A stretch of DNA of 64,000 bases from an uncultured Candidatus Binatia bacterium (lineage in GTDB: Bacteria; Desulfobacterota; Binatia; Bin18), in assembly GCA_965232605.1 (NCBI GenBank), contig CBDDQA010000006.1:159077-223076 (forward strand). Reading direction: 5' to 3'. A model generated the notes under the pieces. The model was not told where the DNA came from and made no database searches. It saw only the letters and a program-made list of their open reading frames with translations. Positions 1 to 64,000 of the stretch are shown piece after piece (within the stretch, counting starts at the first letter, position 1; every line of letters starts with the position of its first letter). The position numbers and the translations under genes were made by a program.

Positions 1-54
1 TTTATCGAGGACGCGAAGGCGGTGTCCCAAGCGATACAACAATCAACATCATGA
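1..54 (+). CDS. 3' end of an upstream gene (partial). Its stop overlaps the hsdS ATG (ATGA). Genomic context suggests a type I RM methylase subunit (hsdM), but identity is not determinable.
   Basis: Open frame from position 1 ending in TGA at 52-54, overlapping the ATG at 51. Translational-coupling arrangement typical of hsdM-hsdS. Confidence 0.3.
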   Translation, partial: FIEDAKAVSQAIQQSTS

Positions 55-2243
55 CCCGGCAACTCAACGTCAAACCCCGCCACCGGGAACAGCTTACCCG
101 CTTGCTGCACGAGTATCTGCCCGGCGTAGAAGTGTGGGCCTACGGCAGCCGCGTCAACGGCAGAAGCCACGAAGGTAGCGACCTGGACCTGGTATTACGC
201 GCTCCCGGTCTCGCCAAAATCGGCCCCGCGCAACTGGCCGCATTCAACGAAGCAGTGCAGGAATCCACCATCCCCTTTCTCATAGAAGCGCGGGATTGGG
301 CACGGTTGCCGGACAGTTTTCAGCGGGAGATTGAGCGGGAGTATGTGGTGTTGGTGGAGAGGGAGGGGCGGGGTGGAGCGGGTGAGTTGCTTGAAACAAC
401 ATTGGGCGATCTCATCGACATCAAGCATGGCTTTGCCTTCAAAGGCCATGACATTCACGACGAACCATGCGGAGATGTGCTACTAACCCCTGGTAATTTC
501 GCTATTGGTGGGGGATTCAAGGGTGACAAGTTCAAGTACTACGATGGGTCCGTTCCAGAAGAGTTCGTGCTTCACGAAGGTGACTTGCTCGTCACTATGA
601 CTGACCTTAGTAAACAATCGGATACGCTCGGCTATCCAGCATTCGTACCTGCGCTTACGGATGGCCGCCGTTACCTGCATAATCAGCGTCTTGGCAAAAT
701 TTCTCTTAAAGAAAACTCAGAAATAGACCTGAGGTATATCTATTACGTTATGTGTGGCGCAGATTATCGCCACGAGGTACTAGCGAGCGCGACCGGGACC
801 ACTGTCAAGCATACGTCGCCCGACCGGATCAAGCGGTTTCGCTTCCTTCCCGTTCCGTTACCCGAACAGCACACCATCGCCCACATCCTCAGCACCCTTG
901 ACGACAAGATCGAATGCAACCGCCGCATGAACGCCACCCTCGAAGAGATGGCGCGGGTGCTCTTCAAGAGTTGGTTCATCGACTTCGACCCCGTACACGC
1001 CAAAGCCACCCTCCGGCGGCACGCCGCCACCAAAATCACTCCCCCCTTGAGGGGGAGTCGGCAAGCCAAGGGCGCCAGCCCGCCGGCGCGCCGGTGGGGG
1101 GGAATCAGACGCCTCTACTCCCCGCAAACCCTCCAAAAAGCCCACGCCCTGCGCCACAACCAAACCAATGCCGAGGGCCTGCTCTGGTACTACCTCCGCG
1201 CCAAACAACTCGACGGCTACAAATTCCGCCGTCAGCAGCCCATCGGCCCGTATATTGTCGATTTTGCCTGCCTGTCCGAAAAGCTGCTCATCGAACTCGA
1301 CGGCGGCCAACACGCGGAGCGGACAGCCTCCGATGCTCGGCGAGACAGATTTTTACAGAAAAAGGGGTACAGGGTCTTACGCTTTTGGAATCATGAAGTC
1401 TTCGAGAACTGTTTCGGCGTGTTGGAGAGCATTTATGCTGCCCTGCCTCATCACCCTCCCCTGCCTCATCACCCTCCCCTTGAGGGAGGGTCGAAAGACG
1501 CCAGTCTTTCGGGGAGGGGGTCCCCCCCACCGCCTCAGCCGGCGCCTAGCGGCTTGGCTTCTGCGACTCCCCCTCCAGGGGGGAGTGATTGGACGGTTGA
1601 GCGGGCGCGGGCGTATCTGGGCGGGATGGACCCTGGCGTTGCAGCGTTGTTCCCGGATCGTTTTGTGGATTCGGAGTTGGGGGAGATACCGGAGGGGTGG
1701 GAGGTGAAAGCGCTGGGAGAGGAGGTTGAGTTAGCCTACGGCAAAGCCCTGAAAGCAGCAGCACGGAAAGGTGGAGCCATTCCTGTGTACGGCTCAAATG
1801 GCCAGGTCGGTTGGCACGATAAGAAGTTGGCAACGGGACCAGGAATTATTGTCGGACGGAAAGGGAATCCCGGAGTAACCACATGGGTACAAAGTGATTT
1901 CTTTCCCATTGACACGACGTTCTATGTCGTACCCAAGGAAGGCCGACAAAGTCTGTACTTTTTATTCTATGCCCTGGAAAGACAGAGACTTGCAGACCTC
2001 ACTGCTGATTCTGCCGTGCCTGGCTTGAATCGCAATCTGGCCTACATGAACAAGCTGCTCATCCCTGATGGTATGACAATCGAGAGTTTTAACGATTATG
2101 CCAAGACGCTTTTCGCTCGTCGCCATCAGCTAGAGGAAGAATCCCGCACCCTCACCACCCTACGCGACACACTACTGCCGAAGCTCATATCCGGCGAACT
2201 GCGAGTCACGGACACCGAACGTTTCTTGGAATCCATGAATTAA
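51..2243 (+). CDS. hsdS: Type I restriction-modification specificity subunit HsdS with unusual architecture. It has an N-terminal minimal nucleotidyltransferase (MNT-type, GS...DxD) domain, a first target-recognition domain (TRD1), a central conserved region, an in-frame inserted DUF559/Vsr-like endonuclease domain, then TRD2 and the distal conserved region.
   Basis: The translation carries the MNT motif YGSRVNGRSHEGSDLDLVL. HsdS-like TRD and conserved-region motifs are present (LPEQHTIAHILSTLDDKIE...LFKSWFIDFDP and a C-terminal TLLPKLISGEL-type helix). The inserted segment matches the DUF559 consensus (GYKFRRQQPIGPYIVDFACLSEKLLIELDGGQHAE...GYRVLRFWNHEV). It is a single uninterrupted ORF. Confidence 0.85.
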   Translation: MTRQLNVKPRHREQLTRLLHEYLPGVEVWAYGSRVNGRSHEGSDLDLVLRAPGLAKIGPAQLAAFNEAVQESTIPFLIEARDWARLPDSFQREIEREYVVLVEREGRGGAGELLETTLGDLIDIKHGFAFKGHDIHDEPCGDVLLTPGNFAIGGGFKGDKFKYYDGSVPEEFVLHEGDLLVTMTDLSKQSDTLGYPAFVPALTDGRRYLHNQRLGKISLKENSEIDLRYIYYVMCGADYRHEVLASATGTTVKHTSPDRIKRFRFLPVPLPEQHTIAHILSTLDDKIECNRRMNATLEEMARVLFKSWFIDFDPVHAKATLRRHAATKITPPLRGSRQAKGASPPARRWGGIRRLYSPQTLQKAHALRHNQTNAEGLLWYYLRAKQLDGYKFRRQQPIGPYIVDFACLSEKLLIELDGGQHAERTASDARRDRFLQKKGYRVLRFWNHEVFENCFGVLESIYAALPHHPPLPHHPPLEGGSKDASLSGRGSPPPPQPAPSGLASATPPPGGSDWTVERARAYLGGMDPGVAALFPDRFVDSELGEIPEGWEVKALGEEVELAYGKALKAAARKGGAIPVYGSNGQVGWHDKKLATGPGIIVGRKGNPGVTTWVQSDFFPIDTTFYVVPKEGRQSLYFLFYALERQRLADLTADSAVPGLNRNLAYMNKLLIPDGMTIESFNDYAKTLFARRHQLEEESRTLTTLRDTLLPKLISGELRVTDTERFLESMN
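1038..1059. repeat. Perfect palindrome (ACTCCCCCC TTGA GGGGGGAGT-like) at the left border of the DUF559 insertion inside hsdS.
   Basis: Inverted repeat read directly from the sequence. A related copy lies at ~1566-1587. Confidence 0.6.
1444..1491. repeat. Two tandem 18-bp repeats (ctgcctcatcaccctccc x2, encoding PHHPPL PHHPPL) followed by a palindrome (CCCTCCCC TTGA GGGAGGG) at the right border of the DUF559 insertion.
   Basis: Direct tandem repeat and inverted repeat visible in the sequence. Confidence 0.6.
1566..1587. repeat. Second palindrome (ACTCCCCC TCCA GGGGGGAGT), a partner of the one at 1038-1059.
   Basis: Inverted repeat in the sequence. It encodes a Pro/Gly-rich linker in the hsdS frame. 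Confidence 0.55.
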
Positions 2244-2402
2244 AAGACTGATAGCGCCTATAAGAATACGCATTCAAGCAAGGGCAATAGAAGCATCTGA
2301 CTCTGCGAAATTCCGCGCCCACCTGCCCCGAATCCACCGTCGAAACAACATCCAGCATCGTCTATACTGGCCCGTTATCGTTTGGTTGTCGGAGGTGTAA
2401 CC

Positions 2403-2672
2403 GTGGAAATTTCCAAACCCCAGCGTATATGGACCGTAGCCGAAGCGAAGGCCCACCTGTCGGAAATTTTGCGGCTGGCCGAAGAGGAGGGGCCGCAGTA
2501 TATCGGTAAGAGAAACACTTTCGTCGTGGTGCCCAAACGACTGTGGCAAAAGCAATCGCCGCCGCGCAAGCCCTTTGGCCAGTGGCTCATTGAGAACGTA
2601 CCACGCGGTACCAATCTTGAGGTTTCGGACCGGCGCTCCAATCGCCCGATTCCCTTCATTGACATTGAGTAA
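2403..2672 (+). CDS. Orphan Phd/YefM-family antitoxin-like protein sitting between hsdS and hsdR. No cognate toxin is adjacent.
   Basis: The N-terminal motif VEISKPQRIWTVAEAKAHLSEILRLAEEEGPQYIGKRNTFVVVP resembles Phd/YefM antitoxins. A GGAGG RBS lies 6 nt upstream of the GTG at ~2403. The tracked ORF starts at the ATG at 2382. Confidence 0.5.
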   Translation: MEISKPQRIWTVAEAKAHLSEILRLAEEEGPQYIGKRNTFVVVPKRLWQKQSPPRKPFGQWLIENVPRGTNLEVSDRRSNRPIPFIDIE

Positions 2673-2765
2673 ATTGTTCAGCTATTTCCGGCCCCAGGCG
2701 GAAGATTTGGCCCGGCGCTTGTTGGAGCCACGCTGATTGAAACCCGTTGAGGACTGGCTGAAAAC

Positions 2766-5700
2766 ATGACCGCCTTCACCGAATCCACTGTCGAAGACGC
2801 CACCCTGACCTGGCTCGAAAGCCTCGGCTGGAACATCGCCCACGGGCCGGACACCGCGCCCGATACGCTGGGCGCGGAGCGTGGCGACTACGGAACGGTG
2901 GTGCTGGAACGGCGGCTGCGCGATGCTCTCGTCCGACTCAACCCCACCCTGCCGTCCGAAGCCCTGGACGACGCTTTTCGGAAGCTGACCCACCCGGAAG
3001 GACCAACGCTCGAAGCCCGTAACCGCGCCTTTCACCGGATGCTCGTGGATGGCGTAACGGTGGAGCGGCGTACAGATGACGGGACGGTCCGTGGGGCGCA
3101 GGCGCGAGTGATCGACTTTGATACGCCCGTCAATAACGACTGGCTGGCGGTCAATCAGTTTACGGTTGTTGAGAACAAGCACGAACGCCGGCCCGATGTG
3201 GTGCTGTTCGTCAATGGCCTGCCGCTCGGAGTGGTCGAACTCAAGAACCCGGCGGACGAAGACGCAACCATCTGGACCGCCTGGCAACAACTCCAGACCT
3301 ATAAGGCCGAACTGCCGACGCTGTTCAGCATGAACGCGGCCCTGTTGGTCTCGGACGGAGTTGAAGCGCGCATTGGCACGCTGACCGCCGGGCGGGAGTG
3401 GTTCAAGCCCTGGCGCACAATCTCGGGCGAAACCCTGGCCGACCCGCACCTGCCCCAATTGCAGGTCATGCTCGAAGGCGTGTGCCGACCGGGACGCTTT
3501 CTTTCGCTGATCCGCGACTTCATTGTGTTCGAGGATGACGGCAGCGGGGCATTGGTCAAGAAAATGGCCGGCTATCACCAGTTCCACGCGGTCAGGGTTG
3601 CCGTGACCGAGACGCTACGGGCTACAGAAGTGGAATTGGCGGAAGGCCGGATTTCCAGTGGGTTTGGCCGCTACGAGTCGGGCCGCAAACCGGGCGGCGA
3701 GCCCGGCGACCGGCGTATCGGCGTGGTGTGGCACACGCAGGGATCGGGCAAGAGCCTGACCATGGCCTTCTATGCCGGACGCATCATCCGTGAGCCGGCG
3801 ATGCAGAATCCGACCATCGTGATGCTGACCGACCGCAACGACCTGGACGACCAACTTTTCGGTACGTTCGCGCGTTGCCAGGACCTGTTGCGCCAGCCGC
3901 CGGTGCAAGCGGCAAGCCGGGCCGACCTGCGCGCCAAGCTCGCAGTCGAGTCGGGCGGCGTGGTCTTTACGACCATTCAGAAGTTCTTTCCTGATGAAGA
4001 GGGTGACCGACATCCGGTCCTGTCGGAGCGGCGCAATATCGTGGTCATTGCCGATGAGGCCCACCGCAGCCAGTACGACTTCATCGACGGCTATGCGCGG
4101 CATATGCGGGACGCCCTGCCCCACGCCTCGTTTGTCGGTTTCACCGGCACGCCGATTGAGTTGCAGGACGCCAACACCCGAGCCGTGTTTGGCGACTATA
4201 TCAGCATCTACGACATCCAGCGCGCGGTCGAGGACAAAGCGACCGTGCCGATCTATTACGAGAGTCGGCTGGCCAAACTGACGTTGGACGAGAACGAGCG
4301 GCCGAGGATCGATCCCGACTTCGAGGACGCAACCGAGGGCGAGGAGATCGCTCGTCAGGAAAGGCTCAAAACCAAATGGGCGCAACTCGAGGCGATTGTC
4401 GGCACGGAAAAGCGTGTGCAGCTCATCGCCCAGGATATCGTTACCCACTTCGAGCGGCGCCTGGAAGCGCTCGACGGCAAGGCCCTGGTCGTCTGCATGA
4501 GCCGGCGCATCTGTATCGAGCTGTACCGTGAACTGGTGCGGCTGCGCCCGGACTGGCATCGGGAGGAAGACGACCAGGGACAGATCAAAGTCGTGATGAC
4601 CGGTTCGGCATCCGACCCTCCCAACTGGCAGCCGCATATCCGCACCAAGTCGCAGCGCGAGGCCCTGGCAAAACGCTTCCGTTCCCCCGGCGACCCGCTC
4701 CGCCTGGTGCTGGTACGCGACATGTGGCTGACCGGCTTTGACGCGCCGAGCCTGCACACCATGTATGTGGACAAGCCCATGCGCGGCCACGGCCTGATGC
4801 AGGCCATCGCCAGGGTCAACCGGGTGTTCCGGGACAAGCCGGGCGGGCTGGTGGTGGACTACCTGGGGCTGGCGCAGGAATTGAAACGCGCGCTGACAAC
4901 CTACACCGAGAGCGGCGGCAGCGGAGGAACCGCATTCGACCAGGAGCAGGCGGTAGAGGTGATGATGGAGAAGTATGAGGTCTGTTGCGACCTGCTCCAC
5001 GGCTTTGACCGCTCGCAGTGGAGCACCGGCGCGCCAACGGAACGGCTGGCCCTGTTGCCGGCGGCGCAGGAACACATCCTGGCCCAGGAGAACGGCAAGG
5101 AGCGTTATCTTGTTGCCGTACGGGAGCTGTCTCAGGCATTTGCCCTGGCCGTCCCGCATGAAGCCGCGTTGCACATTCGGGACGAGGTCGCATTCTTTCA
5201 GGCCGTCCGGTCGGTCCTCGCCAAGCGAGCGCCCGGGGATACCCGTCCCGAGGAAGAGTTGGACCACGCGGTACGCCAGATCGTTTCGCGCGCCGTGGCC
5301 TCGGAAGGGGTGCTCGACATCTTCTCCGCCGCCGGGCTGGAGAAACCCGATATCTCGGTTCTGTCGGATGAATTCCTGGCCGAGGTGCGGGACATGCCGC
5401 AGCGCAACCTCGCGGTCGAACTGTTGCAGAAATTGTTGAAAGGTGAACTCGCCGTCCGCCGCCGGAAAAACCTTGTCCAGGCACGGTCGTTCGCCGAAAT
5501 GCTGGAACACACCCTGCGGCGCTATCAGAACCGGGCCGTTGAAGCCGCGCAGGTGATAGAAGAACTGATTCAACTCGCCCAGGAGTTGCGCGAGGCCAGC
5601 GCGCGGGGCGAAAAACTCGGCCTGTCGGAAGACGAGGTCGCGTTCTATGACGCGCTCGAAACAAATGACAGTGCGGTTCAGGTGCTCGGCGATGAAACCC

Positions 5701-5906
5701 TGCGCGATATCGCCCGTGAATTGGTGCAAACCGTGCGTAATAACGTCACCATTGACTGGACGCGGCGCGAGAATGTCCGCGCCAACCTGCGCCGCCTGGT
5801 TAAGCGCATTCTGCGCAAGCACGGTTATCCGCCTGACAAGCAGGAACGAGCGACCCGGACCGTACTGGAACAGGCCGAGGTGCTGTCCGCCGGCTGGGCG
5901 GTTTAA
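2766..5906 (+). CDS. hsdR: Type I restriction enzyme R subunit (HsdR), an SF2 helicase/endonuclease.
   Basis: Canonical HsdR N-terminus ([29 protein letters not shown]), Walker A motif GSGKSLT, DEAH box [11 protein letters not shown]. Length 1046 aa. Confidence 0.95.
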
Positions 5907-5934
5907 CCGGAGGCCGGTCGTCTCAAGAAAGTTC

Positions 5935-6033
5935 TCCTTGACCCCCGGATATAAACGCGCGATGGTGCCGAAACTGACACAGGCGGGGAGAAGCCAATGA
6001 CCACGGTCGGCACGGGCAAGATGGTCGGCGCCC
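5935..6033. repeat. Copy 1 of a ~99-bp direct repeat (~92% identical to 6998-7096). The repeat unit is the promoter/RBS/first 12 codons of the coxL-like gene.
   Basis: ccttgacccccggatataaacgcgcgatggtgcc...agccaATGaccacggtcggcacgggcaagatggtcggcgcc is present at both loci. Confidence 0.8.
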
Positions 6034-6090
6034 TGGCCTGGCTTGAAAGCCTCGGCTGGCGTATCGCTCACAGTTTCGATATCGCTTGGT
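6034..6090 (+). pseudogene. Fragment homologous to the 5' end of hsdR (LAWLESLGWRIAH), fused in frame to the duplicated coxL start. Forms a chimeric 31-codon ORF (5998-6090).
   Basis: Nucleotide similarity to hsdR positions ~2803-2850. Confidence 0.6.
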
Positions 6091-6127
6091 AACGCGGTCC
6101 GCTTGAAGTGAGGACAACAGGGTCATA

Positions 6128-6520
6128 TCACGCGGCAAGAACGTTGATATCTCGGCACTCGATCAGGCGCTGGTCCGCCGTGACAAGGGTCAGATCGAAT
6201 GTCTTTGCAGTGGCGGCGATGAGACGGTCCGCGGGGTCGCGATGCGGAAGATTGATGGACGCGCTCCCCAGCACCACATCCATCGTGAGGGGAATTTCTG
6301 AGACCGGACTTGCGGACATGGCCTTGCGCAACCATCTCGGCCCGTCCGGTTCCAGGACAAGCCGCCCCCGCTCGGCCAGCAGCAGAGTCTCCCACAAGCT
6401 GATAGACGCAAGGCGTAGCGCCGTCCCGCGCGCGGTGAGGGTGTCACGCACTGTGATTGAGAGCCGGTCCGGGTCAAGCAGACTCCAGAGCCAAATATGC
6501 GTATCAAGAAGTAGCGACAT
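6128..6520 (-). CDS. vapC: PIN-domain toxin VapC.
   Basis: LLDTHIWLW...D...TAD PIN acidic-residue pattern. 130 aa. Start overlaps the vapB stop. Confidence 0.9.
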   Translation of the reverse strand: MSLLLDTHIWLWSLLDPDRLSITVRDTLTARGTALRLASISLWETLLLAERGRLVLEPDGPRWLRKAMSASPVSEIPLTMDVVLGSASINLPHRDPADRLIAATAKTFDLTLVTADQRLIECRDINVLAA

Positions 6521-6781
6521 TTACGGGCTTGTCTTCCCAGGGCTATCGACCAAAACCTCCCAGTCGTCCGGCGCGGCGGCGGGCTCGACGAGGTCGCCGA
6601 TGATGGCGCCCCGTCTCCGCATGGCACCCAACCAGGCGTCGGAGGGAGCCTTTGTCGGAGGGATGACCTCGGCGACCGGCTTGCCAAAACGGGTTATCAG
6701 GACCGGCTGTCCCGTTCTGCCAACACGGTCAAGGACGGCCAGGCAGGTGGCCTTGAATTTCGAAATTTGAATTTCTTCCAT
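6521..6781 (-). CDS. vapB: Phd/YefM-type antitoxin VapB.
   Basis: MEEIQISKFKATCLAVLDRVGRTGQPVLITRFGKPVAEVIPP. 86 aa, abutting vapC. The longer tracked ORF (6521-7060) is an artefactual upstream extension. Confidence 0.8.
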   Translation of the reverse strand: MEEIQISKFKATCLAVLDRVGRTGQPVLITRFGKPVAEVIPPTKAPSDAWLGAMRRRGAIIGDLVEPAAAPDDWEVLVDSPGKTSP

Positions 6782-6852
6782 GATCGAATCGTACCATGGT
6801 ATCAGACCATGGTCTATTACTTCGGTCATCAGCATTATGAGGGCTGGTTGAA

Positions 6853-6990
6853 CACATGACCGGATTTGCCGAATCCACCGTCGAAACCGCCGCCCTAGCC
6901 TGGCTCGAAAATCTCCGCCCACGAACTGGACCATGCCCGATACGCTAGGCGCAGAGCGTGGTGAATACGGAATGGTGGTGCTGGAACGAC
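6853..6990 (+). pseudogene. Decayed second copy of the hsdR 5' end (MTGFAESTVETAALAWLENL...[17 protein letters not shown]) carrying internal deletions.
   Basis: Alignable by eye to hsdR nt ~2766-2910. No intact downstream ORF. Confidence 0.65.
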
Positions 6991-6997
6991 CATGAGC

Positions 6998-7096
6998 GCC
7001 TTGACCCCCGGATATAAACGCGCGATGGTGCCGGAACTGCCACAGTCGGAGGGAAGCCAATGACCACGGTCGGCACGGGCAAAATGGTCGGCGCCC
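6998..7096. repeat. Copy 2 of the ~99-bp direct repeat. This is the functional coxL-like promoter/RBS/start.
   Basis: See copy 1 (5935-6033). Confidence 0.8.
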
Positions 7097-9441
7097 AGGT
7101 GAAACGGGTCGAAGACCCGCGGGTGCTGTTGGGTCACAGCCAGTATGTCGATGATATCCACCTGCCCGGCGCCCTCGGGGTCGCGTTTGTCCGCAGCCCC
7201 TACCCGCATGCCCGGCTGCTCACGGTCGATGTCAGCGCCGCTCAAGCGTCTCCAGGGGTAGAGGCGGTCTTGACCGGGGCGGATGTGACCCAGGCGATCC
7301 GCCCCCTGCGCGTGGAGTATGATCCGGCCAAGGCCCCGAAACATAAACCGTGCAACTGGTCGGTGTTAGCCCAGGGCAAGGTTCGCTTCGTGGGAGAACC
7401 GGTGGCGGTCGTTGTCGCCTCGGACCGCTACACGGCAGAGGATGCCGCGGCTGGCGTGACAGTCGAGTATGAGCCCCTGGAGGTTGTGCGCGATATCGAA
7501 CAGGCCATGCAGCCGGACGCCCCGCTCATCCATGAGGAATGGGGCGACAATCTCATGCAGACGGTGGACATGCAGGCCGGCGCGATTGCCCAGGCTTTTC
7601 AGGCGGCAGATTGCATCGTGGCCGAGCGCTTTGCGACCGGTCGGCATGTGGCGCTGCCCATGGAAGCCCGTGGCTGTCTGGCCCACTATGAGCCGGCTTC
7701 AGGCTCCCTGACACTGTGGTCCTCGACCCAGGTGCCGCATCTGATGCGGGCTCACCTGGCCCGCCTGCTCGACTTTCCCGAGCACCATATTCGGGTCATC
7801 GCCCCGGATGTCGGCGGGGGGTTCGGACCCAAAGCCTACGTCTATCCCGAGGAAGTCCTGCTGACCTTTCTTGCCAAGCATATCGGCCGCCCGGTCAAGT
7901 GGATCGAAGACCGACGCGAAAACCTGTCCGCCTCGACCTTGCAGGCCAAGCAGCAAGTCGTGCAGGCGGAACTCGCCCTGACCAGGGAGGGGACTATCCT
8001 GGGGGTGAGGGGGCGTTTTATCTGCGACGTGGGGGCCTACTCGGCCTATCCGTGGGGCTCTGCCCTGGAGGCCGGCATGGCGGCTTCGGCCTTCCCAGGA
8101 GGCCCCTATAAGGTCCCGGCCTTCCGCTGCGAGGCCCTGTCGGTTGTGACTAACAAGACCACGAGTGGGGCCTATCGTGGGGTGGGTTTGCCGGTCAGCA
8201 TTCTGGTCATGGAACGCCTGCTCGACCTGGGGGCACAGAAACTGGGGCTCGACCCGGTCGAGCTGCGCCTGCGTAATATGATCCGCAAGGAGGAACATCC
8301 CTATCAGACCATCACCGGGGTTGAGATCGAAAGCGGCAGCCACCGGGAGGCTCTGCAAAAGGCCCTGGGCATGCTCGACTACCCGGCTTTCCGGGCCGAG
8401 CAGCAACAGGCGAGACAACATGGGCGCTACCTCGGCGTTGGCCTGGGCTGTTATGTCGAGAGCTCGTCCTACAGCTATCGCAGTTTTGAGCCGGTCGGCA
8501 TCACCTGGGGCGGCTATGAATCGGCTACCGTACGCATAGACGCAAACGGCAAGGTCACCGTCCTGGTCGGCACCCACTCGCACGGCCAGGGCCATGAGAC
8601 GACGTTTGCCCAGGTTGCGGCGGACGAGCTGGGTGTGCCCGTGGCTGACGTCAGGGTGATTCAGGGAGATACCACGACCGTTCCGCACGGCTGGGGAACG
8701 TGGGCCAGCCGCAGTGCCGTGCTCGGCGGCGGCGCCATTATTCAGGCGTCGAGCCAGTTGCGGGAGAAAATTCTGCGCACGGCCTCACGCCTGAGCGAAG
8801 TGCCGCAAGATGACCTTGAACTGGCCGAGGGATTAGTCCGGCGCAAGACGGATAGCCTGGTACTCATGCCGTTGCAGGACATCGCTCACCTGCTGGTTGT
8901 CCAGGCACCGGCAGGTCTACCGGAAGACGAAGAACCGGGTTTGGAGGCAACTGCGCACTACACCCCACCGCCCTGGACCCACGCCAACGCCACGGTTGTG
9001 GCGACGGTCGAGGTGGATATCGAAACCGGCTCCGTCCGGCTGCTGCGGCTGATTGTGGTCGAAGACTGCGGCACAATAATCAACCCGTTGGTGGTTGACG
9101 GACAGATCCAGGGCGGCGTGGCTCAGGGCATCGGATCGGCCCTGTACGAGCAGACGGTGTACGACGAGAACGGCCAACTGCTGACGGGGACGCTGATGGA
9201 CTATCTGGCTCCCACCGCGGTGGACGTTCCTCGGGTCGAAATCGGACATATCGAAACCCCAGCGCCGAACACGCCGCGCGGCATCAAGGGCATGGGCGAA
9301 GGCGGAGCCATTTCACCGCCGGCAGCCATAGCCAACGCCGTGGCGGACGCCCTGGCACCGTTGGGGGTACGGGTCAACGAGATTCCGCTCACCCCGGAGC
9401 GGGTTCTGGTCCTGATCGACCAGGCACGCCAGGGGGCGTGA
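7060..9441 (+). CDS. Xanthine dehydrogenase family molybdopterin-binding large subunit (CoxL/aerobic CO dehydrogenase-like). No adjacent medium or small subunits.
   Basis: N-terminus MTTVGTGKMVGAQVKRVEDPRVLLG and C-terminal GMGEGG motif. 793 aa. Confidence 0.9.
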   Translation: MTTVGTGKMVGAQVKRVEDPRVLLGHSQYVDDIHLPGALGVAFVRSPYPHARLLTVDVSAAQASPGVEAVLTGADVTQAIRPLRVEYDPAKAPKHKPCNWSVLAQGKVRFVGEPVAVVVASDRYTAEDAAAGVTVEYEPLEVVRDIEQAMQPDAPLIHEEWGDNLMQTVDMQAGAIAQAFQAADCIVAERFATGRHVALPMEARGCLAHYEPASGSLTLWSSTQVPHLMRAHLARLLDFPEHHIRVIAPDVGGGFGPKAYVYPEEVLLTFLAKHIGRPVKWIEDRRENLSASTLQAKQQVVQAELALTREGTILGVRGRFICDVGAYSAYPWGSALEAGMAASAFPGGPYKVPAFRCEALSVVTNKTTSGAYRGVGLPVSILVMERLLDLGAQKLGLDPVELRLRNMIRKEEHPYQTITGVEIESGSHREALQKALGMLDYPAFRAEQQQARQHGRYLGVGLGCYVESSSYSYRSFEPVGITWGGYESATVRIDANGKVTVLVGTHSHGQGHETTFAQVAADELGVPVADVRVIQGDTTTVPHGWGTWASRSAVLGGGAIIQASSQLREKILRTASRLSEVPQDDLELAEGLVRRKTDSLVLMPLQDIAHLLVVQAPAGLPEDEEPGLEATAHYTPPPWTHANATVVATVEVDIETGSVRLLRLIVVEDCGTIINPLVVDGQIQGGVAQGIGSALYEQTVYDENGQLLTGTLMDYLAPTAVDVPRVEIGHIETPAPNTPRGIKGMGEGGAISPPAAIANAVADALAPLGVRVNEIPLTPERVLVLIDQARQGA

Positions 9442-9484
9442 GACCGGCAAAACAGAGGAGCAGCCTCGGGTCTGAGTCCGCTCA

Positions 9485-10036
9485 TCACCTGCCGGTCTTC
9501 ATCTTGAAGCGGAAGTCGCAGTACTGGGCGCCCTTCATGATCGTTTGCGTCCGGGTCATGGTGACCTCAGGACCGCCCACCGCTTCGATATCCACGTCCA
9601 TCTCACACGTCAGCAGCGCGCCCAGCTCGGGTTCTCCCAGTTGCCGGAAGAAATCCGCGTAGCGGCAACTGGTGATATTGAACTCCCAGGCCTCTGGCTC
9701 CCGCTTGAGCGTCTCAAGGTCTACATCACCGCCGACCCGTTTCAACATGGCCTCATTGATGGCGTCCCATTTCTGCCGGGGGCTACCGGAGAGCTGGCCG
9801 CCGATTTCCTGGTAAAGCTTGCCCGACCACTCCCGCAGGGCCTGGCTGGCAATCTGGTTCGCCCGCTCCTCGCCCAACTCGGCCCGAAAGGCGCGGAGCA
9901 GAGGCACGAGCACCTGGGCTTGAATCTGGACCTTTTCAAGCAGGGAGAGACCGATCTTGCCAAACGCCGGCGCAAAAATATCCGGAGTAGCGTCCTCTTG
10001 CTGCTCGTTCGCCTTCAGATCATCGGTACTCGCCAT
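9485..10036 (-). CDS. L-2-amino-thiazoline-4-carboxylic acid (ATC) hydrolase-family protein, divergent from Rieske gene 1.
   Basis: C-terminal pattern ITSCRYADFFRQLGEPELGALLTCEMDVDIEAV...TRTQTIMKGAQYCDFRF. AGGAGG RBS before the ATG at 10036. The tracked ORF has a spurious 5' extension. Confidence 0.6.
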   Translation of the reverse strand: MASTDDLKANEQQEDATPDIFAPAFGKIGLSLLEKVQIQAQVLVPLLRAFRAELGEERANQIASQALREWSGKLYQEIGGQLSGSPRQKWDAINEAMLKRVGGDVDLETLKREPEAWEFNITSCRYADFFRQLGEPELGALLTCEMDVDIEAVGGPEVTMTRTQTIMKGAQYCDFRFKMKTGR

Positions 10037-10250
10037 AGCATTCCTCCTGTATTCATGGGCTGCACTTGGGGCAGCCGAGTTATGAGAATACCAGAGCAAA
10101 CCTCTAGGGGGCATGTCAACGAGCGGAACGCAATTAGTTCTCCGCAGCTCTTGACACAATCGATTTGAAAGATGCAGAAGGGCTGTGAGAGAGCGAGAAT
10201 TGAACCGAACGATTCTTGAGAAGATCACGCCAAAATAGGGAGGGATTGCC

Positions 10251-11444
10251 ATGCAAACCGCGACGGAGAACAGACGCTGGTCAAAGGAATACCCCGAGTT
10301 GGGGACGGGACCCGTGCCGGCGGAATCGTGCATTTCCCCGGAGTATTTTGAGCTTGAACGCGAACGGGTCTTTCGCCGTACCTGGCTCAACGTGGGCCGC
10401 GTCGATGATATTCCCAACGCGGGCGACTTTTTCGTGCGCGAGCTGGCGGTGTGTAAAACCTCGATTCTGGTCATCCGAGGCAAGGACGGCGTCATCCGCG
10501 GCTTTCACAATGTCTGCTCGCACCGTAGCAACAAGCTGGTCTGGGAAGAGCGTGGGACCTGCCGTGGGGCCTTAGCCTGCCATTTTCATAGTTGGGGGTA
10601 TAACGCCCAGGGGCAACTCACCGGCGTCCCGGACGAAGAGAACTTCCACGATATCAATAAGAGCGAGCTGGGACTCACCCCGGTGACTACCGACATCTGG
10701 GAAGGGTTTATCTTTGTCCATCTGGGTTCACAGCCCCAAGAGACGCTCACCGACTATCTGGGTGGCGTGGCTGACCAGATGAAAGGGGCCGCCTTTCATA
10801 AACGAAAACACACCCACACGTATAAAGTTGAAGAGCAGGCCAACTGGAAGGTTGCCCTGGACGCCCAGAACGAGGCGTATCACCTGCCCTTCCAGCATCG
10901 CTATTCCTTTCCCGGGATGTTCGTCCTCAAAGACAACCGCTATCTGCGTCTCTCGGGTGTGAAGCTGTATAATCATCACGCGGTCTGGTCGACCACCTAT
11001 AATTCGGAAAGTACGCCGACGCCGACTGGGGCGCTCATGAACCAGCTCAATACGGCCACCACCAACAGCCGCCTGCCCATGCTGGGGGATTTCGACTTTT
11101 TTGTGATCTTTCCCAATTTTGTCATTCTCCAGTTTCGGGGCATCGAAGACGACTATTACATGACCTATAATTTCTGGCCGCTGGCGGTGGATCGCTGCAT
11201 CTGGGAGATCAAATTTCATTTCCCGCCCGCCGAAACGGCCGGCCAGCGACTCAGCCAGGAATACCTCAAACACCGCATCTGCGATGTGCTCCAAGAGGAC
11301 GCCGTGGCGCATGAGACCCTGCAAACCGGTCTGAGCTCGCGGGCGAAAACACATCTCATCCTCCAGGATGATGAGATCCAGATTCGGCATTTTCACAAAG
11401 TGTTGGAAGACTATATGGGGTTCTTCAACGGACGGGGGCACTGA
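10251..11444 (+). CDS. Rieske [2Fe-2S] non-heme-iron oxygenase alpha subunit (paralog 1).
   Basis: CSHRSNKL...CHFHSWGY Rieske motif. Catalytic domain with E..H..YH/D ligand pattern. Confidence 0.9.
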   Translation: MQTATENRRWSKEYPELGTGPVPAESCISPEYFELERERVFRRTWLNVGRVDDIPNAGDFFVRELAVCKTSILVIRGKDGVIRGFHNVCSHRSNKLVWEERGTCRGALACHFHSWGYNAQGQLTGVPDEENFHDINKSELGLTPVTTDIWEGFIFVHLGSQPQETLTDYLGGVADQMKGAAFHKRKHTHTYKVEEQANWKVALDAQNEAYHLPFQHRYSFPGMFVLKDNRYLRLSGVKLYNHHAVWSTTYNSESTPTPTGALMNQLNTATTNSRLPMLGDFDFFVIFPNFVILQFRGIEDDYYMTYNFWPLAVDRCIWEIKFHFPPAETAGQRLSQEYLKHRICDVLQEDAVAHETLQTGLSSRAKTHLILQDDEIQIRHFHKVLEDYMGFFNGRGH

Positions 11445-11767
11445 TGGCCGAAGTGCCTCTGCCGGAGCCGTTTCAGGGCCTTGAGCCGTTCAGGGTCTGG
11501 GCCCTGGCCACGGAGCGCGAGCGTCGCGCCAAGCGTCTGTCCAGCAGCATGGAGGAGATTCAGGCGTTCTACGACGCGCTCTTTCCCCAGTTGGAGGCCG
11601 TGGTTGCCTATCTCGACCAGTTTCCGCTTGACCAACTCCCCGCACAGGCGCAGCCGCTCTACTATCTGACGCTTTCGCTGGTGGAAGTCACCAGCGCCGT
11701 AGAACTGTATCACAATCCCCATATCTTTGAGGCCATTGAGCCCGCCCGCTTCCGGCGAGTGGAATAA
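11444..11767 (+). CDS. Conserved ~107-aa protein of unknown function, translationally coupled to Rieske alpha 1. Paralogs at 28840 and 35999.
   Basis: ATGA overlap with the upstream stop. Shared motif WALATE.ER...RLSSSM..IQ..YD.L.P..EAV..YL..FP. No Cys, so not a ferredoxin. Confidence 0.6.
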   Translation: MAEVPLPEPFQGLEPFRVWALATERERRAKRLSSSMEEIQAFYDALFPQLEAVVAYLDQFPLDQLPAQAQPLYYLTLSLVEVTSAVELYHNPHIFEAIEPARFRRVE

Positions 11768-11807
11768 ACCTCTCACGAACGGTTTTCATTAGAAAGGAGC
11801 AGCGGCC

Positions 11808-12581
11808 ATGGCTGGGCAATTAGACGCAAGGGTAGCGCTGGTAACTGGTGGCGGCTCGGGCATTGGACGTGCCTCGGCGGTGGTTTTTGCCAGAGAAGGC
11901 GCCAGAGTTGTTGTTGCCGACGTGGATGAGGACGGCGGACAGGAGACGGTTCATCTGATCGAGGCGGCCGGCGGAACGGCGCGGTTCGTCCGCGCGGATG
12001 TCTCCCAGGCGGCGGAGGTGGCCGCCCTGGTCGAGCAGGCCGTTGCCACCTATGGCCGTTTGGACTGCGCCCTGAACAACGCCGGTATCCAGGGGGACAT
12101 CAAGCAGACCGCCGAGTGCAGCCAGGAGAACTGGGACCGGATTATTGCGACCAACCTGACCGGTGTGTGGTTATGTATGAAACACGAGATTCCGCCTATG
12201 TTGAGCCAGGGCGGAGGCGCGATCGTCAATACGGCCTCGAACTTCGGGCTGGTGGGCTCGAACGGGATGCCGGCCTATTCGGCCAGCAAACACGGCGTCC
12301 TCGGTCTGACGAAAACCGCGGCCCTGGAGTATGCCAAGTCCGGCATTCGGGTCAACGCCGTCTGCCCGGGGCCGGTCCAGACGCCGCTGGTCGATAAGGT
12401 CCTGGCCGCCCAGCCCGAGCTGGGAGACCAGATCATCAAAGCCATCGAGGCCAGGGAGCCGGTGGGGCGCATGGGGCAACCGGAGGAGATTGCCGAGGCC
12501 GTGGTCTGGTTGTGTTCCGCCGCGGCCTCTTTTGTGACCGGAACGGCCATGTCCGTGGATGGCGGCTTTGTCACGCAGTAG
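11808..12581 (+). CDS. SDR-family oxidoreductase.
   Basis: TGGGSGIGRA Rossmann motif, NNAG, YSASK catalytic motif. Confidence 0.9.
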   Translation: MAGQLDARVALVTGGGSGIGRASAVVFAREGARVVVADVDEDGGQETVHLIEAAGGTARFVRADVSQAAEVAALVEQAVATYGRLDCALNNAGIQGDIKQTAECSQENWDRIIATNLTGVWLCMKHEIPPMLSQGGGAIVNTASNFGLVGSNGMPAYSASKHGVLGLTKTAALEYAKSGIRVNAVCPGPVQTPLVDKVLAAQPELGDQIIKAIEAREPVGRMGQPEEIAEAVVWLCSAAASFVTGTAMSVDGGFVTQ

Positions 12582-12604
12582 CACAACAATCAGGGGAGGG
12601 AGCC

Positions 12605-13435
12605 ATGTCCAGCCAGGCGACGAGTCGCTATGCCACCATTAACGGTCTCAGGCTCCACTATGTGGAGTGGGGCGATGCGCAGGCAACGCCTCTGGTCTGT
12701 CTGCACGGCTTACGGGCCTACGGCCACTGGTTCGATGAGTTGGCCGCGGTCGTGAGCGACCGGTATCGGGTCCTGGCCCTGGACCAGCGCGGACGGGGTG
12801 AGACCGACTGGGCCGCGGACGGCGACTACACGCGGGAAGCCTACGTCTCGGATGTGGAGGCCTTTGTCGAGACGCTCCAACTCGACCGGTTCATCCTGGT
12901 CGGCCACTCGATGGGCGGTCTCAACGCCATCCACTATGCCGCGCGTCACCCCGAGCGGGTGCTGGCGCTGGGCATCCTGGACATCGGCCCGGAGATTGAC
13001 CCCGCCGGCATGCAGCGCATACGCGCCGAACTGGGGGAGACGCCGGCGGGGTTTGACTCCTGGCCGGCGGCCAAGGCGTTTCTGCAGATGCGCCATCCCA
13101 AAGCCTCGGAGGAAAACCGCCGGACGCGCCTCACCTGGATGCTCAAGGAGGACGCGGACGGCAGGATTGCGTGGCGGATAGACCAGGCCATTTTCGACCC
13201 GAACCTGAAGCCTGACGATCCACAGCAGACCTGGGACCTGCTGAGTCAGATTCGCTGCCCGACCCTGATCCTGCGCGGTGGGGAGTCGGACGTGCTGAGC
13301 GTTGACACCTGTCAAAAAATGCTCACCCGCATCCCGGACGGTCAATGGGTCGAAATTCCCGGCGCGGGTCATATGGTGCTTGAGGATAATCCCGAGGCGT
13401 GCAACGCGGCGCTGCGCGACTTCTTCAAACGTTAG
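12605..13435 (+). CDS. Alpha/beta-fold hydrolase.
   Basis: GHSMGG nucleophile elbow. GGAGGG RBS before the ATG at 12605. The tracked ORF extension overlaps the SDR gene and is rejected. Confidence 0.85.
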   Translation: MSSQATSRYATINGLRLHYVEWGDAQATPLVCLHGLRAYGHWFDELAAVVSDRYRVLALDQRGRGETDWAADGDYTREAYVSDVEAFVETLQLDRFILVGHSMGGLNAIHYAARHPERVLALGILDIGPEIDPAGMQRIRAELGETPAGFDSWPAAKAFLQMRHPKASEENRRTRLTWMLKEDADGRIAWRIDQAIFDPNLKPDDPQQTWDLLSQIRCPTLILRGGESDVLSVDTCQKMLTRIPDGQWVEIPGAGHMVLEDNPEACNAALRDFFKR

Positions 13436-13443
13436 GAGAATCT

Positions 13444-14589
13444 ATGGCTGCACCGCTCGCCCTTCAGGACTTCTCAAAAACGCGCCAGGACCTGCTGCAC
13501 GCCAGGCATTTGCCGGGCGAGTTTTACACCTCAGCCGAGATTTTCCAAAAAGAGATCGAACAGATCTTCATGAAAGACTGGCTGTGCGTCGGCCGGGTCG
13601 AGCAATACGCCAAGCCGGGCGACTACCGCGCCCTGCGGATCGCCGGCGAGCCGGTCCTGATCTGTAAGGATAAGAGCGGCCGGCTGCACGCCTTTGCCAA
13701 CGTGTGTCAGCATCGCGGGGTCGAAGTTGTCCGGGGTGAAGGGAATACCCAGGAGTTCAGCTGTCCGTATCACGCCTGGACCTACGGGCTGAACGGCGAG
13801 TTGACCGGTGCGCCCTATAGTGCACCGGTCACCACCTTCGACTGGGAGTCCTGCCGTTTGCCCACGGTTCAACTCGATACCTGGGCGGGCTATATCTTCA
13901 TTAACTTCGATCCCCAGGCGGAGAGCCTGGCCTCCTACCTCGCCGTTGACCGCGTGCAGGAAGCCGCCGGGTTTTTACACGCCGAAGACACCCGCATCGC
14001 CGACGAATACACCTTTGAGCTGGACTGCAACTGGAAATTTATCCCGGAAAACCTGATGGACATTTACCACGTCGGCGTGATTCACGGCTCGTCTTTCGGC
14101 AAGGTCTTTCCCGTAGACAAATTTCCGTTCTCCCTGACCCCGCACGGCTATCACTCGGAGTACGAGAGCCTGACCATGGCCCCGGACGGCGCCTGGCTGT
14201 TTGGCAAGGCCATGCCCTGGCTGGAGCAGAAGTCGCAGTCCTTCGCCTTTACCATCTTCATCCGGCCCAGTTTCAATATGTTTGCCCGGCCCGACATGCT
14301 CCAGCCGTGGTTCTGTCATCCCATCGCGCCGGACAAAACGCGCATTACCATCCTGACCCAATACCCGGCCGAGTGGTTTGAGCAGCCGGCCTTCGAGGCC
14401 AAGAACGCGGTGGTCAAGGATTTCATCCGGCTGGTCGCCGGCGAAGATAAGGAGATGATGCTCTCGCTCCAGAACGGCGTCGGCTCCCGCAACTTCCGCC
14501 CCGGGCCGACCATGGGCCTCGAAAAGGCCATCCACCATTTGCTGAACTCCTATCTCGATCGCATGTTCGGGGCGGAGATGGCGAGGTGA
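13444..14589 (+). CDS. Rieske oxygenase alpha subunit from a different subfamily. No small partner gene.
   Basis: CQHRG...CPYHAW Rieske motif. AGGAG RBS before the ATG at 13444. Confidence 0.9.
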   Translation: MAAPLALQDFSKTRQDLLHARHLPGEFYTSAEIFQKEIEQIFMKDWLCVGRVEQYAKPGDYRALRIAGEPVLICKDKSGRLHAFANVCQHRGVEVVRGEGNTQEFSCPYHAWTYGLNGELTGAPYSAPVTTFDWESCRLPTVQLDTWAGYIFINFDPQAESLASYLAVDRVQEAAGFLHAEDTRIADEYTFELDCNWKFIPENLMDIYHVGVIHGSSFGKVFPVDKFPFSLTPHGYHSEYESLTMAPDGAWLFGKAMPWLEQKSQSFAFTIFIRPSFNMFARPDMLQPWFCHPIAPDKTRITILTQYPAEWFEQPAFEAKNAVVKDFIRLVAGEDKEMMLSLQNGVGSRNFRPGPTMGLEKAIHHLLNSYLDRMFGAEMAR

Positions 14590-14661
14590 GTCCATCGATT
14601 CGCCCGTCTATTTTGGGTGGGCGATAATGCGCCTTCACACGCATCGGGATAGGAGGCAAGC

Positions 14662-15555
14662 ATGGAGCACGAGCGTTTCAGTTATTCACCGATTGTCGAG
14701 CGTAAACCGCTACGGTTTCCGAACGGCGCTCGCGTCGCGGTCTGGGTGATTCCCAACATCGAGCACTTTCACTTCGACAAGCCTGCGACCTCGATCACGC
14801 CGGTCACGGCGCATCTGAAGCCCGATGTCCTGAACTACTCCTGGCGCGATTACGGCGTACGGGTCGGCATCTGGCGCATGATGGAGGTCATGGATCAATA
14901 TAACGTGCCGGGTACGGTCGCCCTGAATTCGGAGGTCTGTGCGCACTATCCGCAGATCATCGAGGCCGGCAATCAGCGGCACTGGGAGTGGATGGGACAC
15001 GGCACGACGAACTCGGTGCTTCTCAACGAGCAAACCGAGGTCGAGGAACGGGCACTGATCCGGGACGTGGTAGACACCATCCGGTCGGCAACCGGGACCG
15101 CCCCCAAAGGCTGGCTGAGCCCGGCGCTGAGCGAATCCTACCGGACGCCAGACCTGCTGGCGGAGCATGGGATCGAGTACGTCTGCAACTGGGTGAATGA
15201 CGAGCAGCCCTACCCGATGCGGGTCGCCCAGGGACGCCTGATCTCCATGCCCTACTCGGTCGAGCTCAACGACATCCCGGCCTTCCTTGAGCGTGGCATG
15301 TCTGCGGAAGAGTTCTACCGGATGATCGTGGATCAGTTCGACGTGCTGTACGAGGACGGGGCCAAGACCGGGCGGGTCATGGCGATCTGTCTGCATCCCT
15401 TCCTGATCGGTCATCCCTTTCGCAGCAAATACTTCGCCAAGGCGCTCGCCCACATCACCCAGCGCGAAGAGGTGTGGATTGCCAAGGGCGGGGAGATCGC
15501 AGACTGGTATACGACCCACTATCTGGATGGGCTTGATGAGAGGGGTCAAGCATGA
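14662..15555 (+). CDS. Polysaccharide deacetylase (NodB-homology, PuuE-like) family protein.
   Basis: Family-typical length and His/Asp pattern. The stop overlaps the next start. Confidence 0.8.
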   Translation: MEHERFSYSPIVERKPLRFPNGARVAVWVIPNIEHFHFDKPATSITPVTAHLKPDVLNYSWRDYGVRVGIWRMMEVMDQYNVPGTVALNSEVCAHYPQIIEAGNQRHWEWMGHGTTNSVLLNEQTEVEERALIRDVVDTIRSATGTAPKGWLSPALSESYRTPDLLAEHGIEYVCNWVNDEQPYPMRVAQGRLISMPYSVELNDIPAFLERGMSAEEFYRMIVDQFDVLYEDGAKTGRVMAICLHPFLIGHPFRSKYFAKALAHITQREEVWIAKGGEIADWYTTHYLDGLDERGQA

Positions 15556-15806
15556 AAACGCGTAAAAGCAAGGAGCTCGGACAGTACATCGTCGTAGACC
15601 CGGACATCTGTCATGGCCAGCCGACCTTCAAGGGAACCCGGATCATGGTCAAGAGCGTCCTTGAAATGCTTGTCAAAGGCTGGGACTGGGATCGGATCTC
15701 GGCGGCGTATGATAGCCGGATCGATCACGACGCAATCGCTGAGGTCCTCTCGCTTGCGGGCGAGGCTCTCATCGAAAAGGCTGAAGAACGGCAGCGGGCG
15801 GCGTGA
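15552..15806 (+). CDS. DUF433-domain protein (antitoxin-like), pair 1.
   Basis: Motif VDPDICHGQPTFKGTRIMVKSVLEML. Overlapping start and stop with neighbours. Confidence 0.8.
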   Translation: MKTRKSKELGQYIVVDPDICHGQPTFKGTRIMVKSVLEMLVKGWDWDRISAAYDSRIDHDAIAEVLSLAGEALIEKAEERQRAA

Positions 15807-16189
15807 ACATTCTGGATGAAGACATCAGCGTCCTCGAACGAGATAGGCTCCGCGCTCGCAAGATTCACTTCCGACAGATTGGTTTTGAAATCGGTCGTTT
15901 CGGGATGAAGGATCGAGACGATATCATCCCGTTGCTGCATACTCTTCGCCGTCCAACGTTTTTCACACGCGATCACGGTTTCTACCATCCCAGCTTGATT
16001 CATTCCGCTTACTGCCTCGTGTATCTTGACGTCGCTTTCGATGAGACCGCCGAATTCATCCGCCGTTTCTTACGGCATCCCGCCTTTCGTACACAGGCAC
16101 AGCGCATGGGAAAAGTCGTCCGCGTCCACCGCAACGGGGTGAGTTACCGGCAAGTGCACATGAAAAAGGCTCAGGCGCTCCGCTGGTGA
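15803..16189 (+). CDS. Divergent DUF5615-like PIN-like protein (putative toxin partner of the DUF433 protein).
   Basis: ILDEDIS...FFTRDHGFY...LVYLDV pattern parallels the canonical DUF5615 protein at 59592-59969. Confidence 0.55.
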   Translation: MNILDEDISVLERDRLRARKIHFRQIGFEIGRFGMKDRDDIIPLLHTLRRPTFFTRDHGFYHPSLIHSAYCLVYLDVAFDETAEFIRRFLRHPAFRTQAQRMGKVVRVHRNGVSYRQVHMKKAQALRW

Positions 16190-16327
16190 CCAAGCCTCTC
16201 GTGCTGGGTTCTGCAGTTTCATTCGAATATATGCACTAGCCTTCTTAATAACAGAAGGTTAAGACTAAAAAGCTTATAGTCCAAGCACTTAGGGCCTCTA
16301 ATCGACTATAATAGAGAAAGGAGAGCG

Positions 16328-18265
16328 ATGGTCTGGGATGATAAGCTAGAAGGAACCCATCGAGAAATTGCGGCTGAAGCGAGTTCACCCATCCAAGTGC
16401 TCGCTGGTCCAGGGACGGGCAAGACATTTGCTATGATGCGCCGTGTAGCCCGATTGCTCGAAGATGGTATTAACCCGGAACGTATCTTGGCAGTAACATT
16501 CACCCGTACCGCAGCCCGAGATCTCAAAGAACAGCTTTCCAACCTTGGTATCGAAAGCGCAGAAGATGTCCAGGCGGTGACACTCCATGCTCTCTGTTAC
16601 TCAATACTCGCAAAAGAAGAGTTTTTCGATGCTACGGGTCGTAAAGCCCGTCCCCTCCTCTCGTTTGAACGAGACCAACTCGTCAATGATCTATCTGGAA
16701 ATTTTCAAGGAAAGCAAAAAACGAAAGCCTTACTGGAGGCTTACGAAGCCGCGTGGGCACGCTACCAGTTCGAGGAGGCCGGATCACCCACGGAGTCTAC
16801 GGATCAAGCGTTCCAAAGCGTCTTACTCGACTGGTTGGGTTTCCATCGCTGTATGTTGATCGGAGAACTTGTCCCACTCACGCTCTCATATGCTCAACAG
16901 AATCCAGCGTTGAGTCTGTTACCAGAATTTGATCACGTGCTTGTTGACGAGTACCAAGATCTCAATAAGGCCGACCAAACGTTAGTTGAGACGCTTGGCC
17001 AATCGGGATCATTTGTTGTGATTGGTGACGATAATCAATCGATCTACAGCTTTCGGCATGCGAATCCAGAAGGAATACGGACGTTCCAGGACACCCATGC
17101 TGGAACGACAGCTTTCACGATTGACGAATGTCGGCGATGTCCTCCCAACATCGTTGAGATGAGCAATTCGCTTATCAGCTATGACCAGAGACGGTCTAGG
17201 CCCGTCCCTCTCACACCCGATCCTAGCCGCCCTCTTGCGAGTATCTATATTGTCCAACATCAAACTGCGGACGAAGAAGTTGGCAGTACCGCAGACTATG
17301 TAGACCATTATTTGAACGTCCATCCAGATATCAACCCTGGACAAGTCTTGGTCCTTGCTACGCGACGATTCATAGGAAACCGTATTCGCGATGCGCTAAT
17401 CTCTCGTCGAAGAAATGCCCTGAGCTACTTTTCTGAGGACGCGGTGGAGAAACCTGCCGCCGCGCAAGGATTTTGTCTGTTGACCTTACTCGTTTTTCCT
17501 GAGGACCGGGCCGCTCTGCGTGCATGGTTTGGACTCGGCCAAACGGAGAATGGATTCTCGAAGCAGTACGCACGAGTACGTGCACATGCACAAAATGAAG
17601 GTATAGAAATTCGTGAAGTCCTTGAGCGACTAAGAGCGGGAGCCATAACAATCGCCCATACAGCAGGGATTCTTGCCCGTTACGCAGAACTGAAGGGGCG
17701 CCTGAACGCACTTTCGTCTCTAAAAGGATTGGAACTCGTGAGTGTGCTCTGGCCTTCTAACGAAGAAGATTCCCGACATATACGTGTTCTAGCGGAGAAC
17801 TTAGCCATTGAAGACGGAGAACCGTCAGATCTGTTAGAGGCGCTCCGTCATGAAGTCACGCAGCCTGATTTACCAGACTCCACCGGTGATGTGATACGGG
17901 TCATGAGTCTCCATAAGTCGAAAGGGCTCACCGCGTCTTTGGTTATCGTCACCGGTTGCATGTCTGGCACCCTGCCGACCATTACGACGGGTGCCTCACA
18001 AGTAGAGAGGGATCGTCAATTTGATGAGCAGAGACGATTATTTTATGTAGCGATCACCAGGAGTACCAACACGTTGGTGATAAGCTCAGCGATAACTCTG
18101 CCAAATAGTGAGGCGCTTGCTAATGGCATCGACATTCTTCGAGCTAGACGTGTCAATGGCATCTGGACAGCTTGGACTTCAGCAAGCCCCTTCATTGCAC
18201 AGCTAGGGTCATCAGCTCCCAGCCCTCTAACGACAAGCTTATGGCGAGCCCAAGCTGGCTTCTAG
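16328..18265 (+). CDS. Stand-alone UvrD/Rep-like SF1 helicase (645 aa) in a lower-GC islet.
   Basis: Motifs GPGTGKT (I), TFTRTAA (Ia), LVDEYQD (II), VIGDDNQSIY (III), VMSLHKSKGL (V), YVAITRS (VI). Local GC is about 50% versus about 63% in the flanks. Confidence 0.9.
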   Translation: MVWDDKLEGTHREIAAEASSPIQVLAGPGTGKTFAMMRRVARLLEDGINPERILAVTFTRTAARDLKEQLSNLGIESAEDVQAVTLHALCYSILAKEEFFDATGRKARPLLSFERDQLVNDLSGNFQGKQKTKALLEAYEAAWARYQFEEAGSPTESTDQAFQSVLLDWLGFHRCMLIGELVPLTLSYAQQNPALSLLPEFDHVLVDEYQDLNKADQTLVETLGQSGSFVVIGDDNQSIYSFRHANPEGIRTFQDTHAGTTAFTIDECRRCPPNIVEMSNSLISYDQRRSRPVPLTPDPSRPLASIYIVQHQTADEEVGSTADYVDHYLNVHPDINPGQVLVLATRRFIGNRIRDALISRRRNALSYFSEDAVEKPAAAQGFCLLTLLVFPEDRAALRAWFGLGQTENGFSKQYARVRAHAQNEGIEIREVLERLRAGAITIAHTAGILARYAELKGRLNALSSLKGLELVSVLWPSNEEDSRHIRVLAENLAIEDGEPSDLLEALRHEVTQPDLPDSTGDVIRVMSLHKSKGLTASLVIVTGCMSGTLPTITTGASQVERDRQFDEQRRLFYVAITRSTNTLVISSAITLPNSEALANGIDILRARRVNGIWTAWTSASPFIAQLGSSAPSPLTTSLWRAQAGF

Positions 18266-18339
18266 ATCAGGATCAATACGTTGACAGCACCCTCACCACG
18301 TCATACGACTGCTGACAGCAAAAAGGGGGTGCGAGACCT

Positions 18340-19332
18340 ATGACCGCTGTCAAACTGGACGAACCGCTATCGATTCTCATTCTGCTCGGGCTGACCCTGC
18401 CCGAAGTGTCTGAGGGCGACCTGGCAAAGATTCAGGCCGCGGCGCCCGGCTCGACCGTCAAGGTGGCTCCTCGGGTGGGCGATGCCATTGCCATGGCCGA
18501 TGATGTCGCGGTCATCCTCGGTTTCCTGCCCGAAGCATTATTTCAGGCCGCTCCCCGCCTGCGCTGGGTGCATGCCATCGCCTCGGGGGTGGATATGTTT
18601 CTCTACCCGGCGATGCGGGACTCCGACGTGGTGCTGACCGGCGAGAAAGGCCTGGTAGGCGGACACCTGGCGGATACCGGGTTCGGCCTGCTCCTGGCGC
18701 TCACCCGCCAGATCGCAACCGCCATCCGCCTCGGCTCGGCCAGTTGGCAGGAACGTGAGGCCATGCGCCGCAAAGAGATTGAGCTTGAGGGGCTGACCAT
18801 GGGCATTGTCGGCTTCGGGGGGACCGGTCGGGCCATGGCCCGCCGGGCGGTGGCGTTTGGTATGCACGTGTTAGCCCTGGACGAGCAGCCCGTCCCGGCG
18901 TCGGACGGAGTGGAGGCGGTGTGGGGACGGGAGCGGTTGGCCGAGTTGCTGGCGGCCTCTGATGTGGTTGCGATCTGCTGTCCGCTCACAGCCGAGACGC
19001 GGCAGATGTTCAATGCGGCAACGTTCGACCACCTGAAGCCGGGCGCGCTGCTGGTCAACGTCACCCGGGGTGAGATCATAGACGGGGAGGCCCTGGTACA
19101 GGCGCTGCAAGACGGCCGGTGTGGCGGCGCGGCGCTCGATGTCGCCCCGGTCGAGCCCCTGCCGGCCGATCATCCCCTGTGGACGTTCGAGAACGTCGTC
19201 ATGACGCCACACACGGCCGGCGCCAGCCAACTGCGCGCGACGCGCAACCTCGACCGTTTTTGTGAGAACCTGCGCCGTGCCCAGCGAGGCGAGCCCCTCC
19301 TCGGGGTTGTCGACAAACAGCTCGGCTACTAA
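18340..19332 (+). CDS. D-isomer-specific 2-hydroxyacid dehydrogenase family, NAD-binding.
   Basis: GIVGFGGTGRAMA Rossmann motif and catalytic R/E/H pattern. Confidence 0.85.
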   Translation: MTAVKLDEPLSILILLGLTLPEVSEGDLAKIQAAAPGSTVKVAPRVGDAIAMADDVAVILGFLPEALFQAAPRLRWVHAIASGVDMFLYPAMRDSDVVLTGEKGLVGGHLADTGFGLLLALTRQIATAIRLGSASWQEREAMRRKEIELEGLTMGIVGFGGTGRAMARRAVAFGMHVLALDEQPVPASDGVEAVWGRERLAELLAASDVVAICCPLTAETRQMFNAATFDHLKPGALLVNVTRGEIIDGEALVQALQDGRCGGAALDVAPVEPLPADHPLWTFENVVMTPHTAGASQLRATRNLDRFCENLRRAQRGEPLLGVVDKQLGY

Positions 19333-19407
19333 GGCCAGTCGCAGGGAAAAGGCAAAGGCTACGCGAAACGATTCCTGAGCATTTCCCTTCGATATCAGCA
19401 CCGGGCT

Positions 19408-20655
19408 TTACGGAGGGGTGACGGGCGCGATCTCTTTCAGCCGGGGCAGCACCTCCCTGGCAAAGAGTCTGATGCCCTTCTCGGCCTCGGCATGGGTCAT
19501 GAATCCTGACCGCCCAATCATGACCAGATGACCAAAGCCACCGACCTTGCGGTAAAAATCCATGATTTGCTGGTAGACGGTATCAGGGCTGCCGGCGAAC
19601 AGGATTCCCCGCGCCATAGCTTGTGCGGTATCGATATTCGTGAGCCCTCCGACGTTGAGGATGGCCGGAGCGACAGGCTTATCTGCCTTCGCGGTCTGCG
19701 CCCGGCTGCTGGCCGCCGGCCCCTCGGCCCGAGTGTCTGGCCTAGGTGCGGTACGGTAGACCTGGGGCGCAAAGTGGGGCGGTGTCGCCCCAGGCAGGAA
19801 CTGGGCGTACTGGGGCGCCATCTTCAGACTCGTGTTGAGGAACCACAACAGCTTGCTCCCGATCTCGACACCCTCTTCATGGGTGTCGCCGACATAGACC
19901 AGGGCCGCATACGCAAAGTGGTCGGTCATAAGCTTGGGCAGCCCAGCCTCCGCGCGCGCCTGACGATACGCGGCCCAGGCCCGCCTGGTCCCCTCCTCAC
20001 CGCGCAGCACTAACACATTGACCATCCCCCGCCGACCGGCCTCGCTCGCCGTTTCCGGGTCGCCCGTCGCCGCCCATATTGGTGGATGCGGCTGCTGCCA
20101 CGGGCGCGGCCAGATGTTCACGTGCCGGTGCGTGTAGTGCTTGCCCTCCCAACTGAACGGCCCCTCCTGAAAGGTCAACGCCTTGGTGACGAGATCGATC
20201 GCCTCCCAGTAGCGCTCAATATTCGTTACCGGGTTGGCATTGTTGGACGCCATCTCACTCGCGCCCGACTTCACGAAGCCGATATCCAGACGTCCACGGG
20301 AAATGACATCCGCCGTGGCGTACTCCTCTGCGACTCTGACCGGGTCTGGCCGCAGCGAGATCAAGGTCCCCATACTGAGAATGCGGACCTTACGTATCTG
20401 GCGGGCCAGGATACCCAGGACCAGCGGGTTGGCCCCAAATAGGGAATTAATTCCAGCGTGATGCTCGATGGCGACAACATTGATTCCCCACTCGTCGCAC
20501 AGCATGAACTCGTCAAAGGTTTCCTCGAACAAGTCCGCGGCGATCTGGGGGTCGCAATACTTATTCGGCAGGCTGGCCCGGACGGAATCGGCGCGATCGA
20601 GCACGTCTGGTGGGACGAAGGGATACGGGTTCTCGTTGTGATACCAGACTTCCAT
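19408..20655 (-). CDS. LLM-class (luciferase-like) flavin-dependent oxidoreductase, copy 1.
   Basis: TIM-barrel LLM signature along the full length. Confidence 0.85.
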   Translation of the reverse strand: MEVWYHNENPYPFVPPDVLDRADSVRASLPNKYCDPQIAADLFEETFDEFMLCDEWGINVVAIEHHAGINSLFGANPLVLGILARQIRKVRILSMGTLISLRPDPVRVAEEYATADVISRGRLDIGFVKSGASEMASNNANPVTNIERYWEAIDLVTKALTFQEGPFSWEGKHYTHRHVNIWPRPWQQPHPPIWAATGDPETASEAGRRGMVNVLVLRGEEGTRRAWAAYRQARAEAGLPKLMTDHFAYAALVYVGDTHEEGVEIGSKLLWFLNTSLKMAPQYAQFLPGATPPHFAPQVYRTAPRPDTRAEGPAASSRAQTAKADKPVAPAILNVGGLTNIDTAQAMARGILFAGSPDTVYQQIMDFYRKVGGFGHLVMIGRSGFMTHAEAEKGIRLFAREVLPRLKEIAPVTPP

Positions 20656-20681
20656 GGTGTGCTCCTCAGCCTCCTCCTCGC

Positions 20682-21479
20682 TCAGCTCTCTTGTGCCAAG
20701 AAGGCAGCCACGCGCTCAACAAAAGCCTCGGGCTGCTCGATCTCGGGATGGTGTCCCGCCTCGGCAATGACCTCAAAGCACGAGCCAGGGATCAACGCGC
20801 TGTAGGCCCGTCCGTAGGCCGGCGTCACGATCCCGTCGCTCGCCCCCCACAGCACCAGCGTCGGTCGACTGATCCGACGCAGCCAACGCTTGAGCTGAGG
20901 GTTGTACATATAGGGCTGCCAGCCGTACAGGCACAGCGCGTCCCAGTTCCGGGCGTGGACGACGATGTCGTCATCCGGTAGCGCGTTAAAGTCCGGCGCC
21001 CACTTCTCGGGGTCGTGCCAGCGGTTCCGCTCCACTTCCTGGGGAGAGGTGTTAAAGACGTCCAGGATATCCGGGGTCTCGCGATCGCTGATCTTGATGC
21101 CAAAGGCATCCACCAGGACGAGCCGGTCAATACGATGGCTGCACGCGACCGCGATTTCCGCCGCCAGCCAGCCGCCAAAGGACAATCCCACGAGGCTGAC
21201 CCGCTCATACGGCAGCGCTTCGAGGACGTCTAAATACAGGCGTACCAAGTCGTACACCGTGTCGAAGTCCGTCGGGCGCGCAGAGTGGCCAAAGCCGGGG
21301 TGTGAGGGGGCTATGATCTCTGCCCGCCGGCCGAGCAGATCGAGGAAACGCGCCCGCGGATTGACGGTGTGCATACCGTGCAGGAGCAGGACTGGCCGAC
21401 CCATGCCCCGGCGTATCACTTCGAGCTCAATGTCCTCGACCGACACACGCTCTCCGACCGGGGCCTCGATATCATTCAT
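20682..21479 (-). CDS. Alpha/beta-fold hydrolase.
   Basis: GLSFGG nucleophile elbow. Confidence 0.85.
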   Translation of the reverse strand: MNDIEAPVGERVSVEDIELEVIRRGMGRPVLLLHGMHTVNPRARFLDLLGRRAEIIAPSHPGFGHSARPTDFDTVYDLVRLYLDVLEALPYERVSLVGLSFGGWLAAEIAVACSHRIDRLVLVDAFGIKISDRETPDILDVFNTSPQEVERNRWHDPEKWAPDFNALPDDDIVVHARNWDALCLYGWQPYMYNPQLKRWLRRISRPTLVLWGASDGIVTPAYGRAYSALIPGSCFEVIAEAGHHPEIEQPEAFVERVAAFLAQES

Positions 21480-21794
21480 CGTGACTTCCTACGGATATTC
21501 ATTCTCCGTGCTCTACTGCCACAATCCCGACCGAGTACAAAAATACGGGCGATATGCTCGTCCAAGAGACCATAAGCGACCCAGATCGTGTTCTCAAGCT
21601 CAGAGCGATAGTCCCAGAATGAGGTAGGACGTGGTTGGATTATTTTTGATGACCAGCAGCTCGAAGTTTTCCACGGTTGGCCTCCCGATCTGTATTTTTC
21701 GGACTGTGATAGGGAGGTCTGGTAGGTCCGGAAGATCTGATGAATCTGACAGCGCTTCCCCGGCGCAAGCCACAGACGCGGGATGTTGATCCGG

Positions 21795-23072
21795 TTAGGC
21801 GGCGGCAGTGCGCAGTCGGGCCGCTCGTCTGACCTGTGGTTCCTTATGGAACGCACCGTCCTTCATGATCATGAGGAGATTGTCCGGGTCCTGGAGTAGG
21901 CTGATATCCTCGACGGGATTGCCATCGACTAGGATCAGATCGGCCAGATAACCCTCTTTGATCAGTCCAAGCTGGTCACCGAAACACTCACCACCGGACT
22001 TGGTCGCCATCATGAGCGTTTCAGCTGGGCTGAATCCCATCAGATTCACAAAGTGTTCGAGGTCCCGGGCATCCTGACCGATCCGGTTCCAGGCAAAGCC
22101 ATAGTCACCAAACGGCAAGACGCGCACCCCGCGTCTGTGGAGTTCTTGCGTGGCGTGTATGGCGCTTTCCAGTTCGTGCTCAAAGCCCCACGCTTCGGCC
22201 ATAGCCCGAGTGACACCGTACTCTTCCATGTGGTTCAGCGTGGCATAACTGAGGCCGATGGCTGGATTGACGAAGTACTCGTCCTTGTTGGCTTCGAGTA
22301 AGTCGAGCGCTTCTTCGTCGCAAAAATTCGCGTGGTAGATGAGTGTGATGCCGTGCCGGATGCACATCTTGACAGATTCAGCCGTACGCGCATGCGCGAC
22401 TACGCGCCGGTTGTGCGCGTGCGCCAGACTACAGCAGGCTGCCACTTCGTCCTCCTGCATCACGGTCATTTGCGCGGTCCCGGTTCGCACGAAGTTGTCC
22501 CCCGAAATCATGAGTTTAATCACGTCGACGCCCTCACGGATCATCAGCCGGGTGTATTTCCGAATCTCTTCGGGGCCGTCGAGGACCTCCGCGAAACCCT
22601 CATGGTATATATGCAGTTGCCTCAAGTCGCCCAGCCCGCCGGTCACGGTGAGTTCTGGCGTGGCCGCTTGCATGCGTGGCCCCGGGATCTTGCCGGCATT
22701 AATCTCATTACGGATAACAATATCGAGTCTCGCCTTGGCAGAGGAGCCGTTCACCAGGGCGGTGAAACCATGATCGAGCATGGTCTTCACGTTATGCATG
22801 GTGATGAGCACATGCTCCTCCACGGGGATTTCGCCGGTCTCGTAGAGGTCTGCTCCCATGTTGGGATAGGTTGGGTGCCCGTGACAGTTGACCAAGCCGG
22901 GCATCAGTGTGGCACCGTCACCGTTGACGACTGTGGCACCGTCCCAAGCCACGGTGTGAGCACCGGCAGCGATAGTCTTGATACGCGTATCCCGGACGAG
23001 GACCTCGCCCAAGTACGGCGCACTCCCACTTCCGTCGAGAATCATCACGTTGGTGAATACAGTATCCGACAT
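21795..23072 (-). CDS. Metal-dependent amidohydrolase family protein.
   Basis: HGHPTY metal-binding start and HxH...D pattern. AAGGAGGG RBS before the ATG at 23072. The tracked ORF is N-terminally over-extended. Confidence 0.8.
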   Translation of the reverse strand: MSDTVFTNVMILDGSGSAPYLGEVLVRDTRIKTIAAGAHTVAWDGATVVNGDGATLMPGLVNCHGHPTYPNMGADLYETGEIPVEEHVLITMHNVKTMLDHGFTALVNGSSAKARLDIVIRNEINAGKIPGPRMQAATPELTVTGGLGDLRQLHIYHEGFAEVLDGPEEIRKYTRLMIREGVDVIKLMISGDNFVRTGTAQMTVMQEDEVAACCSLAHAHNRRVVAHARTAESVKMCIRHGITLIYHANFCDEEALDLLEANKDEYFVNPAIGLSYATLNHMEEYGVTRAMAEAWGFEHELESAIHATQELHRRGVRVLPFGDYGFAWNRIGQDARDLEHFVNLMGFSPAETLMMATKSGGECFGDQLGLIKEGYLADLILVDGNPVEDISLLQDPDNLLMIMKDGAFHKEPQVRRAARLRTAAA

Positions 23073-23327
23073 GGGCCTGCCCTCCTTCATGGTCGATAGT
23101 GGTCGCCTTGGGCCACCAGACCAACTATGCGACATTATGTCATGGATGCGTGCGTTCCAGAAGATGAAGGATTGAGGACCTTTACTCGCGAATGGCTTCT
23201 TCTTCTCGCTTGCCGGCTTGACAAACCCGCCCCCCAGAAGAGTAGGCTGAATTGACCGAATACAGAGCTGACCCTGCACAATGCGGGCGATACTGCCACC
23301 CTTAGAGTAAGCGCATGGAGGGACACG

Positions 23328-23510
23328 ATGAACCACCGACAAATCGTCGAGGCAAAGCTTTTAGAAGTGGGGATCACACTCGGCAACGAGGACCTTGAGC
23401 AGCTCACTACGGCCTATGCCGCGTTGCTCGAATGGGAATCTGTCGTGCAGGGCATGGTGCGACCGGAGACAGAGCCCGCCTTGATCTTTAAGGCAGCAGT
23501 GGAGGACTAA
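23328..23510 (+). CDS. GatC/AtzG-like mini-protein (60 aa) immediately upstream of an amidase.
   Basis: Small helical protein 4 nt upstream of the amidase start. Mirrors the pair at 49652-49855/48253-49662. Confidence 0.5.
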   Translation: MNHRQIVEAKLLEVGITLGNEDLEQLTTAYAALLEWESVVQGMVRPETEPALIFKAAVED

Positions 23511-23513
23511 ACA

Positions 23514-24914
23514 ATGGCACGCTCAAGCTCCGAATTCGCTTATATGTCGCTCGCAGAGGCCGCTGACCTCATCAAAAACGGTGAACTGTCTCCAGTCGAA
23601 CTGACCCAAGCCATGGTGAAACGCATTGCCGCGCTCGACTCGCAGGTTCACGCCTACGTCACAGTCTTTGCCGAAGAGGCGCTCGCTGCCGCTCGGGAGG
23701 CAGAAGAGCAAATCCAGGCTGGAGACTATCGAGGCCCGTTGCACGGCATTCCTCTGGCCGTCAAAGACATCTATGAAGCAGGCCGGACGACCGGCGGCTC
23801 AAAGTTACGGAGAGATTATACGGCTCGGCAGGACTGTACTTCCGTTGCGAAACTCAAGCAGGCCGGTGGGCTGCTGCTCGGGAAGTTAGCAACCTACGAG
23901 TTTGCGGCAGGGACGCCAACCCTGGCTTCGCATTTCCAGCCGGCCCGTAATCCCTGGAACCTTGAGATTGATCCGGGCGGATCGAGCAGCGGTTCAGGAG
24001 CGGCCCTGGCCGGCGGAATGATTTTCGGTGCCATGGGGAGTGATACCGGCGGCTCCATACGCTGGCCCGCTTTCTGCTGTGGTATTGTCGGTATGAAGGC
24101 CACGTACGGCCGGGTGAGCCGCACGGGCGTTTTCCCCCTGTCATGGAATCTCGACCACACGGGGCCCATGACTCGAACCGTTCAAGATAGTGCGCTCATG
24201 CTCCAGGCCTGTGCTGGCTACGACCCCCTCGATCCGGCGTCTGCTAAGGTACCAGTTCCCGATTTTAGTGAAAAGTTGGGCCGCGATATCAAAGGCCTGC
24301 GTCTCGGCATTCCGCGCACGCTCTTCCAGGACAACTGCGGGAAGGAGATTCTCGCCACGTTTAATGCAGCCGTGACACAAATGGAAACGCTTGGGGCTGA
24401 GATCGTCGACGTGAAATCAATCACGCTTGGCGAACTCCAAGCAACCTTCTGGCCGCTCCTCTGTGCCGATGCGGCTGCGTATCATCTGGCAGACATGCAG
24501 ACTCAGGCCGAGGACTACAACCAAGACCTGCGTCTCATCCTTGCGCTGGGCAATCTCGTGCGAGGAACGACCTATCTGCAATGTCAGAGAGTCCGGGAGC
24601 AAATCCGTACTCAGCTGCTGCAGCAATTGGAGACCGTTGACCTGTTCATGCTCCCCACGACTGGGGTGATGCCCGCACCGATCCGGTCGGAGTCGCCCGG
24701 CCTGTACCTGATGGCCAAAGACTTCGCAACTTACACGCCGTTGTTCAACCTGACAGGCTTTCCCGCGCTTGCCCTCCCCTGCGGCTTCAGTAGTGCCGGG
24801 CTGCCCATTGGCTTCCAACTCGCAGGTCGGCCGTTTGATGAGGCGACGGTTTTTCAGGCTGGGCATAGCTACGAACAGTCAACACCGTGGCACACCCAGC
24901 ATCCGTCGCTCTAA
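23514..24914 (+). CDS. Amidase-signature family enzyme (GatA/AtzE-like).
   Basis: GGSSSGSGAA AS-signature motif, Ser-cisSer-Lys triad context. Confidence 0.9.
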   Translation: MARSSSEFAYMSLAEAADLIKNGELSPVELTQAMVKRIAALDSQVHAYVTVFAEEALAAAREAEEQIQAGDYRGPLHGIPLAVKDIYEAGRTTGGSKLRRDYTARQDCTSVAKLKQAGGLLLGKLATYEFAAGTPTLASHFQPARNPWNLEIDPGGSSSGSGAALAGGMIFGAMGSDTGGSIRWPAFCCGIVGMKATYGRVSRTGVFPLSWNLDHTGPMTRTVQDSALMLQACAGYDPLDPASAKVPVPDFSEKLGRDIKGLRLGIPRTLFQDNCGKEILATFNAAVTQMETLGAEIVDVKSITLGELQATFWPLLCADAAAYHLADMQTQAEDYNQDLRLILALGNLVRGTTYLQCQRVREQIRTQLLQQLETVDLFMLPTTGVMPAPIRSESPGLYLMAKDFATYTPLFNLTGFPALALPCGFSSAGLPIGFQLAGRPFDEATVFQAGHSYEQSTPWHTQHPSL

Positions 24915-24940
24915 ACGAAGACAAGATTCGCCCCTGTGAA

Positions 24941-25110
24941 TGGAATCGTAAATTGCGCTAGGGCAGTTTACGGTAGGTTGGAGCGATGCCTGTAGGCGCT
25001 CGGCCCGGGCTCTCGTAGGGTGCGCCCTGCGCACCAGGAAGCTGGTGCATGGGATGCACCCTACGGAAGGGAACGGGGGGCTATACGGAATCGTAAATTG
25101 CTCTAGCCGG
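24941..25110. repeat. REP/MITE-like element: 23-bp direct repeats (ggaatcgtaaattgcKctagSc) flanking a ~125-bp core with a long perfect hairpin, in a convergent intergenic gap.
   Basis: The terminal motif atcgtRaaNNgctctagcc is shared with the copies at 33400-33535 and 41900-42101. Confidence 0.55.
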
Positions 25111-26170
25111 TCGCCACGCAGTAGACCTGATCGGCATCCGCCGGTAGCGCCTGTGCACTCCAGGTCGCCCCGGCGTCGGCGCTGGTGAACACCTGACCCT
25201 TTTTGCTGGCGCAGACCATACGGTCGGTATGGAGTTGGTCGATGGACATGGCGAACAGGGTGCTGTTGACCGCATGGCCGATATCCACCCGCTCCCAACT
25301 CAGACCGCCGTCCTCGCTGTGGAACAGGCCACCGACGTTGCTCTCGAAATCACCCCCGCCGGACAGCCACAGCCTGGTGGGCATACCCGGCACCTCGCGC
25401 AGGCAGCGGCAATAGGTGGTGCCCTTCTCGTTCAGTGGCTCGATGGGCACGCGCTGCCAGTGGTCGCCCCGGTCGGTGCTGCGAAACATGCCGACGCGAC
25501 AGATGGCCGTGACCGTTCCTGGGCTCAGACGGCTGGCCAGCACGCCGTGCATGTCGACGGTATCGTCGGTGAGGTATTGGCCGTGGCTGAGGTTCTCCCA
25601 GTGCTCTCCCCCGTCCAAAGACCGGAGCAGTCCGCCGACCTCCAGGGAGGCGTACAGTTCGTCCCGGTCGGCAATGCTGCCGGACATCATCAGCACCCGC
25701 TTAGCCGGTATGCCCTGAGGGGGCATGGTCACGTCGGGGAAGCGGACGCTCACCGGGAGCTGGCGCCAGCGCTCTCCGGCGTCGTCGCTGCGGTATATCT
25801 CCGCCGACTCGTAGCCGGCGAACATGACCTGCGGGTCGGCCGGATGGAATAATAACGACCACATGGGCAGACCGTGATCAGGAACCACCACCTTCTCCCA
25901 GTGGTCGCCGTGGTCATCGCTGCGGTACGGGCCATCTTGAGTAGCGACGTAGACCACCTCGGGCCGCTGAGGATGGATGGTGATGGCGCGGACCTCGGGC
26001 GCGTCCGGCAGCCCTTGTGTGAGCGGCTCCCAGCCCCCCTGCCCGAACACACTCCGATACAGGCCGCTTTTGATCACCAGCTTGATGCCCATATGCTTTT
26101 CCACCCATTCGATGCCTGGGCTGGTGTCACCGGCCAGACCGGCGAAAACGTAGGATGTGCTCTTATCCAT
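25103..26170 (-). CDS. BNR/Asp-box beta-propeller protein (sialidase/Ycf48-like fold). Function unknown.
   Basis: Repeated S.D.G..W motifs. Confidence 0.6.
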   Translation of the reverse strand: MDKSTSYVFAGLAGDTSPGIEWVEKHMGIKLVIKSGLYRSVFGQGGWEPLTQGLPDAPEVRAITIHPQRPEVVYVATQDGPYRSDDHGDHWEKVVVPDHGLPMWSLLFHPADPQVMFAGYESAEIYRSDDAGERWRQLPVSVRFPDVTMPPQGIPAKRVLMMSGSIADRDELYASLEVGGLLRSLDGGEHWENLSHGQYLTDDTVDMHGVLASRLSPGTVTAICRVGMFRSTDRGDHWQRVPIEPLNEKGTTYCRCLREVPGMPTRLWLSGGGDFESNVGGLFHSEDGGLSWERVDIGHAVNSTLFAMSIDQLHTDRMVCASKKGQVFTSADAGATWSAQALPADADQVYCVATG

Positions 26171-26183
26171 GGTCTTTTCCTCC

Positions 26184-27377
26184 TTATTTGAGCGGCGGGA
26201 CTATCTCGCTCGGGTCGAGCCCGAGTTCCAGGCTGCCGACGCTGGACAGACAATAATCGCTGGGCGGAAACTGGACCGGGCCAACGGCGCCGTCCCGGAA
26301 CAGTCGCTCAAGCGGGACGGTCTTGAAGAGCGTATGGGCACCGCCCAGCGTGAGCGCGGTCCGCGTAATCCGCGCCCCGGCCTCGCCGACCAGATACTTG
26401 GCGCGGAACAGCGCCGCCACGGTTTCCTGGGTCGGTCCCTGGGTGTCGCTGAGCCAGGCCGAATGATAGGTCAGCAGCCGGGCGGCCTCCAGATCCACGC
26501 TCATGTCAGCCACCCGCCGGCGCACGTCCGGATGGTAGGCCATCGGCTGGGTATAGCCCCGCGGGACCCTTTCCTGCACCAGCTCCCGCACGGTGTTGTA
26601 GGCCGCCGCGGCCACACCCAGATACACCGCCGTATAGGAGGCCCACAGCCAGTTCGCCCCGCTACGGATGAACGGCAGGATGTCGTCGGTCCGGTAGAGT
26701 ACGGCGTCCTGAGACACGAAACAGTCTTCGAGAATCAGGGAGTCACTGCGCGTCGCCCGCATACCGAGCGTATCCCAGACCTCGTCGACGCGCCGGCCCG
26801 GCGCCCGGCGGGGAATCAGCAGCAAGAGAGCGGCCCCCGGCGTATCGATCTCCTCGGGGTGCGCCAGCACCGCACAGAAGTCAGCCGCCTCCAACATGGA
26901 GGCAAACGCTTTTCTGCCCGTGATCTGATACCCACCCGCAACCTGCCGGGCGCGCGTGGCCGGTTGGTAGGTGGCCAGCAGGCCGGACGTCCGCGGCTCG
27001 GAGAAGTTCCCGGCAATCAGCCTTTGCTCTTTGACGACCAGGTCGGCCAGACGCCGCTTGGTGTCCGGCGGAACGATGGGACTCTCGAACAGGGGGCCGA
27101 TGATCGAGAGGTGCATATTGAACGAGAGGGCCGTGGCCGGACAGCCCTGGGCGAGTTCCTCGGCCGCCAGGGAGTAGTCGAGCAGCCCGACGCCCTCCCC
27201 CCCCATCTCGGTAGGAACATTGAGGCTGTAGAATCCCTCCCGGCGTAGGGCCGCATAGTTTTCCAGCGGATGGCTGGCTTCCTGATCATGCGCGGCGGCG
27301 CGGGTGGCGAAGTCTGCTGCCAGCCGCCGACTCCGCTGCTGGAGGCGTGTCCCTGCTTCGCTGACCTGAAAATTCAT
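26184..27377 (-). CDS. Acyl-CoA dehydrogenase family protein.
   Basis: Three-domain ACAD pattern. Confidence 0.8.
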   Translation of the reverse strand: MNFQVSEAGTRLQQRSRRLAADFATRAAAHDQEASHPLENYAALRREGFYSLNVPTEMGGEGVGLLDYSLAAEELAQGCPATALSFNMHLSIIGPLFESPIVPPDTKRRLADLVVKEQRLIAGNFSEPRTSGLLATYQPATRARQVAGGYQITGRKAFASMLEAADFCAVLAHPEEIDTPGAALLLLIPRRAPGRRVDEVWDTLGMRATRSDSLILEDCFVSQDAVLYRTDDILPFIRSGANWLWASYTAVYLGVAAAAYNTVRELVQERVPRGYTQPMAYHPDVRRRVADMSVDLEAARLLTYHSAWLSDTQGPTQETVAALFRAKYLVGEAGARITRTALTLGGAHTLFKTVPLERLFRDGAVGPVQFPPSDYCLSSVGSLELGLDPSEIVPPLK

Positions 27378-27501
27378 GACCGCCCTCCTTTGTTCAGCTC
27401 CGAGGTCAGGCTGTCCGGGATCGGGGAAGAAACCTACATTATACGGCTTTATCTCCCCGCAGCAGCCTGCCTGTCAACCCAACGGCCTCCGAGCAAGAGA
27501 A

Positions 27502-28836
27502 ATGATTCAGCCGGCGCGGCGTCCATTGTATTCCCGGCCGAGATGGAGCAGGATAACATCATATTCACAGACAACACATCGACGAGGGATACCATGCAAG
27601 ACAGCGTACACACACACCAATGGCAAACGCTGGACGCTCGACCACCCGGAGCTGGGAACCGGACCGCTGCCCGTCACGCCCTATCTTTCCGCAGCGTATT
27701 TTGAGCAGGAGCGCGAGAAAATTTTTACCCGCACCTGGTTGTGTACGGGTAAGAAAATCGAGGAAATCCCGCAGCCGGGCGATTATCTGGTGCTGGATAT
27801 TGCGGTCGGCAAAACCTCGGTCCTGCTCGTCCGGGGTAAAGACGGCCGGGTGCGCGGGTTTCACAATGTGTGCAAACATCGTGGTAATCGACTGGCCTGG
27901 AACGATCGCGGCGCCTGTGGCTCCGGGTTGACGTGTCGCTTCCACGGCTGGACCTATGCCGCGGACGGCCGCCTGGTCGGGGTGCCGGAAGAAGATATGT
28001 TCTTTGACTTTGACAAGCGGGACTACGGCCTGAGTCCGGTCGCCACGGATGTCTGGGCAGGCTTTATCTTTATCAACCTCGATCCCGACCCGCCGGAAAC
28101 GCTGCACCAGTATCTGGGCGAAGTGGTTGACCTGCTGCGCGGCTATGCGTTTGACCGCCTGCCGCTGAGCTGGTCGTATACGGCCGAGCAGAAGTGCAAC
28201 TGGCGGATTCTGCGCGACTCGCAGCTCGAGTTCTATCACGGCAAGGCGCTGCACCAGCAGTTCGCCGGCAAGGTGATGATGAATAAGCGGCAGCCGTCCT
28301 GCCACGTCCTCGACGTCAAACTCTTTCGCCGCCACAGCATGATGTCGTTTTACGGCGACCGCCGGAATACCCAACGCACGCCCATGGAGCTGTTGATGGC
28401 CCAATTCGGGGCCAGCTTCAAAACCTTTCCCAGCGCGCGGGATATGGACCGCTGGCCCCTCGGGGTCAATCCCACCCGTAGCCGGCAGTGGTTCTTTGAT
28501 ATCTATTATATCTTTCCCAATTTTCATCTGGTGATTCTGAGCCCCTTTCTGTTTGTCGCCCACACCATGTTGCCGGAGACGGTCAATCGCTCGACCTGGA
28601 ACGCGCGGGGCTATTTCCCGCAGCCCACGACTGCCGCAGAGACAGTGACGCGCGAATATAATAAATGCCTGGCGCGGGACGTGTGGCTGGAAGATGGCAG
28701 TACCCTGGAAAACACCCAGCGCGGGATCGAGTCGGGCGTCCTCAGCCAGTATCCGGTCCAGGACCAGGAACTACTGATCCGCCACGCCCATCAGGTGGCG
28801 GAAGAGTTGCTCGGCAGCAACGGGCAAACGGGATGA
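27502..28836 (+). CDS. Rieske oxygenase alpha subunit (paralog 2).
   Basis: CKHRGNRL...CRFHGWTY. Start placed at the first in-frame ATG downstream of the untranslatable-looking extension. The true start is uncertain. Confidence 0.8.
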   Translation: MIQPARRPLYSRPRWSRITSYSQTTHRRGIPCKTAYTHTNGKRWTLDHPELGTGPLPVTPYLSAAYFEQEREKIFTRTWLCTGKKIEEIPQPGDYLVLDIAVGKTSVLLVRGKDGRVRGFHNVCKHRGNRLAWNDRGACGSGLTCRFHGWTYAADGRLVGVPEEDMFFDFDKRDYGLSPVATDVWAGFIFINLDPDPPETLHQYLGEVVDLLRGYAFDRLPLSWSYTAEQKCNWRILRDSQLEFYHGKALHQQFAGKVMMNKRQPSCHVLDVKLFRRHSMMSFYGDRRNTQRTPMELLMAQFGASFKTFPSARDMDRWPLGVNPTRSRQWFFDIYYIFPNFHLVILSPFLFVAHTMLPETVNRSTWNARGYFPQPTTAAETVTREYNKCLARDVWLEDGSTLENTQRGIESGVLSQYPVQDQELLIRHAHQVAEELLGSNGQTG

Positions 28837-28839
28837 GGC

Positions 28840-29181
28840 ATGGCCGATACGAGCCTGCCCGAGGCGTTCGCCGACCTTGAGCCGCTGGCCGCGGTCTGGG
28901 CGCTGGCGACCGAAACCGAGCGCAACCAGCAGCGTCTCAGCAGCAGCATGGCGCAGATTCAAGCCTGCTACGACACCCTGCTGCCCCGCATGGAGGCCGT
29001 TCTCACCTATCTGAGTACATTCCCGCCAGAGCCGCCAGATGCACTGCCCCAAGAGGCCCGGCGGCTCTTATACCTGGCCCTGGCCCTGGCCGAAATCACC
29101 ACCGCGGTGGAACTCCATCAACAGCCGGGCGTGCCCGCCGGCTTTGATCCGCAGCGCTTTATTCCCGACCACGAGCGGTAA
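28840..29181 (+). CDS. Conserved ~113-aa partner protein (paralog 2), 3 nt after the Rieske stop.
   Basis: MADTSLPEAFADLEPLAAVWALATETERNQQRLSSSMAQIQACYDTLLP... Confidence 0.6.
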   Translation: MADTSLPEAFADLEPLAAVWALATETERNQQRLSSSMAQIQACYDTLLPRMEAVLTYLSTFPPEPPDALPQEARRLLYLALALAEITTAVELHQQPGVPAGFDPQRFIPDHER

Positions 29182-29189
29182 CAACCGGG

Positions 29190-30230
29190 CTACGATCTCT
29201 TTTGAAAATGGGGCATCACCTCTTTGGCGAAGAGCCGCATGGCCCGGACCGTTTTCGCATACTCCACACCGGGGAACTGCATCCAGCACAGCAGATAGTC
29301 CATGCCTAGTTCTTGCTGGTATTTCTCGATCTCCCGAATACAATGCTCCGGGTCGCCGATAATGAAACGCTCCCGGTGGGTGTCAAAGGTCACGCTTGCC
29401 GGGTCCTTGACCAACTCGCCCTTATCGTCTTTGAGCGGTCGGACGTTGGCCCACTTGCCGTACATCCCGGCGTGCAGATACATGATGCCCGCCCGGGCCT
29501 CCTCCTCGGCCTGGGCCGTGGTCTCGGCAACATAGACCTCGCGAATGACCGGCGTGGCGCTGGCCGTCTTATTGAAGCGCTGGAGCTGCTGCCGGTACAT
29601 CCGGTAGTGCTCTTTCAACTCGTTGATATGATGCCGGGGGGAGGCCACCAAGGCCGACCCCCACTGGGCCGCCCGGCGCACCCCGCCGCGGGTTGAGGCC
29701 CCAATCCAGATCGGCGGGTGCGGCTGTTGGACGGGCTTAGGGGTAATGGACAGGTCTTCCACCTGGTAGTACTGGCCCGAAAACGAGAAGCGCTCCGTCG
29801 TCCAGCCTCGAATCATCAGATCGAGCTGTTCTTCCATGCGTGGCTCACGCCCCGAACGCTGTTCTTCATACGCGGCGAACTCCTCGGGTCGATAGCCGGT
29901 CGCAACGCCGAGGATGAAACGACCCGCGGCGATATTATCGAGCACCGCCACGTCCTCGGCTGTCTGGACCGGCCGATGGAGCGGCAAGAGATACATGCTC
30001 GTCCCGATGATGAGCTTTGATGTTCGCGCGGCCATGGCCGCGGCCGTGACCAAAAGCGAGGGGCAGATACCGTCTTCCAGAAAGTGGTGCTCGACGAGCC
30101 AGGCCGATTCAAACCCAATCTCTTCGGCAATGACAATCTGGTCCAGCATCTCGCGATAGAGCTGTGCGTGCGTTTGGCCAGAGCCTGGCCGGAGCTGCAT
30201 AGAGAACGGACCGATCCCGAATCGCATCAT
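29190..30230 (-). CDS. LLM-class flavin-dependent oxidoreductase, copy 2.
   Basis: LLM TIM-barrel signature. Confidence 0.85.
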   Translation of the reverse strand: MMRFGIGPFSMQLRPGSGQTHAQLYREMLDQIVIAEEIGFESAWLVEHHFLEDGICPSLLVTAAAMAARTSKLIIGTSMYLLPLHRPVQTAEDVAVLDNIAAGRFILGVATGYRPEEFAAYEEQRSGREPRMEEQLDLMIRGWTTERFSFSGQYYQVEDLSITPKPVQQPHPPIWIGASTRGGVRRAAQWGSALVASPRHHINELKEHYRMYRQQLQRFNKTASATPVIREVYVAETTAQAEEEARAGIMYLHAGMYGKWANVRPLKDDKGELVKDPASVTFDTHRERFIIGDPEHCIREIEKYQQELGMDYLLCWMQFPGVEYAKTVRAMRLFAKEVMPHFQKRS

Positions 30231-30319
30231 ACCCTGCCCTCCTTTGGTGAAGCCGCTGAAATTATTCTCCTCTGAAAAAAGACTGTCAACGTTTGGAGCG
30301 ACCGAAGTTGGCTCTTAAT

Positions 30320-31795
30320 TCACCGTTGGTCTGACCGTTCTTGCATGGCTGGCGGGCCATAACTCGCCATCAACTCATCGACGATGGTGTGAAACTCGTC
30401 CCACGGAGTCTCCCGATAGGCGTGGCCACGTACAATGAATGAGGCCCCGGCATAGAACTTCTCATACTGCTGATGCCGGCCCGCGAACTCGGAGCCGACC
30501 ATATCCCAGGCCAGCTTGAACAGCTTCATGCGTGCTACCGCGTCTGCCTGGGGTGTCTGAAAGTAGGCTTCAAACTGCTCAGCGAGTTTTTCGTCCTCCA
30601 TGACCGAGATATCCGCCGGCATCTGAAACACGCCCCCGCCGCACAGATCACGCAGTTGGTCGATAAACTGGCTATAGTTCTGGGTGCACCAGTCGAGGGC
30701 CGCGTACATCATCCGCCGGTTAAAACACACATGGCCGTCCGGCCAGCTCTCACAGGCGTTGATCTGGCCGTGTACCATGCCGGCAATGGCGCCCTCGACC
30801 GAGGCCATTTTGCCAAGCGCATCTCGCACGGCCGGAATTTGGGCCGCGCCGGTTACGTGGGCAATCTTGCTACACAGGCCGAGCAGCAGGCGCATCTTCG
30901 ACCAATACCGCACGTTGGACTGATGATTGCCAAAGCAGTGGCTCGGGGTCTTGAGATAGATGTCCCGCGACAACACTGCATCATTATGAACAAAAACCTT
31001 CTCCCAGGGCACCTTCACTTGGTCGCACATCACCATGCTGTCGGTTTCGTCGTATCGATAGGCCAGTGGCGAATCAAACTCCGAGCGGCAAGCAGCTTCC
31101 ATGGATTTACGTGACCACAGACTCAGCCCTGGTGCATTGCACGGCACGGCACACGTAATCGCCTCTTTTTTCTGGTCAGGTGACAGGGGGATGACATTCC
31201 CGATCCAGATGTCATTGGCGAACACCGCGCCCGTCGCCAGCATCTTCATGCCAGAAATAATTACGCCGTCATCTTCCTCACGGACGACGCGGAGGGTGGG
31301 GACCGGCAGATTCTGGCGCTGATAGAACTCCGGGTCTCGGGCGGCCTGGGGAGGCAGCACGGCATAGACGGTGTAGATATCGTTATCGCGCACGTAGCGA
31401 TAATAGGCGAGCAGGTTGTCCGGATTACCGCACGGCGGCTTGAGCTCATCCGACTTCATGGCCATACCGGTCACAAAGCTGGCTACGTGGTCGGGCGAAC
31501 GCCCGAACATGCCGTAGGTCAGGTCCGCGATTTTTCGGTGCCCGACCATCCGCCGCTGCAGGTCGTCGCGCGTTTTGGCTCGTAAATAGTAAATCGAGTG
31601 CCGGCCGCCGTTCTCTTCGAAGGTCAGCGTCTCGCGATTGCCCGGGTCCGCCTTCATATCGTAGATGGCAGCCACCGTGCGGGCGGCGTTGCGGAACGCC
31701 GGATGGGTGGTGACATCCTCGACCCGTTCGCTGCCAATATAGACCACCCGTCCGTCCCGCAGGGACTCTAAATGCTCCTGACCGGTCTTCAGCAT
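30320..31795 (-). CDS. 4-hydroxyphenylacetate 3-hydroxylase (HpaB) family, oxygenase component of a two-component flavin monooxygenase.
   Basis: Family-wide similarity. AAGGAGA RBS before the ATG at 31795. Confidence 0.85.
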   Translation of the reverse strand: MLKTGQEHLESLRDGRVVYIGSERVEDVTTHPAFRNAARTVAAIYDMKADPGNRETLTFEENGGRHSIYYLRAKTRDDLQRRMVGHRKIADLTYGMFGRSPDHVASFVTGMAMKSDELKPPCGNPDNLLAYYRYVRDNDIYTVYAVLPPQAARDPEFYQRQNLPVPTLRVVREEDDGVIISGMKMLATGAVFANDIWIGNVIPLSPDQKKEAITCAVPCNAPGLSLWSRKSMEAACRSEFDSPLAYRYDETDSMVMCDQVKVPWEKVFVHNDAVLSRDIYLKTPSHCFGNHQSNVRYWSKMRLLLGLCSKIAHVTGAAQIPAVRDALGKMASVEGAIAGMVHGQINACESWPDGHVCFNRRMMYAALDWCTQNYSQFIDQLRDLCGGGVFQMPADISVMEDEKLAEQFEAYFQTPQADAVARMKLFKLAWDMVGSEFAGRHQQYEKFYAGASFIVRGHAYRETPWDEFHTIVDELMASYGPPAMQERSDQR

Positions 31796-32121
31796 GGTCG
31801 TCTCCTTTCCAACAGCGCAGTACGAGCCGTGCATAGCACGCTTTGCGGGCGAAATCGCGTTCGATACCCATGGGAGAGGAACTCTTCTCGCTGAGGCCCG
31901 ACCATCGGCAGAGATGAAGCGGATACAGATTCTCCCGAAATCAATTGAATATGAGAGAGGGGCGGGAGGGCGCTCATCACAGTAAGTGATGATATGTAAA
32001 CGAAAAGAGGAGTCTTACTTGACTTTTGCCGCCAACTGACCCAGTTTCTCTCCAATGTTGTCTGGATGGGCCCGCCACCACTGAAGAGCGCACGCACGGG
32101 CGCGCGCAAAAGGAACGTCAG

Positions 32122-33318
32122 ATGTACGAAATGTTATCCGGCCTGCGCGTGGTCGAAATGGGCCATATTGCCCTTGGCCCCCTGGCTTCCCAGATGTTGG
32201 GTGACTATGGGGCGGAAGTCATCAAAATCGAGCCGCCGAGCGGCGATGTGTACCGCGCCCTCGGAATAAGCCGTAACCAGGGCATGAGCGCCCAATGGAT
32301 GGCCTGCAATCGCAACAAACGCAGCGTGGCTATCGACCTCAAGCGTGAGGAAGGCCGGCAACTGCTGCGCGACTTGCTGAAGACGGCGGACGCGTTCCTG
32401 CACAATATGCGTCCACCCGCTATTCGCCGCTTGGGCTTCGACTACGCGGCGGTGCGCAAAATCAACCCCGACATCGTCTACTGCTTCTCCGGCGGCTTCG
32501 GACAGGATGGGCCGTATAAGGATTACCCGGCGTTCGACGATATCATCCAAGCATACTCGGGTATCGCTGCTGTCAATAGCCTGCAAACAGGACAACCCGA
32601 ACTGGTCCCCATGGTGGTGTGCGACACCATGACGGGACAAGCGCTCGGGCAAGCTCTCCTCGCCGGGCTCCTCAGTCGGCAACTGCACGGCCAAGGCGTC
32701 TGCATCGAAGTACCGATGTACGAGTTGGTTGTGAGCGCGCTCATGAATCAACATCTGAACGGCGAAGGCTTCGTCCCCGCGGAAGGGCCGCTTGGTTACA
32801 ACCGCGTGCTGAACCCCTCAAGACGCCCGTGTCGAACGAAAGACGGCTTCATGGTGCATGGCGTCTACAAGGTCGAGAACTGGCGCAAGTTATGCAAGGC
32901 GATAGGCCGTCACGACTTGCTCGACAGCGGCATGCTGGACGACCAACACACCGTCGCGGCCAACATCTCGACCCTGTACACAATCATGCTCGAAGAGATC
33001 ATGCCGCAACGTACGAATACCGAATGGGTCGCGCTCTTCAATGCACTGGACATTCCGTACGCTGAAGTCCAGCAGTTGGACACCTTAATGGACGACGCGC
33101 ACTTGCGGGCCGTGGGGTTGTTCGAAGAATATGAGCATCCGACAGAAGGTGCCGTGCGGCAAATTCGCCAACCGATCAATGTGACTGGATGTGACCGCCG
33201 CAGCGACCGGCCCCCGCCGCAGCTCGGCCAAGACACCGTCACCGTCTTGAACGAGCTGTACGGCGACGAGGACCAGGTGCGCCAGCTCATCGATGACGGC
33301 ATTGTCGTCGCCAAGTAA
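32122..33318 (+). CDS. Family III CoA-transferase (CaiB/BaiF).
   Basis: LSGLRVVEMGHIALGP... family signature. Start at the internal ATG of the tracked ORF. Confidence 0.85.
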   Translation: MYEMLSGLRVVEMGHIALGPLASQMLGDYGAEVIKIEPPSGDVYRALGISRNQGMSAQWMACNRNKRSVAIDLKREEGRQLLRDLLKTADAFLHNMRPPAIRRLGFDYAAVRKINPDIVYCFSGGFGQDGPYKDYPAFDDIIQAYSGIAAVNSLQTGQPELVPMVVCDTMTGQALGQALLAGLLSRQLHGQGVCIEVPMYELVVSALMNQHLNGEGFVPAEGPLGYNRVLNPSRRPCRTKDGFMVHGVYKVENWRKLCKAIGRHDLLDSGMLDDQHTVAANISTLYTIMLEEIMPQRTNTEWVALFNALDIPYAEVQQLDTLMDDAHLRAVGLFEEYEHPTEGAVRQIRQPINVTGCDRRSDRPPPQLGQDTVTVLNELYGDEDQVRQLIDDGIVVAK

Positions 33319-33399
33319 ACACAGGCGAAGGAATCGTACGTATTGCCGGCGAATTTGTATTTTTAGGAACGCGCGCCCGTCTGCGAGAGCAAATAACGG

Positions 33400-33535
33400 T
33401 GCTGTGTCGCCGCCCAGTCATTCCTGCGCAAGAACGTCACCCCTGCGAAAGCAGGGGCAGGAATCCAGCCTCCCGGCCTCTGGATGACGAAAGCGTACTG
33501 GCACGGCTACAACGTATCGTGAAACGCTCTAGCCC
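33400..33535. repeat. REP/MITE-like element copy (hairpin ccctgcgaaagcaggg plus terminal ...acggctacaacgtatcgtgaaacgctctagcc), in a convergent gap.
   Basis: The ~40-bp terminal block is near-identical to 42062-42101. Confidence 0.55.
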
Positions 33536-34302
33536 ATATTCTTCACCATTCCGCCGTCGATGTCATACGCAGCCCCCGTGATGAAGCTGGCTCGTTCTGA
33601 GCACAGAAAGGCGACCAGATCGGCAATCTCTTCGGATCGGCCAAACCGACCGAGCGGAATATGGGCGGTGGCAAAGTCGTTGATCATGCCGTCCGGGTCG
33701 TCGGGATTCAACGTCTTTGACAGACCATCCCACAGTGGAGTCCGCGTCGGCCCTGGGCAGACGGCGTTCACCAGGATGTTATCCTTGGCCAGTTCGTCGG
33801 CCAAGGTTTTGCTCAGACTGATGATGGCCGCTTTCGTGGCGTTGTAGTCGATCAATCCGGCGTTGGGCTGTTTGCCGAAGATCGACGCATTATTGACAAT
33901 CCGGCCCCATTTTTGTTTTTGCATCAGGGGAACGGCAAGCCGGGAGCAGCGAATCACGCTGAACAGATTGATATCAAGATTATCCTGCCACTCCTCATCT
34001 GACAGACCCAGCCCCTGACTCAGATGGTACCAGCCAGCATTATTGACCAGGATATCAAGCTTGCCGAACTGCTGTACCGTTGTGTCAAAAAGGGTCTGGA
34101 TGTCTGCGGCTTTACTGACATCAGCCTGGACTGCCAGGGCCTGCGGACCTAAAGCTTGGGCGGTGCGAGCTAATTGCTCCTCACCGCGTGCGCAAATCAC
34201 GACGTGGGCTCCCTCTTTGACCAGACGCTGGGCCATGGCCTCGCCCAGACCGTAGCTCGCTCCAGTAATGACCGCTACGCGGTCTTTTAAACCAAGATCC
34301 AT
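33529..34302 (-). CDS. SDR-family oxidoreductase.
   Basis: ITGASYGLG Rossmann motif, NNAG, Y...K. Confidence 0.9.
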   Translation of the reverse strand: MDLGLKDRVAVITGASYGLGEAMAQRLVKEGAHVVICARGEEQLARTAQALGPQALAVQADVSKAADIQTLFDTTVQQFGKLDILVNNAGWYHLSQGLGLSDEEWQDNLDINLFSVIRCSRLAVPLMQKQKWGRIVNNASIFGKQPNAGLIDYNATKAAIISLSKTLADELAKDNILVNAVCPGPTRTPLWDGLSKTLNPDDPDGMINDFATAHIPLGRFGRSEEIADLVAFLCSERASFITGAAYDIDGGMVKNMG

Positions 34303-34668
34303 ATCTCCCTCCTTCCGACGTTATCGCCTATCAATTCGGGGGTACGATAGCAAACGATACTGGAGAAGTCATAAGGGACGTTACAGTCTTAGCGGGGCAA
34401 TGGCAACGATGAGGGGAAAAGTGGGTCACGTGAAAGTGAAAGGTCAGGGATTTGTAATGCGCATCTCTACTGAAGTCACTGAACGGCTCAACCGCTTCTG
34501 GAGTACGTCCCGTTTCGTAAAATGGCTCATTTTCTGACGAATCGTTGCCGGCTCCCATAAAGGACGTCCGTTTTGAAAAGGCGCCCGCCTTTACAGCATT
34601 GACAGCCTGAGGCCGGCTCACGTAGTTAGGGCGCGGGGAAAAAATAGTTCGTTGTGAGGGAGGGCTCT

Positions 34669-35958
34669 ATGGCTGAATCTGTTGAAGGCGGACGAGTGCC
34701 AGAGATAGGCAACCCGCACGGGATGGACTGGACTCCGCTCCGAGATGTTGGGAAGGCGGAGATTCCCGTCTCTCGATACGTCTCAGACGACTACTACGCG
34801 AGAGAGAAGGAACGTATCTGGCGACGTTCGTGGCTGTTGATCGGACGCGAGTCGGACGTTTCGAAAGCCGGAGATTTTTTCACCTTCTACCTCCACGTTC
34901 TGAGCACGCTGGTCATCGTGATTCGCGGAAAGGACGGGGAGCTGCGAGCGTTTCACAACGTCTGTCAGCACCGGGGGGCCCAGATCCAACACGAAGCCTG
35001 TGGCAGTTGCAGGGCGCTTACCTGTGCATTTCACGGATGGGTGTATGATCTGGACGGCTCGCTCCTTAACGTGCCTCAGGCCGAGCAGTTTGAAGAACTC
35101 GACTACGAGGAGCGGCAACTGAAGAGGATCCATCTTGATACCTGGGGCGGCTTCGTCTTCATCAACCTGGACCCGGCCGACCAGCCCGAACACACGCTCG
35201 CAGAATGGCTCGGTCCGATGCCGGGGCCGCTTGGCGAGTATTTCGCGAAGGAGAACTGGATCTGGCGGGTCGGTTGGAAAGGTATCTTCGAGGCCAATTG
35301 GAAAATCATGGTCGACGTTCAGCTGGAGGGCTACCACGTCAATGCGCTCCACGCCAAGACCATCGGAGGGGTCTTCGGCCCAGCGCAGCTTCAGAACCTC
35401 GCCTTTCCAGATACGCCGGGAATGCCGACCAAGCTCGAGTTCATGCGCCCGGACATTTCGAAAGACAAGAGCTTCCGGCGTCCAATTCAAACGCCCGTGA
35501 TGAAAGCGGCCGTGGAGTACGGGGCCACATCTCCCTTTACTGACAAAGACGCCTCCTCGGGCGGTATTCCCCTCCGCGCGAACCACTACCCCGGAGCAAT
35601 CAACAGGCTGGACGACCCTCTTTGGATCTTCGACGACTACCTGATCTTTCCGAACGTGGTGATGATGGCGCAGACCGACCACATCTGGTTGCAACGAGTG
35701 TGGCCGATTTCCCAGCATCGCACAGCCTGGGAGTTCGAGTGGTATTTCATCGATTGGCCCAAAAGCTTCGGCGAGTGGTTTGCCTGGGAGCAGGCCTACT
35801 GCCATTTTCGAGATGTGACAACCCAAGACATGGTGAACGTCGAAGGAATGCAAAAGGCCTACCGCGCCGGCTCCATCAGTACAATGGTCGTCTCAGATAT
35901 CGAGGGCGGCGTACGGTGCTTTCAGGACAAAGTCACCCAGATCGTTGGCGCAGAGTGA
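34669..35958 (+). CDS. Rieske oxygenase alpha subunit (paralog 3).
   Basis: CQHRGAQI...CAFHGWVY. GAGGGAGGG RBS before the ATG at 34669. Confidence 0.85.
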   Translation: MAESVEGGRVPEIGNPHGMDWTPLRDVGKAEIPVSRYVSDDYYAREKERIWRRSWLLIGRESDVSKAGDFFTFYLHVLSTLVIVIRGKDGELRAFHNVCQHRGAQIQHEACGSCRALTCAFHGWVYDLDGSLLNVPQAEQFEELDYEERQLKRIHLDTWGGFVFINLDPADQPEHTLAEWLGPMPGPLGEYFAKENWIWRVGWKGIFEANWKIMVDVQLEGYHVNALHAKTIGGVFGPAQLQNLAFPDTPGMPTKLEFMRPDISKDKSFRRPIQTPVMKAAVEYGATSPFTDKDASSGGIPLRANHYPGAINRLDDPLWIFDDYLIFPNVVMMAQTDHIWLQRVWPISQHRTAWEFEWYFIDWPKSFGEWFAWEQAYCHFRDVTTQDMVNVEGMQKAYRAGSISTMVVSDIEGGVRCFQDKVTQIVGAE

Positions 35959-35998
35959 ACTCCACAAGGCCCGTAGACCGAAAACAAGGAGGCTGAGC

Positions 35999-36349
35999 AT
36001 GCCGGACTTCCGTCACCTGAAGGACTACATCGAAACGTGGGGTCTCCCGACGCGGGAGGCCCGCCTGGAGAAGCGTTTAACGAGTTCGTTCCAAGAACTC
36101 AAAGACTTCTACGAAGCAGTGGGCCCACACCTCGACGAAATCATCGCCTTCCTGAATCAATGGCCCCTGGACGAGATCCCCCCAGAACATCGGAGCCTCG
36201 CCGACACCGCACTGATGCTGTGCGAGGCCGACAACCCGGTCACTAAGTGGCGATCGACCACGCTCACATCCGGTGTCGATCCGCGGCGACTCGAGGTGAA
36301 AGCCAACCCGTACGACTCGCCTCAGCTCGACGCAACGAAACGTCCGTAG
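35999..36349 (+). CDS. Conserved ~116-aa partner protein (paralog 3).
   Basis: AAGGAGG RBS. MPDFRHLKDYIETWGLPTREARLEKRLTSSFQELKDFYEAVGPHLDEIIAFLNQWPLDEIP shares the motif skeleton of the other two partners. Confidence 0.55.
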   Translation: MPDFRHLKDYIETWGLPTREARLEKRLTSSFQELKDFYEAVGPHLDEIIAFLNQWPLDEIPPEHRSLADTALMLCEADNPVTKWRSTTLTSGVDPRRLEVKANPYDSPQLDATKRP

Positions 36350-36558
36350 GGATCTCTGCGAGAGTTCCTCGTGGGTGGTCTCCAGGCCGGCGATACCAGC
36401 AGAAGAGCGCTGGTCATCGGACCTCACATTGAGTGATCTTTGTGCTCTGCACCAGCAACTTGACACCGCGTCGAACCATGGTATGCACGATCATTATCGG
36501 TCTGAGATATCTCTAAGCGACCTGAAAACCTCCAGGGGATACGGGAGGGGGGAACACC

Positions 36559-38196
36559 ATGGCAAACGGAGCGATCGAGCACTATGACGTGGTGGTCATC
36601 GGGGCGGGCTTTGGCGGCTTGTACGCCCTGCACCATCTACGCGGGATGGGCCTCTCGGTGCGCGTCTACGACGGCGCCGCCGGCGTGGGCGGCACGTGGT
36701 GGTGGAACCGCTATCCCGGCGCGCGGGTCGATTTTCCGGGCAGCCCCTTCTACTGCTATACGTTCTCAGAAGAACTCGTGCGGGAGTGGGACTGGCCCGA
36801 GACCCAGCCCGATCAGCCCACGGTGCTGGCCTATTTGGCGTACGTCGCCGACCGGTTCGACCTGCGCCGCGACATCCAGCTCGAAACCTGGATGCGCAAC
36901 GCCTGCTACGACGAAGAGGCGCAACGCTGGATGCTCGAAACCAGCGCCGGCGAGCACGTTTCGGCCCAGTTTCTGATCTGCGCGGTCGGCACTCTCTCGG
37001 CGACGCATAAGCCAGACCTCCCTGGGCTCGATACCTTTACCGGCGAGTGTTACCACACCGGCCGCTGGCCGCGTGAGCCCGTCTCCTTTACGGGTAAGCG
37101 CGTCGGCGTGATCGGGACCGGCTCCTCGGGGGTGCAGGCGATTCCCGAGATCGCCCGCGAGGCCGCATACCTGACCGTGTTCCAGCGCACGCCGCAGTAC
37201 AGCATCCCGGTTCGCAACCGCCCCATGGACCCCGAGGTAGTGCGACAGGCCCGCGAGAACTGGGCTGCAATCCGCGCGAAGATGAACGCCTCGCCCCTGG
37301 GCGCACCGTTCGAGGTCTCCGAGCGCTCGGCCTTCGAGGATACGCCCGAGCAGCGCCAGGCGCTCTACGAAGAGCTCTGGCAGAAGGGTGGCTTCCATAT
37401 CCTCTTTGGCAGCTATGCCGACCTCCTGACCAATAAGGAGGCCAACCGCACGCTGGCCGACTTCGTGCGCGGCAAGATTCGTGAGATCGTACGCGACCCC
37501 GCGACCGCCGAGAAGTTGATGCCCGACTACTATATGGGCACCAAGCGCCAACTCCTCGACGACGGCTATTACGAGACCTTTAACCGCGACAACGTCGCTC
37601 TGGTCGATCTGCGCCAAGACCCGATTCAGGAGATCACGCCCGAAGGCGTGCGCACCGCCAACAGCGAACACCTGCTCGACATACTCGTGCTGGCGACGGG
37701 CTTCGACGCCATCACCGGCGCGCTGGTGCGCCTCAACCCAAAGGGACGTGGCGGCGTCAGCCTCCAGGAGAAGTGGCGCACGCGCTTCGACACCTACCTC
37801 GGCATGACCATAGCCGACTTCCCCAACCTCTTTATGCTCCACGGCCCTGGGTCGCCCTCGGTGCTCTTCAATATGCCGCTCGGCGCCGAGCTCGAGTCGG
37901 CATGGATCGGCGATTGCATGCGTTACCTGCGCAAACACGGCCTGGGTGCCATCGAGCCGACCCCCGACGCCGAGAAAAACTGGGACCGAGAGGTCGCCGA
38001 GATCGCCAACGAGACGCTCTACCCCCTCACCGACTCGTGGTACACGGGGGCGAACATCCCGGGCAAGCACCGCCAATTCTGCGTGTATCTGGGCGGCCCC
38101 GACTACTTCCGGCGCCTCGCCGAGGTCGCCTCCCAAGGCTACGAGGGCTTCGTATTTGAGGAGGAACACCGCGCGGAGGTTGCCGCCGCGTCCTGA
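36559..38196 (+). CDS. Type I Baeyer-Villiger (flavin-containing) monooxygenase.
   Basis: Two GxGxxG motifs and the BVMO fingerprint FTGECYHTGRWP. Confidence 0.9.
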   Translation: MANGAIEHYDVVVIGAGFGGLYALHHLRGMGLSVRVYDGAAGVGGTWWWNRYPGARVDFPGSPFYCYTFSEELVREWDWPETQPDQPTVLAYLAYVADRFDLRRDIQLETWMRNACYDEEAQRWMLETSAGEHVSAQFLICAVGTLSATHKPDLPGLDTFTGECYHTGRWPREPVSFTGKRVGVIGTGSSGVQAIPEIAREAAYLTVFQRTPQYSIPVRNRPMDPEVVRQARENWAAIRAKMNASPLGAPFEVSERSAFEDTPEQRQALYEELWQKGGFHILFGSYADLLTNKEANRTLADFVRGKIREIVRDPATAEKLMPDYYMGTKRQLLDDGYYETFNRDNVALVDLRQDPIQEITPEGVRTANSEHLLDILVLATGFDAITGALVRLNPKGRGGVSLQEKWRTRFDTYLGMTIADFPNLFMLHGPGSPSVLFNMPLGAELESAWIGDCMRYLRKHGLGAIEPTPDAEKNWDREVAEIANETLYPLTDSWYTGANIPGKHRQFCVYLGGPDYFRRLAEVASQGYEGFVFEEEHRAEVAAAS

Positions 38197-38482
38197 GTAC
38201 CTGAGAAAATCAACCCTGGGGCCACGCCGTACTGATCTGCTTTCGTAACAGGATGTATACAGAAGGGGATCACGAGGCCGTTGCTCTCCTGGCAACTGGC
38301 CTCGTACTCGTTAGCAGAGTCCGGACAAGTGGACATATTGAAGCCGTAGGATTCTCTGTTTGGTCTCAAAGCTGGGCCGCTGATAGGCCGACCCGGCAAA
38401 TCGTGGGATGACTTTACAATACGGGGGGCAGGGACTAGAAGGTGAGTTGCCATATGGGCAGGTGATTCAGAAGGAGGCAACG

Positions 38483-39703
38483 ATGGCGATGGGACTGGAC
38501 CAGGTACAACCAGCGGCCCCGCTGGATTTTTTAATGATTGATGCCGACCACCATTATTATGAGCCAGATGATTGCTTCACGCGTCATATGGAATCAGCCT
38601 ATGCCAACCGTGCGGTCAATATCCGCAGGGGCGAGGGCAAGTTTGGACGGGTGTATATCGGTGATGAACGGATGCGATTTTTCAGCGTCATTCCCGGCGA
38701 CCACACCGGCGGGCCGGGCGCACTGCAGGAGTTTCTCAAGAGCCACTCAGGCGAGGGCGATGGCCTGGTCTCGGGCGAGACGGTCTCAGCGGCAACGTTT
38801 CCCGAATCAACAGACTCCAAGGTACGGTTGCGCAAGATGGATGAACAAGGGGTTGAGGCCGCCCTGATGCTTCCGACGCTAGGTGTCGGCATCGCGCATG
38901 AGCTCCGCCACGAGCCGCAGGCGTTGTTCGCCAATTTGCGCGCGTTTAACCGCTGGCTCGAAGAGGACTGGAGCTTTGGGCAGGATGGCCGTCTGTATGG
39001 TATTCCCGTCTTGTCGCTCGTGGATATTGACCTCGCGGTCGCCGAACTCGAACGGGTCCTCGCCTTGGGCGCGCGCAGTGTGAACCTGACGCCGGGGCCG
39101 GTCAATGGGCGCTCGCCGGCAGACCCGCTGTACGATCCGTTCTGGGCGCGCTGTCAGGAAGCCGGCATTCCGGTGGTGTTTCATCTGGGCAATGACGGCC
39201 TGACCGAAATATACTCGTCACAATGGAGTGAGAACCCCTCCCCTCCGAGCCACCGACTCAGTCCGTTCCAACGGGTGATCGCTTCGACGGAACGCGCGAC
39301 GGCTGATACCCTGAGCGCGCTCGTGTTCCACAATCTGTTTGGTCGATTTCCGAGCCTGCAGGTCGTAAGCATTGAGAACGGGGCCGCGTGGATTGCGCCC
39401 TTACTCAAGGCCATGGACCACGCGGCACGGCTGTCGGGTCCGCGAGATTGGACATTCGGCCATGCTCCGGACCGACCCAGCGAAATTTTCAAGCGACACA
39501 TTAAAGTCTCTCCCTTTCCGGAAGAGGACATTCCGGCGCTGGTAGAGGTCATCGGGCCAGAAAACGTGTTGGCCGGTTCCGACTGGCCGCATCCTGAGGG
39601 CTGTGCTGAGCCGATTGATTATGTGGAAGGGCTGAAGGGCCTGTCGCCTGAGGTGGTTCGGGCGGTGATGCGCGATAACACACAGAAGCTCTTTGGCGTC
39701 TAA
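38483..39703 (+). CDS. Amidohydrolase-2 (PF04909-like, ACMSD/LigI-type) family protein.
   Basis: DADHHYYEP start and downstream His/Asp pattern. GAAGGAGG RBS. Confidence 0.75.
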   Translation: MAMGLDQVQPAAPLDFLMIDADHHYYEPDDCFTRHMESAYANRAVNIRRGEGKFGRVYIGDERMRFFSVIPGDHTGGPGALQEFLKSHSGEGDGLVSGETVSAATFPESTDSKVRLRKMDEQGVEAALMLPTLGVGIAHELRHEPQALFANLRAFNRWLEEDWSFGQDGRLYGIPVLSLVDIDLAVAELERVLALGARSVNLTPGPVNGRSPADPLYDPFWARCQEAGIPVVFHLGNDGLTEIYSSQWSENPSPPSHRLSPFQRVIASTERATADTLSALVFHNLFGRFPSLQVVSIENGAAWIAPLLKAMDHAARLSGPRDWTFGHAPDRPSEIFKRHIKVSPFPEEDIPALVEVIGPENVLAGSDWPHPEGCAEPIDYVEGLKGLSPEVVRAVMRDNTQKLFGV

Positions 39704-39847
39704 CCCGACCCCACAGGTCTTTACGTGTCCCACGGGTCAAACGGGATATCCACACCCGTATTGAGGAGATGGGTCTCACCTATACGATCGTTATCCCGGT
39801 CTCCCCCGAGTCCCGTGAACTGTTTGTGCATGAGGTGAGGCCCGAGT

Positions 39848-40648
39848 TTGTGGCGTGAGGAGACAGTGCCAGTCGAACGGAGAAAAGCTGTGAGCGATAT
39901 CAAGCAATCCATACACGATCAGTTCGGTCGGGCAGCCGCCCAGTATAAAACCAGCCAGGTCCATGCCACGGGCGATGATTTGGCCCGGATTGCCAAGCTG
40001 GTGCAACAGCAGGAACCGCCGGACGTCCTGGATGCGGGCTGTGGAGCGGGCCATACCTCGATAGCCGTCGCACCACACAGCCGCCGGGTCGTCGCCCTTG
40101 ACCTCACCCCGCATATGCTGGAGCAGGTCGAGCAGTTGGCCGCCGAACGCGGCTTCTCCCATATCGAAACGCGCCAGGGCGATGTCGAACAGATTCCGTT
40201 CGCCGACAACAGCTTTGACCTTGTGGTCTCCCGCTATAGCGCCCATCACTGGCCGAACCCCCTGACGGCGCTCCAGGAATGCCATCGCGTGCTGAAGCCT
40301 GGCGGGCGGTTTATTCTGAGCGATATTATCTCGCCCGAAGAGCCGGCCTGCGACACCTTTTTACAAACGTTTGAACTCCTACGTGACGCCTCGCACGTCC
40401 GGGACCACACGGTGGCCCAGTGGCAGGCCATGTTTGAACGCAGCGGATTTCAGTCACGTGTCGTTTCCACCTGGCGCCTGCCGCTGGACTTTCAGGCCTG
40501 GACGGCACGGATGGCGACTCCGCCGGCACGAGTCGCCATGGTGCAGCACCTGTACGACAGCGCGCCCGAGGAAATCCGAACGGCTTTCGCGATTCAGGAC
40601 AATTACGATTTTGCCCTGTACGGGGCGCTGTTTGAGGCGACCCGCTAA
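39848..40648 (+). CDS. Class I SAM-dependent methyltransferase.
   Basis: VLDAGCGAGH motif I and acidic motif II. Confidence 0.8.
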   Translation: MWREETVPVERRKAVSDIKQSIHDQFGRAAAQYKTSQVHATGDDLARIAKLVQQQEPPDVLDAGCGAGHTSIAVAPHSRRVVALDLTPHMLEQVEQLAAERGFSHIETRQGDVEQIPFADNSFDLVVSRYSAHHWPNPLTALQECHRVLKPGGRFILSDIISPEEPACDTFLQTFELLRDASHVRDHTVAQWQAMFERSGFQSRVVSTWRLPLDFQAWTARMATPPARVAMVQHLYDSAPEEIRTAFAIQDNYDFALYGALFEATR

Positions 40649-40660
40649 CAGGAGGCGGCC

Positions 40661-41887
40661 ATGGGCACGATAGTCTTACGCGACGGCGTCATCTTCGACG
40701 GCCACAGTCCCGAGTTGCTTGACGGGGCGGACGTCCTGATCGAAGATGGTGCAATCAAGGAGGTTTCCGAGCGGCCGCTCAAGACCGCCGGCGCCCAGGA
40801 AATCCGTCTGGGCGGCCGTTTTCTCATGCCCGGTCTGATCGACGCCCACTTCCATGCCTATGCCGCCCGCGTCAATCTTCCCAGCCTGGACGATTGGCCC
40901 ATGTCGCTTCTGAGTCAACACGCCCGCACGCTGCTGGAAGACGCCCTCCAGCGTGGCTTTACCAGCATACGGGATGCGGCCGGAGCCGACTTCGGTCTGG
41001 CCGCCGCAATTGAGCAGGGCTTGATCAAGGGGCCCCGTCTGTTTTTCTCGGGCCGGGCCCTGAGCCAGACCGGCGGGCATGGCGATACGCGGCCGGTCAA
41101 ACATTTTGAGCCGTGCGCCTGCGGGTTTCAGGGCTGTCTGTCACAGGTCGCCGACGGGGTGGACGCGGTCCGTCGGGCGGCCCGGGAAGAGCTGCGCAAA
41201 GGGGCACATCAGATCAAGATCATGGCCACGGGCGGCCTCTCCTCACCGACCGACCCGGTGTGGATGCTGCAATACTCGGACGAGGAAATCCGCGCCGCGG
41301 TCGAAGAGGCGGCCTCGCGGCGCACCTATGTCATGGCCCACGCCTACACCGCGGAAGCCATTGCCCGCGTCGTCAAGCTGGGAGTGCGCTCAATCGAGCA
41401 CGCCAACCTGATCGACCAACCAACCGCAGAACTGGTCGCCCAGCACGGAGCCTATGTCGTCCCCACCCTGGTGACGTATGAAACCCTCGGAGAGCTGGGC
41501 AAGGAGTTGGGCCTGCCCGAGGGCAATATCGTCAAGCTGAAAGAAATTCAGACCGCGGGCCTGACCTCGCTTGAGCTGTGTCAGGCGGCCGGGATCAAGC
41601 TGGGCTACGGAACCGATCTGCTGGGGCCCCTCCACGCCCAGCAGTGCCGCGAGTTCCTGATCCGGCGGGAGGTCCTCAACCCCATCGACATCCTGCGCTC
41701 AGCAACGACGATCAACGCCGAAATCCTGAACCAGTCGGGAAAACTTGGAACGGTTGCTCCGGGAGCGTACGCCGACCTGGTTGTGTTTGATGGCAACCCG
41801 CTTGAAGACCTCGGTGTCTTACAGCCCGAGGCCGGCGGGCCGCGGCTGGTTATGAAGGCCGGCGCGATCTACAAGAACTCGTTGTGA
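40661..41887 (+). CDS. Metal-dependent amidohydrolase family protein.
   Basis: PGLIDAHFH metal-binding motif. Confidence 0.85.
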   Translation: MGTIVLRDGVIFDGHSPELLDGADVLIEDGAIKEVSERPLKTAGAQEIRLGGRFLMPGLIDAHFHAYAARVNLPSLDDWPMSLLSQHARTLLEDALQRGFTSIRDAAGADFGLAAAIEQGLIKGPRLFFSGRALSQTGGHGDTRPVKHFEPCACGFQGCLSQVADGVDAVRRAAREELRKGAHQIKIMATGGLSSPTDPVWMLQYSDEEIRAAVEEAASRRTYVMAHAYTAEAIARVVKLGVRSIEHANLIDQPTAELVAQHGAYVVPTLVTYETLGELGKELGLPEGNIVKLKEIQTAGLTSLELCQAAGIKLGYGTDLLGPLHAQQCREFLIRREVLNPIDILRSATTINAEILNQSGKLGTVAPGAYADLVVFDGNPLEDLGVLQPEAGGPRLVMKAGAIYKNSL

Positions 41888-41899
41888 TGATACGGTTTA

Positions 41900-42101
41900 T
41901 CCGCAACTAACGGGAGGCCGCTTGTTCCGAGCGCCCTTCGCCTGGGCTCAGTAAGTAGGTCGGATTAGCGTAGCGTAATCCGACAAGGACGAGCTGTCGG
42001 CTTACGCCTGCGGCTAACCCGACCTACAAGGCTGCTGGCGGATCAAGTCCGGCATGACGAGAGCGTACCGGTACGGTTACAACTTATCGTGAAACGCTCT
42101 A
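41900..42101. repeat. REP/MITE-like element copy (hairpin gtcggattagcgtagcgtaatccgac plus the shared terminal block), in a convergent gap.
   Basis: See 33400-33535. Confidence 0.55.
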
Positions 42102-42593
42102 GCCTTCGACCTGTTCGGCGAGTCGCTGGGCCGTATCAATCAAGGGCTGGGTCAGGGCCGCCACCTCGGGATCGGCACACATTATAATCTTGTCCGGGTC
42201 CGCAGCGAGCGGGTCAACGTCCACATGGCGGTGCGCAATGCGCCACTGTCCGTCCTGTTTCACCAAGCGGTCCACGTAGCGCCCCTGGCCAAATATCTTA
42301 TACCCGCCTGGGGTCGCCAGCGCGGCCAGGACGCTGACCTGTCCGGTCGCTTCGTTCCCGTTGACCTCATACAGTAAATTGCTGGTCATATGCCGACAGC
42401 GAATCTCCCGCACGTGCACGCGGGCATACTCGCGCAGGGCCGCGTGGCCGCGCACCACCCAGGTTGCGACCTGAAAGCCTCCGTTGGGGGTGAAGCACTG
42501 CACCCAGGCTTCCGGCTCCAGATTGTCTATCGCATGCGCATAGCGAGCACACAATTCTTGGATAGCGAGTTTCTCGATCCAGGTCTGTTCCAT
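42099..42593 (-). CDS. NTF2-like (SnoaL/ring-hydroxylating beta-subunit-like fold) protein.
   Basis: ~165-aa NTF2-like pattern. Start uncertain. Confidence 0.55.
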   Translation of the reverse strand: MEQTWIEKLAIQELCARYAHAIDNLEPEAWVQCFTPNGGFQVATWVVRGHAALREYARVHVREIRCRHMTSNLLYEVNGNEATGQVSVLAALATPGGYKIFGQGRYVDRLVKQDGQWRIAHRHVDVDPLAADPDKIIMCADPEVAALTQPLIDTAQRLAEQVEG

Positions 42594-42700
42594 ACCGCAC
42601 CTCTCTTTCTTCCCACTCTCTTTCATGAAGACAGCGCCGGATTCAAGAGTTGTTGCGAGCGAAAGAGGAATGGTGCTAGGGATCGGACGGAAGGATCTCT

Positions 42701-43714
42701 GTGATGAATCGTTTCGGTATCTCTATGGGCATCAGTCCCCGCGAGCCGCTCGTCAGGGTCGGAGAGGTAGCCAAAGCAATTGAGGAGAGGGGGTTCGAGG
42801 CCCTGTGGTTCATTGATTTTCAGCTCGGCCTGAAGGATGTCTATACGGGCATGTCTCTTGCCGCTCTGGCGACCGAAAAGATCGCCATCGGTCCGGCGGT
42901 GACGAATGTGATCACCCGGCACCCAACCGTCACTGCCAACGCCATAACCGCCCTGGATGAGCTTTCGGAGGAGCGCGCCCTGTTGGGACTGGGCGTGGGT
43001 TGGTCGGCCGTACAGGCGGCTGGCTATAAACCGTCTACTGTGAACGAGGTCCGCGCCGGGATACACGCATTCCGTCAGATGTTTACCAGCGAGGAGGTCG
43101 CCCTGTACGGGACGCGCGTTCAGCTTGCGACCGCTCGCCGTCAGATTCCGCTCTACCTGGCGGCGGCCCAGCCGCGCATGCTCCGCTTGTGCGGCGAAAC
43201 CTGCGACGGGCTCATCCTCATGGGAGCCGCCGAGCCTGAGTTTTGCAACTGGCAGATCAACTCTCTGTATGAAGGTTTGGAGAAGGCGGGCCGAAAGCGG
43301 AGTGAGCTGACCATCGACCTGTTTGTGGCGATGAGCATCAACGAGGATGAAAACCTGGCTCTCAATGATGTCCGCGCCTGGGCCACCAGTCAGGCCGCAA
43401 CCTTCTCTACCTGGAAACATCTGCCCCCGACCTGGGAGCGCTTTCGGCCAGAGTTCGAGCGCGCGGCGCGGCACTACCAGTTGGTTGAGCACCTGTCCTT
43501 ACGAGCCGGTCACAAAGAAATCGTGAGTGATGAGTTTGTGCAGTCCGTCGCTATTGCGGGTAATAGGCGCACGTGTATCGATCGACTGCACGAGTTGGCC
43601 CGGCTTGATATTGACCGGATTACGTTTGCTCTCCTGTCTGGGGGACGGATACGCCGCTTAGACGAGTTGGCAAACCATGTGATGCCCGCCCTTGCCGGGG
43701 TCGAGCCAAGCTGA
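42701..43714 (+). CDS. LLM-class flavin/F420-dependent oxidoreductase, copy 3.
   Basis: LLM signature. Confidence 0.85.
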   Translation: MMNRFGISMGISPREPLVRVGEVAKAIEERGFEALWFIDFQLGLKDVYTGMSLAALATEKIAIGPAVTNVITRHPTVTANAITALDELSEERALLGLGVGWSAVQAAGYKPSTVNEVRAGIHAFRQMFTSEEVALYGTRVQLATARRQIPLYLAAAQPRMLRLCGETCDGLILMGAAEPEFCNWQINSLYEGLEKAGRKRSELTIDLFVAMSINEDENLALNDVRAWATSQAATFSTWKHLPPTWERFRPEFERAARHYQLVEHLSLRAGHKEIVSDEFVQSVAIAGNRRTCIDRLHELARLDIDRITFALLSGGRIRRLDELANHVMPALAGVEPS

Positions 43715-43717
43715 GTG

Positions 43718-44056
43718 TCAGGTCAGTGGGATAAAATCGTATTCGCCGGTCTGCAAAACCAGGAACACCACCGACTCCTCCCCAGCGTTCGTCACCAGGT
43801 GGGGACGGCGTGGGGCCACTGCGTATGTCTCACCGGGTGCCAGATAGATGTCTTCTTTGGGGTCTCGCATAAATATACGCAGGCGGCCGTGGAGAACGTA
43901 GAAGGTGTCCTGGACCTCGGTGTGGCAGTGCCAGGGAACTTTCTGGCTTGGGCTGAGTTGCAGTTCGGCGATCTGAAATCCCGGTCGCTCGGCGTGATAG
44001 ACCAGGCGCTCAACGTCCAATAGAGAACTCGGATTCTTGATCGGTTCCGTTTTCAT
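43718..44056 (-). CDS. Cupin-domain protein.
   Basis: H.H....E...H cupin motifs. Internal start at the ATG at 44056. Confidence 0.7.
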   Translation of the reverse strand: MKTEPIKNPSSLLDVERLVYHAERPGFQIAELQLSPSQKVPWHCHTEVQDTFYVLHGRLRIFMRDPKEDIYLAPGETYAVAPRRPHLVTNAGEESVVFLVLQTGEYDFIPLT

Positions 44057-44247
44057 TGGCGTGTTCCTCGTTGACTCGATCTCATGCGTAGATAAACCAT
44101 GAGCAACGGACAAGGCAACGCTGACCGCACCATGACATTCTGTCCGGCTTTGCAATCCCGTACGGGCTTGCATTATCCTGTGTCCGGAAATTGTCCACTC
44201 AGCCCCGCTCTGTCTGAAAAGGGAGAGCAAAATAAGGAGGTGTGCGC

Positions 44248-44697
44248 ATGAAAAAAGAAGCGATCAATCCCGATAATGTCTGGAAGCCGGAAGACTACTT
44301 CAATATCTACCACTCTCCCGGTTTGCCCACGGTTCCGCCCGAAAAATCGGGCTGGGAACAAGCCGTCAAAAAGGGCAACTGGCTGTTCATCTCGGGCCAG
44401 ACGCCGACCACGCCGGACGGAAAAACGGTTGCCACCGATATGCACGCCCAACTCCGACAGGCGCTGCAAAATACCCGGAATATTGTCGAGAGCGTGGGCG
44501 GCACGATGGATGACATTGTTTCGATCCGCTACTACTTCAAGGCCGGGTATATGGAGGAGGGGCTGGCCGCGCTGCGGGATTTGGGCGGCGAGTATTTTCA
44601 GAGCCCCTACCCCTCCACGACCTGCGTCGAAGTCGTGCGGGTGGCCTGGGCCGACCATCATTTGGAGATTGAGGCCATTGCCATGCTGGATGCGTGA
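44248..44697 (+). CDS. RidA/YjgF family protein.
   Basis: Family-wide similarity. AGGAGG RBS. Confidence 0.85.
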   Translation: MKKEAINPDNVWKPEDYFNIYHSPGLPTVPPEKSGWEQAVKKGNWLFISGQTPTTPDGKTVATDMHAQLRQALQNTRNIVESVGGTMDDIVSIRYYFKAGYMEEGLAALRDLGGEYFQSPYPSTTCVEVVRVAWADHHLEIEAIAMLDA

Positions 44698-44717
44698 GGA
44701 GAATTCTCTCTACAGTC

Positions 44718-45515
44718 TCAGTCGGTAAAGGTCGCTTCGACGCGTCCGAGCGGACCAAAGTCGCCCAGCACCCGGACACCCGGAGCGATACCAGTCGGCT
44801 GGATACACGTTCCCGTCGTCACGATCTGTCCGGCCTTGAGACCGTCTGCCCGGACCGTGAGTTCATTGGCCAGCCAGGTGAGGGCAATACGTGGGTCGCC
44901 GAGCACGTTGGCACCGCTGCCCTCGCCAGCCCGGACCCCGTTCAGGCTGAGCCGGACGGGATGGGCGGCAAGGTCAATCGTTCGCCAGTCAGCTGCGGCC
45001 GCGCTTCCCCATACGAACAGCCCGGCGCAGGCACTGTCCGCGATGAGCTGGGCGGGGCCGGCGATGCTGAAATCCAGAAATCGCGAGTCGGGAACCTCGA
45101 TGGCCGGATGCAGGCTCGCCACACTGGCCAGAACCTCGTCCAGCGCGTACTCATGACCGCGCGGTGGCAGGTCACGCGCCAGACGGAAGGCAAACTCAAG
45201 CTCCACCACGCGCATCCCATTCGCACCGAGCGAGAGCGTTGCCGGGCTCCGGTCGATCTTCCCCGCCAGCAGCCGCCCGGCCAGCGGCCCGTCCACCCCA
45301 ATATGCGCCTGTCCGGCCTGACTGGTGGCGGCAATCTTCCAGCCTGAAACGGACTGCCCCGAATTGCTGGCCAGCCTGGCCTGAACCGCATACCCGTCCT
45401 TGATGGTCAGCGGCCGACACGCCTCGGGTAGTCGTTCGAGCTTGCGGCCAGCCTGCCAGGCGTCCCAGAGTAACTGGGCCGCCTCTTGTATTTGTGCGTG
45501 GTCCATACGTTTCAT
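44718..45515 (-). CDS. 2-keto-4-pentenoate hydratase (MhpD/FAH-fold) family protein.
   Basis: Family-wide similarity, 265 aa. Confidence 0.8.
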   Translation of the reverse strand: MKRMDHAQIQEAAQLLWDAWQAGRKLERLPEACRPLTIKDGYAVQARLASNSGQSVSGWKIAATSQAGQAHIGVDGPLAGRLLAGKIDRSPATLSLGANGMRVVELEFAFRLARDLPPRGHEYALDEVLASVASLHPAIEVPDSRFLDFSIAGPAQLIADSACAGLFVWGSAAAADWRTIDLAAHPVRLSLNGVRAGEGSGANVLGDPRIALTWLANELTVRADGLKAGQIVTTGTCIQPTGIAPGVRVLGDFGPLGRVEATFTD

Positions 45516-45559
45516 CCATTCTCAATACGGAATCATGGGAAGAGTCTCAGAGAGTCCTA

Positions 45560-46033
45560 CTATTGTGCAGCTTTTACTTGCCACTCCTTCGTAATCCGTT
45601 CCTCTTCTCCGCCAGGCGTCCAAATCACCAAGGCGTGCACCGGGTCCTTGGACTTTACCGTGTGCCGCGTCGTCGTGTTGGCTGGGACCAGACAGGCCAT
45701 GCCGGCGGTGAGCGTCTGTACCTTTCCCTCACTCGTTTGTTCCATCTCTCCGGACAGCATATAAAAAGTTTCGGTCGACTGATGGATGTGGTTGGGCACA
45801 TCCACTCCGGGTGGCACGACTAAGTACCCGAGCGTGAGCTCGGTCGTCCCCCCGAGGTGTTGGTCAATCAGGATAGTCACTTCTGTCTTTGTGACCGGGT
45901 CGATATAGGTCGTTGCCTGGTCGGGGCGGACGAACCGTGACACCTCCTCGGCCGGGGCGGTTGGAACCATGAACCCGAGCCCCGCCAGTATCACAGCAAG
46001 ACTCGTCCAACGTGAGAGACACAGAATCGGCAT
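45560..46033 (-). CDS. Secreted cupin-domain protein.
   Basis: N-terminal signal peptide followed by cupin motifs. Confidence 0.6.
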   Translation of the reverse strand: MPILCLSRWTSLAVILAGLGFMVPTAPAEEVSRFVRPDQATTYIDPVTKTEVTILIDQHLGGTTELTLGYLVVPPGVDVPNHIHQSTETFYMLSGEMEQTSEGKVQTLTAGMACLVPANTTTRHTVKSKDPVHALVIWTPGGEEERITKEWQVKAAQ

Positions 46034-46168
46034 CGTTGAAATCTCCTTTTGACATTCACTCCCGTTTGGCGGGATAATACCGACCAGCCAACACCGGAAG
46101 CGCTCAGGGCCAGCTTAGGACGATCACTCGGGCGACGGCAAGAGCCGTGCAGAACAGGAGGGGTTCTT

Positions 46169-47281
46169 ATGGCCGGCAAAGATAGCAGCGATCGCAGCCT
46201 GCGTATCGCCTCAATGAAAACCATGCTGGATTATCACTGGATGTTTCTACGCACCCTCTCGTCTTCGGTCCGGGAGTATCTGGGCGAGGCCGGTCTGGCA
46301 GCACTTGAGCGCGGCTTCCGACGGGCGGGGTATTATCGCGGCCAACGCATACGCGACCGCCCAGAGACCTTTGCCGAAGGACGCGACACGCTGGCGCTGA
46401 TCCGCCACTGGGATATGGGTGAACATGCCATGGCCGCGGAGACGGGGTCGTTTGCCGTCAGCGGCACCGGGGCGCGGGCGACCGTCACCCTGCCCCACGT
46501 TCCCGGCGCGGATTACTTCAGCGCTCACGTCGGGGGTGACATACTCGAGCCCTATTGGCGCAATACCCTGGCGGGTATTGCCGAAGGCTATGATGCGGCA
46601 ACCGGGGTCGAGTGCTCTGCCGTGACGTCAGACCTGAACACGCCGTGGCAGCTTACCTGGACCTACCAGGGCGAAGCTGAAGATGTCGCAGCCGAGCCAC
46701 CGGAGGATGTTTTCGCCCAGCCGGCCAAGGCCATCCAGCTCACCCGCAGTACCTTTGCCGCGTTTGCCGTGATGCAGATGTATGTCGGCTTTGAGCTGAT
46801 TGACCGGTTTGACGCCTCGGGCGAGCGGGCGCTGCGTGAGGCCCTGTATCAGTTCGGGGTCGAGCGCGGCCAAGGCATGCGCGAACAGGCGCTGAGCCAG
46901 GGGCGACCGCTGGACTTTCAGTCCTGGTTCGAGGTGCTCCAGGAACGCGACCCGGCCGAGTCGGTTTTCGTTTTTCGCGGCGATACCCGTATCTCCCCCG
47001 GCGTCATGCAGGCCGAGTGTACCTATTGCCCGCTGGCCGAGGTCTGGTCGGAAGAAGGTGAGCGGGGGCTGAAGCTGGGCTATATGTACGATGTCGAGGT
47101 CCACCGGGGTCTGGTGGAATCCTATCATCCGGGTGGTCGGATTGGCTGGAATACGGTCAAGACCCGCGGGGATCGGACGTGCAAATTCCATTTCTCAATC
47201 CCGGACCTGGTGACGGCCGATGATCCCGATTGGGCCCAGCCCCGCCGAACAAAACCGGGCCAGGCTCAACCAAAAAGCTGA
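46169..47281 (+). CDS. ATC-hydrolase-family protein, long form.
   Basis: C-terminal AECTYCPLAEVW...GLKLGYMYDVEVHRG...TRGDRTCKFHF parallels the 9485-10036 protein. AGGAGG RBS. Confidence 0.55.
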   Translation: MAGKDSSDRSLRIASMKTMLDYHWMFLRTLSSSVREYLGEAGLAALERGFRRAGYYRGQRIRDRPETFAEGRDTLALIRHWDMGEHAMAAETGSFAVSGTGARATVTLPHVPGADYFSAHVGGDILEPYWRNTLAGIAEGYDAATGVECSAVTSDLNTPWQLTWTYQGEAEDVAAEPPEDVFAQPAKAIQLTRSTFAAFAVMQMYVGFELIDRFDASGERALREALYQFGVERGQGMREQALSQGRPLDFQSWFEVLQERDPAESVFVFRGDTRISPGVMQAECTYCPLAEVWSEEGERGLKLGYMYDVEVHRGLVESYHPGGRIGWNTVKTRGDRTCKFHFSIPDLVTADDPDWAQPRRTKPGQAQPKS

Positions 47282-47317
47282 ACGACGTGGTTCATGACCG
47301 CGTAGAGGAGGCGCATC

Positions 47318-48256
47318 ATGCTCGATATGCTCGACAACCCCGTTCCGTGGCCCGACGGCGCGCGCTGCGCAGCATCCATCACGTTCGACATGGATACGGA
47401 CAGCGCCCTGCACCTGTCGCATGCCGACGCCTACAAACGAGTGGCCGCCCTGTCGTGGTTACGCTACGACGAGGTGGCGGTGCCGCGGATCGTGAAGCTG
47501 TTTAACCACTATCATATCAAGGGAACCTTTTTCGTACCGGGCTGGTGCGTTGAACGCTATCCGGCCACGGTCGAGCCGATTGTCGCCAGTGGCCACGAAC
47601 TGGCCTATCACGGCTATTTGCACGAGAACCCCATGGACCAGACCCGCGAGGGCGAACGCTACTGGTTGGAGCGCAGCATTGAGGCGATCGAGCGGCTCAG
47701 CGGCAAACGACCGGCCGGCGGGCGGGCGCCGTATTACAATTACTCGCCCCACTCCACCGGGCTGCTGGCCCAGGCCGGCTTTGTGTATGATTCGAGTCTC
47801 ATGGCTGACAGCCAGCCCTACGTCATGCGCGCGCCCGAGGGCGAGGTCATCGAACTGCCGACCGACTGGGCCATGGACGACTGGCCGCAATACGCGCATA
47901 GCCCGGACTTTCGGTATCTGATGCCGACGCGCGCGCCGGATAAAGCCATGGAAATTTTCATGGCCGAGTTCGAGGCGGCTTATGCGTGCGGCGGCCTGTG
48001 GGTCACGGTCTGGCATCCGTTCGTGACCGGGCGGCTGGCTCGCCTGGCCGAAGTGGCAAAGATGATAGAAGCGATGCAAAACCGTGGCGACGTGTGGTTT
48101 GCCACCATGGAGGAAATCGCCCTGCACGTGCGGCGCTGTATTGCTGACGGAAGCTATACCCCGCGCGTTGTTGCCATGCCCTATTACGAGGAACCCATTC
48201 CGGAATTGACCGAGGGATTTCCCGCCGGCCTGGAACTCAGAAAACCGCGCGGTTAG
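47318..48256 (+). CDS. Polysaccharide deacetylase family protein (second copy).
   Basis: NodB-homology motifs. Confidence 0.8.
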   Translation: MLDMLDNPVPWPDGARCAASITFDMDTDSALHLSHADAYKRVAALSWLRYDEVAVPRIVKLFNHYHIKGTFFVPGWCVERYPATVEPIVASGHELAYHGYLHENPMDQTREGERYWLERSIEAIERLSGKRPAGGRAPYYNYSPHSTGLLAQAGFVYDSSLMADSQPYVMRAPEGEVIELPTDWAMDDWPQYAHSPDFRYLMPTRAPDKAMEIFMAEFEAAYACGGLWVTVWHPFVTGRLARLAEVAKMIEAMQNRGDVWFATMEEIALHVRRCIADGSYTPRVVAMPYYEEPIPELTEGFPAGLELRKPRG

Positions 48257-49662
48257 GCCGGACGCCGTTTGTGCCAGGCTGTGCTCTGCTCGTAGGCATA
48301 CGCCAGGTGCAGGACCGTCGCTTCCTCAAACGGTCGTCCGACAATCTGGAGCCCGACCGGGAGACCCTCGGGTGTAAGCCCGCACGGCACTGAAATGGCG
48401 GGCAGGCCGGTCATATTAAACGGTCGAGTTGCCCGAGCGATATGGGCCGCAACCGGGAATTCCTGGTCGCCTATGGTGACGGTCGGCTGGTCTATCCTGC
48501 TGGCCGCCAGGACGGTGGTCGGCGTCACCAACGCATCGACCTGGCCGAGCAGGTCGAGCATCTCCTGACATAACAGCGACCGAAAGCGTTGGGCCTTGAG
48601 ATATTGCGCGGCCGGCACGCAGGCGCCGAGCAACAGCCGGGTGCGTACGTCAGCGCCATAGTCCTGGCTGCGAGTCTGCATGGTCCGGGCATGAATCTCG
48701 TATGCCTCCGCGGCAATAATGGCGGTCGAGCTGGCAATCACATGTGGAATGCTGGGGATGGAGACGGCTTCGACGGTCGCCCCTAAGTCAGACAAATGCT
48801 GTATGGCGGCCTGCACCCTCTCCCGGACCGCCGGCTCAATATCGTCAAAAAAATACTCTTGTGGCACGCCGAGACGGAGCCCACGGATGTCCTCCTTCAG
48901 GGCCACCGCATAATCTGGCACCGCTACCGCGCTGGCGGTCGGGTCGTTGGGGTCGGGGCCGGCGATGGCGTGCAGCAATATGGCAGCATCGGCAACCGTT
49001 CTGACCATGGGGCCGACATGATCGCACGAATGGCTGAGCGGATAGACCCCGAACCGACTCACCCGCCCATACGTCGGTTTAAGACCCACGATGCCGCTCA
49101 GCGAGGCTGGGATACGGACCGAGCCGCCCGTATCTGTCCCGAGCGTTCCCAGGGCCAGGCCGGCCGCCATAGCTACCGCCGAGCCGCCGCTCGACCCACC
49201 GGGAAGACGCCTGCGGTCCCACGGGTTGCGGGGGGTGCCATAGTGCGGGTTGAGCGAGGTTCCACCCCAGGCGAACTCGTGCATATTGAGTTTTCCCAGC
49301 AATATCGTGCCGGCCTGCCGGAGGCGGGTGACGACCGTAGCGTCGCTCTCCGCGATATGGTCGGCCAGAATTTTTGAGCCGCAGGTCATGCGGACACCCT
49401 TGACCGCAAACAGGTCCTTGAGCGCGATGGGAATGCCGTGGAGCGGCCCTCTGTATTGCCCGTGCACGATTTCCTGTTCCGCGGCGCGTGCCGCGGCCAG
49501 CGCTGCGTCTCTCAATATGGTGAGATAGGCCAGGTATTCGTCATTCAGGCGGTTAATCCGGTCAAGATAAACCTGGGTCACCTCCAGGGGAGAGACTTCT
49601 TTCTTTTGGATGCGGGGCGCTAACTCGGCAATACTCGTAAAGGCGAACTCTTCAGCCTTCAT
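48253..49662 (-). CDS. Amidase-signature family enzyme (second copy).
   Basis: GGSSGGSAVA AS-signature. Confidence 0.9.
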   Translation of the reverse strand: MKAEEFAFTSIAELAPRIQKKEVSPLEVTQVYLDRINRLNDEYLAYLTILRDAALAAARAAEQEIVHGQYRGPLHGIPIALKDLFAVKGVRMTCGSKILADHIAESDATVVTRLRQAGTILLGKLNMHEFAWGGTSLNPHYGTPRNPWDRRRLPGGSSGGSAVAMAAGLALGTLGTDTGGSVRIPASLSGIVGLKPTYGRVSRFGVYPLSHSCDHVGPMVRTVADAAILLHAIAGPDPNDPTASAVAVPDYAVALKEDIRGLRLGVPQEYFFDDIEPAVRERVQAAIQHLSDLGATVEAVSIPSIPHVIASSTAIIAAEAYEIHARTMQTRSQDYGADVRTRLLLGACVPAAQYLKAQRFRSLLCQEMLDLLGQVDALVTPTTVLAASRIDQPTVTIGDQEFPVAAHIARATRPFNMTGLPAISVPCGLTPEGLPVGLQIVGRPFEEATVLHLAYAYEQSTAWHKRRPA

Positions 49663-49855
49663 GGCGTTCGCCCTCCGACATGACCAGGCGCACCGCCGGC
49701 TCTATATGGCTGAGGTTCAGCGCGTCCAGGGCGTCCAGGCCCGCGGACAATTGCCCATACAGCGTGGTCAGCTCTTCCAGAGCATCTTCGCTCAGCGGTT
49801 CCGCGAGCTTGTCTCGGAGAAGAGCAGCCACGAGTTCTCGATCTCTCATGTCCAT
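49652..49855 (-). CDS. GatC/AtzG-like mini-protein (~67 aa) upstream of and overlapping amidase 2.
   Basis: MDMRDRELVAALLRDKLAEPLSEDALEELT... GatC-like helix pattern. GAGGAAGG RBS. Confidence 0.55.
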   Translation of the reverse strand: MDMRDRELVAALLRDKLAEPLSEDALEELTTLYGQLSAGLDALDALNLSHIEPAVRLVMSEGERHEG

Positions 49856-49926
49856 TTCACCTTCCTCAGACGTTGTTGCCTGTGGATCAGCGCCGAGTGG
49901 TCCGGCGCCCAGATTTTGCGAGCTTG

Positions 49927-50514
49927 TCATTCTGAGAGGCGAAGGTAAAAAATGACAACAGGCATCTTCGCGAAGGGAAATTCTCTCAATACCGTCACCA
50001 CCTCGCCCAGATACTGCTGCAAGGTTTCCTGCGGGTGGGGATGCAGATGGATAAAGATAAACCCGCCACAGATGTCTGTGGTAACCCGAGTCAGAGCATA
50101 TTCCTTTTTTTCGAAATCAAAGAACATCTCCTCTTCCGGCACCCCGACCAGTTGGCCGTCTGGGGCATACGTCCAGCCGTGGAATTTGCACGTCAATTTC
50201 TGGCACGAACCCGACCCATGCCAAGCAAGCTTATTCCCTCGATGTTTACACACATTATGGAAAGCCCGCACCACGCCGTCCTGTCCGCGAACCACAAGAA
50301 TCGAGGTATTGCCCACGGCAAGGTCCTGAACAAAGTAGTCTCCGGCCTGCGAAATTTCTTCTACTCTTCCGACGTTGAGCCATACCCGCCGAAAGATCCG
50401 TTCACGTTCCAACTCAAAGTATTCCGGCGAAATATAGGATTCAATCGACGCTGGGCCGGTTCCCAGCTCAGGATATTGTGTGGTCCAGCGTGGCTTGTTG
50501 GTGGCAGGCTCCAT
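49927..50514 (-). pseudogene. Truncated Rieske oxygenase alpha subunit. The Rieske domain is intact but the catalytic domain is missing, and the ORF ends where the GatC-like/amidase cassette begins.
   Basis: The first 180 aa are near-identical to paralogs 1 and 2 (CKHRGNKL...CKFHGWTY). The sequence diverges and stops after FPFAKMP. Confidence 0.65.
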
Positions 50515-50562
50515 GCTCTCCCTCCTTATCTGAACGTGTTTTGAGGGGAACCTAGCGCCAGG

Positions 50563-50958
50563 CTAGAGCAGGTCTGCCCCGGCCTGAGCACACTCCTCGT
50601 CCTGCTGACCAGTCCCCCCACCAACACCGCACCCGCCCTCAAGGACCCCATCGCGCATGAGCGCAACGCCCCCCTGGCTGGCGATCATGTGGCCCCCTTC
50701 TGCGGCAACAATGCCGCGTACAATCGGGCTGTCGGCCATCTGTTGGAGGGCGCCACTGGGCCGGGCAAAGCCAGCCGAAGCGACAGCCTTCCCCTGAGAG
50801 CCGTAGACGCCGGCCCATAGGGCATCGTCCATGCGATTGAACGCCACGAGGCGTCCCCCAGCATCACACACGGCTACGCTGATCTTGATGTTAAGCTCTT
50901 GCGCCTTGGCTATGGCCCCGGCAACAACACGGTTGGCTTCCTCTAATGTCAGTGCCAT
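50563..50958 (-). CDS. GlcG/DUF336 heme-binding family protein.
   Basis: Family-wide similarity, 131 aa. Confidence 0.8.
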   Translation of the reverse strand: MALTLEEANRVVAGAIAKAQELNIKISVAVCDAGGRLVAFNRMDDALWAGVYGSQGKAVASAGFARPSGALQQMADSPIVRGIVAAEGGHMIASQGGVALMRDGVLEGGCGVGGGTGQQDEECAQAGADLL

Positions 50959-51078
50959 ACGACAAACCCTCCTCTCTCATTCTAAAAATTGAACTTGCAA
51001 ATTCCGGGCAATTTTGCAAACGATGCAGAGGCCAAAGAAGGCAACCGTTCGAGCAGCGTACAGAAAAGGAGGAGCGAT

Positions 51079-51792
51079 ATGAGAGCAGAGAGTCTGGAAT
51101 ATAAAGACGGGGATGTCACCCTCAAAGGATTTGTGGCGCTGGATGACCAGAGCGACCATCAGCGGCCCGGCATTCTGGTGATGCCCGAGGCGTTTGGATT
51201 GGGCCAGCAGGCCAAGAACCGCGCCCTGCGACTGGCCTCGCTCGGCTACGCTGCGCTGGCGGGCGACCCCTATGGTAACGGCCTTGAGGTCAGCGATTTG
51301 CAGGATGCGATTAAACACGCCGGGGCCATACGTGAGGATAACACCAAGTTTCGCCAACGCATCCGCGCCGGACTCGACGCGCTGACGGCGCTACCCCAGG
51401 TGGACACCGACCGGCTTGTGGTCATGGGCTATTGCATGGGGGGGACCTGTTCCCTGGAGATGGCGCGGGACGGCGCGCCGCTCAAGGGCGTGGTCTCATT
51501 CCACGGGGCGCTGGAAACCCAGAGTCCGGCAGAGCCGGGCAAGGTCCAGGCCAAGGTCCTGGTGTGCCACGGTGCGGATGATCCCTTTGTTCCGGTCGAA
51601 CAGGTCACTGCCTTTGAAGAGGAGATGAGACAGGCCGGGGTGGACTGGCAGGTCATCAGCTACGGCGGCACGGTGCACAGCTTTACGAACCCGGAGGCCG
51701 ACGGATCCATCGAGGGCATTTGCTATAATAAACAGGCGGATGAGCGCTCGTGGCAGGCCATGCAGGCCTTCTTTGACGAGATTTTCGCCTAG
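51079..51792 (+). CDS. Dienelactone hydrolase family protein.
   Basis: GYCMGG nucleophile motif. GGAGGAG RBS. Confidence 0.85.
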   Translation: MRAESLEYKDGDVTLKGFVALDDQSDHQRPGILVMPEAFGLGQQAKNRALRLASLGYAALAGDPYGNGLEVSDLQDAIKHAGAIREDNTKFRQRIRAGLDALTALPQVDTDRLVVMGYCMGGTCSLEMARDGAPLKGVVSFHGALETQSPAEPGKVQAKVLVCHGADDPFVPVEQVTAFEEEMRQAGVDWQVISYGGTVHSFTNPEADGSIEGICYNKQADERSWQAMQAFFDEIFA

Positions 51793-51795
51793 CCG

Positions 51796-52461
51796 CTATA
51801 CCGACCGGCCCGACCGAATCGCATACACATCGACCTCTTCACGTCCAGCCATCCAGGCCGTCTCGCGGTGCTGGACCTGGACGTGAAAGCGGGCGGCCGC
51901 AAGCTGTTCTAAAAATTTGGCGACCCCCTCCCGGCGCGGGTCGCCAAAAAAGGCCATGCCGCCTGTTGTGAGCGTGGCCGTCAGGAGCTTATACATCCAG
52001 CCGCCGTCAACTGCCTCGTACAACACATCAGCCCCGACAAGCACATCGTACCGGCCAAGCTGCTGCACGCTGTTCTCGTCCAGCCAGCAGCGGCACTGTT
52101 CCTGAACGCCGGGGACGGAGTTGAGTTCGCAATTCCGCTGAACCAGCCGCAGGGACTCGGGGATATGATCAAGCGCGGTGACCTGCGCGCCCAATGAAGC
52201 CAACACCACACTCTCCAGCCCGACCCCACAGCCAATCACCAGGGCATGCTTCTCGCGCCACCACTCCGCAGGATAAGTCGAGGCGAGATACTGCGACAGG
52301 GCGAGGCTGGCCGGCCAGGCCAGATGCCAGTAGTCGTTCGCGCCGCAGTACGGACAGCGGGAAAATTCGGGCTGGACGTTGCGGAGTTCAATCAGCCGCA
52401 CGACAAGCTGTGGCGTGATCCGGTACGGGAGAATACTTTCCTCAAATAACTGTGTCGCCAT
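51796..52461 (-). CDS. Class I SAM-dependent methyltransferase (METTL21/Methyltransf_16-like).
   Basis: VIGCGVGLES motif I. Confidence 0.7.
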   Translation of the reverse strand: MATQLFEESILPYRITPQLVVRLIELRNVQPEFSRCPYCGANDYWHLAWPASLALSQYLASTYPAEWWREKHALVIGCGVGLESVVLASLGAQVTALDHIPESLRLVQRNCELNSVPGVQEQCRCWLDENSVQQLGRYDVLVGADVLYEAVDGGWMYKLLTATLTTGGMAFFGDPRREGVAKFLEQLAAARFHVQVQHRETAWMAGREEVDVYAIRSGRSV

Positions 52462-52544
52462 GGTCTTGAGATTCAAGTATTTTCTGCGGCCCTTTCTGGC
52501 CCATGCTCTTTTCGCGGCGGGTGCGGGATTTGTATAAGAATCAA

Positions 52545-53192
52545 TTATGGATTGATAATGACTTCGTGGGCCGGCCCTTTGAATAATATCTCTAGCCGGT
52601 TCAGTACGTCTCGCCCAAGAATCCGTTCTTGACCAGTGAAGTCTGCTTGCAGCCGACACGGATAGTTTCTACCATCAAAGAATGCCCACGCTCGAAAAAC
52701 TAATGTCGCAGTAGCTGTTTCTCCAACACCTCCCATCAAACCCGGGACACCCTCTTGTGGATCGAAGGCTAACTGCTCGCAGTCTGCCCACGGAAGCGCA
52801 CTGGCATCCGCACCCGTATCTGGAATCACCTTCTCCAGTATAGTCCCCGGAGTTTCAGCCTGCTTTCGAAATTCTACAGTCATCACCGGCAGCGCTTCGC
52901 CAGGATACCCGTCGTCATACGGAAATATAGCTCGGCGCATACGACAGGGTTCATTTTCATGTCCGACGCATGTGACAAAAGGGTGGAGTTCTGACTCCTG
53001 GGCCGCATGAAAGACTTCCACCGGACTGCTCCCAGATACAATCACCTGACCGTTTGCGAAGCCAACCCACTGGTCGTGATATTGCGAGAGTAACTGTTCA
53101 CGCTGCGCCCAGTACTCGGCTTCATTTTTACACCAGTCAGGGTGAATCTTCTGAGCCACTTCCGGCGGCAGGCCTTCAATCAGGCTTTTCAT
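52545..53192 (-). CDS. Protein with a C-terminal retropepsin-like (clan AA, DTGA) aspartic protease domain.
   Basis: VIPDTGADASALP...ILGRDVL pattern. Local GC is lower than the flanks. Confidence 0.5.
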   Translation of the reverse strand: MKSLIEGLPPEVAQKIHPDWCKNEAEYWAQREQLLSQYHDQWVGFANGQVIVSGSSPVEVFHAAQESELHPFVTCVGHENEPCRMRRAIFPYDDGYPGEALPVMTVEFRKQAETPGTILEKVIPDTGADASALPWADCEQLAFDPQEGVPGLMGGVGETATATLVFRAWAFFDGRNYPCRLQADFTGQERILGRDVLNRLEILFKGPAHEVIINP

Positions 53193-53391
53193 ACAACACC
53201 TCAAAGGAACTCGTCCTATTTTTTCCAAGGATTATACACCGATACCGACTCCGGTAGCGAGCCGGGGAAGCAGGAATCGACTCGGTCTCAGGTCGGGAGA
53301 CCCATTTTCGCTTGACAGTAGCCGTTCCGGTGCACTAGGACGGAGACACGGGAGAGGCGCGGAGAGTACGCACTATTTCTTTCAGTCAACA

Positions 53392-54009
53392 TTGAGCGGG
53401 AGGAGGGACACTATGGCACGGCTCAGTCTCGTGGACCACAAGCAGATGAGTCCGCAGTATGCGCAACTGGTGGAACGGGTAAAAAGCGCTGACGGTTATG
53501 TCAATTTTCTGAGCATGATGGCCCACCGCCAGGAGGTCGTTGAGCCCATGTGGCGGGCCTATGTCGATATGTTCGAGGAGGGCGTTGTCGAGCCACCCCT
53601 CAAGGAGTTGGTCCGCATCAAAATTGCCTATCTGAACGGGTGTTTATTTTGACAGGGCTTTCGCTACGCATCGGTGATGCGGAAAGGACTGACCGAAGAA
53701 AAAATCGCCCAGCTTGAGGATTATGCAAACAGCCCGGCCTTTACTCCGCGCGAAAAGAGCGCCCTCCGGTTTGCCGAGAAGCTGGCCATTGACTATGACT
53801 CGATTGATAACGACGAGTTCTTTATCGGGCTCCAACAGCATTTTACCGACGCCGAGATCGTCGAGCTCGGTATCGTGATCGGCTATGACATCGCTTTTGG
53901 TCGGCTGCTGCGCGTGTTTGACGCCGACCCGAAGGTGTGTGAGGTTCCGGAGCATCGTGAGGTTGGCATAGACGTTGCCGAATCTCCGGCTCTGTCCACA
54001 GCAAAATAA
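53392..54009 (+). CDS. AhpD/carboxymuconolactone decarboxylase-family protein with an in-frame TGA at 53650-53652. It is a candidate selenoprotein with a CxxU motif (NGCLF-U-QGF).
   Basis: The two tracked ORFs (53392-53652 and 53674-54009) are in the same frame, separated by a single TGA plus 7 codons. The TGA sits at the position of the second Cys of the family's NGCxYC redox motif. A SECIS-like hairpin follows immediately. Confidence 0.55.
53653..53691 (+). promoter_or_regulatory. SECIS-like stem-loop directly 3' of the in-frame UGA: CAGGGCUUUC-GCUA-CGCAUC-GGU-GAUGCG-GAAAG-GACUG.
   Basis: Lower stem CUUUC/GAAAG, 4-nt bulge, 6-bp upper stem, GGU apical loop with G and U. Position is 1-40 nt after the UGA, as in bacterial SECIS elements. 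Confidence 0.45.
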
Positions 54010-54076
54010 TGAATGCCACGGGTGGGTCAGAAACGACCCACCCTGTTCTGTTGGTTAGCCGAGCGGAACGGTTTCC

Positions 54077-55306
54077 TCAGATCCGTTCGATAATCGTGGC
54101 AATGCCCATGCCGCCACCGATACACATGGTGACCAGCCCGGTGGTTTTATCCCGACGTTCGAGTTCGTCGAGAACAGTGCCCATGAGCATGCTGCCGGTC
54201 GCGCCAAGCGGATGACCCAGGGCAATGGCCCCACCGTTGACGTTGACCGTGTCCGGGTCCATGTCACAGTCGCGCATGGTTTTCAGGGGGACGACCGCGA
54301 ATGCCTCGTTGATTTCAATCAGGTCGATATCCTTGATCGTCATGCCGGCTTTTTTGAGCACCTTTCTGGTCGCCGGAACCGGCGCGGTCAACATGATGAT
54401 GGGCTCATCTCCCGCGGTTGCGGTGGCGACAATCCGAGCGCGCGGCTTCATACCGTGGCTGCGGGCATACTCCGGAGAGGCGAGCAGCAGGGCTCCCGCG
54501 CCGTCAACAATGCCCGACGAATTGCCGGCGTGATGCACGTGGTTGATCTCGTTCACGTCCGTGTAGCGGGACAGCGCCTTTTCGTCGAAACTCAGCGTGT
54601 CGCCCTTTTGCACATACTTCCCCAGTTCCGCAAAGGACGGCGGCAGTTGACCAAGCCCCGCAAGCGTCGTGTTTGGCCGGGGATATTCGTCGCGCTCTAA
54701 GATCACCGTACCGTCAGCACCGCACACCGGAATCAGGCTCTTTTTCAGGCGATCCTCTGCATGAGCCCTTGTGTAGCGCTGCTGGCTCGACAGCGCGAAG
54801 GTGTCACAATCCTCGCGGCTGAAGCCCTCGCGGGTGGCAATCAGATCGCCCGAGATGCCTTGCTGGACAAGCGGGTGGAGTTGGCGCAGATGCCGATTAT
54901 GGCCGTCAATCCCGCCGCGGTCCGCATTCATCGGCACGCGGGACATGGACTCCACTCCACCGGCGACCACCAGGTCCTGCTCACCGGACTTGATACCCAT
55001 GGCCGCAAAATTGACCGCCTGCTGTCCCGAGCCGCAGAAACGGTTAATCGTCACCCCGGTCGAATCGTTCGGCCACTCGGCTGCCAGCACGGACATCCGG
55101 GCAATACACATGGCCTGCTCGCCGTACGCGGTCACACAGCCGACCACCACGTCGTCCACATCACGCGGGTCCAGGTCGTTTCTTTCTTTTGTGGCGTTCA
55201 GAACTTGTGCCATGAGTTCCTGGGGATGGATCCCCGCCAGCGCCCCATCCTGCTTTCCCCGCCCACGCGGGGTTCGAACGGCATCAATAATCCAAGCTTC
55301 ACCCAT
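54077..55306 (-). CDS. Acetyl-CoA C-acyltransferase (thiolase).
   Basis: Thiolase N- and C-terminal signatures (active-site Cys regions). Confidence 0.9.
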
Positions 55307-55381
55307 GACTTCCTCCATTCTTTCCGGTCGGGTAATGCAGTCGGGCGAGACGGTGCTGCTGACACCGCTGTGACGGTCGGC

Positions 55382-56035
55382 TCAGTGCGGCGAGATGGCC
55401 ATGGCCATCATGACCGACCGCTCAATTTCGGCGATCACGCTGCCGACTTCGTGACCGATCAGGTCCATCTTGCGCAGTTGCTCGACACGAGGGGTGATGC
55501 GCTCGATTTCCCGGTCAGAGAAGATGTCGCGCAGGAAACCGGCGGCATCAACCAGACAGATCATGGCGACATCTCTAGGGTCGGGGATATCGTCGGACAG
55601 CAACACATCCGAAATCCGCAGTCTGGCCTCGCGTTCGACACGTCCATCGACCGTCGGATAGCGGCGCGCCCGGAAGACCCACAAGAATTTCTTATCCTGG
55701 GCCTCCAGAATGCCACGCTCAACCAGACTGGCCAGGGCCTGCTGCCGGATTTCGGTCGTCTCCTGGCCGGCCAGGGTCTCTATCCAGCCCCTGGTATCCT
55801 TGATCTGACTGGGGTTCGCAATATGCGCCAGGGCCTGGTCGAGAATCGGGTTGCCGGTCGGCGTCGCGTCGAGACAGGTGAGATGCTCAAAGTCGGTATC
55901 GACGCGGTTGGCAAAGGCCAGGTCCATCAGCACCGCGCCGGCGAGAATGTATTCCATCGCCCCGCCCCGGGTCGGCAGAAACGACCCGTCGTCATCCAGT
56001 ATCAGCAGCAGGACTTCTTCGGCAAAGGTCAGCAT
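55382..56035 (-). CDS. GPP34/GOLPH3-family protein.
   Basis: N-terminal LTFAEEVLLLILDDDGSF pattern typical of bacterial GPP34. Confidence 0.6.
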   Translation of the reverse strand: MLTFAEEVLLLILDDDGSFLPTRGGAMEYILAGAVLMDLAFANRVDTDFEHLTCLDATPTGNPILDQALAHIANPSQIKDTRGWIETLAGQETTEIRQQALASLVERGILEAQDKKFLWVFRARRYPTVDGRVEREARLRISDVLLSDDIPDPRDVAMICLVDAAGFLRDIFSDREIERITPRVEQLRKMDLIGHEVGSVIAEIERSVMMAMAISPH

Positions 56036-56043
56036 ATCTCTCC

Positions 56044-56379
56044 TCAGGACTGGGCCGCCAGGGCGCTCTCACGGCTGTCGTAGTAGTCGAGCATGGTCAG
56101 GAAGCCGCTGACCTCCATGACGGATTTGCAGGTCGCCCGAAGCGTGCAGAGCATCAGCTTGCCCCCGCCCTGCTGGCATCTCTTGGCGCCGGCAAGCATG
56201 ATGCGCAGGCCGGTGCTGCCGATGTAATCCATCTTGCTGCAATCGAGCACTATCCGGGTATCACCGCGTTCAACGACATCCGAGATATGCCGCTCCAGGT
56301 TCGGGGCGGTGGAACCGTCAACCCGCCCGTCCAGTGAGACAATCACTACAGAGTCTACCGTTTGCTCTTCAATCTTCAT
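56044..56379 (-). CDS. STAS-domain anti-sigma-factor antagonist, tandem copy A.
   Basis: SpoIIAA-like STAS with DYIGSTGL phospho-site region. 111 aa. Confidence 0.8.
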   Translation of the reverse strand: MKIEEQTVDSVVIVSLDGRVDGSTAPNLERHISDVVERGDTRIVLDCSKMDYIGSTGLRIMLAGAKRCQQGGGKLMLCTLRATCKSVMEVSGFLTMLDYYDSRESALAAQS

Positions 56380-56389
56380 TGGCGCGTCC

Positions 56390-56725
56390 TCAGGATTGGG
56401 CCGCCAGGGCGCTCTCACGGCTGTCGTAGTAGTTGAGCATGGTCAGGAAGCCGCTGACCTCCATGACGGATTTGCAGGTCGCCCGGAGCGTGCAGAGCAT
56501 CAGCTTGCCCCCACCCTGTTGGCATTTCTTGGCCCCAAGGAGCAGGACGCGCAGGCCGGCGCTGCTGATGTAATCCATCTTGCCGCAATCGAGCAATATC
56601 TGGGCATGACCGCGTTCAACGACATCCGAGATGTGCCGCTCCAGGTCCGGCGCAGCAGCACCGTCAACCCGCCCGTCCAGTGAAACAATCACTACAGAGT
56701 CTACCGTTTGCTCTTCAATCTTCAT
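56390..56725 (-). CDS. STAS-domain anti-sigma-factor antagonist, tandem copy B (~90% identical to copy A).
   Basis: Near-identical protein. 346-bp tandem period. Confidence 0.8.
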   Translation of the reverse strand: MKIEEQTVDSVVIVSLDGRVDGAAAPDLERHISDVVERGHAQILLDCGKMDYISSAGLRVLLLGAKKCQQGGGKLMLCTLRATCKSVMEVSGFLTMLNYYDSRESALAAQS

Positions 56726-56937
56726 TGGACAGCCTCTCTCTTCGGTCTCAACCGACTGGTCGCATTTAGCCGTTTGGCTGAGGCAGGGATAGCACAGTGA
56801 CCGATAGGCGGCAACCCGTTTTTTGACCGCCAGCGGAGTCGCCTGTGGCAATCTTCACTCTTGGCGAGGCGGGCAATTGCTGGCAGAATACCCTGAAGTC
56901 AAGTGACTGGACACGACAATCGAACAGGGAGATGCGT

Positions 56938-58158
56938 ATGGACAACGGAATTCTATCAGGACTGCGCGTAATCGACTGCGGGACCTATGTTGCCGGGCCG
57001 GCCTCGACAACCATCATGTCGGACTTCGGGGCCGAGGTATTGAAGATCGAGCGCCCACAGGGCGGAGACCTCTATCGCGCCATGTCGGATTTACCCGGCT
57101 TTGCCAAGGCAGACCTCAACTGGGGTTGGATTCTGACCAGTCGGAACAAGAAGAGCGTCGCCCTCGACCTGGCTTCGCCCCAGGGCAGAGACATACTCAT
57201 GCGGCTGGTCAAGACCGCGGACGTGTTTGTCTCCAACTACCAGCATCCGCTGCTCGAAAAATTCCGGCTGACCTGGAAGGACCTTCAACCGGAAAACGAC
57301 CGGCTCATCTATGCCCATCTGAGCGGCTACGGAGATGAAGGTGAAGATGCCGACGCGCCCACGTATGACGCGCTGGCCTATTGGGCGCGCTCGGGCCTGA
57401 TGATGAGCGTCGTGGGCATGGACGGCACACCGGGCGGCCCGCGTCCGGGCATGGGCGACCACCCGACCTCGGTATCCCTGTTTAGCGCGATTATGCTCGG
57501 CCTGTATCAGCGCGAACGGACCGGACGGGGATTGAAAGTCGGCACCTCGTTACTGGCCAGCGGAGCCTGGGCCAACGCCTGCGACCTCCAGGCCAAACTC
57601 TGCAACGCCACCTTTCCGGAACGCGACGAAGACGGCACACCGCCGAACCCGCTGGCCGCCGGCTATCGGAGTCGTGACGGCAAAGCCTTCCTGGCCATTC
57701 TGCTCGATCCCGACAAGGAACTCCCCAATCTGTGCAAGGCCCTCGGCCAGGCCGAACTGGCCACCAACCCGCTGTTTGCCACCAACGAGGCCAGGTCGGA
57801 GAACGCCGCGGCCCTGTTTGCCATTCTACAGGGCCAGTTTGAATCGCGGGACCTCGATGAGTGGCGGGTGCTGTTCAAGCAGGCCGACATCAAATGGGCG
57901 CCCCTGCCCGTGCGGGACGAGGTGGTCGAAGACCCGCAGATGCGGGCCGCCGGCGCGTTCGTGGACATGGACTACCCTGGGCACGGCAAGCTGACGACCA
58001 TCAACAGCCCCATTTTCACGACCGACGGAGAAAAGCGCACCCCAAGCCCGGCCCCGCAGTTGGGCGACCATACCAGCGAAATCCTGCGCGACCTGGGGTA
58101 TGACGACGCGGCCATAGCCGCACTGGTGCGTGACGGCATAGCGGCAGTGGGCGGGTGA
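56938..58158 (+). CDS. Family III CoA-transferase (second copy).
   Basis: LSGLRVIDCGTYVAGP... family signature. GGGAGA RBS. Confidence 0.85.
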   Translation: MDNGILSGLRVIDCGTYVAGPASTTIMSDFGAEVLKIERPQGGDLYRAMSDLPGFAKADLNWGWILTSRNKKSVALDLASPQGRDILMRLVKTADVFVSNYQHPLLEKFRLTWKDLQPENDRLIYAHLSGYGDEGEDADAPTYDALAYWARSGLMMSVVGMDGTPGGPRPGMGDHPTSVSLFSAIMLGLYQRERTGRGLKVGTSLLASGAWANACDLQAKLCNATFPERDEDGTPPNPLAAGYRSRDGKAFLAILLDPDKELPNLCKALGQAELATNPLFATNEARSENAAALFAILQGQFESRDLDEWRVLFKQADIKWAPLPVRDEVVEDPQMRAAGAFVDMDYPGHGKLTTINSPIFTTDGEKRTPSPAPQLGDHTSEILRDLGYDDAAIAALVRDGIAAVGG

Positions 58159-58167
58159 CTTTAACCA

Positions 58168-58210
58168 GTAGTGTCGGATGACGCCTCCGGCTCATCCGAC
58201 CTACGGGACT
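58168..58210. repeat. REP-like hairpin repeat, family 2, copy 1 (gtcggatgacgcctccggctcatccgacctacgggact).
   Basis: Near-identical copy at 58800-58842. Confidence 0.55.
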
Positions 58211-58223
58211 GTCTCAATCTAAA

Positions 58224-58254
58224 GCCTTCCCAAACGCACTTGGGAAGGCTTTTT
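58224..58254 (+). terminator. Rho-independent terminator-like hairpin (GCCTTCCC-loop-GGGAAGGC followed by TTTTT) after the CoA-transferase.
   Basis: GC-rich stem plus T-tract, read from the sequence. Confidence 0.45.
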
Positions 58255-58328
58255 AAGTCATCCCTTTTTAGTTGACCGCCATGCTCAAACAGCTTCAGGT
58301 CGAAAAGCGCGACTTCTGAGGAGGAGTC

Positions 58329-58766
58329 ATGCAATACGTCTATCCATGTAATCTCGCTCCTGACCTGGAAGAGGGCGAAGGATACGTCGTGACCTTCCCG
58401 GACGTTCCCGAGGCTATCACCGGCGCGCGAACCAAAAAGGAATCCCTTGTTCTGGCCGAGGATGCCCTAGCCGTCGCGCTCGGCGCATACGTCGAGAACC
58501 ATGAAGACATCCCAATCCCAAGCACTGCCGTGGACGGCCAGGTCTTGGTCGCCCTCCCGTCCATCGTTGCCGCCAAATTGGCGCTCTACACGGCGATGCG
58601 CCGCCAAAGCATTACCAATGTTGCCCTGGCCAAGCGTCTGGGCTTGAACGAGTCCGCGGTCCGTAGGCTGGTCAATCTCCATCATCGTTCGCACATCAGT
58701 AGCGTTGAAGTGGCCCTGCGCGCCGTCGGACGCGGCTTGGTGGTGGGAGACCGGGCGGTGGCGTGA
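58329..58766 (+). CDS. hicB: HicB-family antitoxin (orphan; no intact hicA).
   Basis: YVYP...EEGEGYVVTFPDVPEAITGARTKKESLVLAEDAL plus a C-terminal HTH. Confidence 0.75.
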   Translation: MQYVYPCNLAPDLEEGEGYVVTFPDVPEAITGARTKKESLVLAEDALAVALGAYVENHEDIPIPSTAVDGQVLVALPSIVAAKLALYTAMRRQSITNVALAKRLGLNESAVRRLVNLHHRSHISSVEVALRAVGRGLVVGDRAVA

Positions 58767-58799
58767 CACCGATTACGACCTCTCACCCTAGTCCCGCAG

Positions 58800-58842
58800 G
58801 TCGAATGACGCCTCCGGCTCATCTGACCTGCGGGACTCATCC
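58800..58842. repeat. REP-like hairpin repeat, family 2, copy 2.
   Basis: gtcgaatgacgcctccggctcatctgacctgcgggact. Confidence 0.55.
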
Positions 58843-59043
58843 ATTTTGTTACAACTCGGTATCGATTTTGGCGTAGATGGTTTGAGGGTATTCTCTTTCC
58901 GGGTCTGTCACACCGTAGCTGACAAGGTGTAATGTCACAGGGTTCCTTTTCCGTGTGGCTGAGCCAGGTTGCATGTTTCAACAAACCAGTGGGCATAACA
59001 GGTTTACTCTCTGCTCGGGACCCAGCAAGAAAGGAGCGCAACC

Positions 59044-59595
59044 TTGGAACGAAGAATCGGTATACTCGCCCTGAGTCTGATCCCCGTCTTCTGTCTCGGT
59101 CTCGTTAATCTCTCCTTTTCCGATGATGCGATTCGTCTGGAAAGCTGGCGGCAGAGGCCGCATGAGGGCAACTTTGCCCAAGGGATTGCGGGAGTCTACC
59201 TCATTCGTCGCCTCACAGACGAGGGAACGCCGAGTTCCTTCCGCTTGATTTCCTTAACCGCAGAGGGGCACTGGGCCAGCACCCATTCCGGTCAGCACGA
59301 CAGCTTCGGTTCCGCCCGATTCAGTGACCAACACGGGGTCTGGGCGCGGTCGGGCTGGCGGGAAATTACGGCGGAGGTGGTCGATTTCAACCTCGACGCC
59401 GCGACCGGAGCGCATACCGGTATCGTGCGCGTCCGTTATGTAGTGCAATTCAGCAAAGATTTACAGTCCCTCACCGGCACGCAGATGGGACGAGTCTTTC
59501 CGCTCGACCAAGACCCGTTTGACCCTGATGCCGTGCCAGCCTTTCGGTTTGGCTCGCCATTCTCAGGACGGCGCGTGACGGTCGAGTCCGATTAG
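59044..59595 (+). CDS. Hypothetical secreted protein with an N-terminal signal peptide.
   Basis: Hydrophobic N-terminus ILALSLIPVFCLGLV. No recognisable domain. Confidence 0.45.
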   Translation: MERRIGILALSLIPVFCLGLVNLSFSDDAIRLESWRQRPHEGNFAQGIAGVYLIRRLTDEGTPSSFRLISLTAEGHWASTHSGQHDSFGSARFSDQHGVWARSGWREITAEVVDFNLDAATGAHTGIVRVRYVVQFSKDLQSLTGTQMGRVFPLDQDPFDPDAVPAFRFGSPFSGRRVTVESD

Positions 59596-59969
59596 CAATG
59601 GCGCATGTGCTGAGGTAAGCTCCGCAGACGATAGCGGTGGGGTTCTACGACGCAATAGCATTGCTTGAGATACTCTTCCGTATGTTCTCTCAAGAGGCGT
59701 TGTAGCTGTTGATGGGCGTCCTCAAAATCGGAGGGAGTTATACGGAGAAGAATAACACCTTTCGATGAAGCGACTTTCAAGAAAACCAACGCCCCAAAGT
59801 CCTTATCCCTCGTGAGAAAAATCCTATCCAACTCCAATGCTTTCCGTAAAAGTGCCTCATCCTCTGTTCGGTGCAGGCCCAATTCCTTGGCAGTGACAAC
59901 GTTGTGCCCTTCTTGCCTGAGCCAGAGAATTGTAGAGTGGTAAACGTCCTGATCGGTCAGGAGGCGCAT
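59592..59969 (-). CDS. DUF5615 PIN-like protein (toxin-like), pair 2.
   Basis: MRLLTDQDV...LTRDKDFG pattern. Confidence 0.75.
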   Translation of the reverse strand: MRLLTDQDVYHSTILWLRQEGHNVVTAKELGLHRTEDEALLRKALELDRIFLTRDKDFGALVFLKVASSKGVILLRITPSDFEDAHQQLQRLLREHTEEYLKQCYCVVEPHRYRLRSLPQHMRHC

Positions 59970-60202
59970 TATGCAGTTTCGAGATGGATCTCTTCGGCCC
60001 GAACGAGTTCCGTAGCATAGGCCATACAGGCTTTCACATCGTCAATATCAAGGTCGGGGTAATACTTTTCACTAATCTCCTCAAAGGAAATGCCTTCTTG
60101 GGCCAGTTCCAGAACATGCTCAACTAATATCCGTGTCCCCCGGATACACGGTTTTCCGAAATGGACTTGTGAGTCCACACTGAGACGGTCACGATACTTC
60201 AT
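59969..60202 (-). CDS. DUF433-domain protein (antitoxin-like), pair 2.
   Basis: VHFGKPCIRGTRILVEHVLEL motif. Overlapping start and stop with the DUF5615 gene. Confidence 0.8.
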   Translation of the reverse strand: MKYRDRLSVDSQVHFGKPCIRGTRILVEHVLELAQEGISFEEISEKYYPDLDIDDVKACMAYATELVRAEEIHLETA

Positions 60203-60292
60203 AGAATGTCCACCCCCCTGAGTGTCAGTCTGAGATATCTGAGCGTGCCTCTGAGATAAACAGTCACCTCACCCCTGCTCGTTCAACCACAC

Positions 60293-61177
60293 TTAACGTG
60301 GGTCGTTGGGAAGCGCACGCTGAGTGAAACCGACAACCATGCCAAAGGCTTGCTCCGGCCCGAGAATGATGGTGTCTGCGCCGTCCGGTTCGGGTCGGAG
60401 TTGCTTGTCTCTCAGAAAGTCCTGGGCTTGGCCGAGGTTCGCGGTCTTGAATATCAGGGAATAAATGCCCTCGCCGTTTTGCTCCAACTCTTGGCCTTCC
60501 GGGCTGGTCGCAGAGAGCGGCTGGACCAGTTCCACGATCGTATCTTCCCCAATAGCAACAAAGGCACTCTGCTTGCGGCCCTCGGTGTGCTCCTCGTGGA
60601 GCAGGGTTCCGTCCAGCATGTCGCAATACAACCGCTTGGCCGCGGACAGGTCTCTGACGACGACACCGATATGCGAGGCGCGCTGGATGCCGAGCGGATG
60701 CTGGCGCCAGGGGTCGCTGGACCAATCCGGTTCCAGGCGCGGATCGGCGATGTAATCGCCGGACAGGGCAAACTCCAGTTGACCGGGGGTCTGTCTCGGA
60801 TGCGTCCAGATGGCCGCCGTGTCATACGGTGGCTTTACCGTTTTGCCGACCAGGTTATACAGCCGCAGGCCGGCCGTATCGAGCCGGGCGGCAATGGCCG
60901 CAACATCATCCACATACCAGGCGATGGAGTGGAAGTGCCGCCCGAAACGGTCGTGAAATTTTTTCACCGACGGGTTTTTGAGGTTCTCCACGCGGGCGGG
61001 CATCATCGGCTCCATGATGACGTCCCCGATGGCAATCAGGGAGGCGTTGCGTCCGGCCAGCTCTTCATAGCCGTTATAGAAGCGCGTGACCGAGAACACG
61101 TCGTCATACCACCGGTCAACAGCTTCGAGGTCGTCCACAACATGGGTGAGATGAAACAGCTTGCCTATGGTGAACAT
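60293..61177 (-). CDS. Two-module VOC-family protein (glyoxalase/extradiol-dioxygenase fold).
   Basis: Two beta-alpha-beta-beta-beta modules with His/Glu metal-ligand pattern. GGGGAGG RBS. Confidence 0.75.
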   Translation of the reverse strand: MFTIGKLFHLTHVVDDLEAVDRWYDDVFSVTRFYNGYEELAGRNASLIAIGDVIMEPMMPARVENLKNPSVKKFHDRFGRHFHSIAWYVDDVAAIAARLDTAGLRLYNLVGKTVKPPYDTAAIWTHPRQTPGQLEFALSGDYIADPRLEPDWSSDPWRQHPLGIQRASHIGVVVRDLSAAKRLYCDMLDGTLLHEEHTEGRKQSAFVAIGEDTIVELVQPLSATSPEGQELEQNGEGIYSLIFKTANLGQAQDFLRDKQLRPEPDGADTIILGPEQAFGMVVGFTQRALPNDPR

Positions 61178-61232
61178 GCTTGCCTCCCCTTGCTCTGCAC
61201 GCGCCCGCCCAGTCACAGCCGCGCCGATTTGC

Positions 61233-61691
61233 TCAGTCGTTGTTGGCCCAGCTCTCTTCGTAGTTCGTGCTCATGCGGCCACGCGCGCGGAGGTGCTGTA
61301 TCTTCCACTCCCCATTGACTCTGACGTAATCGTCTTCATAGCGCGCCGCCAGCCACTTGGCCTGATTGTCCTTGTAGAACGTGAACGGCCCAAAGAAGTA
61401 CCAGATGCCCGTAGCCCGCTCCCCGTCGATTTTGATGATCGGATTCATCACCTGGTGTTGAGAGAAACTGATCATCGTCTGGAATTTTTTGAACAGCTCA
61501 CGAATGGCCGTATGGCCCTGGGCCTTGCCGAAACCCGCGCCTTCCCAGATGCCGTCTTCGGCAAAAATCGTGGTGATACGCTCCGGGTTGTGGTCGTCAT
61601 CGCAAATATCGCAGTAGGTGGCCTTGAGCTGTTTGATGGCCTCAAGGTCTTCAATCCGCGTGATACGTTGTTCCAACTCGGTCATATCCAT
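61233..61691 (-). CDS. NTF2-like (SnoaL/DUF4440-type) protein.
   Basis: Family-typical length and pattern. Confidence 0.7.
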   Translation of the reverse strand: MDMTELEQRITRIEDLEAIKQLKATYCDICDDDHNPERITTIFAEDGIWEGAGFGKAQGHTAIRELFKKFQTMISFSQHQVMNPIIKIDGERATGIWYFFGPFTFYKDNQAKWLAARYEDDYVRVNGEWKIQHLRARGRMSTNYEESWANND

Positions 61692-61720
61692 TGGTGTCCG
61701 CTCCTTTCTTCGTTTCGGGC

Positions 61721-63424
61721 TTATTGCTCATAAGTGCGGAGCACCTGCCCCGGCAGGCCGCCGACATATTCTCCCTCTTCGTACAGTACGTGTCCGTTCA
61801 CAATCGTGTGGGTGATCCCTTCCGACTGCGTGACGAGCCGACGGCCGCCGCCGGGTAAATCATGCCGAACCTCCGGGCGTTCCGGGGAGCGCACGGTGTT
61901 CAGGTCGAAAATGGTGATGTCCGCCGCCATGCCGGGCCGCAAGAGGCCGCGCTGGGACAGGCCGAAATACTGCGCTGGCTCGGAGGTGATACGCTTCACC
62001 GCATGTTCCAGCGTAATCGCCTGTTTGTCGCGCACGAAGGTGCCCAACAGATAGGTTGGATAGCCGGCGTTACACAGCATATCGACGTGCGCGCCACCGT
62101 CGGAGATACCGATCAGCGTGCGCGGGTCGCTGAACTTCCGTGCGACCCGTTCTTCGTTGATGTCGAGCCGCGGCAGCATATAGTCGAGCCCGAGCCCATC
62201 TTCAAGCGAGACATCAAAGAAGGCGTCGAGCGGCGCCGCGCCACGCTCCTGAGCTATCTGGGCGATCGTTTTCCACTCGAGCGCCTTGAGGGCGGGCCGC
62301 GTGGCTTCCTTTACCTGGGTATTCTTCCAGATGTCGCGAAAAAGCGGACGGTGTTCCAGGTCGGCGGCAAAGGCGCGGCGAAACGCCGCGTCCGCATAGG
62401 TCCGCTTTTGATCTTCGAGCGAGGCATCACCGAATACCGGCTTCATGGAGCGCAGACTGGCGAACAGGAACGGGTTGCGCAGATTAAACTCGACCGTCAG
62501 TGGCCGCACGGCCACCTGAGGGCGGCAACCGCGGGCCAGCAGCGGCGCAACCTGGTCCAGGGTGTCGGTCCAGGCTGTTGGCGCATCGTCCCGGTCGCGC
62601 AGATTGAGCCAGGTGACGGGCCGTCCGCTCTCGGCCGCGAGCAGCTCAAGCAGCGCGTATTCTTTTGCGGAAACCGTGCTCGGCTGTTTCGTCAGCGCGA
62701 TTTCAATTGTGCCGCGGCCGCGTTCTGCGAGGAGCCTGGAATAGGTCCGCAGTTCATCCCGGCTTGCCAGACGGCAGGCCAGCGGTTTGGCTTTGTAGCC
62801 GATATGCTGGGGCAGGACCGTGAGCGAGAAGCCGAGTGCGCCAGCGTCAAGCGCCTCGCCCAGCAGCGCGCCGATCTTCTCCGTTTCACCCTGTGTCGCC
62901 TCACGCTCCATAGCGTCGTTCCCCATGACGAACTGACGGAACGGCGACAGGGCGGCCAGAAATCCGACGTTGATACCAACCCCGCGCTGAGCCGCCGCGG
63001 CCATATACTGCGGGAAACTTTCCCAGTCCCACGGGAGGCCCTGGCTGAGGACTTCATACGGAATCGCCTCAACGTGGACGAGGTTCGAGGTCGCAATATC
63101 GCGCTCTTCGGGCCGACAGGGAGCCAGTCCGACACCGCAGTTGCCCATGATGACGCTGGTCACGCCATGCCAGGATGAACAGGTGACCAGCGGATCCCAA
63201 CAGATTTGGGCATCATAATGGGTATGCGGATCAATAAAGCCCGGCGCAACAATGAGGTCGGCGGCGTCGATGACGCGCGTGGCTCCAGCCGTGATTCTGT
63301 CCGAGCCCTTACCTATCTCGACGATACGACCGGCCCGGACGGCCAGGTCGGCCCGAAAAGCGGGCTGCCCGCTGCCATCGACGAGGGTCCCGTTTTTTAT
63401 GAGTAGATCGTAGGCCATTGTCAT
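61721..63424 (-). CDS. N-acyl-D-amino-acid deacylase (D-aminoacylase) family amidohydrolase.
   Basis: GFIDPHTH metal site, 567 aa. Confidence 0.85.
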   Translation of the reverse strand: MTMAYDLLIKNGTLVDGSGQPAFRADLAVRAGRIVEIGKGSDRITAGATRVIDAADLIVAPGFIDPHTHYDAQICWDPLVTCSSWHGVTSVIMGNCGVGLAPCRPEERDIATSNLVHVEAIPYEVLSQGLPWDWESFPQYMAAAAQRGVGINVGFLAALSPFRQFVMGNDAMEREATQGETEKIGALLGEALDAGALGFSLTVLPQHIGYKAKPLACRLASRDELRTYSRLLAERGRGTIEIALTKQPSTVSAKEYALLELLAAESGRPVTWLNLRDRDDAPTAWTDTLDQVAPLLARGCRPQVAVRPLTVEFNLRNPFLFASLRSMKPVFGDASLEDQKRTYADAAFRRAFAADLEHRPLFRDIWKNTQVKEATRPALKALEWKTIAQIAQERGAAPLDAFFDVSLEDGLGLDYMLPRLDINEERVARKFSDPRTLIGISDGGAHVDMLCNAGYPTYLLGTFVRDKQAITLEHAVKRITSEPAQYFGLSQRGLLRPGMAADITIFDLNTVRSPERPEVRHDLPGGGRRLVTQSEGITHTIVNGHVLYEEGEYVGGLPGQVLRTYEQ

Positions 63425-63453
63425 TACTCCCCTTTTTGGGCTCCGGGGCGAGA

Positions 63454-63999
63454 CTAATCACTGCCCGTGGCCAGCGCAAGTTCGGGCTGCTCCCCAGGCT
63501 GTCCGATCTGCCATTCACGGGCGAGGTCCTGAGCCCGTACCATGCGGGCATAGGCCCGGTTGTGGACCAGCAGACTCTCGTGTGTGCCTTGCTCCACCAC
63601 CCGGCCGTGGTCCAGGACCACGATCAGGTCGGCGTTGCGGATGGTGCTGAGACGGTGGGCTATGGCCACGGTGGTGCGCTGGGCGGTGAGCCGCGAAATC
63701 GCCTCCTGGATCAAATGTTCGGTTTCGGTGTCGACCGACGAGGTCGCCTCGTCGAGGATCAGAACGGGGGCGTCTTTGAGCAGCGCCCGCGCAATGGACA
63801 GACGCTGCTTCTGCCCCGCGGATAAGCGGACCCCGCGCTCGCCAATCAGGGTGTCATAGCCCTGGGGCAAGTCGCGGATGAATTCCTCGGCATTGGCCGC
63901 CTGCGCCGCGGCGCGCAGCTCGGCCTCCGAGGCGTCCGGCCGGCCAAAGAGAAGATTCTGGCGAACGGTGCCGTGGAAGAGAAAGACATCCTGCAACAC
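63454..63999 (-). CDS. ABC transporter ATP-binding domain (C-terminal part of an exporter-type ABC protein). Partial, runs off the window end.
   Basis: LSGGQKQR signature, Walker B ILDEATS, H-loop AHRL. Confidence 0.8.
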   Translation of the reverse strand: MLQDVFLFHGTVRQNLLFGRPDASEAELRAAAQAANAEEFIRDLPQGYDTLIGERGVRLSAGQKQRLSIARALLKDAPVLILDEATSSVDTETEHLIQEAISRLTAQRTTVAIAHRLSTIRNADLIVVLDHGRVVEQGTHESLLVHNRAYARMVRAQDLAREWQIGQPGEQPELALATGSD

Positions 64000-64000
64000 C

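What the first reader, a model, noticed from the sequence alone, without database searches (positions are those of the whole stretch)
51..2243. Chimeric HsdS: N-terminal MNT nucleotidyltransferase fusion and an in-frame DUF559 endonuclease domain inserted between the target-recognition domains
A single 730-aa ORF encodes three parts. (i) A complete minimal nucleotidyltransferase domain (GS...DLD), a domain normally found as a stand-alone MNT antitoxin. (ii) A canonical HsdS (TRD1, central conserved region, TRD2, distal conserved region). (iii) A complete DUF559/Vsr-like endonuclease domain inserted in frame exactly between the central conserved region and TRD2. The insertion is bounded by near-identical palindromes (1038-1059, 1566-1587), a third palindrome and an 18-bp x2 tandem repeat, and it is translated as Pro/Gly-rich linkers. 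This looks like a mobile domain insertion that preserved the reading frame. It would lengthen the TRD spacer (altering specificity) and/or add nuclease activity to the specificity subunit. An alternative is that MNT and HsdS are separate proteins made by an internal TTG/GTG restart after the GGAGAGGGAGGGG stretch at ~350-366.
Basis: partly seen in the sequence, partly recalled or inferred. Interest (0 to 1): 0.7.

Follow-up and report, generated by a model that had tools for sequence, protein, structure and literature searches.

The report
Mobile nuclease cassette inside HsdS gene
A restriction-enzyme specificity gene is read straight through a small hairpin-flanked nuclease cassette from an apparently undescribed family of mobile palindromic elements found in many marine, probably largely sponge-associated, bacteria, and it also has an antitoxin domain fused to its front.

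Summary
ORF 51-2243 (730 aa) is uninterrupted and contains an MNT nucleotidyltransferase, a complete HsdS and a DUF559 nuclease (Pfam E=2e-41; PDB 3HRL E=3e-30). It is not an artefact: dozens of independent assemblies encode the same architecture.

The insert (1035-1589, 555 nt) is a cassette of structured ~69-nt arms around a DUF559 ORF that is open from end to end. The arms show strong compensatory covariation and evolve 6-10 times slower than synonymous sites. The exact arm hairpin occurs in at least 120 stretches of MAGs from many phyla, mostly as ~150-nt arm pairs without an ORF. Arms also sit in frame inside ClpB, AroA, CheA and HsdR, as Rickettsia palindromic elements do. The same cassette occurs in non-HsdS sites.

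Among HsdS relatives the site is short, carries a hairpin scar, carries arms only, or carries the full cassette. The nuclease, TRD2 and MNT are all under purifying selection (dN/dS 0.1-0.2).

The insert lies in a loop after the central coiled-coil helix, so a change in TRD spacing is unlikely.

MNT-HsdS is a conserved fusion preceded by a HepT-like toxin gene.

Best reading: a tolerated, probably self-propagating nuclease cassette. The mobility mechanism and any role in restriction are untested.

The parts
1..54 (+). 3' end of the upstream HepT-like / NTase_sub_bind (HI0074-type HEPN) toxin gene; its stop overlaps the ORF start (ATGA)
   Evidence: Frame 1 reads FIEDAKAVSQAIQQSTS*, 14/17 identical to the C-terminus of the PF08780/HepT-like gene that precedes the MNT-HsdS gene in L125.
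51..2243 (+). Single 730-aa ORF: MNT - HsdS (TRD1, central helix) - cassette - HsdS (TRD2, distal helix)
51..362 (+). Minimal nucleotidyltransferase (MNT, HI0073-like antitoxin-type) domain, aa 1-104
   Evidence: Pfam NTP_transf_2 23.4 bits. G32 S33 ... D44 D46 are nearly invariant. Foldseek 1NO5 TM 0.87-0.90, 8XEO MNT antitoxin TM 0.82. pLDDT 70-91. dN/dS 0.21 against L125.
387..845 (+). HsdS target-recognition domain 1, aa 113-265
   Evidence: Pfam Methylase_S aa 118-298. pLDDT about 90. It is exchanged independently of the other modules among relatives.
858..1004 (+). HsdS central conserved region (coiled-coil helix) ending in FDPVHAK, aa 270-318
   Evidence: Invariant columns E272-K318. 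Helix 270-310 in the model.
1035..1103 (+). Left arm of the cassette (type 1): hairpin ACTCCCCC/GGGGGAGT, a second covarying hairpin, then a G-run; translated as ITPPLRGSRQAKGASPPARRWGG
   Evidence: Covariance model R1 84.5 bits, E=2e-20. Covariation. 2/67 differences from L125/L127/L128 while core dS is 0.19-0.30. About 96% identical (my count from the sequences shown) to the arm of the unrelated L002 copy.
1104..1445 (+). DUF559 / Vsr-fold (PD-(D/E)xK) nuclease domain, aa 352-465 (Pfam match 1131-1445)
   Evidence: Pfam E=2.3e-41. PDB 3HRL E=2.6e-30, TM 0.76. D404, E415, D417 and H421 are nearly invariant. dN/dS 0.08-0.23.
1438..1473 (+). 18-bp x2 tandem duplication (PHHPPL PHHPPL) that repeats the 5' half of the middle arm's first hairpin
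   Evidence: Absent from some relatives such as P0002 and P0022.
1468..1521 (+). Middle arm, a shorter variant with a compensated first hairpin (ACCCTCCC/GGGAGGGT); absent from some relatives
   Evidence: R1 42 bits, E=3e-9. Sub-threshold Rfam whalefall-1 match, 21.3 bits. Missing in P0006-type relatives.
1521..1589 (-). Right arm of the cassette (type 2), inverted; translated as PPPPQPAPSGLASATPPPGGSD
   Evidence: R1 80.4 bits, E=2e-19. 3/67 differences from L127/L128.
1590..1634 (+). Segment WTVERARAYLGGMDP, probably the element-derived right flank of the cassette
   Evidence: It is found only in 'long-linker' HsdS alleles, all of which retain at least a hairpin remnant. About 50 nt of homologous sequence also follows the right arm of the non-HsdS copy in L002.
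1683..2066 (+). HsdS target-recognition domain 2, aa 545-672
   Evidence: Second Methylase_S stretch. pLDDT about 90. dN/dS 0.23 against L128 together with the distal helix.
2070..2192 (+). HsdS distal conserved region (coiled-coil helix), aa 674-714
   Evidence: Helix 674-714. Invariant R705, L708, G715.
2382..2672 (+). Phd/YefM-like small ORF between hsdS and hsdR (context)
   Evidence: Pfam PhdYeFM_antitox 28.3 bits, just under the 29.8 cutoff. Relatives have a small ORF (Phd/YefM-like in L125) plus a PIN gene at this place.
2766..5906 (+). hsdR, intact 1046-aa Type I restriction subunit (context)
   Evidence: Pfam HSDR_N, SWI2_SNF2, T1R_D3-like, T1RH-like_C.

Best explanation
The gene is a real, functional-looking Type I specificity gene with two additions.

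(1) The insert. The 555-nt insert (1035-1589, plus about 45 nt of right flank) is one copy of a small palindrome-armed cassette. It has a type-1 arm, a DUF559 (Vsr-fold) nuclease ORF and an inverted type-2 arm, here with one extra arm nested before the right arm. The cassette has no stop codon from end to end and its length is a multiple of three. HsdS is therefore translated straight through it. The arms become disordered Pro/Gly/Ser/Arg-rich tethers and the nuclease folds as a separate domain. This domain loops out of the turn between the central coiled-coil helix and TRD2. TRD spacing and HsdS assembly should therefore be unaffected (inferred).

The cassette belongs to a multi-copy family found across phyla. 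Its ORF-less arm pairs behave like MITEs or Rickettsia palindromic elements and also sit in frame in housekeeping genes (shown).

I infer that the cassette is primarily a selfish passenger that uses the host gene's expression. I further infer that the DUF559 nuclease is its propagation enzyme. It would nick or cut arm-bearing 'empty' sites (arm pairs or lone hairpins). The break would then be repaired from a cassette-bearing copy, with the arms as homology. This is homing-like gene conversion and is speculative.

(2) The N-terminal MNT. It is the antitoxin-type partner of the upstream HepT-like HEPN gene. Its fusion to HsdS physically ties toxin control to the restriction complex (fusion and synteny shown; function inferred by analogy with PrrC-EcoprrI).
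For: Real fusion. The open frame and all three folds are confirmed. The same architecture occurs in dozens of independent assemblies.

Cassette is a unit found elsewhere.
- L002 carries arm-DUF559-arm as a 495-nt island in an AT-rich intergenic region of a non-restriction locus. Its ORF runs exactly end to end. Its left arm is about 96% identical to the window's, although the nuclease is only 71% identical. About 50 nt of right flank is shared.
- L001 has a copy upstream of hsdM, while its HsdS site holds arms only.
- L104 is another context.
- A crude tree of 121 cores needs at least 12 switches between HsdS and non-HsdS contexts.

Family.
These include Nitrospinota, Nitrospirales, Gemmatimonadota, Acidobacteria, Latescibacterota, Alpha- and Gammaproteobacteria and others, with several copies per genome.
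- There are about 20 arm(+)/arm(-) pairs, 146-167 nt long, without an ORF. Wherever both arms could be typed (10 pairs), the pair combines one type-1 and one type-2 arm, as in the cassette.

Arms act as nucleic acid, not protein.
- 96.8% of cells are paired against 82.7% in shuffles. There are 94 double-change cells against 29.8, and slid controls reach at most 51%.
- Arm divergence is 0-4.5% where core dS is 0.19-0.30, and 12-13% where dS is above 1.2.
- The same palindrome is read in three frames in different proteins.
- The arms have pLDDT below 50.

In-frame residence in other genes: ClpB, EPSP synthase, CheA, a TPR protein and HsdR.

Site polymorphism in HsdS: short linker, hairpin scar (L129), arms only (L001, P0090/91), or full cassette.

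Selection: nuclease core dN/dS 0.08-0.23, TRD2 plus distal helix 0.23, MNT 0.21.

Toxin partner: window 1-54 matches the HepT-like gene of L125, and the operon there is hsdM - HepT-like - MNT-HsdS - ... - hsdR. HEPN genes linked to R-M operons and the PrrC analogy are described in PMC3710099.

The Vsr/DUF559 group includes a group I intron homing endonuclease (PMC3424549).
Against: - No movement has been observed. No target-site duplication could be defined.
- Only this one copy exists in the 64-kb window, and the rest of the genome was not available.
- Synonymous divergence of the nuclease (0.30) equals that of TRD2 (0.27) against L128. The cassette has therefore been co-inherited with the gene for a long time rather than newly inserted.
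- Purifying selection on the nuclease and its long retention at one site fit a host function equally well.
- DUF559 copies recur in or beside restriction-like operons: the HsdS loop, upstream of hsdM, and a DUF499/DUF1156 operon in Picosynechococcus. This hints at a functional link.
- Only 5 distinct loci of 124 hairpin-bearing stretches carried a DUF559 core. The nuclease-arm partnership is therefore an association, not a demonstrated dependency.
- The top-120 hit list is biased towards insert-bearing proteins, so occupancy rates are not known.
Confidence: 0.62

Rival explanations
1. Domesticated effector. The DUF559 domain is a working part of the defence system. For example, an S-subunit-tethered nuclease could cut or nick DNA at or near the recognition site, or act as a backup when HsdR is inhibited. 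The arms would be only leftover linkers.
For: - Nuclease core dN/dS is 0.08-0.23 and the catalytic residues are kept.
- The cassette is retained at the same site across dS above 1.2 and with many different TRDs.
- DUF559 recurs in or next to restriction-like operons.
- Long flexible tethers would let the domain reach bound DNA.
Against: - A domesticated domain does not need arms that are conserved 6-10 times better than synonymous sites with hairpin covariation.
- The same cassette sits in non-defence sites.
- Close HsdS relatives work without it, or with arms only.
- hsdR is intact here, so no replacement nuclease is needed.
Confidence: 0.2
2. The parts are independent. HsdS gained DUF559 once by ordinary domain fusion. 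The hairpin arms are separate MITE-like repeats that merely accumulate around it, for example because they target existing hairpins. The nuclease is not their mobilising enzyme and the cassette is not itself mobile.
For: - Most hairpin loci have no DUF559.
- Arms nest and pile up beside each other (L001, L104).
- An arm pair in L008 encloses a different 492-nt cargo.
- DUF559 genes in cultured bacteria are flanked by other, unrelated C5/G5 hairpins.
Against: - Arm-core-arm with the same geometry, the same type-1/type-2 polarity and a shared right flank recurs in unrelated sites and genomes.
- The closest relatives of HsdS-borne cores include non-HsdS copies.
- The nearest DUF559 homologues shown that extend beyond the core mostly carry arm-encoded peptides at one or both ends.
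Confidence: 0.13
3. Switch. The inverted arms mediate programmed inversion of the DUF559 segment, or the G7/C7 runs slip. Either would turn HsdS expression off and on (phase variation).
For: - 'DUF559 domain-containing protein' is enriched (odds ratio 14) among predicted programmed-inversion targets (PMC9881135).
- Arms are inverted repeats.
- G7 at 1096-1102 and C7 at 1522-1528 lie inside the ORF.
- Many database relatives are split by frameshifts after the insert.
Against: - The arms are only 74% complementary to each other, because the two arm types differ in the middle hairpin.
- No recombinase gene was identified next to the locus. This rests on Pfam scans of hsdR, the Phd/YefM-like ORF and the larger ORFs between 7 and 25 kb only.
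- The inverted orientation has stop codons, so it could only be an off state.
- The frameshifted relatives come largely from long-read assemblies, where homopolymer errors are common (my inference).
Confidence: 0.04
4. Artefact. An assembly or sequencing error joined separate MNT, HsdS and DUF559 genes.
For: Homopolymer runs at the arm borders are error-prone.
Against: - The same in-frame architecture appears in dozens of independent assemblies with different TRDs.
- All modules are under purifying selection.
- The frame is kept across four homopolymer runs.
Confidence: 0.01

Closest known systems
Rickettsia palindromic elements (RPEs; Ogata et al. 2000, as reviewed in PMC10969869)
   Same: Both are short palindromic repeats of about 150 bp. 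Both insert in frame into unrelated, often essential, protein-coding genes and are translated as extra peptide segments at permissive surface sites.
   Different: - No sequence relation was tested or is expected.
- The arms here have a defined two-hairpin plus G-run structure with covariation.
- They occur across many phyla rather than in one genus.
- One form carries a complete nuclease ORF, which no RPE does.
REP/REPIN repeats and their RAYT transposase genes (my knowledge: Nunvar 2010; Bertels & Rainey 2011)
   Same: Both have hairpin-forming repeats that occur as inverted doublets in many copies. In both, the repeats also flank, in inverted orientation, a single-copy gene for a DNA-cutting enzyme thought to mobilise them.
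   Different: - The enzyme here is a Vsr-fold PD-(D/E)xK nuclease (DUF559), not an HUH tyrosine transposase.
- The elements enter coding regions in frame.
- The nuclease ORF reads through the arms.
Homing endonuclease genes and inteins, including the Vsr-like homing endonuclease listed with VSR/DUF559 in PMC3424549
   Same: A nuclease ORF occupies one conserved site of a host gene, in frame, with presence/absence polymorphism among homologues. The nuclease is under purifying selection.
   Different: - There is no Hint/splicing domain or splice-junction residues, so the insert stays in the mature protein.
- It is bounded by structured inverted arms.
- It also occurs outside genes.
whalefall-1 RNA motif (Rfam RF01762; PMC2864571)
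   Same: Same architecture as an arm: a first hairpin with a pyrimidine-rich 5' half and a UUG-type loop, a second variable hairpin and a G-rich tail. Two arms give sub-threshold matches (21.3 and 27.5 bits).
   Different: - The scores are below Rfam's gathering score (37).
- whalefall-1 was described as a free-standing small RNA from whale-fall metagenomes. No link to DUF559, inverted pairing or coding regions was reported.
DUF559 proteins (PF04480; E. coli YcjD-type, N. gonorrhoeae NGO0050 = PDB 3HRL) and Vsr endonuclease
   Same: Strong sequence and fold match; the conserved D...ExDG..H residues are present.
   Different: Here the domain is embedded inside another protein between disordered tethers. 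The biochemical activity of DUF559 itself is unknown.
HEPN-MNT toxin-antitoxin pairs (HI0073/HI0074; HepT/MntA) embedded in R-M operons, and the PrrC-EcoprrI model (PMC3710099)
   Same: An HI0074/PF08780-type HEPN gene lies next to an HI0073-type MNT inside a Type I operon. This fits the proposed 'second line of defence held in check by the R-M complex'.
   Different: - The MNT is covalently fused to the N-terminus of HsdS.
- The gene order is HEPN then MNT, the reverse of the usual order stated in PMC3710099.
- The MNT scores far below the NCBIfam MntA cutoff.
Canonical Type I HsdS subunits (EcoKI, EcoR124I, M. genitalium 1YDX)
   Same: Two TRDs, central and distal coiled-coil helices of equal length, and an operon with hsdM (seen in relatives) and hsdR.
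   Different: There are an N-terminal MNT domain and a ~200-residue insertion after the central helix.

Membership tests
Type I R-M specificity subunit (HsdS, PF01420) | Two target-recognition domains matching Methylase_S | tested here: met
   Two stretches, 58.1 bits against cutoff 22. Foldseek hits to 1YDX, 1YF2, 5YBB_D, 3OKG and 2Y7C_A.
Type I R-M specificity subunit (HsdS, PF01420) | Central and distal conserved helices of matching length forming the spacer coiled coil | tested here: met
   Helices 270-310 and 674-714. They align without gaps to insert-free relatives.
Type I R-M specificity subunit (HsdS, PF01420) | Operon with hsdM and hsdR | tested here: met
   hsdR is at 2766-5906. hsdM lies off the window but is present upstream in L125, L128, L001 and L126.
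Type I R-M specificity subunit (HsdS, PF01420) | Directs sequence-specific methylation and restriction | not testable with these tools
   Needs a methylome or biochemistry.
DUF559 (PF04480, Vsr-like PD-(D/E)xK clan) | Profile match above the curated cutoff | tested here: met
   140.5 bits against 20.6. 3HRL E=2.6e-30 and TM 0.76.
DUF559 (PF04480, Vsr-like PD-(D/E)xK clan) | Conserved acidic/His residues of the active site | tested here: met
   D404, E415, D417 and H421 are present and at least 90% conserved in 70 sequences.
DUF559 (PF04480, Vsr-like PD-(D/E)xK clan) | Nuclease activity | not testable with these tools
   No activity has been published for the family, as far as I know.
MNT / MntA-type antitoxin nucleotidyltransferase | Pol-beta-type NTase profile and GS...DxD motif | tested here: met
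   NTP_transf_2 scores 23.4 against 21, which is marginal. Polbeta scores 19.9, below its 26.9 cutoff. The motif is conserved. 1NO5 TM 0.87-0.90, 8XEO TM 0.82.
MNT / MntA-type antitoxin nucleotidyltransferase | Adjacent HEPN partner gene | tested here: met
   Window 1-54 is the C-terminus of a PF08780/HepT-like gene with ATGA overlap.
MNT / MntA-type antitoxin nucleotidyltransferase | NCBIfam MntA equivalog score | tested here: not met
   20.3 bits against cutoff 60. It should be called MNT-type, not MntA.
MITE / palindromic mobile repeat | Terminal inverted repeats bounding a short unit present in many copies per genome | tested here: met
   There are about 20 arm pairs of 146-167 nt and several loci per genome, for example OZ244799.1 and OY843592.1. 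This is met for the family. Only one copy is visible in this window.
MITE / palindromic mobile repeat | Target-site duplication | tested here: inconclusive
   No consistent direct repeat at the borders.
MITE / palindromic mobile repeat | Presence/absence polymorphism at orthologous sites | tested here: met
   HsdS linker series. The segments in ClpB and EPSP synthase break the Pfam matches as insertions would.
RPE-like in-frame elements | Insertions translated in frame within unrelated genes | tested here: met
   ClpB, EPSP synthase, CheA, a TPR protein and HsdR.
RPE-like in-frame elements | Sequence homology to Rickettsia RPE families | not tested
Intein | Hint/splicing domain and nucleophile / His-Asn junction residues | tested here: not met
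   No Hint or intein family among the Pfam hits at E<=0.1. The junctions read ...HAATK|ITPP... and ...GGSD|WTVE....
Homing endonuclease gene | Same site occupied or empty among homologous host genes | tested here: met
Homing endonuclease gene | Nuclease cleaves the empty allele | not testable with these tools
   Needs biochemistry.
whalefall-1 RNA (RF01762) | Score at or above Rfam's gathering score (37 bits) | tested here: not met
   21.3 bits (window 1469-1521) and 27.5 bits (L112 5476-5529). This is a resemblance only.

The most novel reading that the evidence does not exclude
DUF559 nucleases may be the propagation enzymes of a widespread, undescribed class of structured-hairpin mobile elements. 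The orphan whalefall-1 motif would be a relative of their arms. The elements would consist of ~150-nt arm pairs plus a ~0.5-kb nuclease-bearing form that is open end to end. They would spread across bacterial phyla, notably in marine sponge microbiomes, and colonise protein-coding genes in frame. The result would be proteins with an embedded, expressed nuclease: a non-splicing analogue of an intein with its homing endonuclease. This would give DUF559 a function and explain why DUF559 genes are flagged as 'inversion targets'.
Probability: 0.3. Interest if true: 0.85.

Novelty: new variant of a known kind. Interest (0 to 1): 0.68.

Why it matters
- In-frame selfish palindromes are known mainly from Rickettsia. 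Here a comparable phenomenon appears in many phyla. One form carries a whole nuclease domain into host proteins, which is a direct route by which mobile DNA creates multidomain proteins.
- It offers a testable function for DUF559, a very large family with a solved structure but no known role. It also offers a possible identity for the orphan whalefall-1 RNA motif.
- Near-identical arms in distant phyla of the same habitats point to active horizontal spread.
- For restriction biology, it shows that the loop after the central helix of HsdS tolerates ~200 extra residues.
- It also shows that an antitoxin-type MNT can be covalently tied to HsdS. This makes the 'toxin released when the R-M complex is attacked' model directly testable.
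- For annotation, these elements generate Pro/Gly-rich pseudo-linkers and homopolymer frameshifts that split genes in long-read MAGs.

Tried and rejected
- Exact-protein look-up of the window ORF found nothing on record, so the source genome is not in the collection.
- Rfam found no family at gathering score in the window or in six arm-bearing loci. The arms are therefore not a curated ribozyme or riboswitch. Weak fluoride and frameshift-element hits were dismissed as chance.
- Viral contigs gave no exact hairpin match, so a phage-borne origin is not supported.
- Plasmids of cultured bacteria gave only stand-alone DUF559 genes at 55% identity or less. None was fused to HsdS or had these arms.
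- The intein reading was rejected: there is no Hint domain or junction residues.
- 'Longer TRD spacer' was rejected because the helices are unchanged.
- Simple left-right pairing of the two arms as the conserved feature was rejected. The arms are two different types and only 74% complementary; what is conserved is each arm's own fold.
- A search for a target-site duplication was inconclusive.
- Literature searches found no description of this cassette. The searches covered DUF559, sponge plus MITE, Vsr plus sponge, and HEPN/MNT plus HsdS.
- The cluster look-up gave no names for homologues.
- My regular-expression typing of arms left many unclassified, so the 'one of each type' rule rests on 10 fully typed pairs.

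Full report
**Observation**

The window holds an uninterrupted 730-aa ORF at 51-2243.
- DUF559 at aa 361-465 (140.5 bits, E=2.3e-41).
- Two Methylase_S stretches.
- A marginal but real nucleotidyltransferase match at aa 14-56, with the GS...DLD motif.

The DUF559 segment matches the solved N. gonorrhoeae protein 3HRL at E=2.6e-30. An AlphaFold model built on 70 homologues was compared with the PDB. It finds HsdS structures, the MNT protein HI0073 (TM 0.87-0.90) and 3HRL (TM 0.76) for the respective parts.

The palindromes turn out to be the tips of ~69-nt inverted arms at 1035-1103 and 1521-1589. The third palindrome is a further, variant arm at 1468-1521.

**Not an artefact, and modular**

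A search of 5.8 billion proteins returned dozens of 700-770-aa proteins with the same MNT + HsdS + DUF559 architecture from independent assemblies. It also returned MNT-HsdS proteins without the insert, HsdS proteins with the insert but no MNT, and plain HsdS proteins. Segment-wise BLAST shows that MNT, TRD1, insert and TRD2 are recombined freely. The insert is 55-92% identical while the TRDs may be unrelated.

Alignment with insert-free relatives places the insert at one site. This is directly after FDPV(H/R)AK at the end of the central conserved helix.

**The site is polymorphic**

Among the 120 best relatives the linker exists in four states:
- A short form (FDPVRAK-MEGRDTGLP..-LFPD).
- A long form without DUF559 that still keeps a hairpin remnant (for example P0108, AKAALRGGRDWSMERARAYLD).
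- Forms with arms but no nuclease (P0090/91 and the HsdS of L001).
- The full insert (90 proteins).

The DNA alignment shows that the 'empty' long allele of L129 retains a degenerate single hairpin, CTGCCCTTCGAGGGGGGCGTGATTGG.

**The insert is a cassette that exists elsewhere**

A search with the insert alone found 160-215-aa stand-alone ORFs with the same flanking peptides. These were ...TPPLRGSRQAKG.SPQARRWG... before the core and ...PPPHQPSP.GSASATPPQGGSD after it. ITPPLRGSR, HSPLEGES and ATPPQGGSD are the same DNA palindrome read in different frames and orientations. The conservation is therefore at the DNA level.

- In L002 (a 5.4-Mb genome) the cassette is a 495-nt GC-rich island in an AT-rich intergenic region of a locus unrelated to restriction. 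Its ORF starts at the first base of the left arm and stops right after the right arm.
- Its left arm is about 96% identical to the window's, although the nucleases are only 71% identical.
- About 50 nt after its right arm is homologous to the HsdS segment WTVERARAYLD.MD. The cassette's right border therefore probably lies near window 1634, and the long HsdS linker is itself element-derived.
- In L001 a cassette sits upstream of hsdM, while the HsdS hot spot of the same locus has arms only.
- A crude neighbour-joining tree of 121 cores needs at least 12 switches between HsdS and non-HsdS contexts.

**A large family of arm repeats**

By my estimate, less than one match is expected by chance in 596 Gb.

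The hits come from MAGs of Nitrospinota, Nitrospirales, Gemmatimonadota, Acidobacteria, Latescibacterota, Alpha- and Gammaproteobacteria, Deferribacteraceae, Ca. Versatilivorator and Ca. Poriferihabitaceae. Several loci occur per genome. Many record names, and PMC12859430 for Poriferihabitaceae, point to marine sponge holobionts. That habitat statement is partly inferred from names. No match was found in 2.9 million viral contigs.

Most occurrences are arm(+)/arm(-) pairs 146-167 nt long without an ORF. Only five distinct loci had a DUF559 core. Wherever both arms could be typed, a pair combines one type-1 and one type-2 arm, exactly as in the cassette.

**The arms are structured nucleic acid**

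Each arm has three parts: an invariant first hairpin, a second hairpin of variable sequence with a GA/GA internal loop, and a GGTGGGGGG run.

On 36 diverse arms:
- 96.8% of cells pair, against 82.7% in column shuffles.
- There are 94 double-change cells, against 29.8 in shuffles.
- Slid controls pair at 51% or less.

A covariance model (R1) finds just three arms in the 64-kb window. It also finds small arms inside hsdM of relatives.

Arms diverge 0-4.5% where synonymous sites of the adjacent nuclease diverge 0.19-0.30. They diverge 12-13% where dS exceeds 1.2.

Two arms give sub-threshold matches to the orphan Rfam motif whalefall-1, which has the same two-hairpin plus G-tail layout (PMC2864571).

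**In-frame residence is a family habit**

Arms or arm pairs lie inside long ORFs identified by Pfam as ClpB, EPSP synthase-cytidylate kinase, CheA, a TPR protein and HsdR. They are read through as Pro/Gly/Ser-rich segments. This is the behaviour described for Rickettsia palindromic elements (PMC10969869).

**Consequences for the protein**

In the model, the central helix (270-310) and distal helix (674-714) are of equal length. The arms (320-354 and 468-512) have pLDDT below 50. The nuclease is a separate folded domain. The insert therefore loops out of a turn and should not change TRD spacing.

Purifying selection acts on the nuclease core (dN/dS 0.08-0.23), on TRD2 plus the distal helix (0.23) and on the MNT (0.21). 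This suggests the host gene is not a pseudogene and the nuclease is kept functional.

Equal dS for nuclease and TRD2 against L128 indicates long co-inheritance rather than a recent hit.

**The MNT part**

- Window 1-54 encodes FIEDAKAVSQAIQQSTS*. This matches the C-terminus of the PF08780/HepT-like gene that precedes MNT-HsdS in L125, with the same ATGA overlap.
- The operon in L125 is hsdM - HepT-like - MNT-HsdS(DUF559) - accessory genes - Phd - PIN - hsdR.
- In L126 the MNT is a 75-aa fragment separate from HsdS, so the fusion can break down.
- HEPN genes are commonly embedded in R-M operons. They have been proposed to act like PrrC, held inactive by the R-M complex (PMC3710099).
- A covalent MNT-HsdS link fits that model but is untested.
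- An internal restart near TTG 387 (GGAG 7 nt upstream) cannot be excluded.

**Interpretation**

The shown facts are these:
- The chimera is real.
- The insert is a copy of a multi-copy, cross-phylum family of structured palindromic elements, one form of which carries DUF559.
- The HsdS site is polymorphic.
- The arms are constrained as nucleic acid.
- All protein modules are under purifying selection.

The inferred steps are that the cassette is mainly a tolerated selfish passenger and that DUF559 is its propagation enzyme, possibly through homing-like gene conversion between arm-bearing sites.

Arm conservation and non-defence copies argue for this reading. Long retention, purifying selection and the recurrent link with restriction-like operons keep a domesticated-effector reading alive. 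One example of that link is the DUF559 gene inside a DUF499/DUF1156 operon of a Picosynechococcus plasmid, flanked by other C5/G5 hairpins.

I found no description of this cassette in the searchable literature. The only indirect trace is that DUF559 proteins are enriched among predicted inversion targets (PMC9881135). The inverted arms would explain that enrichment.

**Verdict**

The thing is a new variant of known kinds: RPE-like in-frame palindromic elements, hairpin repeats flanking their enzyme's gene as in REP/RAYT, and homing-endonuclease-like site occupancy. Interest is moderately high.

Noticed in passing
window 1-54: The 3' end of a HepT-like/NTase_sub_bind (HI0074-type HEPN) gene overlaps the ORF start by ATGA. 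The gene order HEPN then MNT is the reverse of the usual MNT-first order described in PMC3710099.
   Followed up: partly
window 2382-2672: A Phd/YefM-like small ORF (28.3 bits, just under the Pfam cutoff) lies between hsdS and hsdR without a toxin gene. Relatives L125, L127 and L128 have a small ORF (Phd/YefM-like in L125) plus a PIN gene at this position. The PIN toxin therefore seems to have been lost here, since only 94 nt remain before hsdR.
   Followed up: partly
window 1469-1521; L112 5476-5529: Arms give sub-threshold matches (21.3 and 27.5 bits, gathering score 37) to the orphan Rfam motif whalefall-1. That motif has the same two-hairpin plus G-rich-tail layout, so it may be a relative of these repeat arms.
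   Followed up: partly
L037 3477-6194 (ClpB), L112 4724-6844 (EPSP synthase-Cmk), L075 4748-6895 (CheA), L030 3050-5434 (TPR protein), L044 84-3611 (HsdR): Arm pairs or single arms of the same family are inserted in frame in housekeeping and restriction genes of other genomes. They are translated as Pro/Gly/Ser-rich segments. HsdR of L044 carries about 110 extra residues in its helicase domain.
   Followed up: yes
L125 7227-7341; L128 7372-7483: Small arm-like units (R1 16-28 bits) lie inside the 3' part of hsdM in close relatives of the window's locus.
   Followed up: no
L008 2714-3205: A type-1/type-2 arm pair encloses a 492-nt segment that has no DUF559 but has its own internal repeats. This is a different cargo in the same frame of arms.
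   Followed up: no
L130 1300-2150 (Picosynechococcus sp. PCC 7003 plasmid); L131 1500-1575 (Azospirillum brasilense): Stand-alone DUF559 genes of cultured bacteria are also bracketed by C5/G5 hairpins of other sequence families. The cyanobacterial gene sits inside a DUF499/DUF1156 defence-type operon. A general DUF559-hairpin association may exist.
   Followed up: partly
window 1041-1046, 1096-1102, 1522-1528, 1578-1583: C6, G7, C7 and G6 runs lie inside the ORF. They could slip (phase variation) and are likely sources of frameshift errors. Many database relatives are split right after the insert (for example P0121, P0133, P0135).
   Followed up: no
window 1438-1473: The 18-bp tandem duplication repeats the 5' half of the middle arm's first hairpin. 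It is present in the window, L125, L127 and L128 but not in P0002 or P0022.
   Followed up: partly
L125 10222-12992; L127/L128 3900-6154 / 9947-12201: The space between hsdS and hsdR in relatives is filled with different accessory defence genes: DUF2806, ThsB-TIR and 8xMP in one, a KAP NTPase in others, plus a small ORF (Phd/YefM-like in L125) and a PIN gene. It is a variable cargo bay inside the Type I operon.
   Followed up: no
alignment A2 (36 arms): G-U pairs outnumber A-C mismatches (about 13 against 3) when all arms are oriented 5'-ACTCCCCCC. This hints that one particular strand of each arm folds, so opposite strands fold at the two ends of a cassette.
   Followed up: no
window 7060-24914: Downstream of the restriction locus lie ordinary metabolic genes: a molybdopterin oxidoreductase, Rieske oxygenases, short-chain dehydrogenases, a UvrD-type helicase and an amidase. 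The locus is therefore chromosomal and not part of a large defence island on this side.
   Followed up: partly

Follow-up and report, generated by a model that had tools for sequence, protein, structure and literature searches.

Cassette exchange at a fixed site, through conserved flanks and with no mobility genes of the cassette's own, is reportedly what characterises the minimal mobile elements of Neisseria, a system associated with Saunders and Snyder (2002), and the locus described here is alike in these respects. Such elements leave no duplicated gene fragments, whereas our locus duplicates one conserved flank, the 5' end of a gene. Homology-facilitated illegitimate recombination (HFIR) is said to occur in transformable bacteria, in work by de Vries and Wackernagel and by Prudhomme and colleagues, both of 2002. 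[quoted passage not shown] Classical HFIR, however, combines insertion with deletion, whereas here a 101-nt target duplication is found. In MMBIR (Hastings et al. 2009, PMC2621351), a switch of template to a point behind the break produces a duplication, and a duplication is also what the sequence of the present locus shows.

Genes embedded in type I restriction-modification (RM) operons are a further point of comparison, and include TgvAB of Vibrio cholerae VPI-2 (PMC11411939) and the defence genes treated by Payne et al. 2024 (bioRxiv 10.1101/2024.01.29.577857); at the level of keywords in the latter paper, neither a 5'-remnant footprint nor an insertion mechanism was found. The RM islands studied here are similar, with variable cassettes between hsdS and hsdR, and in one relative (L086) a vapBC block sits there. 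In the 64,000-nucleotide stretch of Candidatus Binatia DNA analysed here (the window), the block instead comes after hsdR and sits within the 5' end of the metabolic gene next to it, so that the homologous block of L086 is RM-embedded, that is, between hsdS/M and hsdR, and the window's block is not.

Results

The resident type I restriction subunit gene, hsdR (2766..5906, plus strand), is full-length (1046 aa), with an HSDR_N nuclease, an SF2 motor (SWI2_SNF2) and a C-terminal domain (T1RH-like_C) in Pfam, a TIGR00348 score of 580 (cut-off 284) and a dN/dS of 0.11–0.15 versus relatives. A Pfam-assigned hsdS occupies 51–2243; hsdM lies outside the window and is present in L087. An orphan Phd/YefM-like antitoxin ORF (2382..2672, plus) scores 30.6 against TIGR01552 (cut-off 20.8) and 28.3 against PF02604, just under the gathering cut-off of 29.8. 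Its PIN partner is absent from the window, and L087 has Phd plus PIN at the equivalent place. Upstream of this ORF lies a possible third hsdR 5' remnant, R''' (2294..2344, plus; about −20..+30), suggested by 26 nt that are 85% identical to hsdR 2770–2795, a weak blastn match (E 0.003–0.01) in a region collinear with L087 9227–9531.

Past hsdR, two genes on the minus strand form a toxin-antitoxin (TA) pair. The first, vapC (6128..6520, 130 aa), encodes a PIN-domain toxin (PF01850, E 1.3e-13, 52.1 bits against a cut-off of 23.6) whose acidic residues D6, E44, D95/D98 and D116 are visible in the translation; no NCBIfam match to the product was found. The second (6521..6781, 86 aa) encodes a Phd/YefM-family antitoxin (PF02604, E 1.6e-8, 34.6 against 29.8; TIGR01552, 26.3 against 20.8), so the predicted vapBC identity holds for the PIN-domain toxin but not for its partner, which is no classical VapB. 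The antitoxin gene is directly upstream in the same operon, its stop (6521–6523) abutting the vapC start (6520). The pair is kept as a 705-nt unit in L085, with dN/dS against that copy of 0.24 for vapC and 0.33 for the antitoxin; by comparative analysis it is intact and under purifying selection, with a predicted toxin function. A repeat scan found the 8-bp palindrome ACCATGGT twice, 5 nt apart, upstream of the antitoxin (6793..6813); this arrangement, partly conserved in L086, is a likely operator.

The metabolic gene that follows (7060..9441, plus, 793 aa) encodes a xanthine dehydrogenase-family molybdopterin-binding subunit by Pfam. The original prediction named it coxL, yet its product falls under all NCBIfam equivalog cut-offs, and the aerobic CO dehydrogenase large subunit is rejected on scores of 618 bits against 991 and 655 against 950 (TIGR02416 and NF040766). 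Where CoxL would call for adjacent coxM and coxS, the neighbours are an ATC hydrolase and a Rieske oxygenase and, in relatives, also a luciferase-like gene. We refer to the gene as coxL-like; its dN/dS is 0.07–0.10, and no mosaic pattern was seen within it.

The TA pair is bracketed by a direct repeat, A, whose copies A1 (5932/5936–6036) and A2 (6997/6999–7099) are 93% identical over 101 nt, differing at 7 positions, and spaced by 1063 nt (5936–6036 versus 6999–7099). A duplicated promoter/start segment of about 99 bp had been proposed; apart from its length, the proposal withstands formal alignment, the first 35 nt being identical, a match that 0 of 100 shuffles gave. In alignment to L081, homology begins at 5932 in A1 and at 6997 in A2. 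The left copy (5932..6036, plus) comprises the conserved upstream block, the 5' UTR and the first 12–13 coxL-like codons. It adjoins hsdR as in L087 and L089, across a spacer (5907..5931, plus) that, by collinearity with their hsdR-spacer-A order, is the native right end of the island. The right copy (6997..7099, plus), placed by repeat alignment and by the relatives, serves the intact gene. A 35-nt block within A is kept in all relatives and may have promoter function; a sigma-70 scan found no canonical promoter, so that of the predicted coxL promoter the conserved block is what stands.

At its right end A1 runs in frame into an hsdR fragment, as predicted, although this fragment (R') corresponds to codons ~13–45 and not to the start of hsdR. 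The resulting 31-codon ORF (5997..6092, plus) joins coxL-like codons 1–12, translated as MTTVGTGKMVGA, to hsdR codons 13–31, translated as LAWLESLGWRIAHSFDIAW up to the stop, and is probably a by-product.

Both copies of A carry CCCCCGG where 6 of 6 relatives have a CCTCCAA-like sequence. Because these lineage-specific substitutions are common to A1 and A2, the alignments show that A was duplicated in situ. Private changes number 4–5 in A1 and 1 in A2; those in A1 are bunched in the 5' UTR (5 within 19 nt), which uniform neutral decay would not predict.

The remnant R' (6026..6122, plus) is 83% identical to hsdR 2798–2843 over 6026–6071 and reaches ~6122, just before the vapC stop, by collinearity with L086. 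Together with the 3' part of vapC (6030–6443), it is 92.5% identical to L086 4431–4846, where its counterpart begins at an ATG directly after a KAP NTPase gene. On the other side of the TA pair, R'' (6838..6998, plus) is a decayed hsdR 5' end running from −18 to about codon 49–55, delimited by hsdR alignment and L086 collinearity; 6838–6988 is 80–88% identical to hsdR −18..+146, its frame broken by deletions of 11 nt and 2 nt, and the last 10 nt, a "filler" at 6989–6998, are possibly hsdR codons 52–54. Antitoxin and R'' (6516–6988) are 83.6% identical to L086 9653–10146, where an antitoxin on the minus strand is divergent from a full hsdR on the plus strand, so that R'' is natively paired with a divergent antitoxin. 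Both duplicated hsdR 5' remnants that had been predicted are therefore present, but R' is not a gene start and R'' spans 6838–6988 instead of 6853–6990. As the R'-vapC and antitoxin-hsdR adjacencies are native in L086, the alignments identify the inserted block as a segment that was already assembled in a different allele of this type I RM island. A near-identical donor or template was not found in this lineage; a template-like allele is that of L086.

Two new joints delimit this block. At J1 (6026..6036, plus), where alignments show the two repeat families to overlap, A (+39) is joined to R' (hsdR codon 13) at a microhomology of CGGCGCCC with CGCCGCCC, matching at 7 of 8 positions with the last 4 nt, GCCC, perfect. 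At J2 (6989..6999, plus), R'' is joined to A2 at about −66 of the coxL-like gene, homology to L081, L087 and L089 beginning at 6997–6999; the microhomology is at most 3–4 nt (CCT), plus the 10 nt of uncertain filler. Each joint thus has a short microhomology and no long homology, and homologous crossovers between hsdR copies were rejected as the source of the new junctions.

Neither joint was found in other records, both being known from the window's contig alone. This fact, and the uncultured metagenome assembly from which the DNA comes, would suit an assembly artefact, either a chimera between two strains present together or a repeat resolved wrongly. Such an origin is nevertheless very improbable: A1 and A2 are distinct at 7 of 101 positions and have lineage-specific changes in common, 8 nt of microhomology would not lead an assembler astray, and all four flanks are independently corroborated (L085, L086, L087, L089). 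Moreover, one 1.8-Mb contig, presumably the source, encodes proteins identical to the products of the window's hsdR and vapC.

The original prediction asked for related genomes that lack vapBC at this junction, and L087 and L089 provide them. In both, hsdR is followed by a 29-nt spacer, one copy of A and the coxL-like gene, 90 nt separate the two genes, and window positions 2767–6036 and 6999–9448 are collinear with them at 90–94% identity. They represent the empty site with one A, and therefore the window carries a derived insertion; the comparison resolves its 1,063 bp into 962 new bases and the 101-nt target duplication. An older step is visible in L081 and L084, which have no RM island and in which hydA adjoins the coxL-like gene; in L087, L089 and the window the island lies between the two, in agreement with the proposal that it was grafted onto the coxL upstream segment. 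Since A1 and A2 have private changes and dS to L087/L089 in the coxL-like gene is 0.20–0.22, the insertion postdates the split from these relatives and is not recent. That vapBC came in by way of two type I RM loci or a duplicated junction agrees with the collinearity to the L086 allele and with the duplicated A, but what entered was a pre-assembled 962-bp block and not vapBC alone.

The same comparisons bear on a different route, tandem duplication followed by remodelling. An ancestor with the order R'-vapCB-hsdR-spacer-A-coxL would have doubled a ~4.3-kb unit (R' codon 13 to coxL-like codon 13), giving J1; a ~3-kb deletion of the second hsdR, from about codon 55 to the end of the spacer, would have given J2; and homologous recombination would have replaced R'-vapCB and the hsdR 5' end of the first copy by another allele. 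J1 has the exact form of a tandem-duplication joint at a microhomology, A1 and A2 are both native to the lineage, hsdR alleles have clearly been exchanged (dS 0.30–0.33, against 0.20–0.22 in the neighbouring gene), and the later deletions in R'' are typical of decay. We consider this history possible but doubtful, for it requires at least three events, one of which, the deletion, must end by chance within about 3 nt of the island boundary; the resident hsdR has upstream of it no vapBC but the orphan Phd and a different leader; and R'' and the 5' end of the resident hsdR diverge by about 17% while the A copies are only 7% apart.

Mobile elements were also considered. No transposase, integrase or tRNA was found in the window's first 16 kb, nor any of these in the complete L087 island, and no recombinase or RNA gene was found at the locus. 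An IS element or transposon was rejected, with no transposase in the scanned ORFs, no inverted repeats flanking 6037–6998 and a duplication of 101 nt, in keeping with the predicted transposon-free origin. An integrase-mediated island with attL and attR was likewise rejected on the missing integrase and tRNA and on A1 having island DNA on both sides. Campbell-type integration and attL/attR islands resemble our locus in that the insert lies between direct repeats derived from the 5' end of the target and an intact target is regenerated; here, however, there is no integrase, the left repeat is native and contiguous with hsdR, and the insert ends in truncated genes. A reading in which an integrase moved tandem islands or a small integrative element, with A1 and A2 as the att sites, is barely credible. 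Direct repeats around foreign DNA at a restored gene 5' end would fit, as would the Phage_integrase fragment ~3.3 kb upstream of the orthologue in L082, but neither an integrase nor a tRNA was found in the regions scanned, A1 is plain native hsdR-spacer-A sequence, the insert ends are truncated hsdR fragments at microhomologies, and the interval contains the TA pair only.

We then surveyed 83 loci with homologous hsdR genes, with hsdR tiled for extra fragments. Codons 1–60 were found as an extra fragment 13 times, all other tiles combined once, and 12 of the 13 extra copies precede embedded genes such as DarTG, RhuM and GmrSD. Cassettes between hsdS and hsdR in this island family comprise KAP NTPase, ThsB_TIR, Phd-PIN, DarTG, RhuM, GmrSD_N and DUF4143. 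The remnants at other loci fit circles with a short homology arm, and Campbell-type integration of a circle bearing A (−66..+39) followed by R'...R'', by a single homologous crossover in A that duplicated A, would give exactly the homology-insert-homology product seen here. We nonetheless judge it unlikely: such circles are hypothetical, J1 and J2 must pre-exist on the circle, and the circle needs an A allele with the lineage-specific CCCCCGG, so a prior origin in the same population.

Discussion

Taken together, we favour, with moderate confidence, a derived illegitimate-recombination scar that is neither a mobile element nor a designed regulatory unit, most probably made by one replicative template switch. 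The ancestor would have had the order of L087 and L089: hydA, the type I RM island ending in hsdR, the 29-nt spacer, A and the coxL-like gene. Into the first codons of this gene a 962-bp block would have been copied or pasted, comprising R' (from codon 13), vapC, the Phd-type antitoxin and an hsdR 5' end (to about codon 50–55), from a different allele of the same RM-island family with the TA pair embedded in front of hsdR. J1 would have formed at the 8-nt microhomology between coxL-like codon 12 and hsdR codon 13, and J2 would have landed about 105 nt behind this point, where the conserved upstream block has its left edge; therefore −66..+39 would be duplicated and the downstream gene would have kept its control region and start. 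Such a switch would be of HFIR or MMBIR type, with foreign or ectopic island DNA as template and no need of a dedicated recombinase. Poor recombination between copies this short, at 93% identity, may be why the repeat persists, and a cost that the TA pair imposes on loss possibly contributes.

Against this reading stand the restriction of both joints to one contig, the missing donor allele, the slight microhomology and uncertain filler at J2, and the clustering of private changes in A1. Moreover, J2 and the right boundary of the island itself are no more than about 3 nt apart, which might reflect a shared functional constraint (the conserved block edge) and survivorship of the shortest repeat; and tandem duplication followed by deletion yields an identical end product. 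The scar is genuine but fairly ordinary, and illustrates a recurrent footprint; its exact pathway, in one step and from the template named, is what we infer.

More tentatively, and with rather low confidence, the layout of gene 5' remnant, cassette and intact gene could be the footprint of a general recombinase-free cassette shuttle. Embedded defence or TA genes would take along a short stretch copied from the conserved 5' end of hsdR, loop out between two copies and re-enter any related hsdR by RecA-dependent recombination; in the window, the process would have spilled over onto the start of the neighbouring gene. As a side effect, the second coxL-like upstream block, antisense into vapBC, could tie expression of the TA pair to the metabolic gene's regulator.

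What the analysis settles here is chiefly the history of the locus: an RM island came to lie between hydA and the coxL-like gene, and later a TA-bearing piece of a sister allele was added, the gene remaining unbroken. The wider value is in the footprint, a short duplicate of the hsdR start before embedded defence or TA genes at about one in seven loci of this hsdR family. It leads to a testable model of illegitimate or single-crossover insertion anchored on a conserved gene 5' end, with survival limited to short, diverged repeats, and is a simple sequence signature for finding embedded cassettes. A scar of this type, which recurs before related restriction genes, would mark the swapping of such cassettes without a transposase.

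A direct repeat brackets the toxin-antitoxin pair and two hsdR fragments

The hsdR gene of the type I restriction-modification (RM) island is full length (2766-5906), with HSDR_N, SWI2_SNF2 and T1RH-like_C domains and a score of 580 bits against TIGR00348 (cut-off 284). Its stop codon is followed, after 29 nt, by A1 (5936-6036), the left copy of a direct repeat whose right copy, A2 (6999-7099), holds the first codons and 5'UTR of a coxL-like gene (793 aa; 7060-9441, plus strand) of the xanthine-dehydrogenase family. The copies are 101 nt long, 93% identical and spaced by 1,063 nt; their first 35 nt are identical, a match seen in 0 of 100 shuffles of the window. Assembly chimerism is a less likely source of this arrangement, since a 93%-identical repeat is unlike a collapsed or duplicated assembly repeat.

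Between the copies lie, in order, an hsdR fragment (R', 6026 to about 6122), vapC (6128-6520, minus strand, PIN domain), an 86-aa antitoxin gene (6521-6781, minus strand) and a second hsdR fragment (R'', 6838-6988). A1 is joined in frame, at codon 12, to the first fragment, giving an ORF (5997-6092) that reads MTTVGTGKMVGA up to the joint and LAWLESLGWRIAHSFDIAW from there to the stop codon. R'' matches hsdR from -18 to +146 at 80-88% identity, with an 11-nt and a 2-nt deletion that break the reading frame. This layout, and the repeat of about 99 bp in the original prediction, stand on alignment, and the interpretation offered there is supported overall, with refinements to the extent of R', the antitoxin, the coxL-like gene and the promoter. 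R', taken for the start of hsdR, aligns to codons 13-45; the antitoxin, named VapB, belongs to the Phd/YefM family; and the supposed coxL reaches 618 bits against a CO-dehydrogenase cut-off of 991 and has no coxM or coxS neighbours.

A block of about 35 nt (CCTTGACCnCCnnATATAAACGCGCGATGGTG, starting CCTTGACC) at 5936-5970 and 6999-7033 is conserved above the adjacent 5'UTR in six related loci (L081-L084, L087 and L089), and is probably a promoter with a regulator site. The promoter originally placed in the repeat is favoured by this conservation, but not by a sigma-70 promoter scan, which returned nothing canonical. The window carries two copies of the block, one of which points antisense at vapBC. 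The hsdR homologues P0251, P0268, P0280, P0282, P0287 and P0290 start MTTVT..., three residues longer than usual. Fusion of the repeat to hsdR is a doubtful reading of these starts, only four residues being common with the coxL-like start; the MTTV match is possibly a coincidence or a small start-codon duplication.

The hsdS ORF of the island (51-2243, 730 aa) encodes four domains fused in frame: an N-terminal nucleotidyltransferase, a first target-recognition domain, DUF559 (Vsr-like endonuclease) and another target-recognition domain. Inverted repeats of 70 nt (1034-1103 and 1521-1590; 74% complementary, with hairpins) bound the DUF559 segment, which resembles a small element that entered hsdS in frame. 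L086, a further allele of this island family, shares the architecture.

The insertion is derived and the duplication arose in situ

For this member of Candidatus Binatia, protein searches reached five informative loci. In L081 and L084, whose coxL-like proteins are 94% and 88% identical to that of the window, a divergent hydantoinase A gene (hydA) is the immediate upstream neighbour of the coxL-like gene, with no RM island. In L087 and L089, found via hsdR homologues (93% and 92% aa identity), the island stands between hydA and the coxL-like gene, hsdR being followed after 90 nt by the latter, with a single A. Window 2767-6036 aligns unbroken to L087 10002-13277 (90.3%), and window 2664-6036 to L089 3260-6617 (90.1%), both alignments spanning hsdR, the spacer and A1 as far as coxL-like codon 13; from 6997/6999 on, the window aligns to that same single A of both loci (93-94%). 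Since these relatives are collinear with the window and have a single A, the insertion in the window is derived, and comprises 962 new bases (6037-6998) and a 101-nt target duplication. In L087 the whole stretch between hydA and the coxL-like gene, starting at the ATG of hydA and reaching about -66/-69 relative to the latter gene, is replaced by the island, confirming the proposal that the RM island abuts the conserved upstream block of this gene.

The 29-nt spacer was considered as residual ancestral intergenic DNA and rejected, similarity past TTCTC being unconvincing. A scan of GTDB genomes for the coxL-like protein found only relatives of at most 71% identity, unsuitable as an empty site, and a degenerate A pattern had no match in JGI metagenomes. 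In L082 (coxL-like 88% aa) other genes lie upstream of the orthologue, including a 135-aa Phage_integrase fragment (4282-4689); the region 5' of the coxL-like gene is therefore variable among strains.

Both A1 and A2 carry CCCCCGG, the corresponding sequence in L081-L084, L087 and L089 being CCTCCAA-like. At informative sites the coxL-like gene clusters over its whole length with those of L087 and L089. It follows that both copies are native to the window lineage and that the duplication took place there; an origin of A2 and the coxL-like gene from an island-free donor is rejected, as the informative sites detect no mosaic. Private substitutions number 4-5 in A1 and one in A2, and the dS of the coxL-like gene against L087 and L089 is 0.20-0.22. 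Judged from such counts, the duplication is later than the split from these two loci, yet not recent. The private changes of A1 concentrate in the 19-nt 5'UTR, which simple neutral decay does not explain. The hsdR gene, under purifying selection in the same comparison, has a dS of 0.30-0.33, higher than that of the adjacent coxL-like gene, which suggests allelic exchange of hsdR inside the island at a fixed site.

The inserted block stems from another island allele

Two adjacencies of the inserted block are native in L086. Window 6030-6443, which covers R' and two-thirds of vapC on its 3' side, matches L086 4431-4846 at 92.5% identity; the hsdR remnant there starts at its own ATG, immediately behind a KAP NTPase gene. 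Window 6516-6988, with the antitoxin and R'', matches L086 9653-10146 at 83.6% identity, and there the antitoxin divergently adjoins full hsdR. Outside the window there is therefore an allele with the order remnant, vapC, antitoxin, hsdR; on these alignments the window block is a slice of such an allele that starts at codon 13 of the remnant and ends at about codon 50-55 of hsdR. Arrival as a free toxin-antitoxin (TA) cassette is ruled out by the native hsdR adjacencies. The earlier proposal of two type I RM loci, or a duplicated junction, is thereby borne out, with an L086-like island allele as the source. R'' differs from the resident hsdR 5' end by ~17%, exceeding the difference between A1 and A2, and this divergence fits another allele, not the hsdR gene lying 3 kb upstream, as the source of the copy.

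The TA unit alone (6128-6832) is 91% identical in L085, whose flanks are dissimilar to the window, and the vapC homologues in L085 and L088 lie in neighbourhoods of unrelated TA or metabolic genes; these contexts show the portability of the 705-nt cassette, nothing more. P0121 is 100% identical to the window vapC. The pair is intact, and its dN/dS values of 0.24 and 0.33 indicate purifying selection. Just upstream of the antitoxin start (6793-6813), two copies of an 8-bp palindrome, ACCATGGT, lie 5 nt apart and are likely an autoregulatory operator of the pair.

In L086 itself, a ~4.8-kb block (4846-9653) truncates vapC and encodes HMUDK_hel, MazG_C, DCD and DUF1828 proteins; possibly it is a defence module that targets nucleotides and sits within the TA cassette. 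The block also contains, at 8854-8946, a second decayed remnant of the hsdR 5' end.

Junctions favour a single template-switch event

At J1, the joint of A1 and R', coxL-like +39 is joined to hsdR codon 13 within CGGCGCCC/CGCCGCCC, with 7 of 8 positions matching. At J2, the joint of R'' and A2, the hsdR' 5' end is joined at about -66 with microhomology of at most 3-4 nt and 10 nt of filler (ACCATGAGCG), whose resemblance to hsdR codons 52-54 of an L086-type allele after a small deletion is suggestive only. Both joints thus lie at microhomologies. Searches of the window locus found neither transposase nor integrase, no tRNA and no Rfam match, and the complete L087 island has no recombinase, in agreement with the original view that no transposon was involved. 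Integrase-mediated att recombination is a less likely route, as is Campbell-type integration of a circle.

HFIR is a known type of event. We favour a single replicative template switch of this type, or of the MMBIR type (for MMBIR, PMC2621351). Mechanistically, a 3' end at coxL-like +39 would prime at codon 13 of the remnant in island DNA, ~960 nt of that DNA would be copied, and synthesis would return to the chromosome at -66. The right boundary of the island itself lies no more than ~3 nt from J2, a coincidence that we read as a common constraint, both events having had to spare the conserved upstream block; the shortest possible repeat would also be the most stable. The main rival, a tandem duplication (J1) followed by a 3-kb deletion (J2) and then allelic replacement upstream, would yield the same end product but requires at least three events.

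hsdR 5' remnants are a recurrent footprint

We cut HsdR into 60-residue tiles and searched these by tblastn against 83 loci, namely 80 metagenome loci (hsdR homologues of 72-81% aa identity) together with L086, L087 and L089. Residues 1-60 gave 13 extra copies, the 16 other tiles together one. All but one of the 13 extra fragments (12/13) lie upstream of full hsdR on the same strand; these start at or near the ATG, end at +49 to +195 nt and are 63-90% identical to the full copy of the same locus (loci L086, L091, L107, L120, L137, L138, L139, L144, L146, L150 and L158). That the remnants are all shorter than 200 nt and diverged would follow from the same survivorship of short, stable repeats.

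The genes between remnant and hsdR encode an AlbA_2/HATPase_c_4 regulator, AAA_14/DUF4143, DarT with a Macro-domain (DarG-like) protein, a four-helix 23S_rRNA_IVP protein, RhuM (twice), a deaminase, GmrSD_N and a metallophosphoesterase, kinds already reported embedded in RM operons. Defence genes embedded in type I RM operons are established (PMC11411939; Payne et al. 2024); a term search of Payne et al. 2024 turned up neither remnants nor an insertion mechanism, a negative limited to that paper. The upstream hsdR 5' fragments look like a recurrent footprint of cassette insertion, and the A1...A2 layout shows this footprint too, with a 5' remnant of the gene, then inserted DNA, then the gene intact, here on the island's neighbour gene.

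A further weak hsdR remnant (2294-2344) precedes an orphan Phd gene in the window, whose PIN partner is kept in L087. Comparison of window 2382-2766 with L087 9310-10004 shows the Phd-like antitoxin ORF kept upstream of hsdR and the PIN toxin gene absent, ~470 nt of L087 being replaced by ~140 nt common with L089. The window has an orphan antitoxin adjoining an active-looking hsdR.

The scar itself is another instance of an already known event type; more useful is a by-product, the recurrent 5'-remnant footprint, which renders the route of cassette exchange testable.

Follow-up and report, generated by a model that had tools for sequence, protein, structure and literature searches.

The window, by which we mean the whole 64,000-nucleotide stretch analysed here, holds three copies of a two-gene module on its forward strand, each consisting of a gene for a Rieske oxygenase alpha subunit and a gene for a small partner protein. 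In copy 1, the alpha gene (10251..11444; 397 aa; Pfam Rieske 3.2e-14, Ring_hydroxyl_A 2.2e-27) is followed by a gene for a 107-aa partner of pI 4.8 (11444..11767), the start of which overlaps the alpha-1 stop by 1 nt (TGATG). The second alpha gene (27502..28836; recognised by Pfam, with a conserved body from ~27613) is separated by a 3-nt spacer from the gene for a 113-aa partner of pI 4.4 (28840..29181), with which it shares its reading frame, and the third (34654..35958, starting at GTG 34654 or ATG 34669; Pfam Rieske 1.3e-18, Ring_hydroxyl_A 1.8e-21) ends 40 nt before the gene for a 116-aa partner of pI 5.2 (35999..36349). All six open reading frames of the original prediction therefore exist, the three large ones carrying both PF00355 and PF00848, and the junctions overlap or are spaced by 3-40 nt as it described. 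Its strong ribosome-binding sites hold for pair 3, where a canonical AAGGAGG lies 6 nt upstream of the ATG, but not for pairs 1 and 2, whose Shine-Dalgarno sequences are G-rich and only moderate.

The three pairs were correctly recognised, but two further alpha genes in the window, both without a partner, had been overlooked. One (13399..14589, forward strand; Pfam Rieske, Ring_hydroxyl_A, and VanA_C) belongs to a different clade outside the module and serves here as a comparator; in the ten related Binatia loci L001-L010, its orthologue lies downstream of pair 1, at a distance of ~1.7 kb in nine loci and of 0.9 kb in the tenth, L003. A polysaccharide deacetylase gene comes after this alpha gene. 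The other (49927..50514, reverse strand) is a truncated fourth alpha remnant of the module clade, 195 aa long with a Rieske domain only, to which tblastn matches of the clade alphas span just ~residues 1-190. It is followed by a 92-aa ORF and then by an ORF that resembles an amidase by reading only.

Judged from sequence comparison, the start earlier assigned to alpha-2 at 27502 is doubtful. In the orthologues P0270 and P0271, both of 414 aa, the protein begins MQDS...NGKRWTLDH, a start equivalent to ATG 27594; in the window this ATG is out of frame, as a (CA)n run at ~27607-27618 differs from theirs by a 1-nt indel.

Domain content and residue conservation identify the module alphas as Rieske oxygenases, with a Rieske domain (PF00355 at 1e-13 to 1e-18) and a catalytic domain (PF00848 at 2e-21 to 2e-27) in all three, of which alpha-3 is the most divergent (~29-30% identity to alpha-1). 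The residues C89, H91, C110, and H113, which form the CxH...CxxH Rieske ligand pattern, are invariant in 44 clade sequences, and H211, H216, and D345/D350, also invariant in the clade alphas, are by their position the putative 2-His-1-carboxylate iron ligands. The AF2 model of alpha-1 is a complete, confident fold (pLDDT 88.8, pTM 0.90) that includes the clade-specific N-terminal W...YPELGTGP segment, and its nearest fold neighbours are CntA (TM 0.77/0.85, 20% identity), then TPADO alpha and Stc2, each at a probability of 1.00.

Conservation and clade specificity of the pair

The conservation of the small gene beside homologous Rieske genes elsewhere, on which the predicted module depended, was clearly borne out in genomes, metagenomes, and plasmids. 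An alpha gene of the clade adjoins a partner gene in 21 of 21 genome loci (Binatia, Gammaproteobacteria, Sphingomonas, Spirillospora, and other Pseudomonadota), including L019 and L020, where partner orthologues adjoin alpha-3 orthologues, and the pair was also found in Pyrinomonadaceae and Desulfurellaceae MAGs. A metagenome scan made with the three-sequence partner alignment yielded 65 copies, of which 57 have an alpha at most 200 nt away on their own strand, three open a small-small-alpha tandem, and five lie at contig edges, so that all 60 informative copies are linked to an alpha with no exception. Among plasmid-borne alphas, those with at least 34% identity are accompanied by a partner gene in every case (14/14), lying within ~160 nt of the best alpha match in at least 12 of the 14, whereas none of the 17 full-length plasmid alphas at or below 32% identity has one. 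Separately, partner genes were seen on sphingomonad lin plasmids, where their neighbours are linC and an EthD gene and no intact alpha is present, and these copies sit inside IS6100-scrambled DNA.

Family members occur in Binatia, Acidobacteriota, Actinomycetota, Alpha-, Beta-, and Gammaproteobacteria, and others, and linkage to the alpha spans at least seven phylum-level lineages. Alpha and partner genes occur in both orders, and in many lineages they are joined by a stop/start overlap or a 3-66 nt spacer. Further, the identity matrices of alphas and partners correlate across 17 pairs, which include paralogous pairs from one genome (r = 0.73; reached by none of 10,000 permutations), although a mirror-tree correlation and co-inheritance of this kind would be seen with any pair of genes that share an operon and hence do not prove contact. 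The pair has been duplicated and inherited as a unit; the partner gene is coupled to alphas of the module clade in essentially all cases, and to that clade specifically.

The partner protein family

The three window partners are paralogous, as had been proposed, with 53% (partner 2) and 33% (partner 3) identity to partner 1 and 25 invariant alignment columns that include a W-x-L-x-T...R...RL-SS...Y...P skeleton. They also carry the signature of the wider family, LP-x-x-F...W-x-L...R-x-x-x-R...Y...E, in which F10, W19, R27, R31, Y43, and E81 are invariant across 53 sequences. The family comprises at least 1,348 clusters at 50% identity, and the best 150 of these 1,348 representatives are all stand-alone proteins of 99-169 aa with no natural alpha-partner fusion among them. 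Long ORFs in two loci (L014 and L015) were considered as fusions and rejected as out-of-frame artefacts of high-GC DNA. Since there are more than 1,000 homologues and dN/dS for partner 1 is 0.09-0.25 against ten Binatia orthologues (0.04-0.09 for the alpha), the small ORFs are real genes under purifying selection; partner 3 differs from its orthologues at only six positions, too few for its dN/dS to inform.

The original prediction held that the partner lacks Cys and is neither a ferredoxin nor NTF2-like. The first statement is true of partner 1 and not of partners 2 and 3, which have one Cys each; across the family, the count is 0-2 per protein at non-aligned positions, and no Cys is conserved. 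The other two statements stand. None of the columns that are invariant or nearly so in the 53 sequences holds a Cys or His, and the partner thus has neither the conserved cluster ligands of a ferredoxin nor, by the same observation, any sign of a cofactor. The AF2 model of the partner (pLDDT 87.6) has four helices (8-19, 24-33, 36-57, and 70-89) and no strand, unlike the alpha+beta cone with its curved antiparallel sheet that makes up the beta-subunit fold, and the three partners match neither Ring_hydroxyl_B nor any other NTF2-clan model, even at E<=1 in Pfam, nor any such model in NCBIfam. In the model, R27 and R31 share one helix face, with E81 and R102 as further invariant residues of surface type.

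Searches for known relatives returned no significant Pfam or NCBIfam match, no detectable relative of the fold among the solved structures searched, no sequence or fold similarity to the MmoB/DmpM effector family, and no fold similarity above noise to TorD-like maturation proteins. With pI values of 4.3-5.8, the family is acidic throughout, and we describe it as a large family, as yet without a name, whose members are soluble acidic proteins that lack a cofactor and have a predicted four-helix fold.

Electron-transfer genes around the pair

No ferredoxin, reductase, or beta subunit gene adjoins any alpha gene of the window, as originally noted, nor is one found among its large ORFs; tblastn with ferredoxins and reductases from cultured operons detected no redox genes in the window, and Pfam scans of 42 further window ORFs revealed no ferredoxin or reductase. 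The wider claim of an alpha-only clade without electron-transfer partners holds for the window only, as cultured relatives do have ferredoxins and reductases. Specifically, the pair is found with a Rieske-type ferredoxin and a reductase in an Acinetobacter operon, with a 2Fe-2S ferredoxin in Novosphingobium and Variovorax operons, and with a PDR/VanB reductase in Rhodococcus and Cupriavidus operons, while several operons have a SnoaL/NTF2-like gene directly after the partner. Because the donor type varies and the pair stays constant, the partner is tied to the alpha and not to one electron donor.

Comparison with known oxygenase systems

One close parallel is the beta subunit (PF00866) of enzymes such as NDO, BPDO, and TPADO, which is likewise small, cofactor-less, and non-catalytic with a presumed structural role; its gene neighbours that of the alpha, in most cases as the next gene downstream and often with translational coupling, and is co-duplicated with it. 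The two share no sequence similarity, however, and differ in fold (four predicted helices vs an alpha+beta NTF2 cone) and in length, as beta subunits have roughly 160-190 aa and the partner ~110 aa; moreover, the order of the partner gene is reversible and some operons carry a separate SnoaL/NTF2-like gene as well.

For the alphas, the best matches by both sequence and fold are the quaternary-ammonium alpha3 enzymes CntA (PDB 6y8j, 6zgp; E 1.2e-25 by sequence), Stc2 (3vca), and GbcA, the last of which provides the best NCBIfam model (119-140 bits, far under its cut-off of 670). Like the module alphas, these enzymes combine PF00355 and PF00848 in ~400 aa and have no canonical beta gene, but identity is only ~20% and the sequence matches are confined to the N-terminal half (residues 28-216). 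We know of no small helical partner of quaternary-ammonium Rieske monooxygenases.

Precedents for accessory proteins come from several other systems. NdmE, the GST-like structural subunit of the NdmCDE caffeine N7-demethylase Rieske complex, shows that a Rieske oxygenase complex can need a non-NTF2, non-redox accessory, though it differs from the partner in its GST fold, its size, and its alpha lineage, and the partners have no GST match in Pfam. The effectors MmoB, DmpM, and T4moD and the helpers DmpK and MmoD of diiron enzymes are also small and cofactor-less, are encoded inside oxygenase operons, and work only by binding the oxygenase component; they belong to another enzyme superfamily and have no sequence or fold similarity to the partner, so that any functional parallel is speculative. 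TorD and DmsD resemble the partner in being all-helical, cofactor-less, and dedicated to one redox enzyme in whose operon they are encoded.

Possible roles of the partner

Strict linkage, clade specificity, translational coupling, co-evolution, and a constraint like that of the alpha mark the small protein as a putative dedicated partner of the alpha clade, and it is probably a new kind of subunit or helper for these Rieske oxygenases. Our tentative preference, to which we give a little less than an even chance, is for a partner subunit that carries no cofactor and attaches to the alpha. Under such a scheme, alpha and partner would be made together by translational coupling, and the partner would bind the alpha as a stoichiometric, non-catalytic subunit, acting as a functional stand-in for, or an addition to, the NTF2-type beta subunit and stabilising or shaping the oxygenase oligomer. 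Electrons would be supplied by ordinary ferredoxin/reductase or VanB-type reductase components, which for the Binatia genome would be encoded outside the window. Physical binding, stoichiometry, and effects on stability or activity are features that we infer, and the interaction itself is deduced entirely from genomic coupling. Several observations count against a subunit: the alpha-1 model appears complete alone, with no gap visible for a subunit to fill; CntA, the closest solved fold, is an alpha-only trimer; the SnoaL/NTF2-like gene could encode the true structural subunit in the operons that carry it; and the lin-plasmid partner genes occur without an intact alpha.

The main rival is a dedicated assembly or maturation chaperone that would bind the nascent alpha transiently, be missing from the mature enzyme, and help the alpha to fold, to form trimers, or to receive its Rieske cluster or mononuclear iron, by analogy with all-helical TorD-type maturation proteins or the DmpK/MmoD-type helpers of diiron monooxygenases. 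Such a role would account for the strict, clade-specific linkage and the co-evolution no less well than a subunit does, and it would also suit a small, acidic, helical, cofactor-less protein and an alpha that is predicted to be complete by itself and is nearest in fold to the alpha-only CntA. The stop/start overlap, taken as a sign of ~1:1 synthesis, and a constraint near that of the alpha are nevertheless more typical of stable subunits, and no known chaperone family shows significant similarity to the partner; in our estimation, the chaperone is rather unlikely. More improbable still would be an effector or gating protein that docks reversibly on the alpha to tune substrate access, the coupling of O2 activation, or electron transfer, even though a cofactor-less ~12-kDa protein that is always encoded with the oxygenase, independent of donor type, and that has invariant residues of surface type (R27 and R31, which share a helix face, together with E81 and R102) is what one might expect of it; being acidic like ferredoxins, the partner could compete or cooperate with them at a basic docking patch. 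This case is argued from analogy, and the known effectors have no similarity to the partner in sequence or fold. We know of no effector protein for Rieske oxygenases, and the partner might conceivably be the first effector-type Rieske component, obligate and required for catalysis itself; in this obligate form, which we consider similarly improbable, it would gate substrate or O2 access or control electron transfer from the Rieske cluster to the iron site.

The remaining explanations are both very unlikely. An electron-delivery adaptor that takes the place of a ferredoxin or links the alpha to some generic reductase of the cell would agree with the acidic partner and with the lack of ferredoxin and reductase genes among the large ORFs of the window, yet a protein with no conserved Cys or His and no cofactor motif cannot itself carry electrons, and the pairs of cultured bacteria coexist with three types of complete conventional electron-transfer chain, so that a donor-specific adaptor has little to recommend it. 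The partner gene might also be an unrelated passenger, such as a small regulator or an antitoxin-like gene, that travels with the alpha gene, a notion in keeping with sub-threshold Pfam noise for copy 3 that includes ParE_toxin (E 0.14); against it, no significant match to a DNA-binding, toxin, or antitoxin family was found in Pfam or NCBIfam, and a passenger would scarcely keep a linkage to one alpha clade only across at least seven phylum-level lineages, whichever gene comes first and even where the pair was duplicated independently.

Relevance for Rieske oxygenase research

In the degradation of aromatic and N-containing compounds, Rieske oxygenases play a central part. There is wide interest in them as biocatalysts, but producing active enzyme is frequently difficult. 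To our knowledge, their accepted parts list comprises the alpha, the NTF2-type beta, the ferredoxin, and the reductase, with rare extras such as NdmE, and literature searches on Rieske accessory, gamma, or third subunits and on Binatia with Rieske returned nothing relevant. PicB, the 6-hydroxypicolinate monooxygenase, is a standard four-component alpha/beta/ferredoxin/reductase system and unrelated. The partner family is wedded to one alpha clade, yet we found no Pfam or NCBIfam model, informative name, or solved structure for it. If the partner is a subunit or a required helper, expression or annotation that omits it is likely to fail or mislead, and the enzyme of the skatole/indole-induced Acinetobacter operon is an example of what would be at stake; if it were instead an effector, it would define a new alpha plus helical-partner architecture in a widespread clade with more than 1,300 sequence clusters.

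In that Acinetobacter operon, the flavin monooxygenase is the only part that has been studied (PMC11434297), and the WHOP/iif indole literature treats its flavin monooxygenase, SDR, and NTF2-like genes, with the Rieske pair absent. Cultured hosts that carry the pair, namely Acinetobacter, Rhodococcus qingshengii, Cupriavidus, and Novosphingobium, make direct tests possible.

Three Rieske alpha and small-protein gene pairs in a catabolic island

Three Rieske oxygenase alpha subunits are encoded on the forward strand of the window, alpha-1 at 10251-11444, alpha-2 at 27376/27502-28836 and alpha-3 at 34654/34669-35958, all with Rieske (PF00355) and Ring_hydroxyl_A (PF00848) domains, and just downstream of each, on the same strand, is a gene for a small protein: partner 1 (11444-11767, 107 aa), partner 2 (28840-29181, 113 aa) and partner 3 (35999-36349, 116 aa). 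The stop and start codons of pair 1 overlap by 1 nt (TGATG), and spacers of 3 nt and 40 nt separate the genes of pairs 2 and 3, the latter with AAGGAGG 6 nt ahead of the ATG. The ORFs, their domains and the full-length alignment of the small proteins thus bear out the original prediction of a two-gene module occurring three times, with overlapping or 3-40-nt junctions. The surrounding region is a catabolic island with many amidohydrolases, amidases, luciferase-like and Baeyer-Villiger-type monooxygenases, SDRs, and CoA-transferases.

Beyond the three predicted alphas, two partner-less ones are present. One, of another clade and with an additional VanA_C match (13399-14589, +), lies ~1.7 kb 3' of pair 1, beyond an SDR and an alpha/beta hydrolase; this layout is kept in ten related Binatia loci (L001-L010), with a gap of just 0.9 kb in L003, and the two distinct Rieske oxygenases may share one pathway. 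The other (49927-50514, -) is a 195-aa remnant of the partner-associated clade that stops just after the Rieske domain. Directly behind it come a 92-aa ORF without a Pfam match (49652-49930, -) and then a 469-aa ORF (48253-49662, -) that is amidase-like judged by eye; the region resembles a fourth module that has decayed or recombined.

The start of alpha-2, originally placed at 27502, is uncertain. Its orthologues have 414 aa and the N-terminus MQDS...NGKRWTLDH, and the ATG equivalent to their start, at 27594 and preceded by GAGGGA, is separated from the reading frame of the gene body in the window (27594-27631) by a 1-nt indel within a (CA)n run at ~27607-27618. The indel reflects either a mistake in the assembly or a true frameshift; in the second case translation would have to begin at an in-frame ATG further upstream (27502 or 27376), adding a non-conserved N-terminal extension.

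Modeled alone, alpha-1 gave a confident structure (pLDDT 88.8, pTM 0.90), including the clade-typical N-terminal W-x(3)-YPELGTGP segment. The nearest solved fold is carnitine monooxygenase CntA (TM 0.77/0.85, 20% identity), with the terephthalate dioxygenase alpha subunit and stachydrine demethylase Stc2 also among the nearest. Of these, CntA and Stc2 consist of alpha subunits only (alpha3), whereas terephthalate dioxygenase also has beta subunits (alpha3beta3); the fold match is thus compatible with either the presence or the absence of a second subunit. By sequence, the alphas match CntA, GbcA, and HcaE entries of PDB and NCBIfam over the N-terminal half only, far under family cut-offs.

The partner protein family

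The three partners align end to end, with 25 invariant columns and with 53% and 33% identity of the other two to partner 1. Searching a database clustered at 90% with their profile gave 1,089 protein matches (E<=1e-3), one of them an identical entry listed under both NCBI and ENA, and dN/dS against ten orthologues was 0.09-0.25 for partner 1 and 0.04-0.09 for its alpha; the small ORFs are therefore genuine genes. An HMM search run exhaustively over 1.84 billion representatives yielded 1,348 clusters at 50% identity (888 at E<=1e-10), and since the best 150 are all stand-alone proteins of 99-169 aa, there are no fusions among them. Source names are nearly all "hypothetical protein", and the single exception looks mis-annotated. 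We found neither a literature description of the family nor a curated model in Pfam or NCBIfam, and we therefore class the small protein as a novel kind of partner in an otherwise familiar class of enzymes.

Searches of Pfam, NCBIfam, and PDB sequences found no match to the partner (best E 0.01-0.2, mutually inconsistent), which agrees with the original view that it is no beta subunit of the NTF2 type. The columns invariant across the wider family are F10, W19, R27, R31, Y43, and E81; the absence of Cys and His among them rules out a ferredoxin or any other carrier of a metal cluster; the stricter claim that it lacks Cys fails for partners 2 and 3, which have one non-conserved Cys apiece. All 17 members examined are acidic (pI 4.3-5.8), and hydropathy gave no hint of a membrane segment in them. 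Among known systems, the partner differs from the beta family in both defining features tested, sequence and fold, and comparisons with a ferredoxin, a diiron effector, and a TorD-like chaperone found their tested defining features absent.

Linkage of the partner to one alpha clade

The window resembles Candidatus Binatia MAGs (protein identity 88-95% for partner 1 and 95-98% for alpha-1). Across a species-representative genome collection, the alpha homologue adjoins the small gene at 21/21 loci, spanning Binatia, a "delta proteobacterium", Gammaproteobacteria, Sphingomonas, the actinomycete Spirillospora, and other Pseudomonadota; the adjacency also occurs in Pyrinomonadaceae and Desulfurellaceae MAGs, the latter with two pairs in tandem (L025/L026). 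Metagenomes contributed 65 small-gene copies over 61 loci, of which 57 have a clade alpha on the same strand within 200 nt (upstream of 50, downstream of 7), 3 are the first gene in a small-small-alpha tandem, and 5 lie too near a contig end for judgement, leaving no informative locus without alpha. In the plasmid collection, the small gene is present in all 14 records whose alpha is at least 34% identical to alpha-1, by coordinates no more than ~160 nt from the best alpha match in at least 12, and the 17 full-length alpha matches at <=32% identity all fall in records without it. Pairwise identities of 17 alpha/partner pairs, including paralogous pairs from single genomes, correlate (r=0.73; 0/10,000 permutations as high), and because the correlation spans within-genome paralogs, the two genes have been duplicated and inherited as a module. 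The original observation is confirmed and considerably strengthened.

Variant layouts, namely two tandem partner genes before one alpha, one partner between two alphas, and two whole pairs in a row, were seen at metagenome loci L065, L070, and L074, in Sphingomonas (L014), and in the Desulfurellaceae MAG (L025/L026). An exception to the linkage is a linC-EthD-partner block between IS6100 copies on sphingomonad lin plasmids (5466-7288 of the locus from Sphingomonas sp. MM-1 pISP4, L029, and six other plasmid records, H15-H20), where the only nearby alpha is truncated. Across the IS on these hexachlorocyclohexane-degradation plasmids are the truncated RHO alpha, an SDR, and a second EthD gene. 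The arrangement is a scrambled remnant, and it hints that an operon of the partner-associated Rieske clade was the source of linC.

Electron-transfer genes around the pair

Neither tblastn with proteins from operons of cultured bacteria nor Pfam scans of 42 further ORFs revealed a ferredoxin or reductase in the window. Conventional donors do accompany the pair elsewhere, and the prediction of an alpha-only system without redox partners therefore describes the window and not the clade. Acinetobacter plasmid pYUSHP14-1 (L028) encodes, in this order, formamidase, alpha, partner, an NTF2-family protein, a StyA-like monooxygenase, flavin reductase, SDR, Rieske-type ferredoxin, and 2Fe-2S reductase; Novosphingobium EMRT-2 (L033) has formamidase, alpha, partner, an NTF2-family gene, and ferredoxin, with a second pair nearby ordered partner, alpha; and Variovorax WDL1 (L032) has alpha, partner, a SnoaL-type "ester cyclase", and a 2Fe-2S ferredoxin, then 2,5-dihydroxypyridine pathway genes. 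A PDR/VanB reductase follows alpha and partner in Rhodococcus qingshengii (L031) and partner and alpha in Cupriavidus pinatubonensis (L030). These five loci comprise three different kinds of electron-transfer arrangement, which argues that the partner serves alpha rather than a particular donor.

Possible roles of the partner

In how it works, the pair may come closest to an alpha/beta Rieske oxygenase equipped with an additional structural subunit, and NdmE is a precedent for a non-NTF2 accessory. We tentatively favor, at a little short of even confidence, a partner that binds its cognate alpha as a non-catalytic subunit. It would be a cofactor-less, acidic, four-helix protein co-translated with that alpha, a functional analogue of the beta subunit on an unrelated fold, with electrons supplied by conventional components encoded elsewhere. 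What the analysis demonstrates is the genomic, evolutionary, and structural-class picture; binding, its stoichiometry, and any effect on the enzyme are inferred. The original interpretation, a possible new accessory for an alpha-only clade, is partly supported, and the role given here to the partner is a proposed one.

The same genomic data would fit a transient assembly or maturation chaperone, and alpha appears complete alone; such a role is possible, if rather unlikely. An MmoB-like effector or gating role, suggested by analogy only, seems improbable. The partner is hardly an electron-delivery adaptor, as it lacks any redox-capable residues and donor types vary, and a linkage this broad and specific makes an unrelated passenger gene similarly far-fetched.

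Other neighboring genes

A SnoaL_4/NTF2-family gene lies directly after the partner gene in L028 (7345-7836), L033 (6374-6880), and L032 (6442-6885), and two genes downstream in a Pyrinomonadaceae MAG (L022, 7074-7580); the only one in the window (61248-61700, -) is ~25 kb from the nearest module. The product of this gene could be a cofactor-independent oxygenase like IifA, a third component of the Rieske oxygenase, or an unrelated protein. In the Acinetobacter operon, the flavin-dependent genes correspond to the iif/ipo-dho indole genes already described (PMC12538310). In A. piscicola p38, skatole induces gene1684 (RHO alpha), gene1687 (StyA-like), and gene1690 (ferredoxin), the characterized genes being 1687/1688 only (PMC11434297); the gene-number spacing agrees with the Acinetobacter plasmid operon, and we infer that the two are the same operon.

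Immediately 5' of the L022 pair are GRDA, GRDB, and Gly_reductase genes (1-4665) of glycine/sarcosine/betaine reductase type, which are unusual company for an oxygenase that depends on O2 and may hint at small N-methylated or amino-acid-like substrates. Unrelated to the pair, the left end of the window (51-5906, +) carries type I restriction-modification genes, including a 730-aa ORF with nucleotidyltransferase, HsdS specificity, and DUF559 domains, then a 1,046-aa HsdR.
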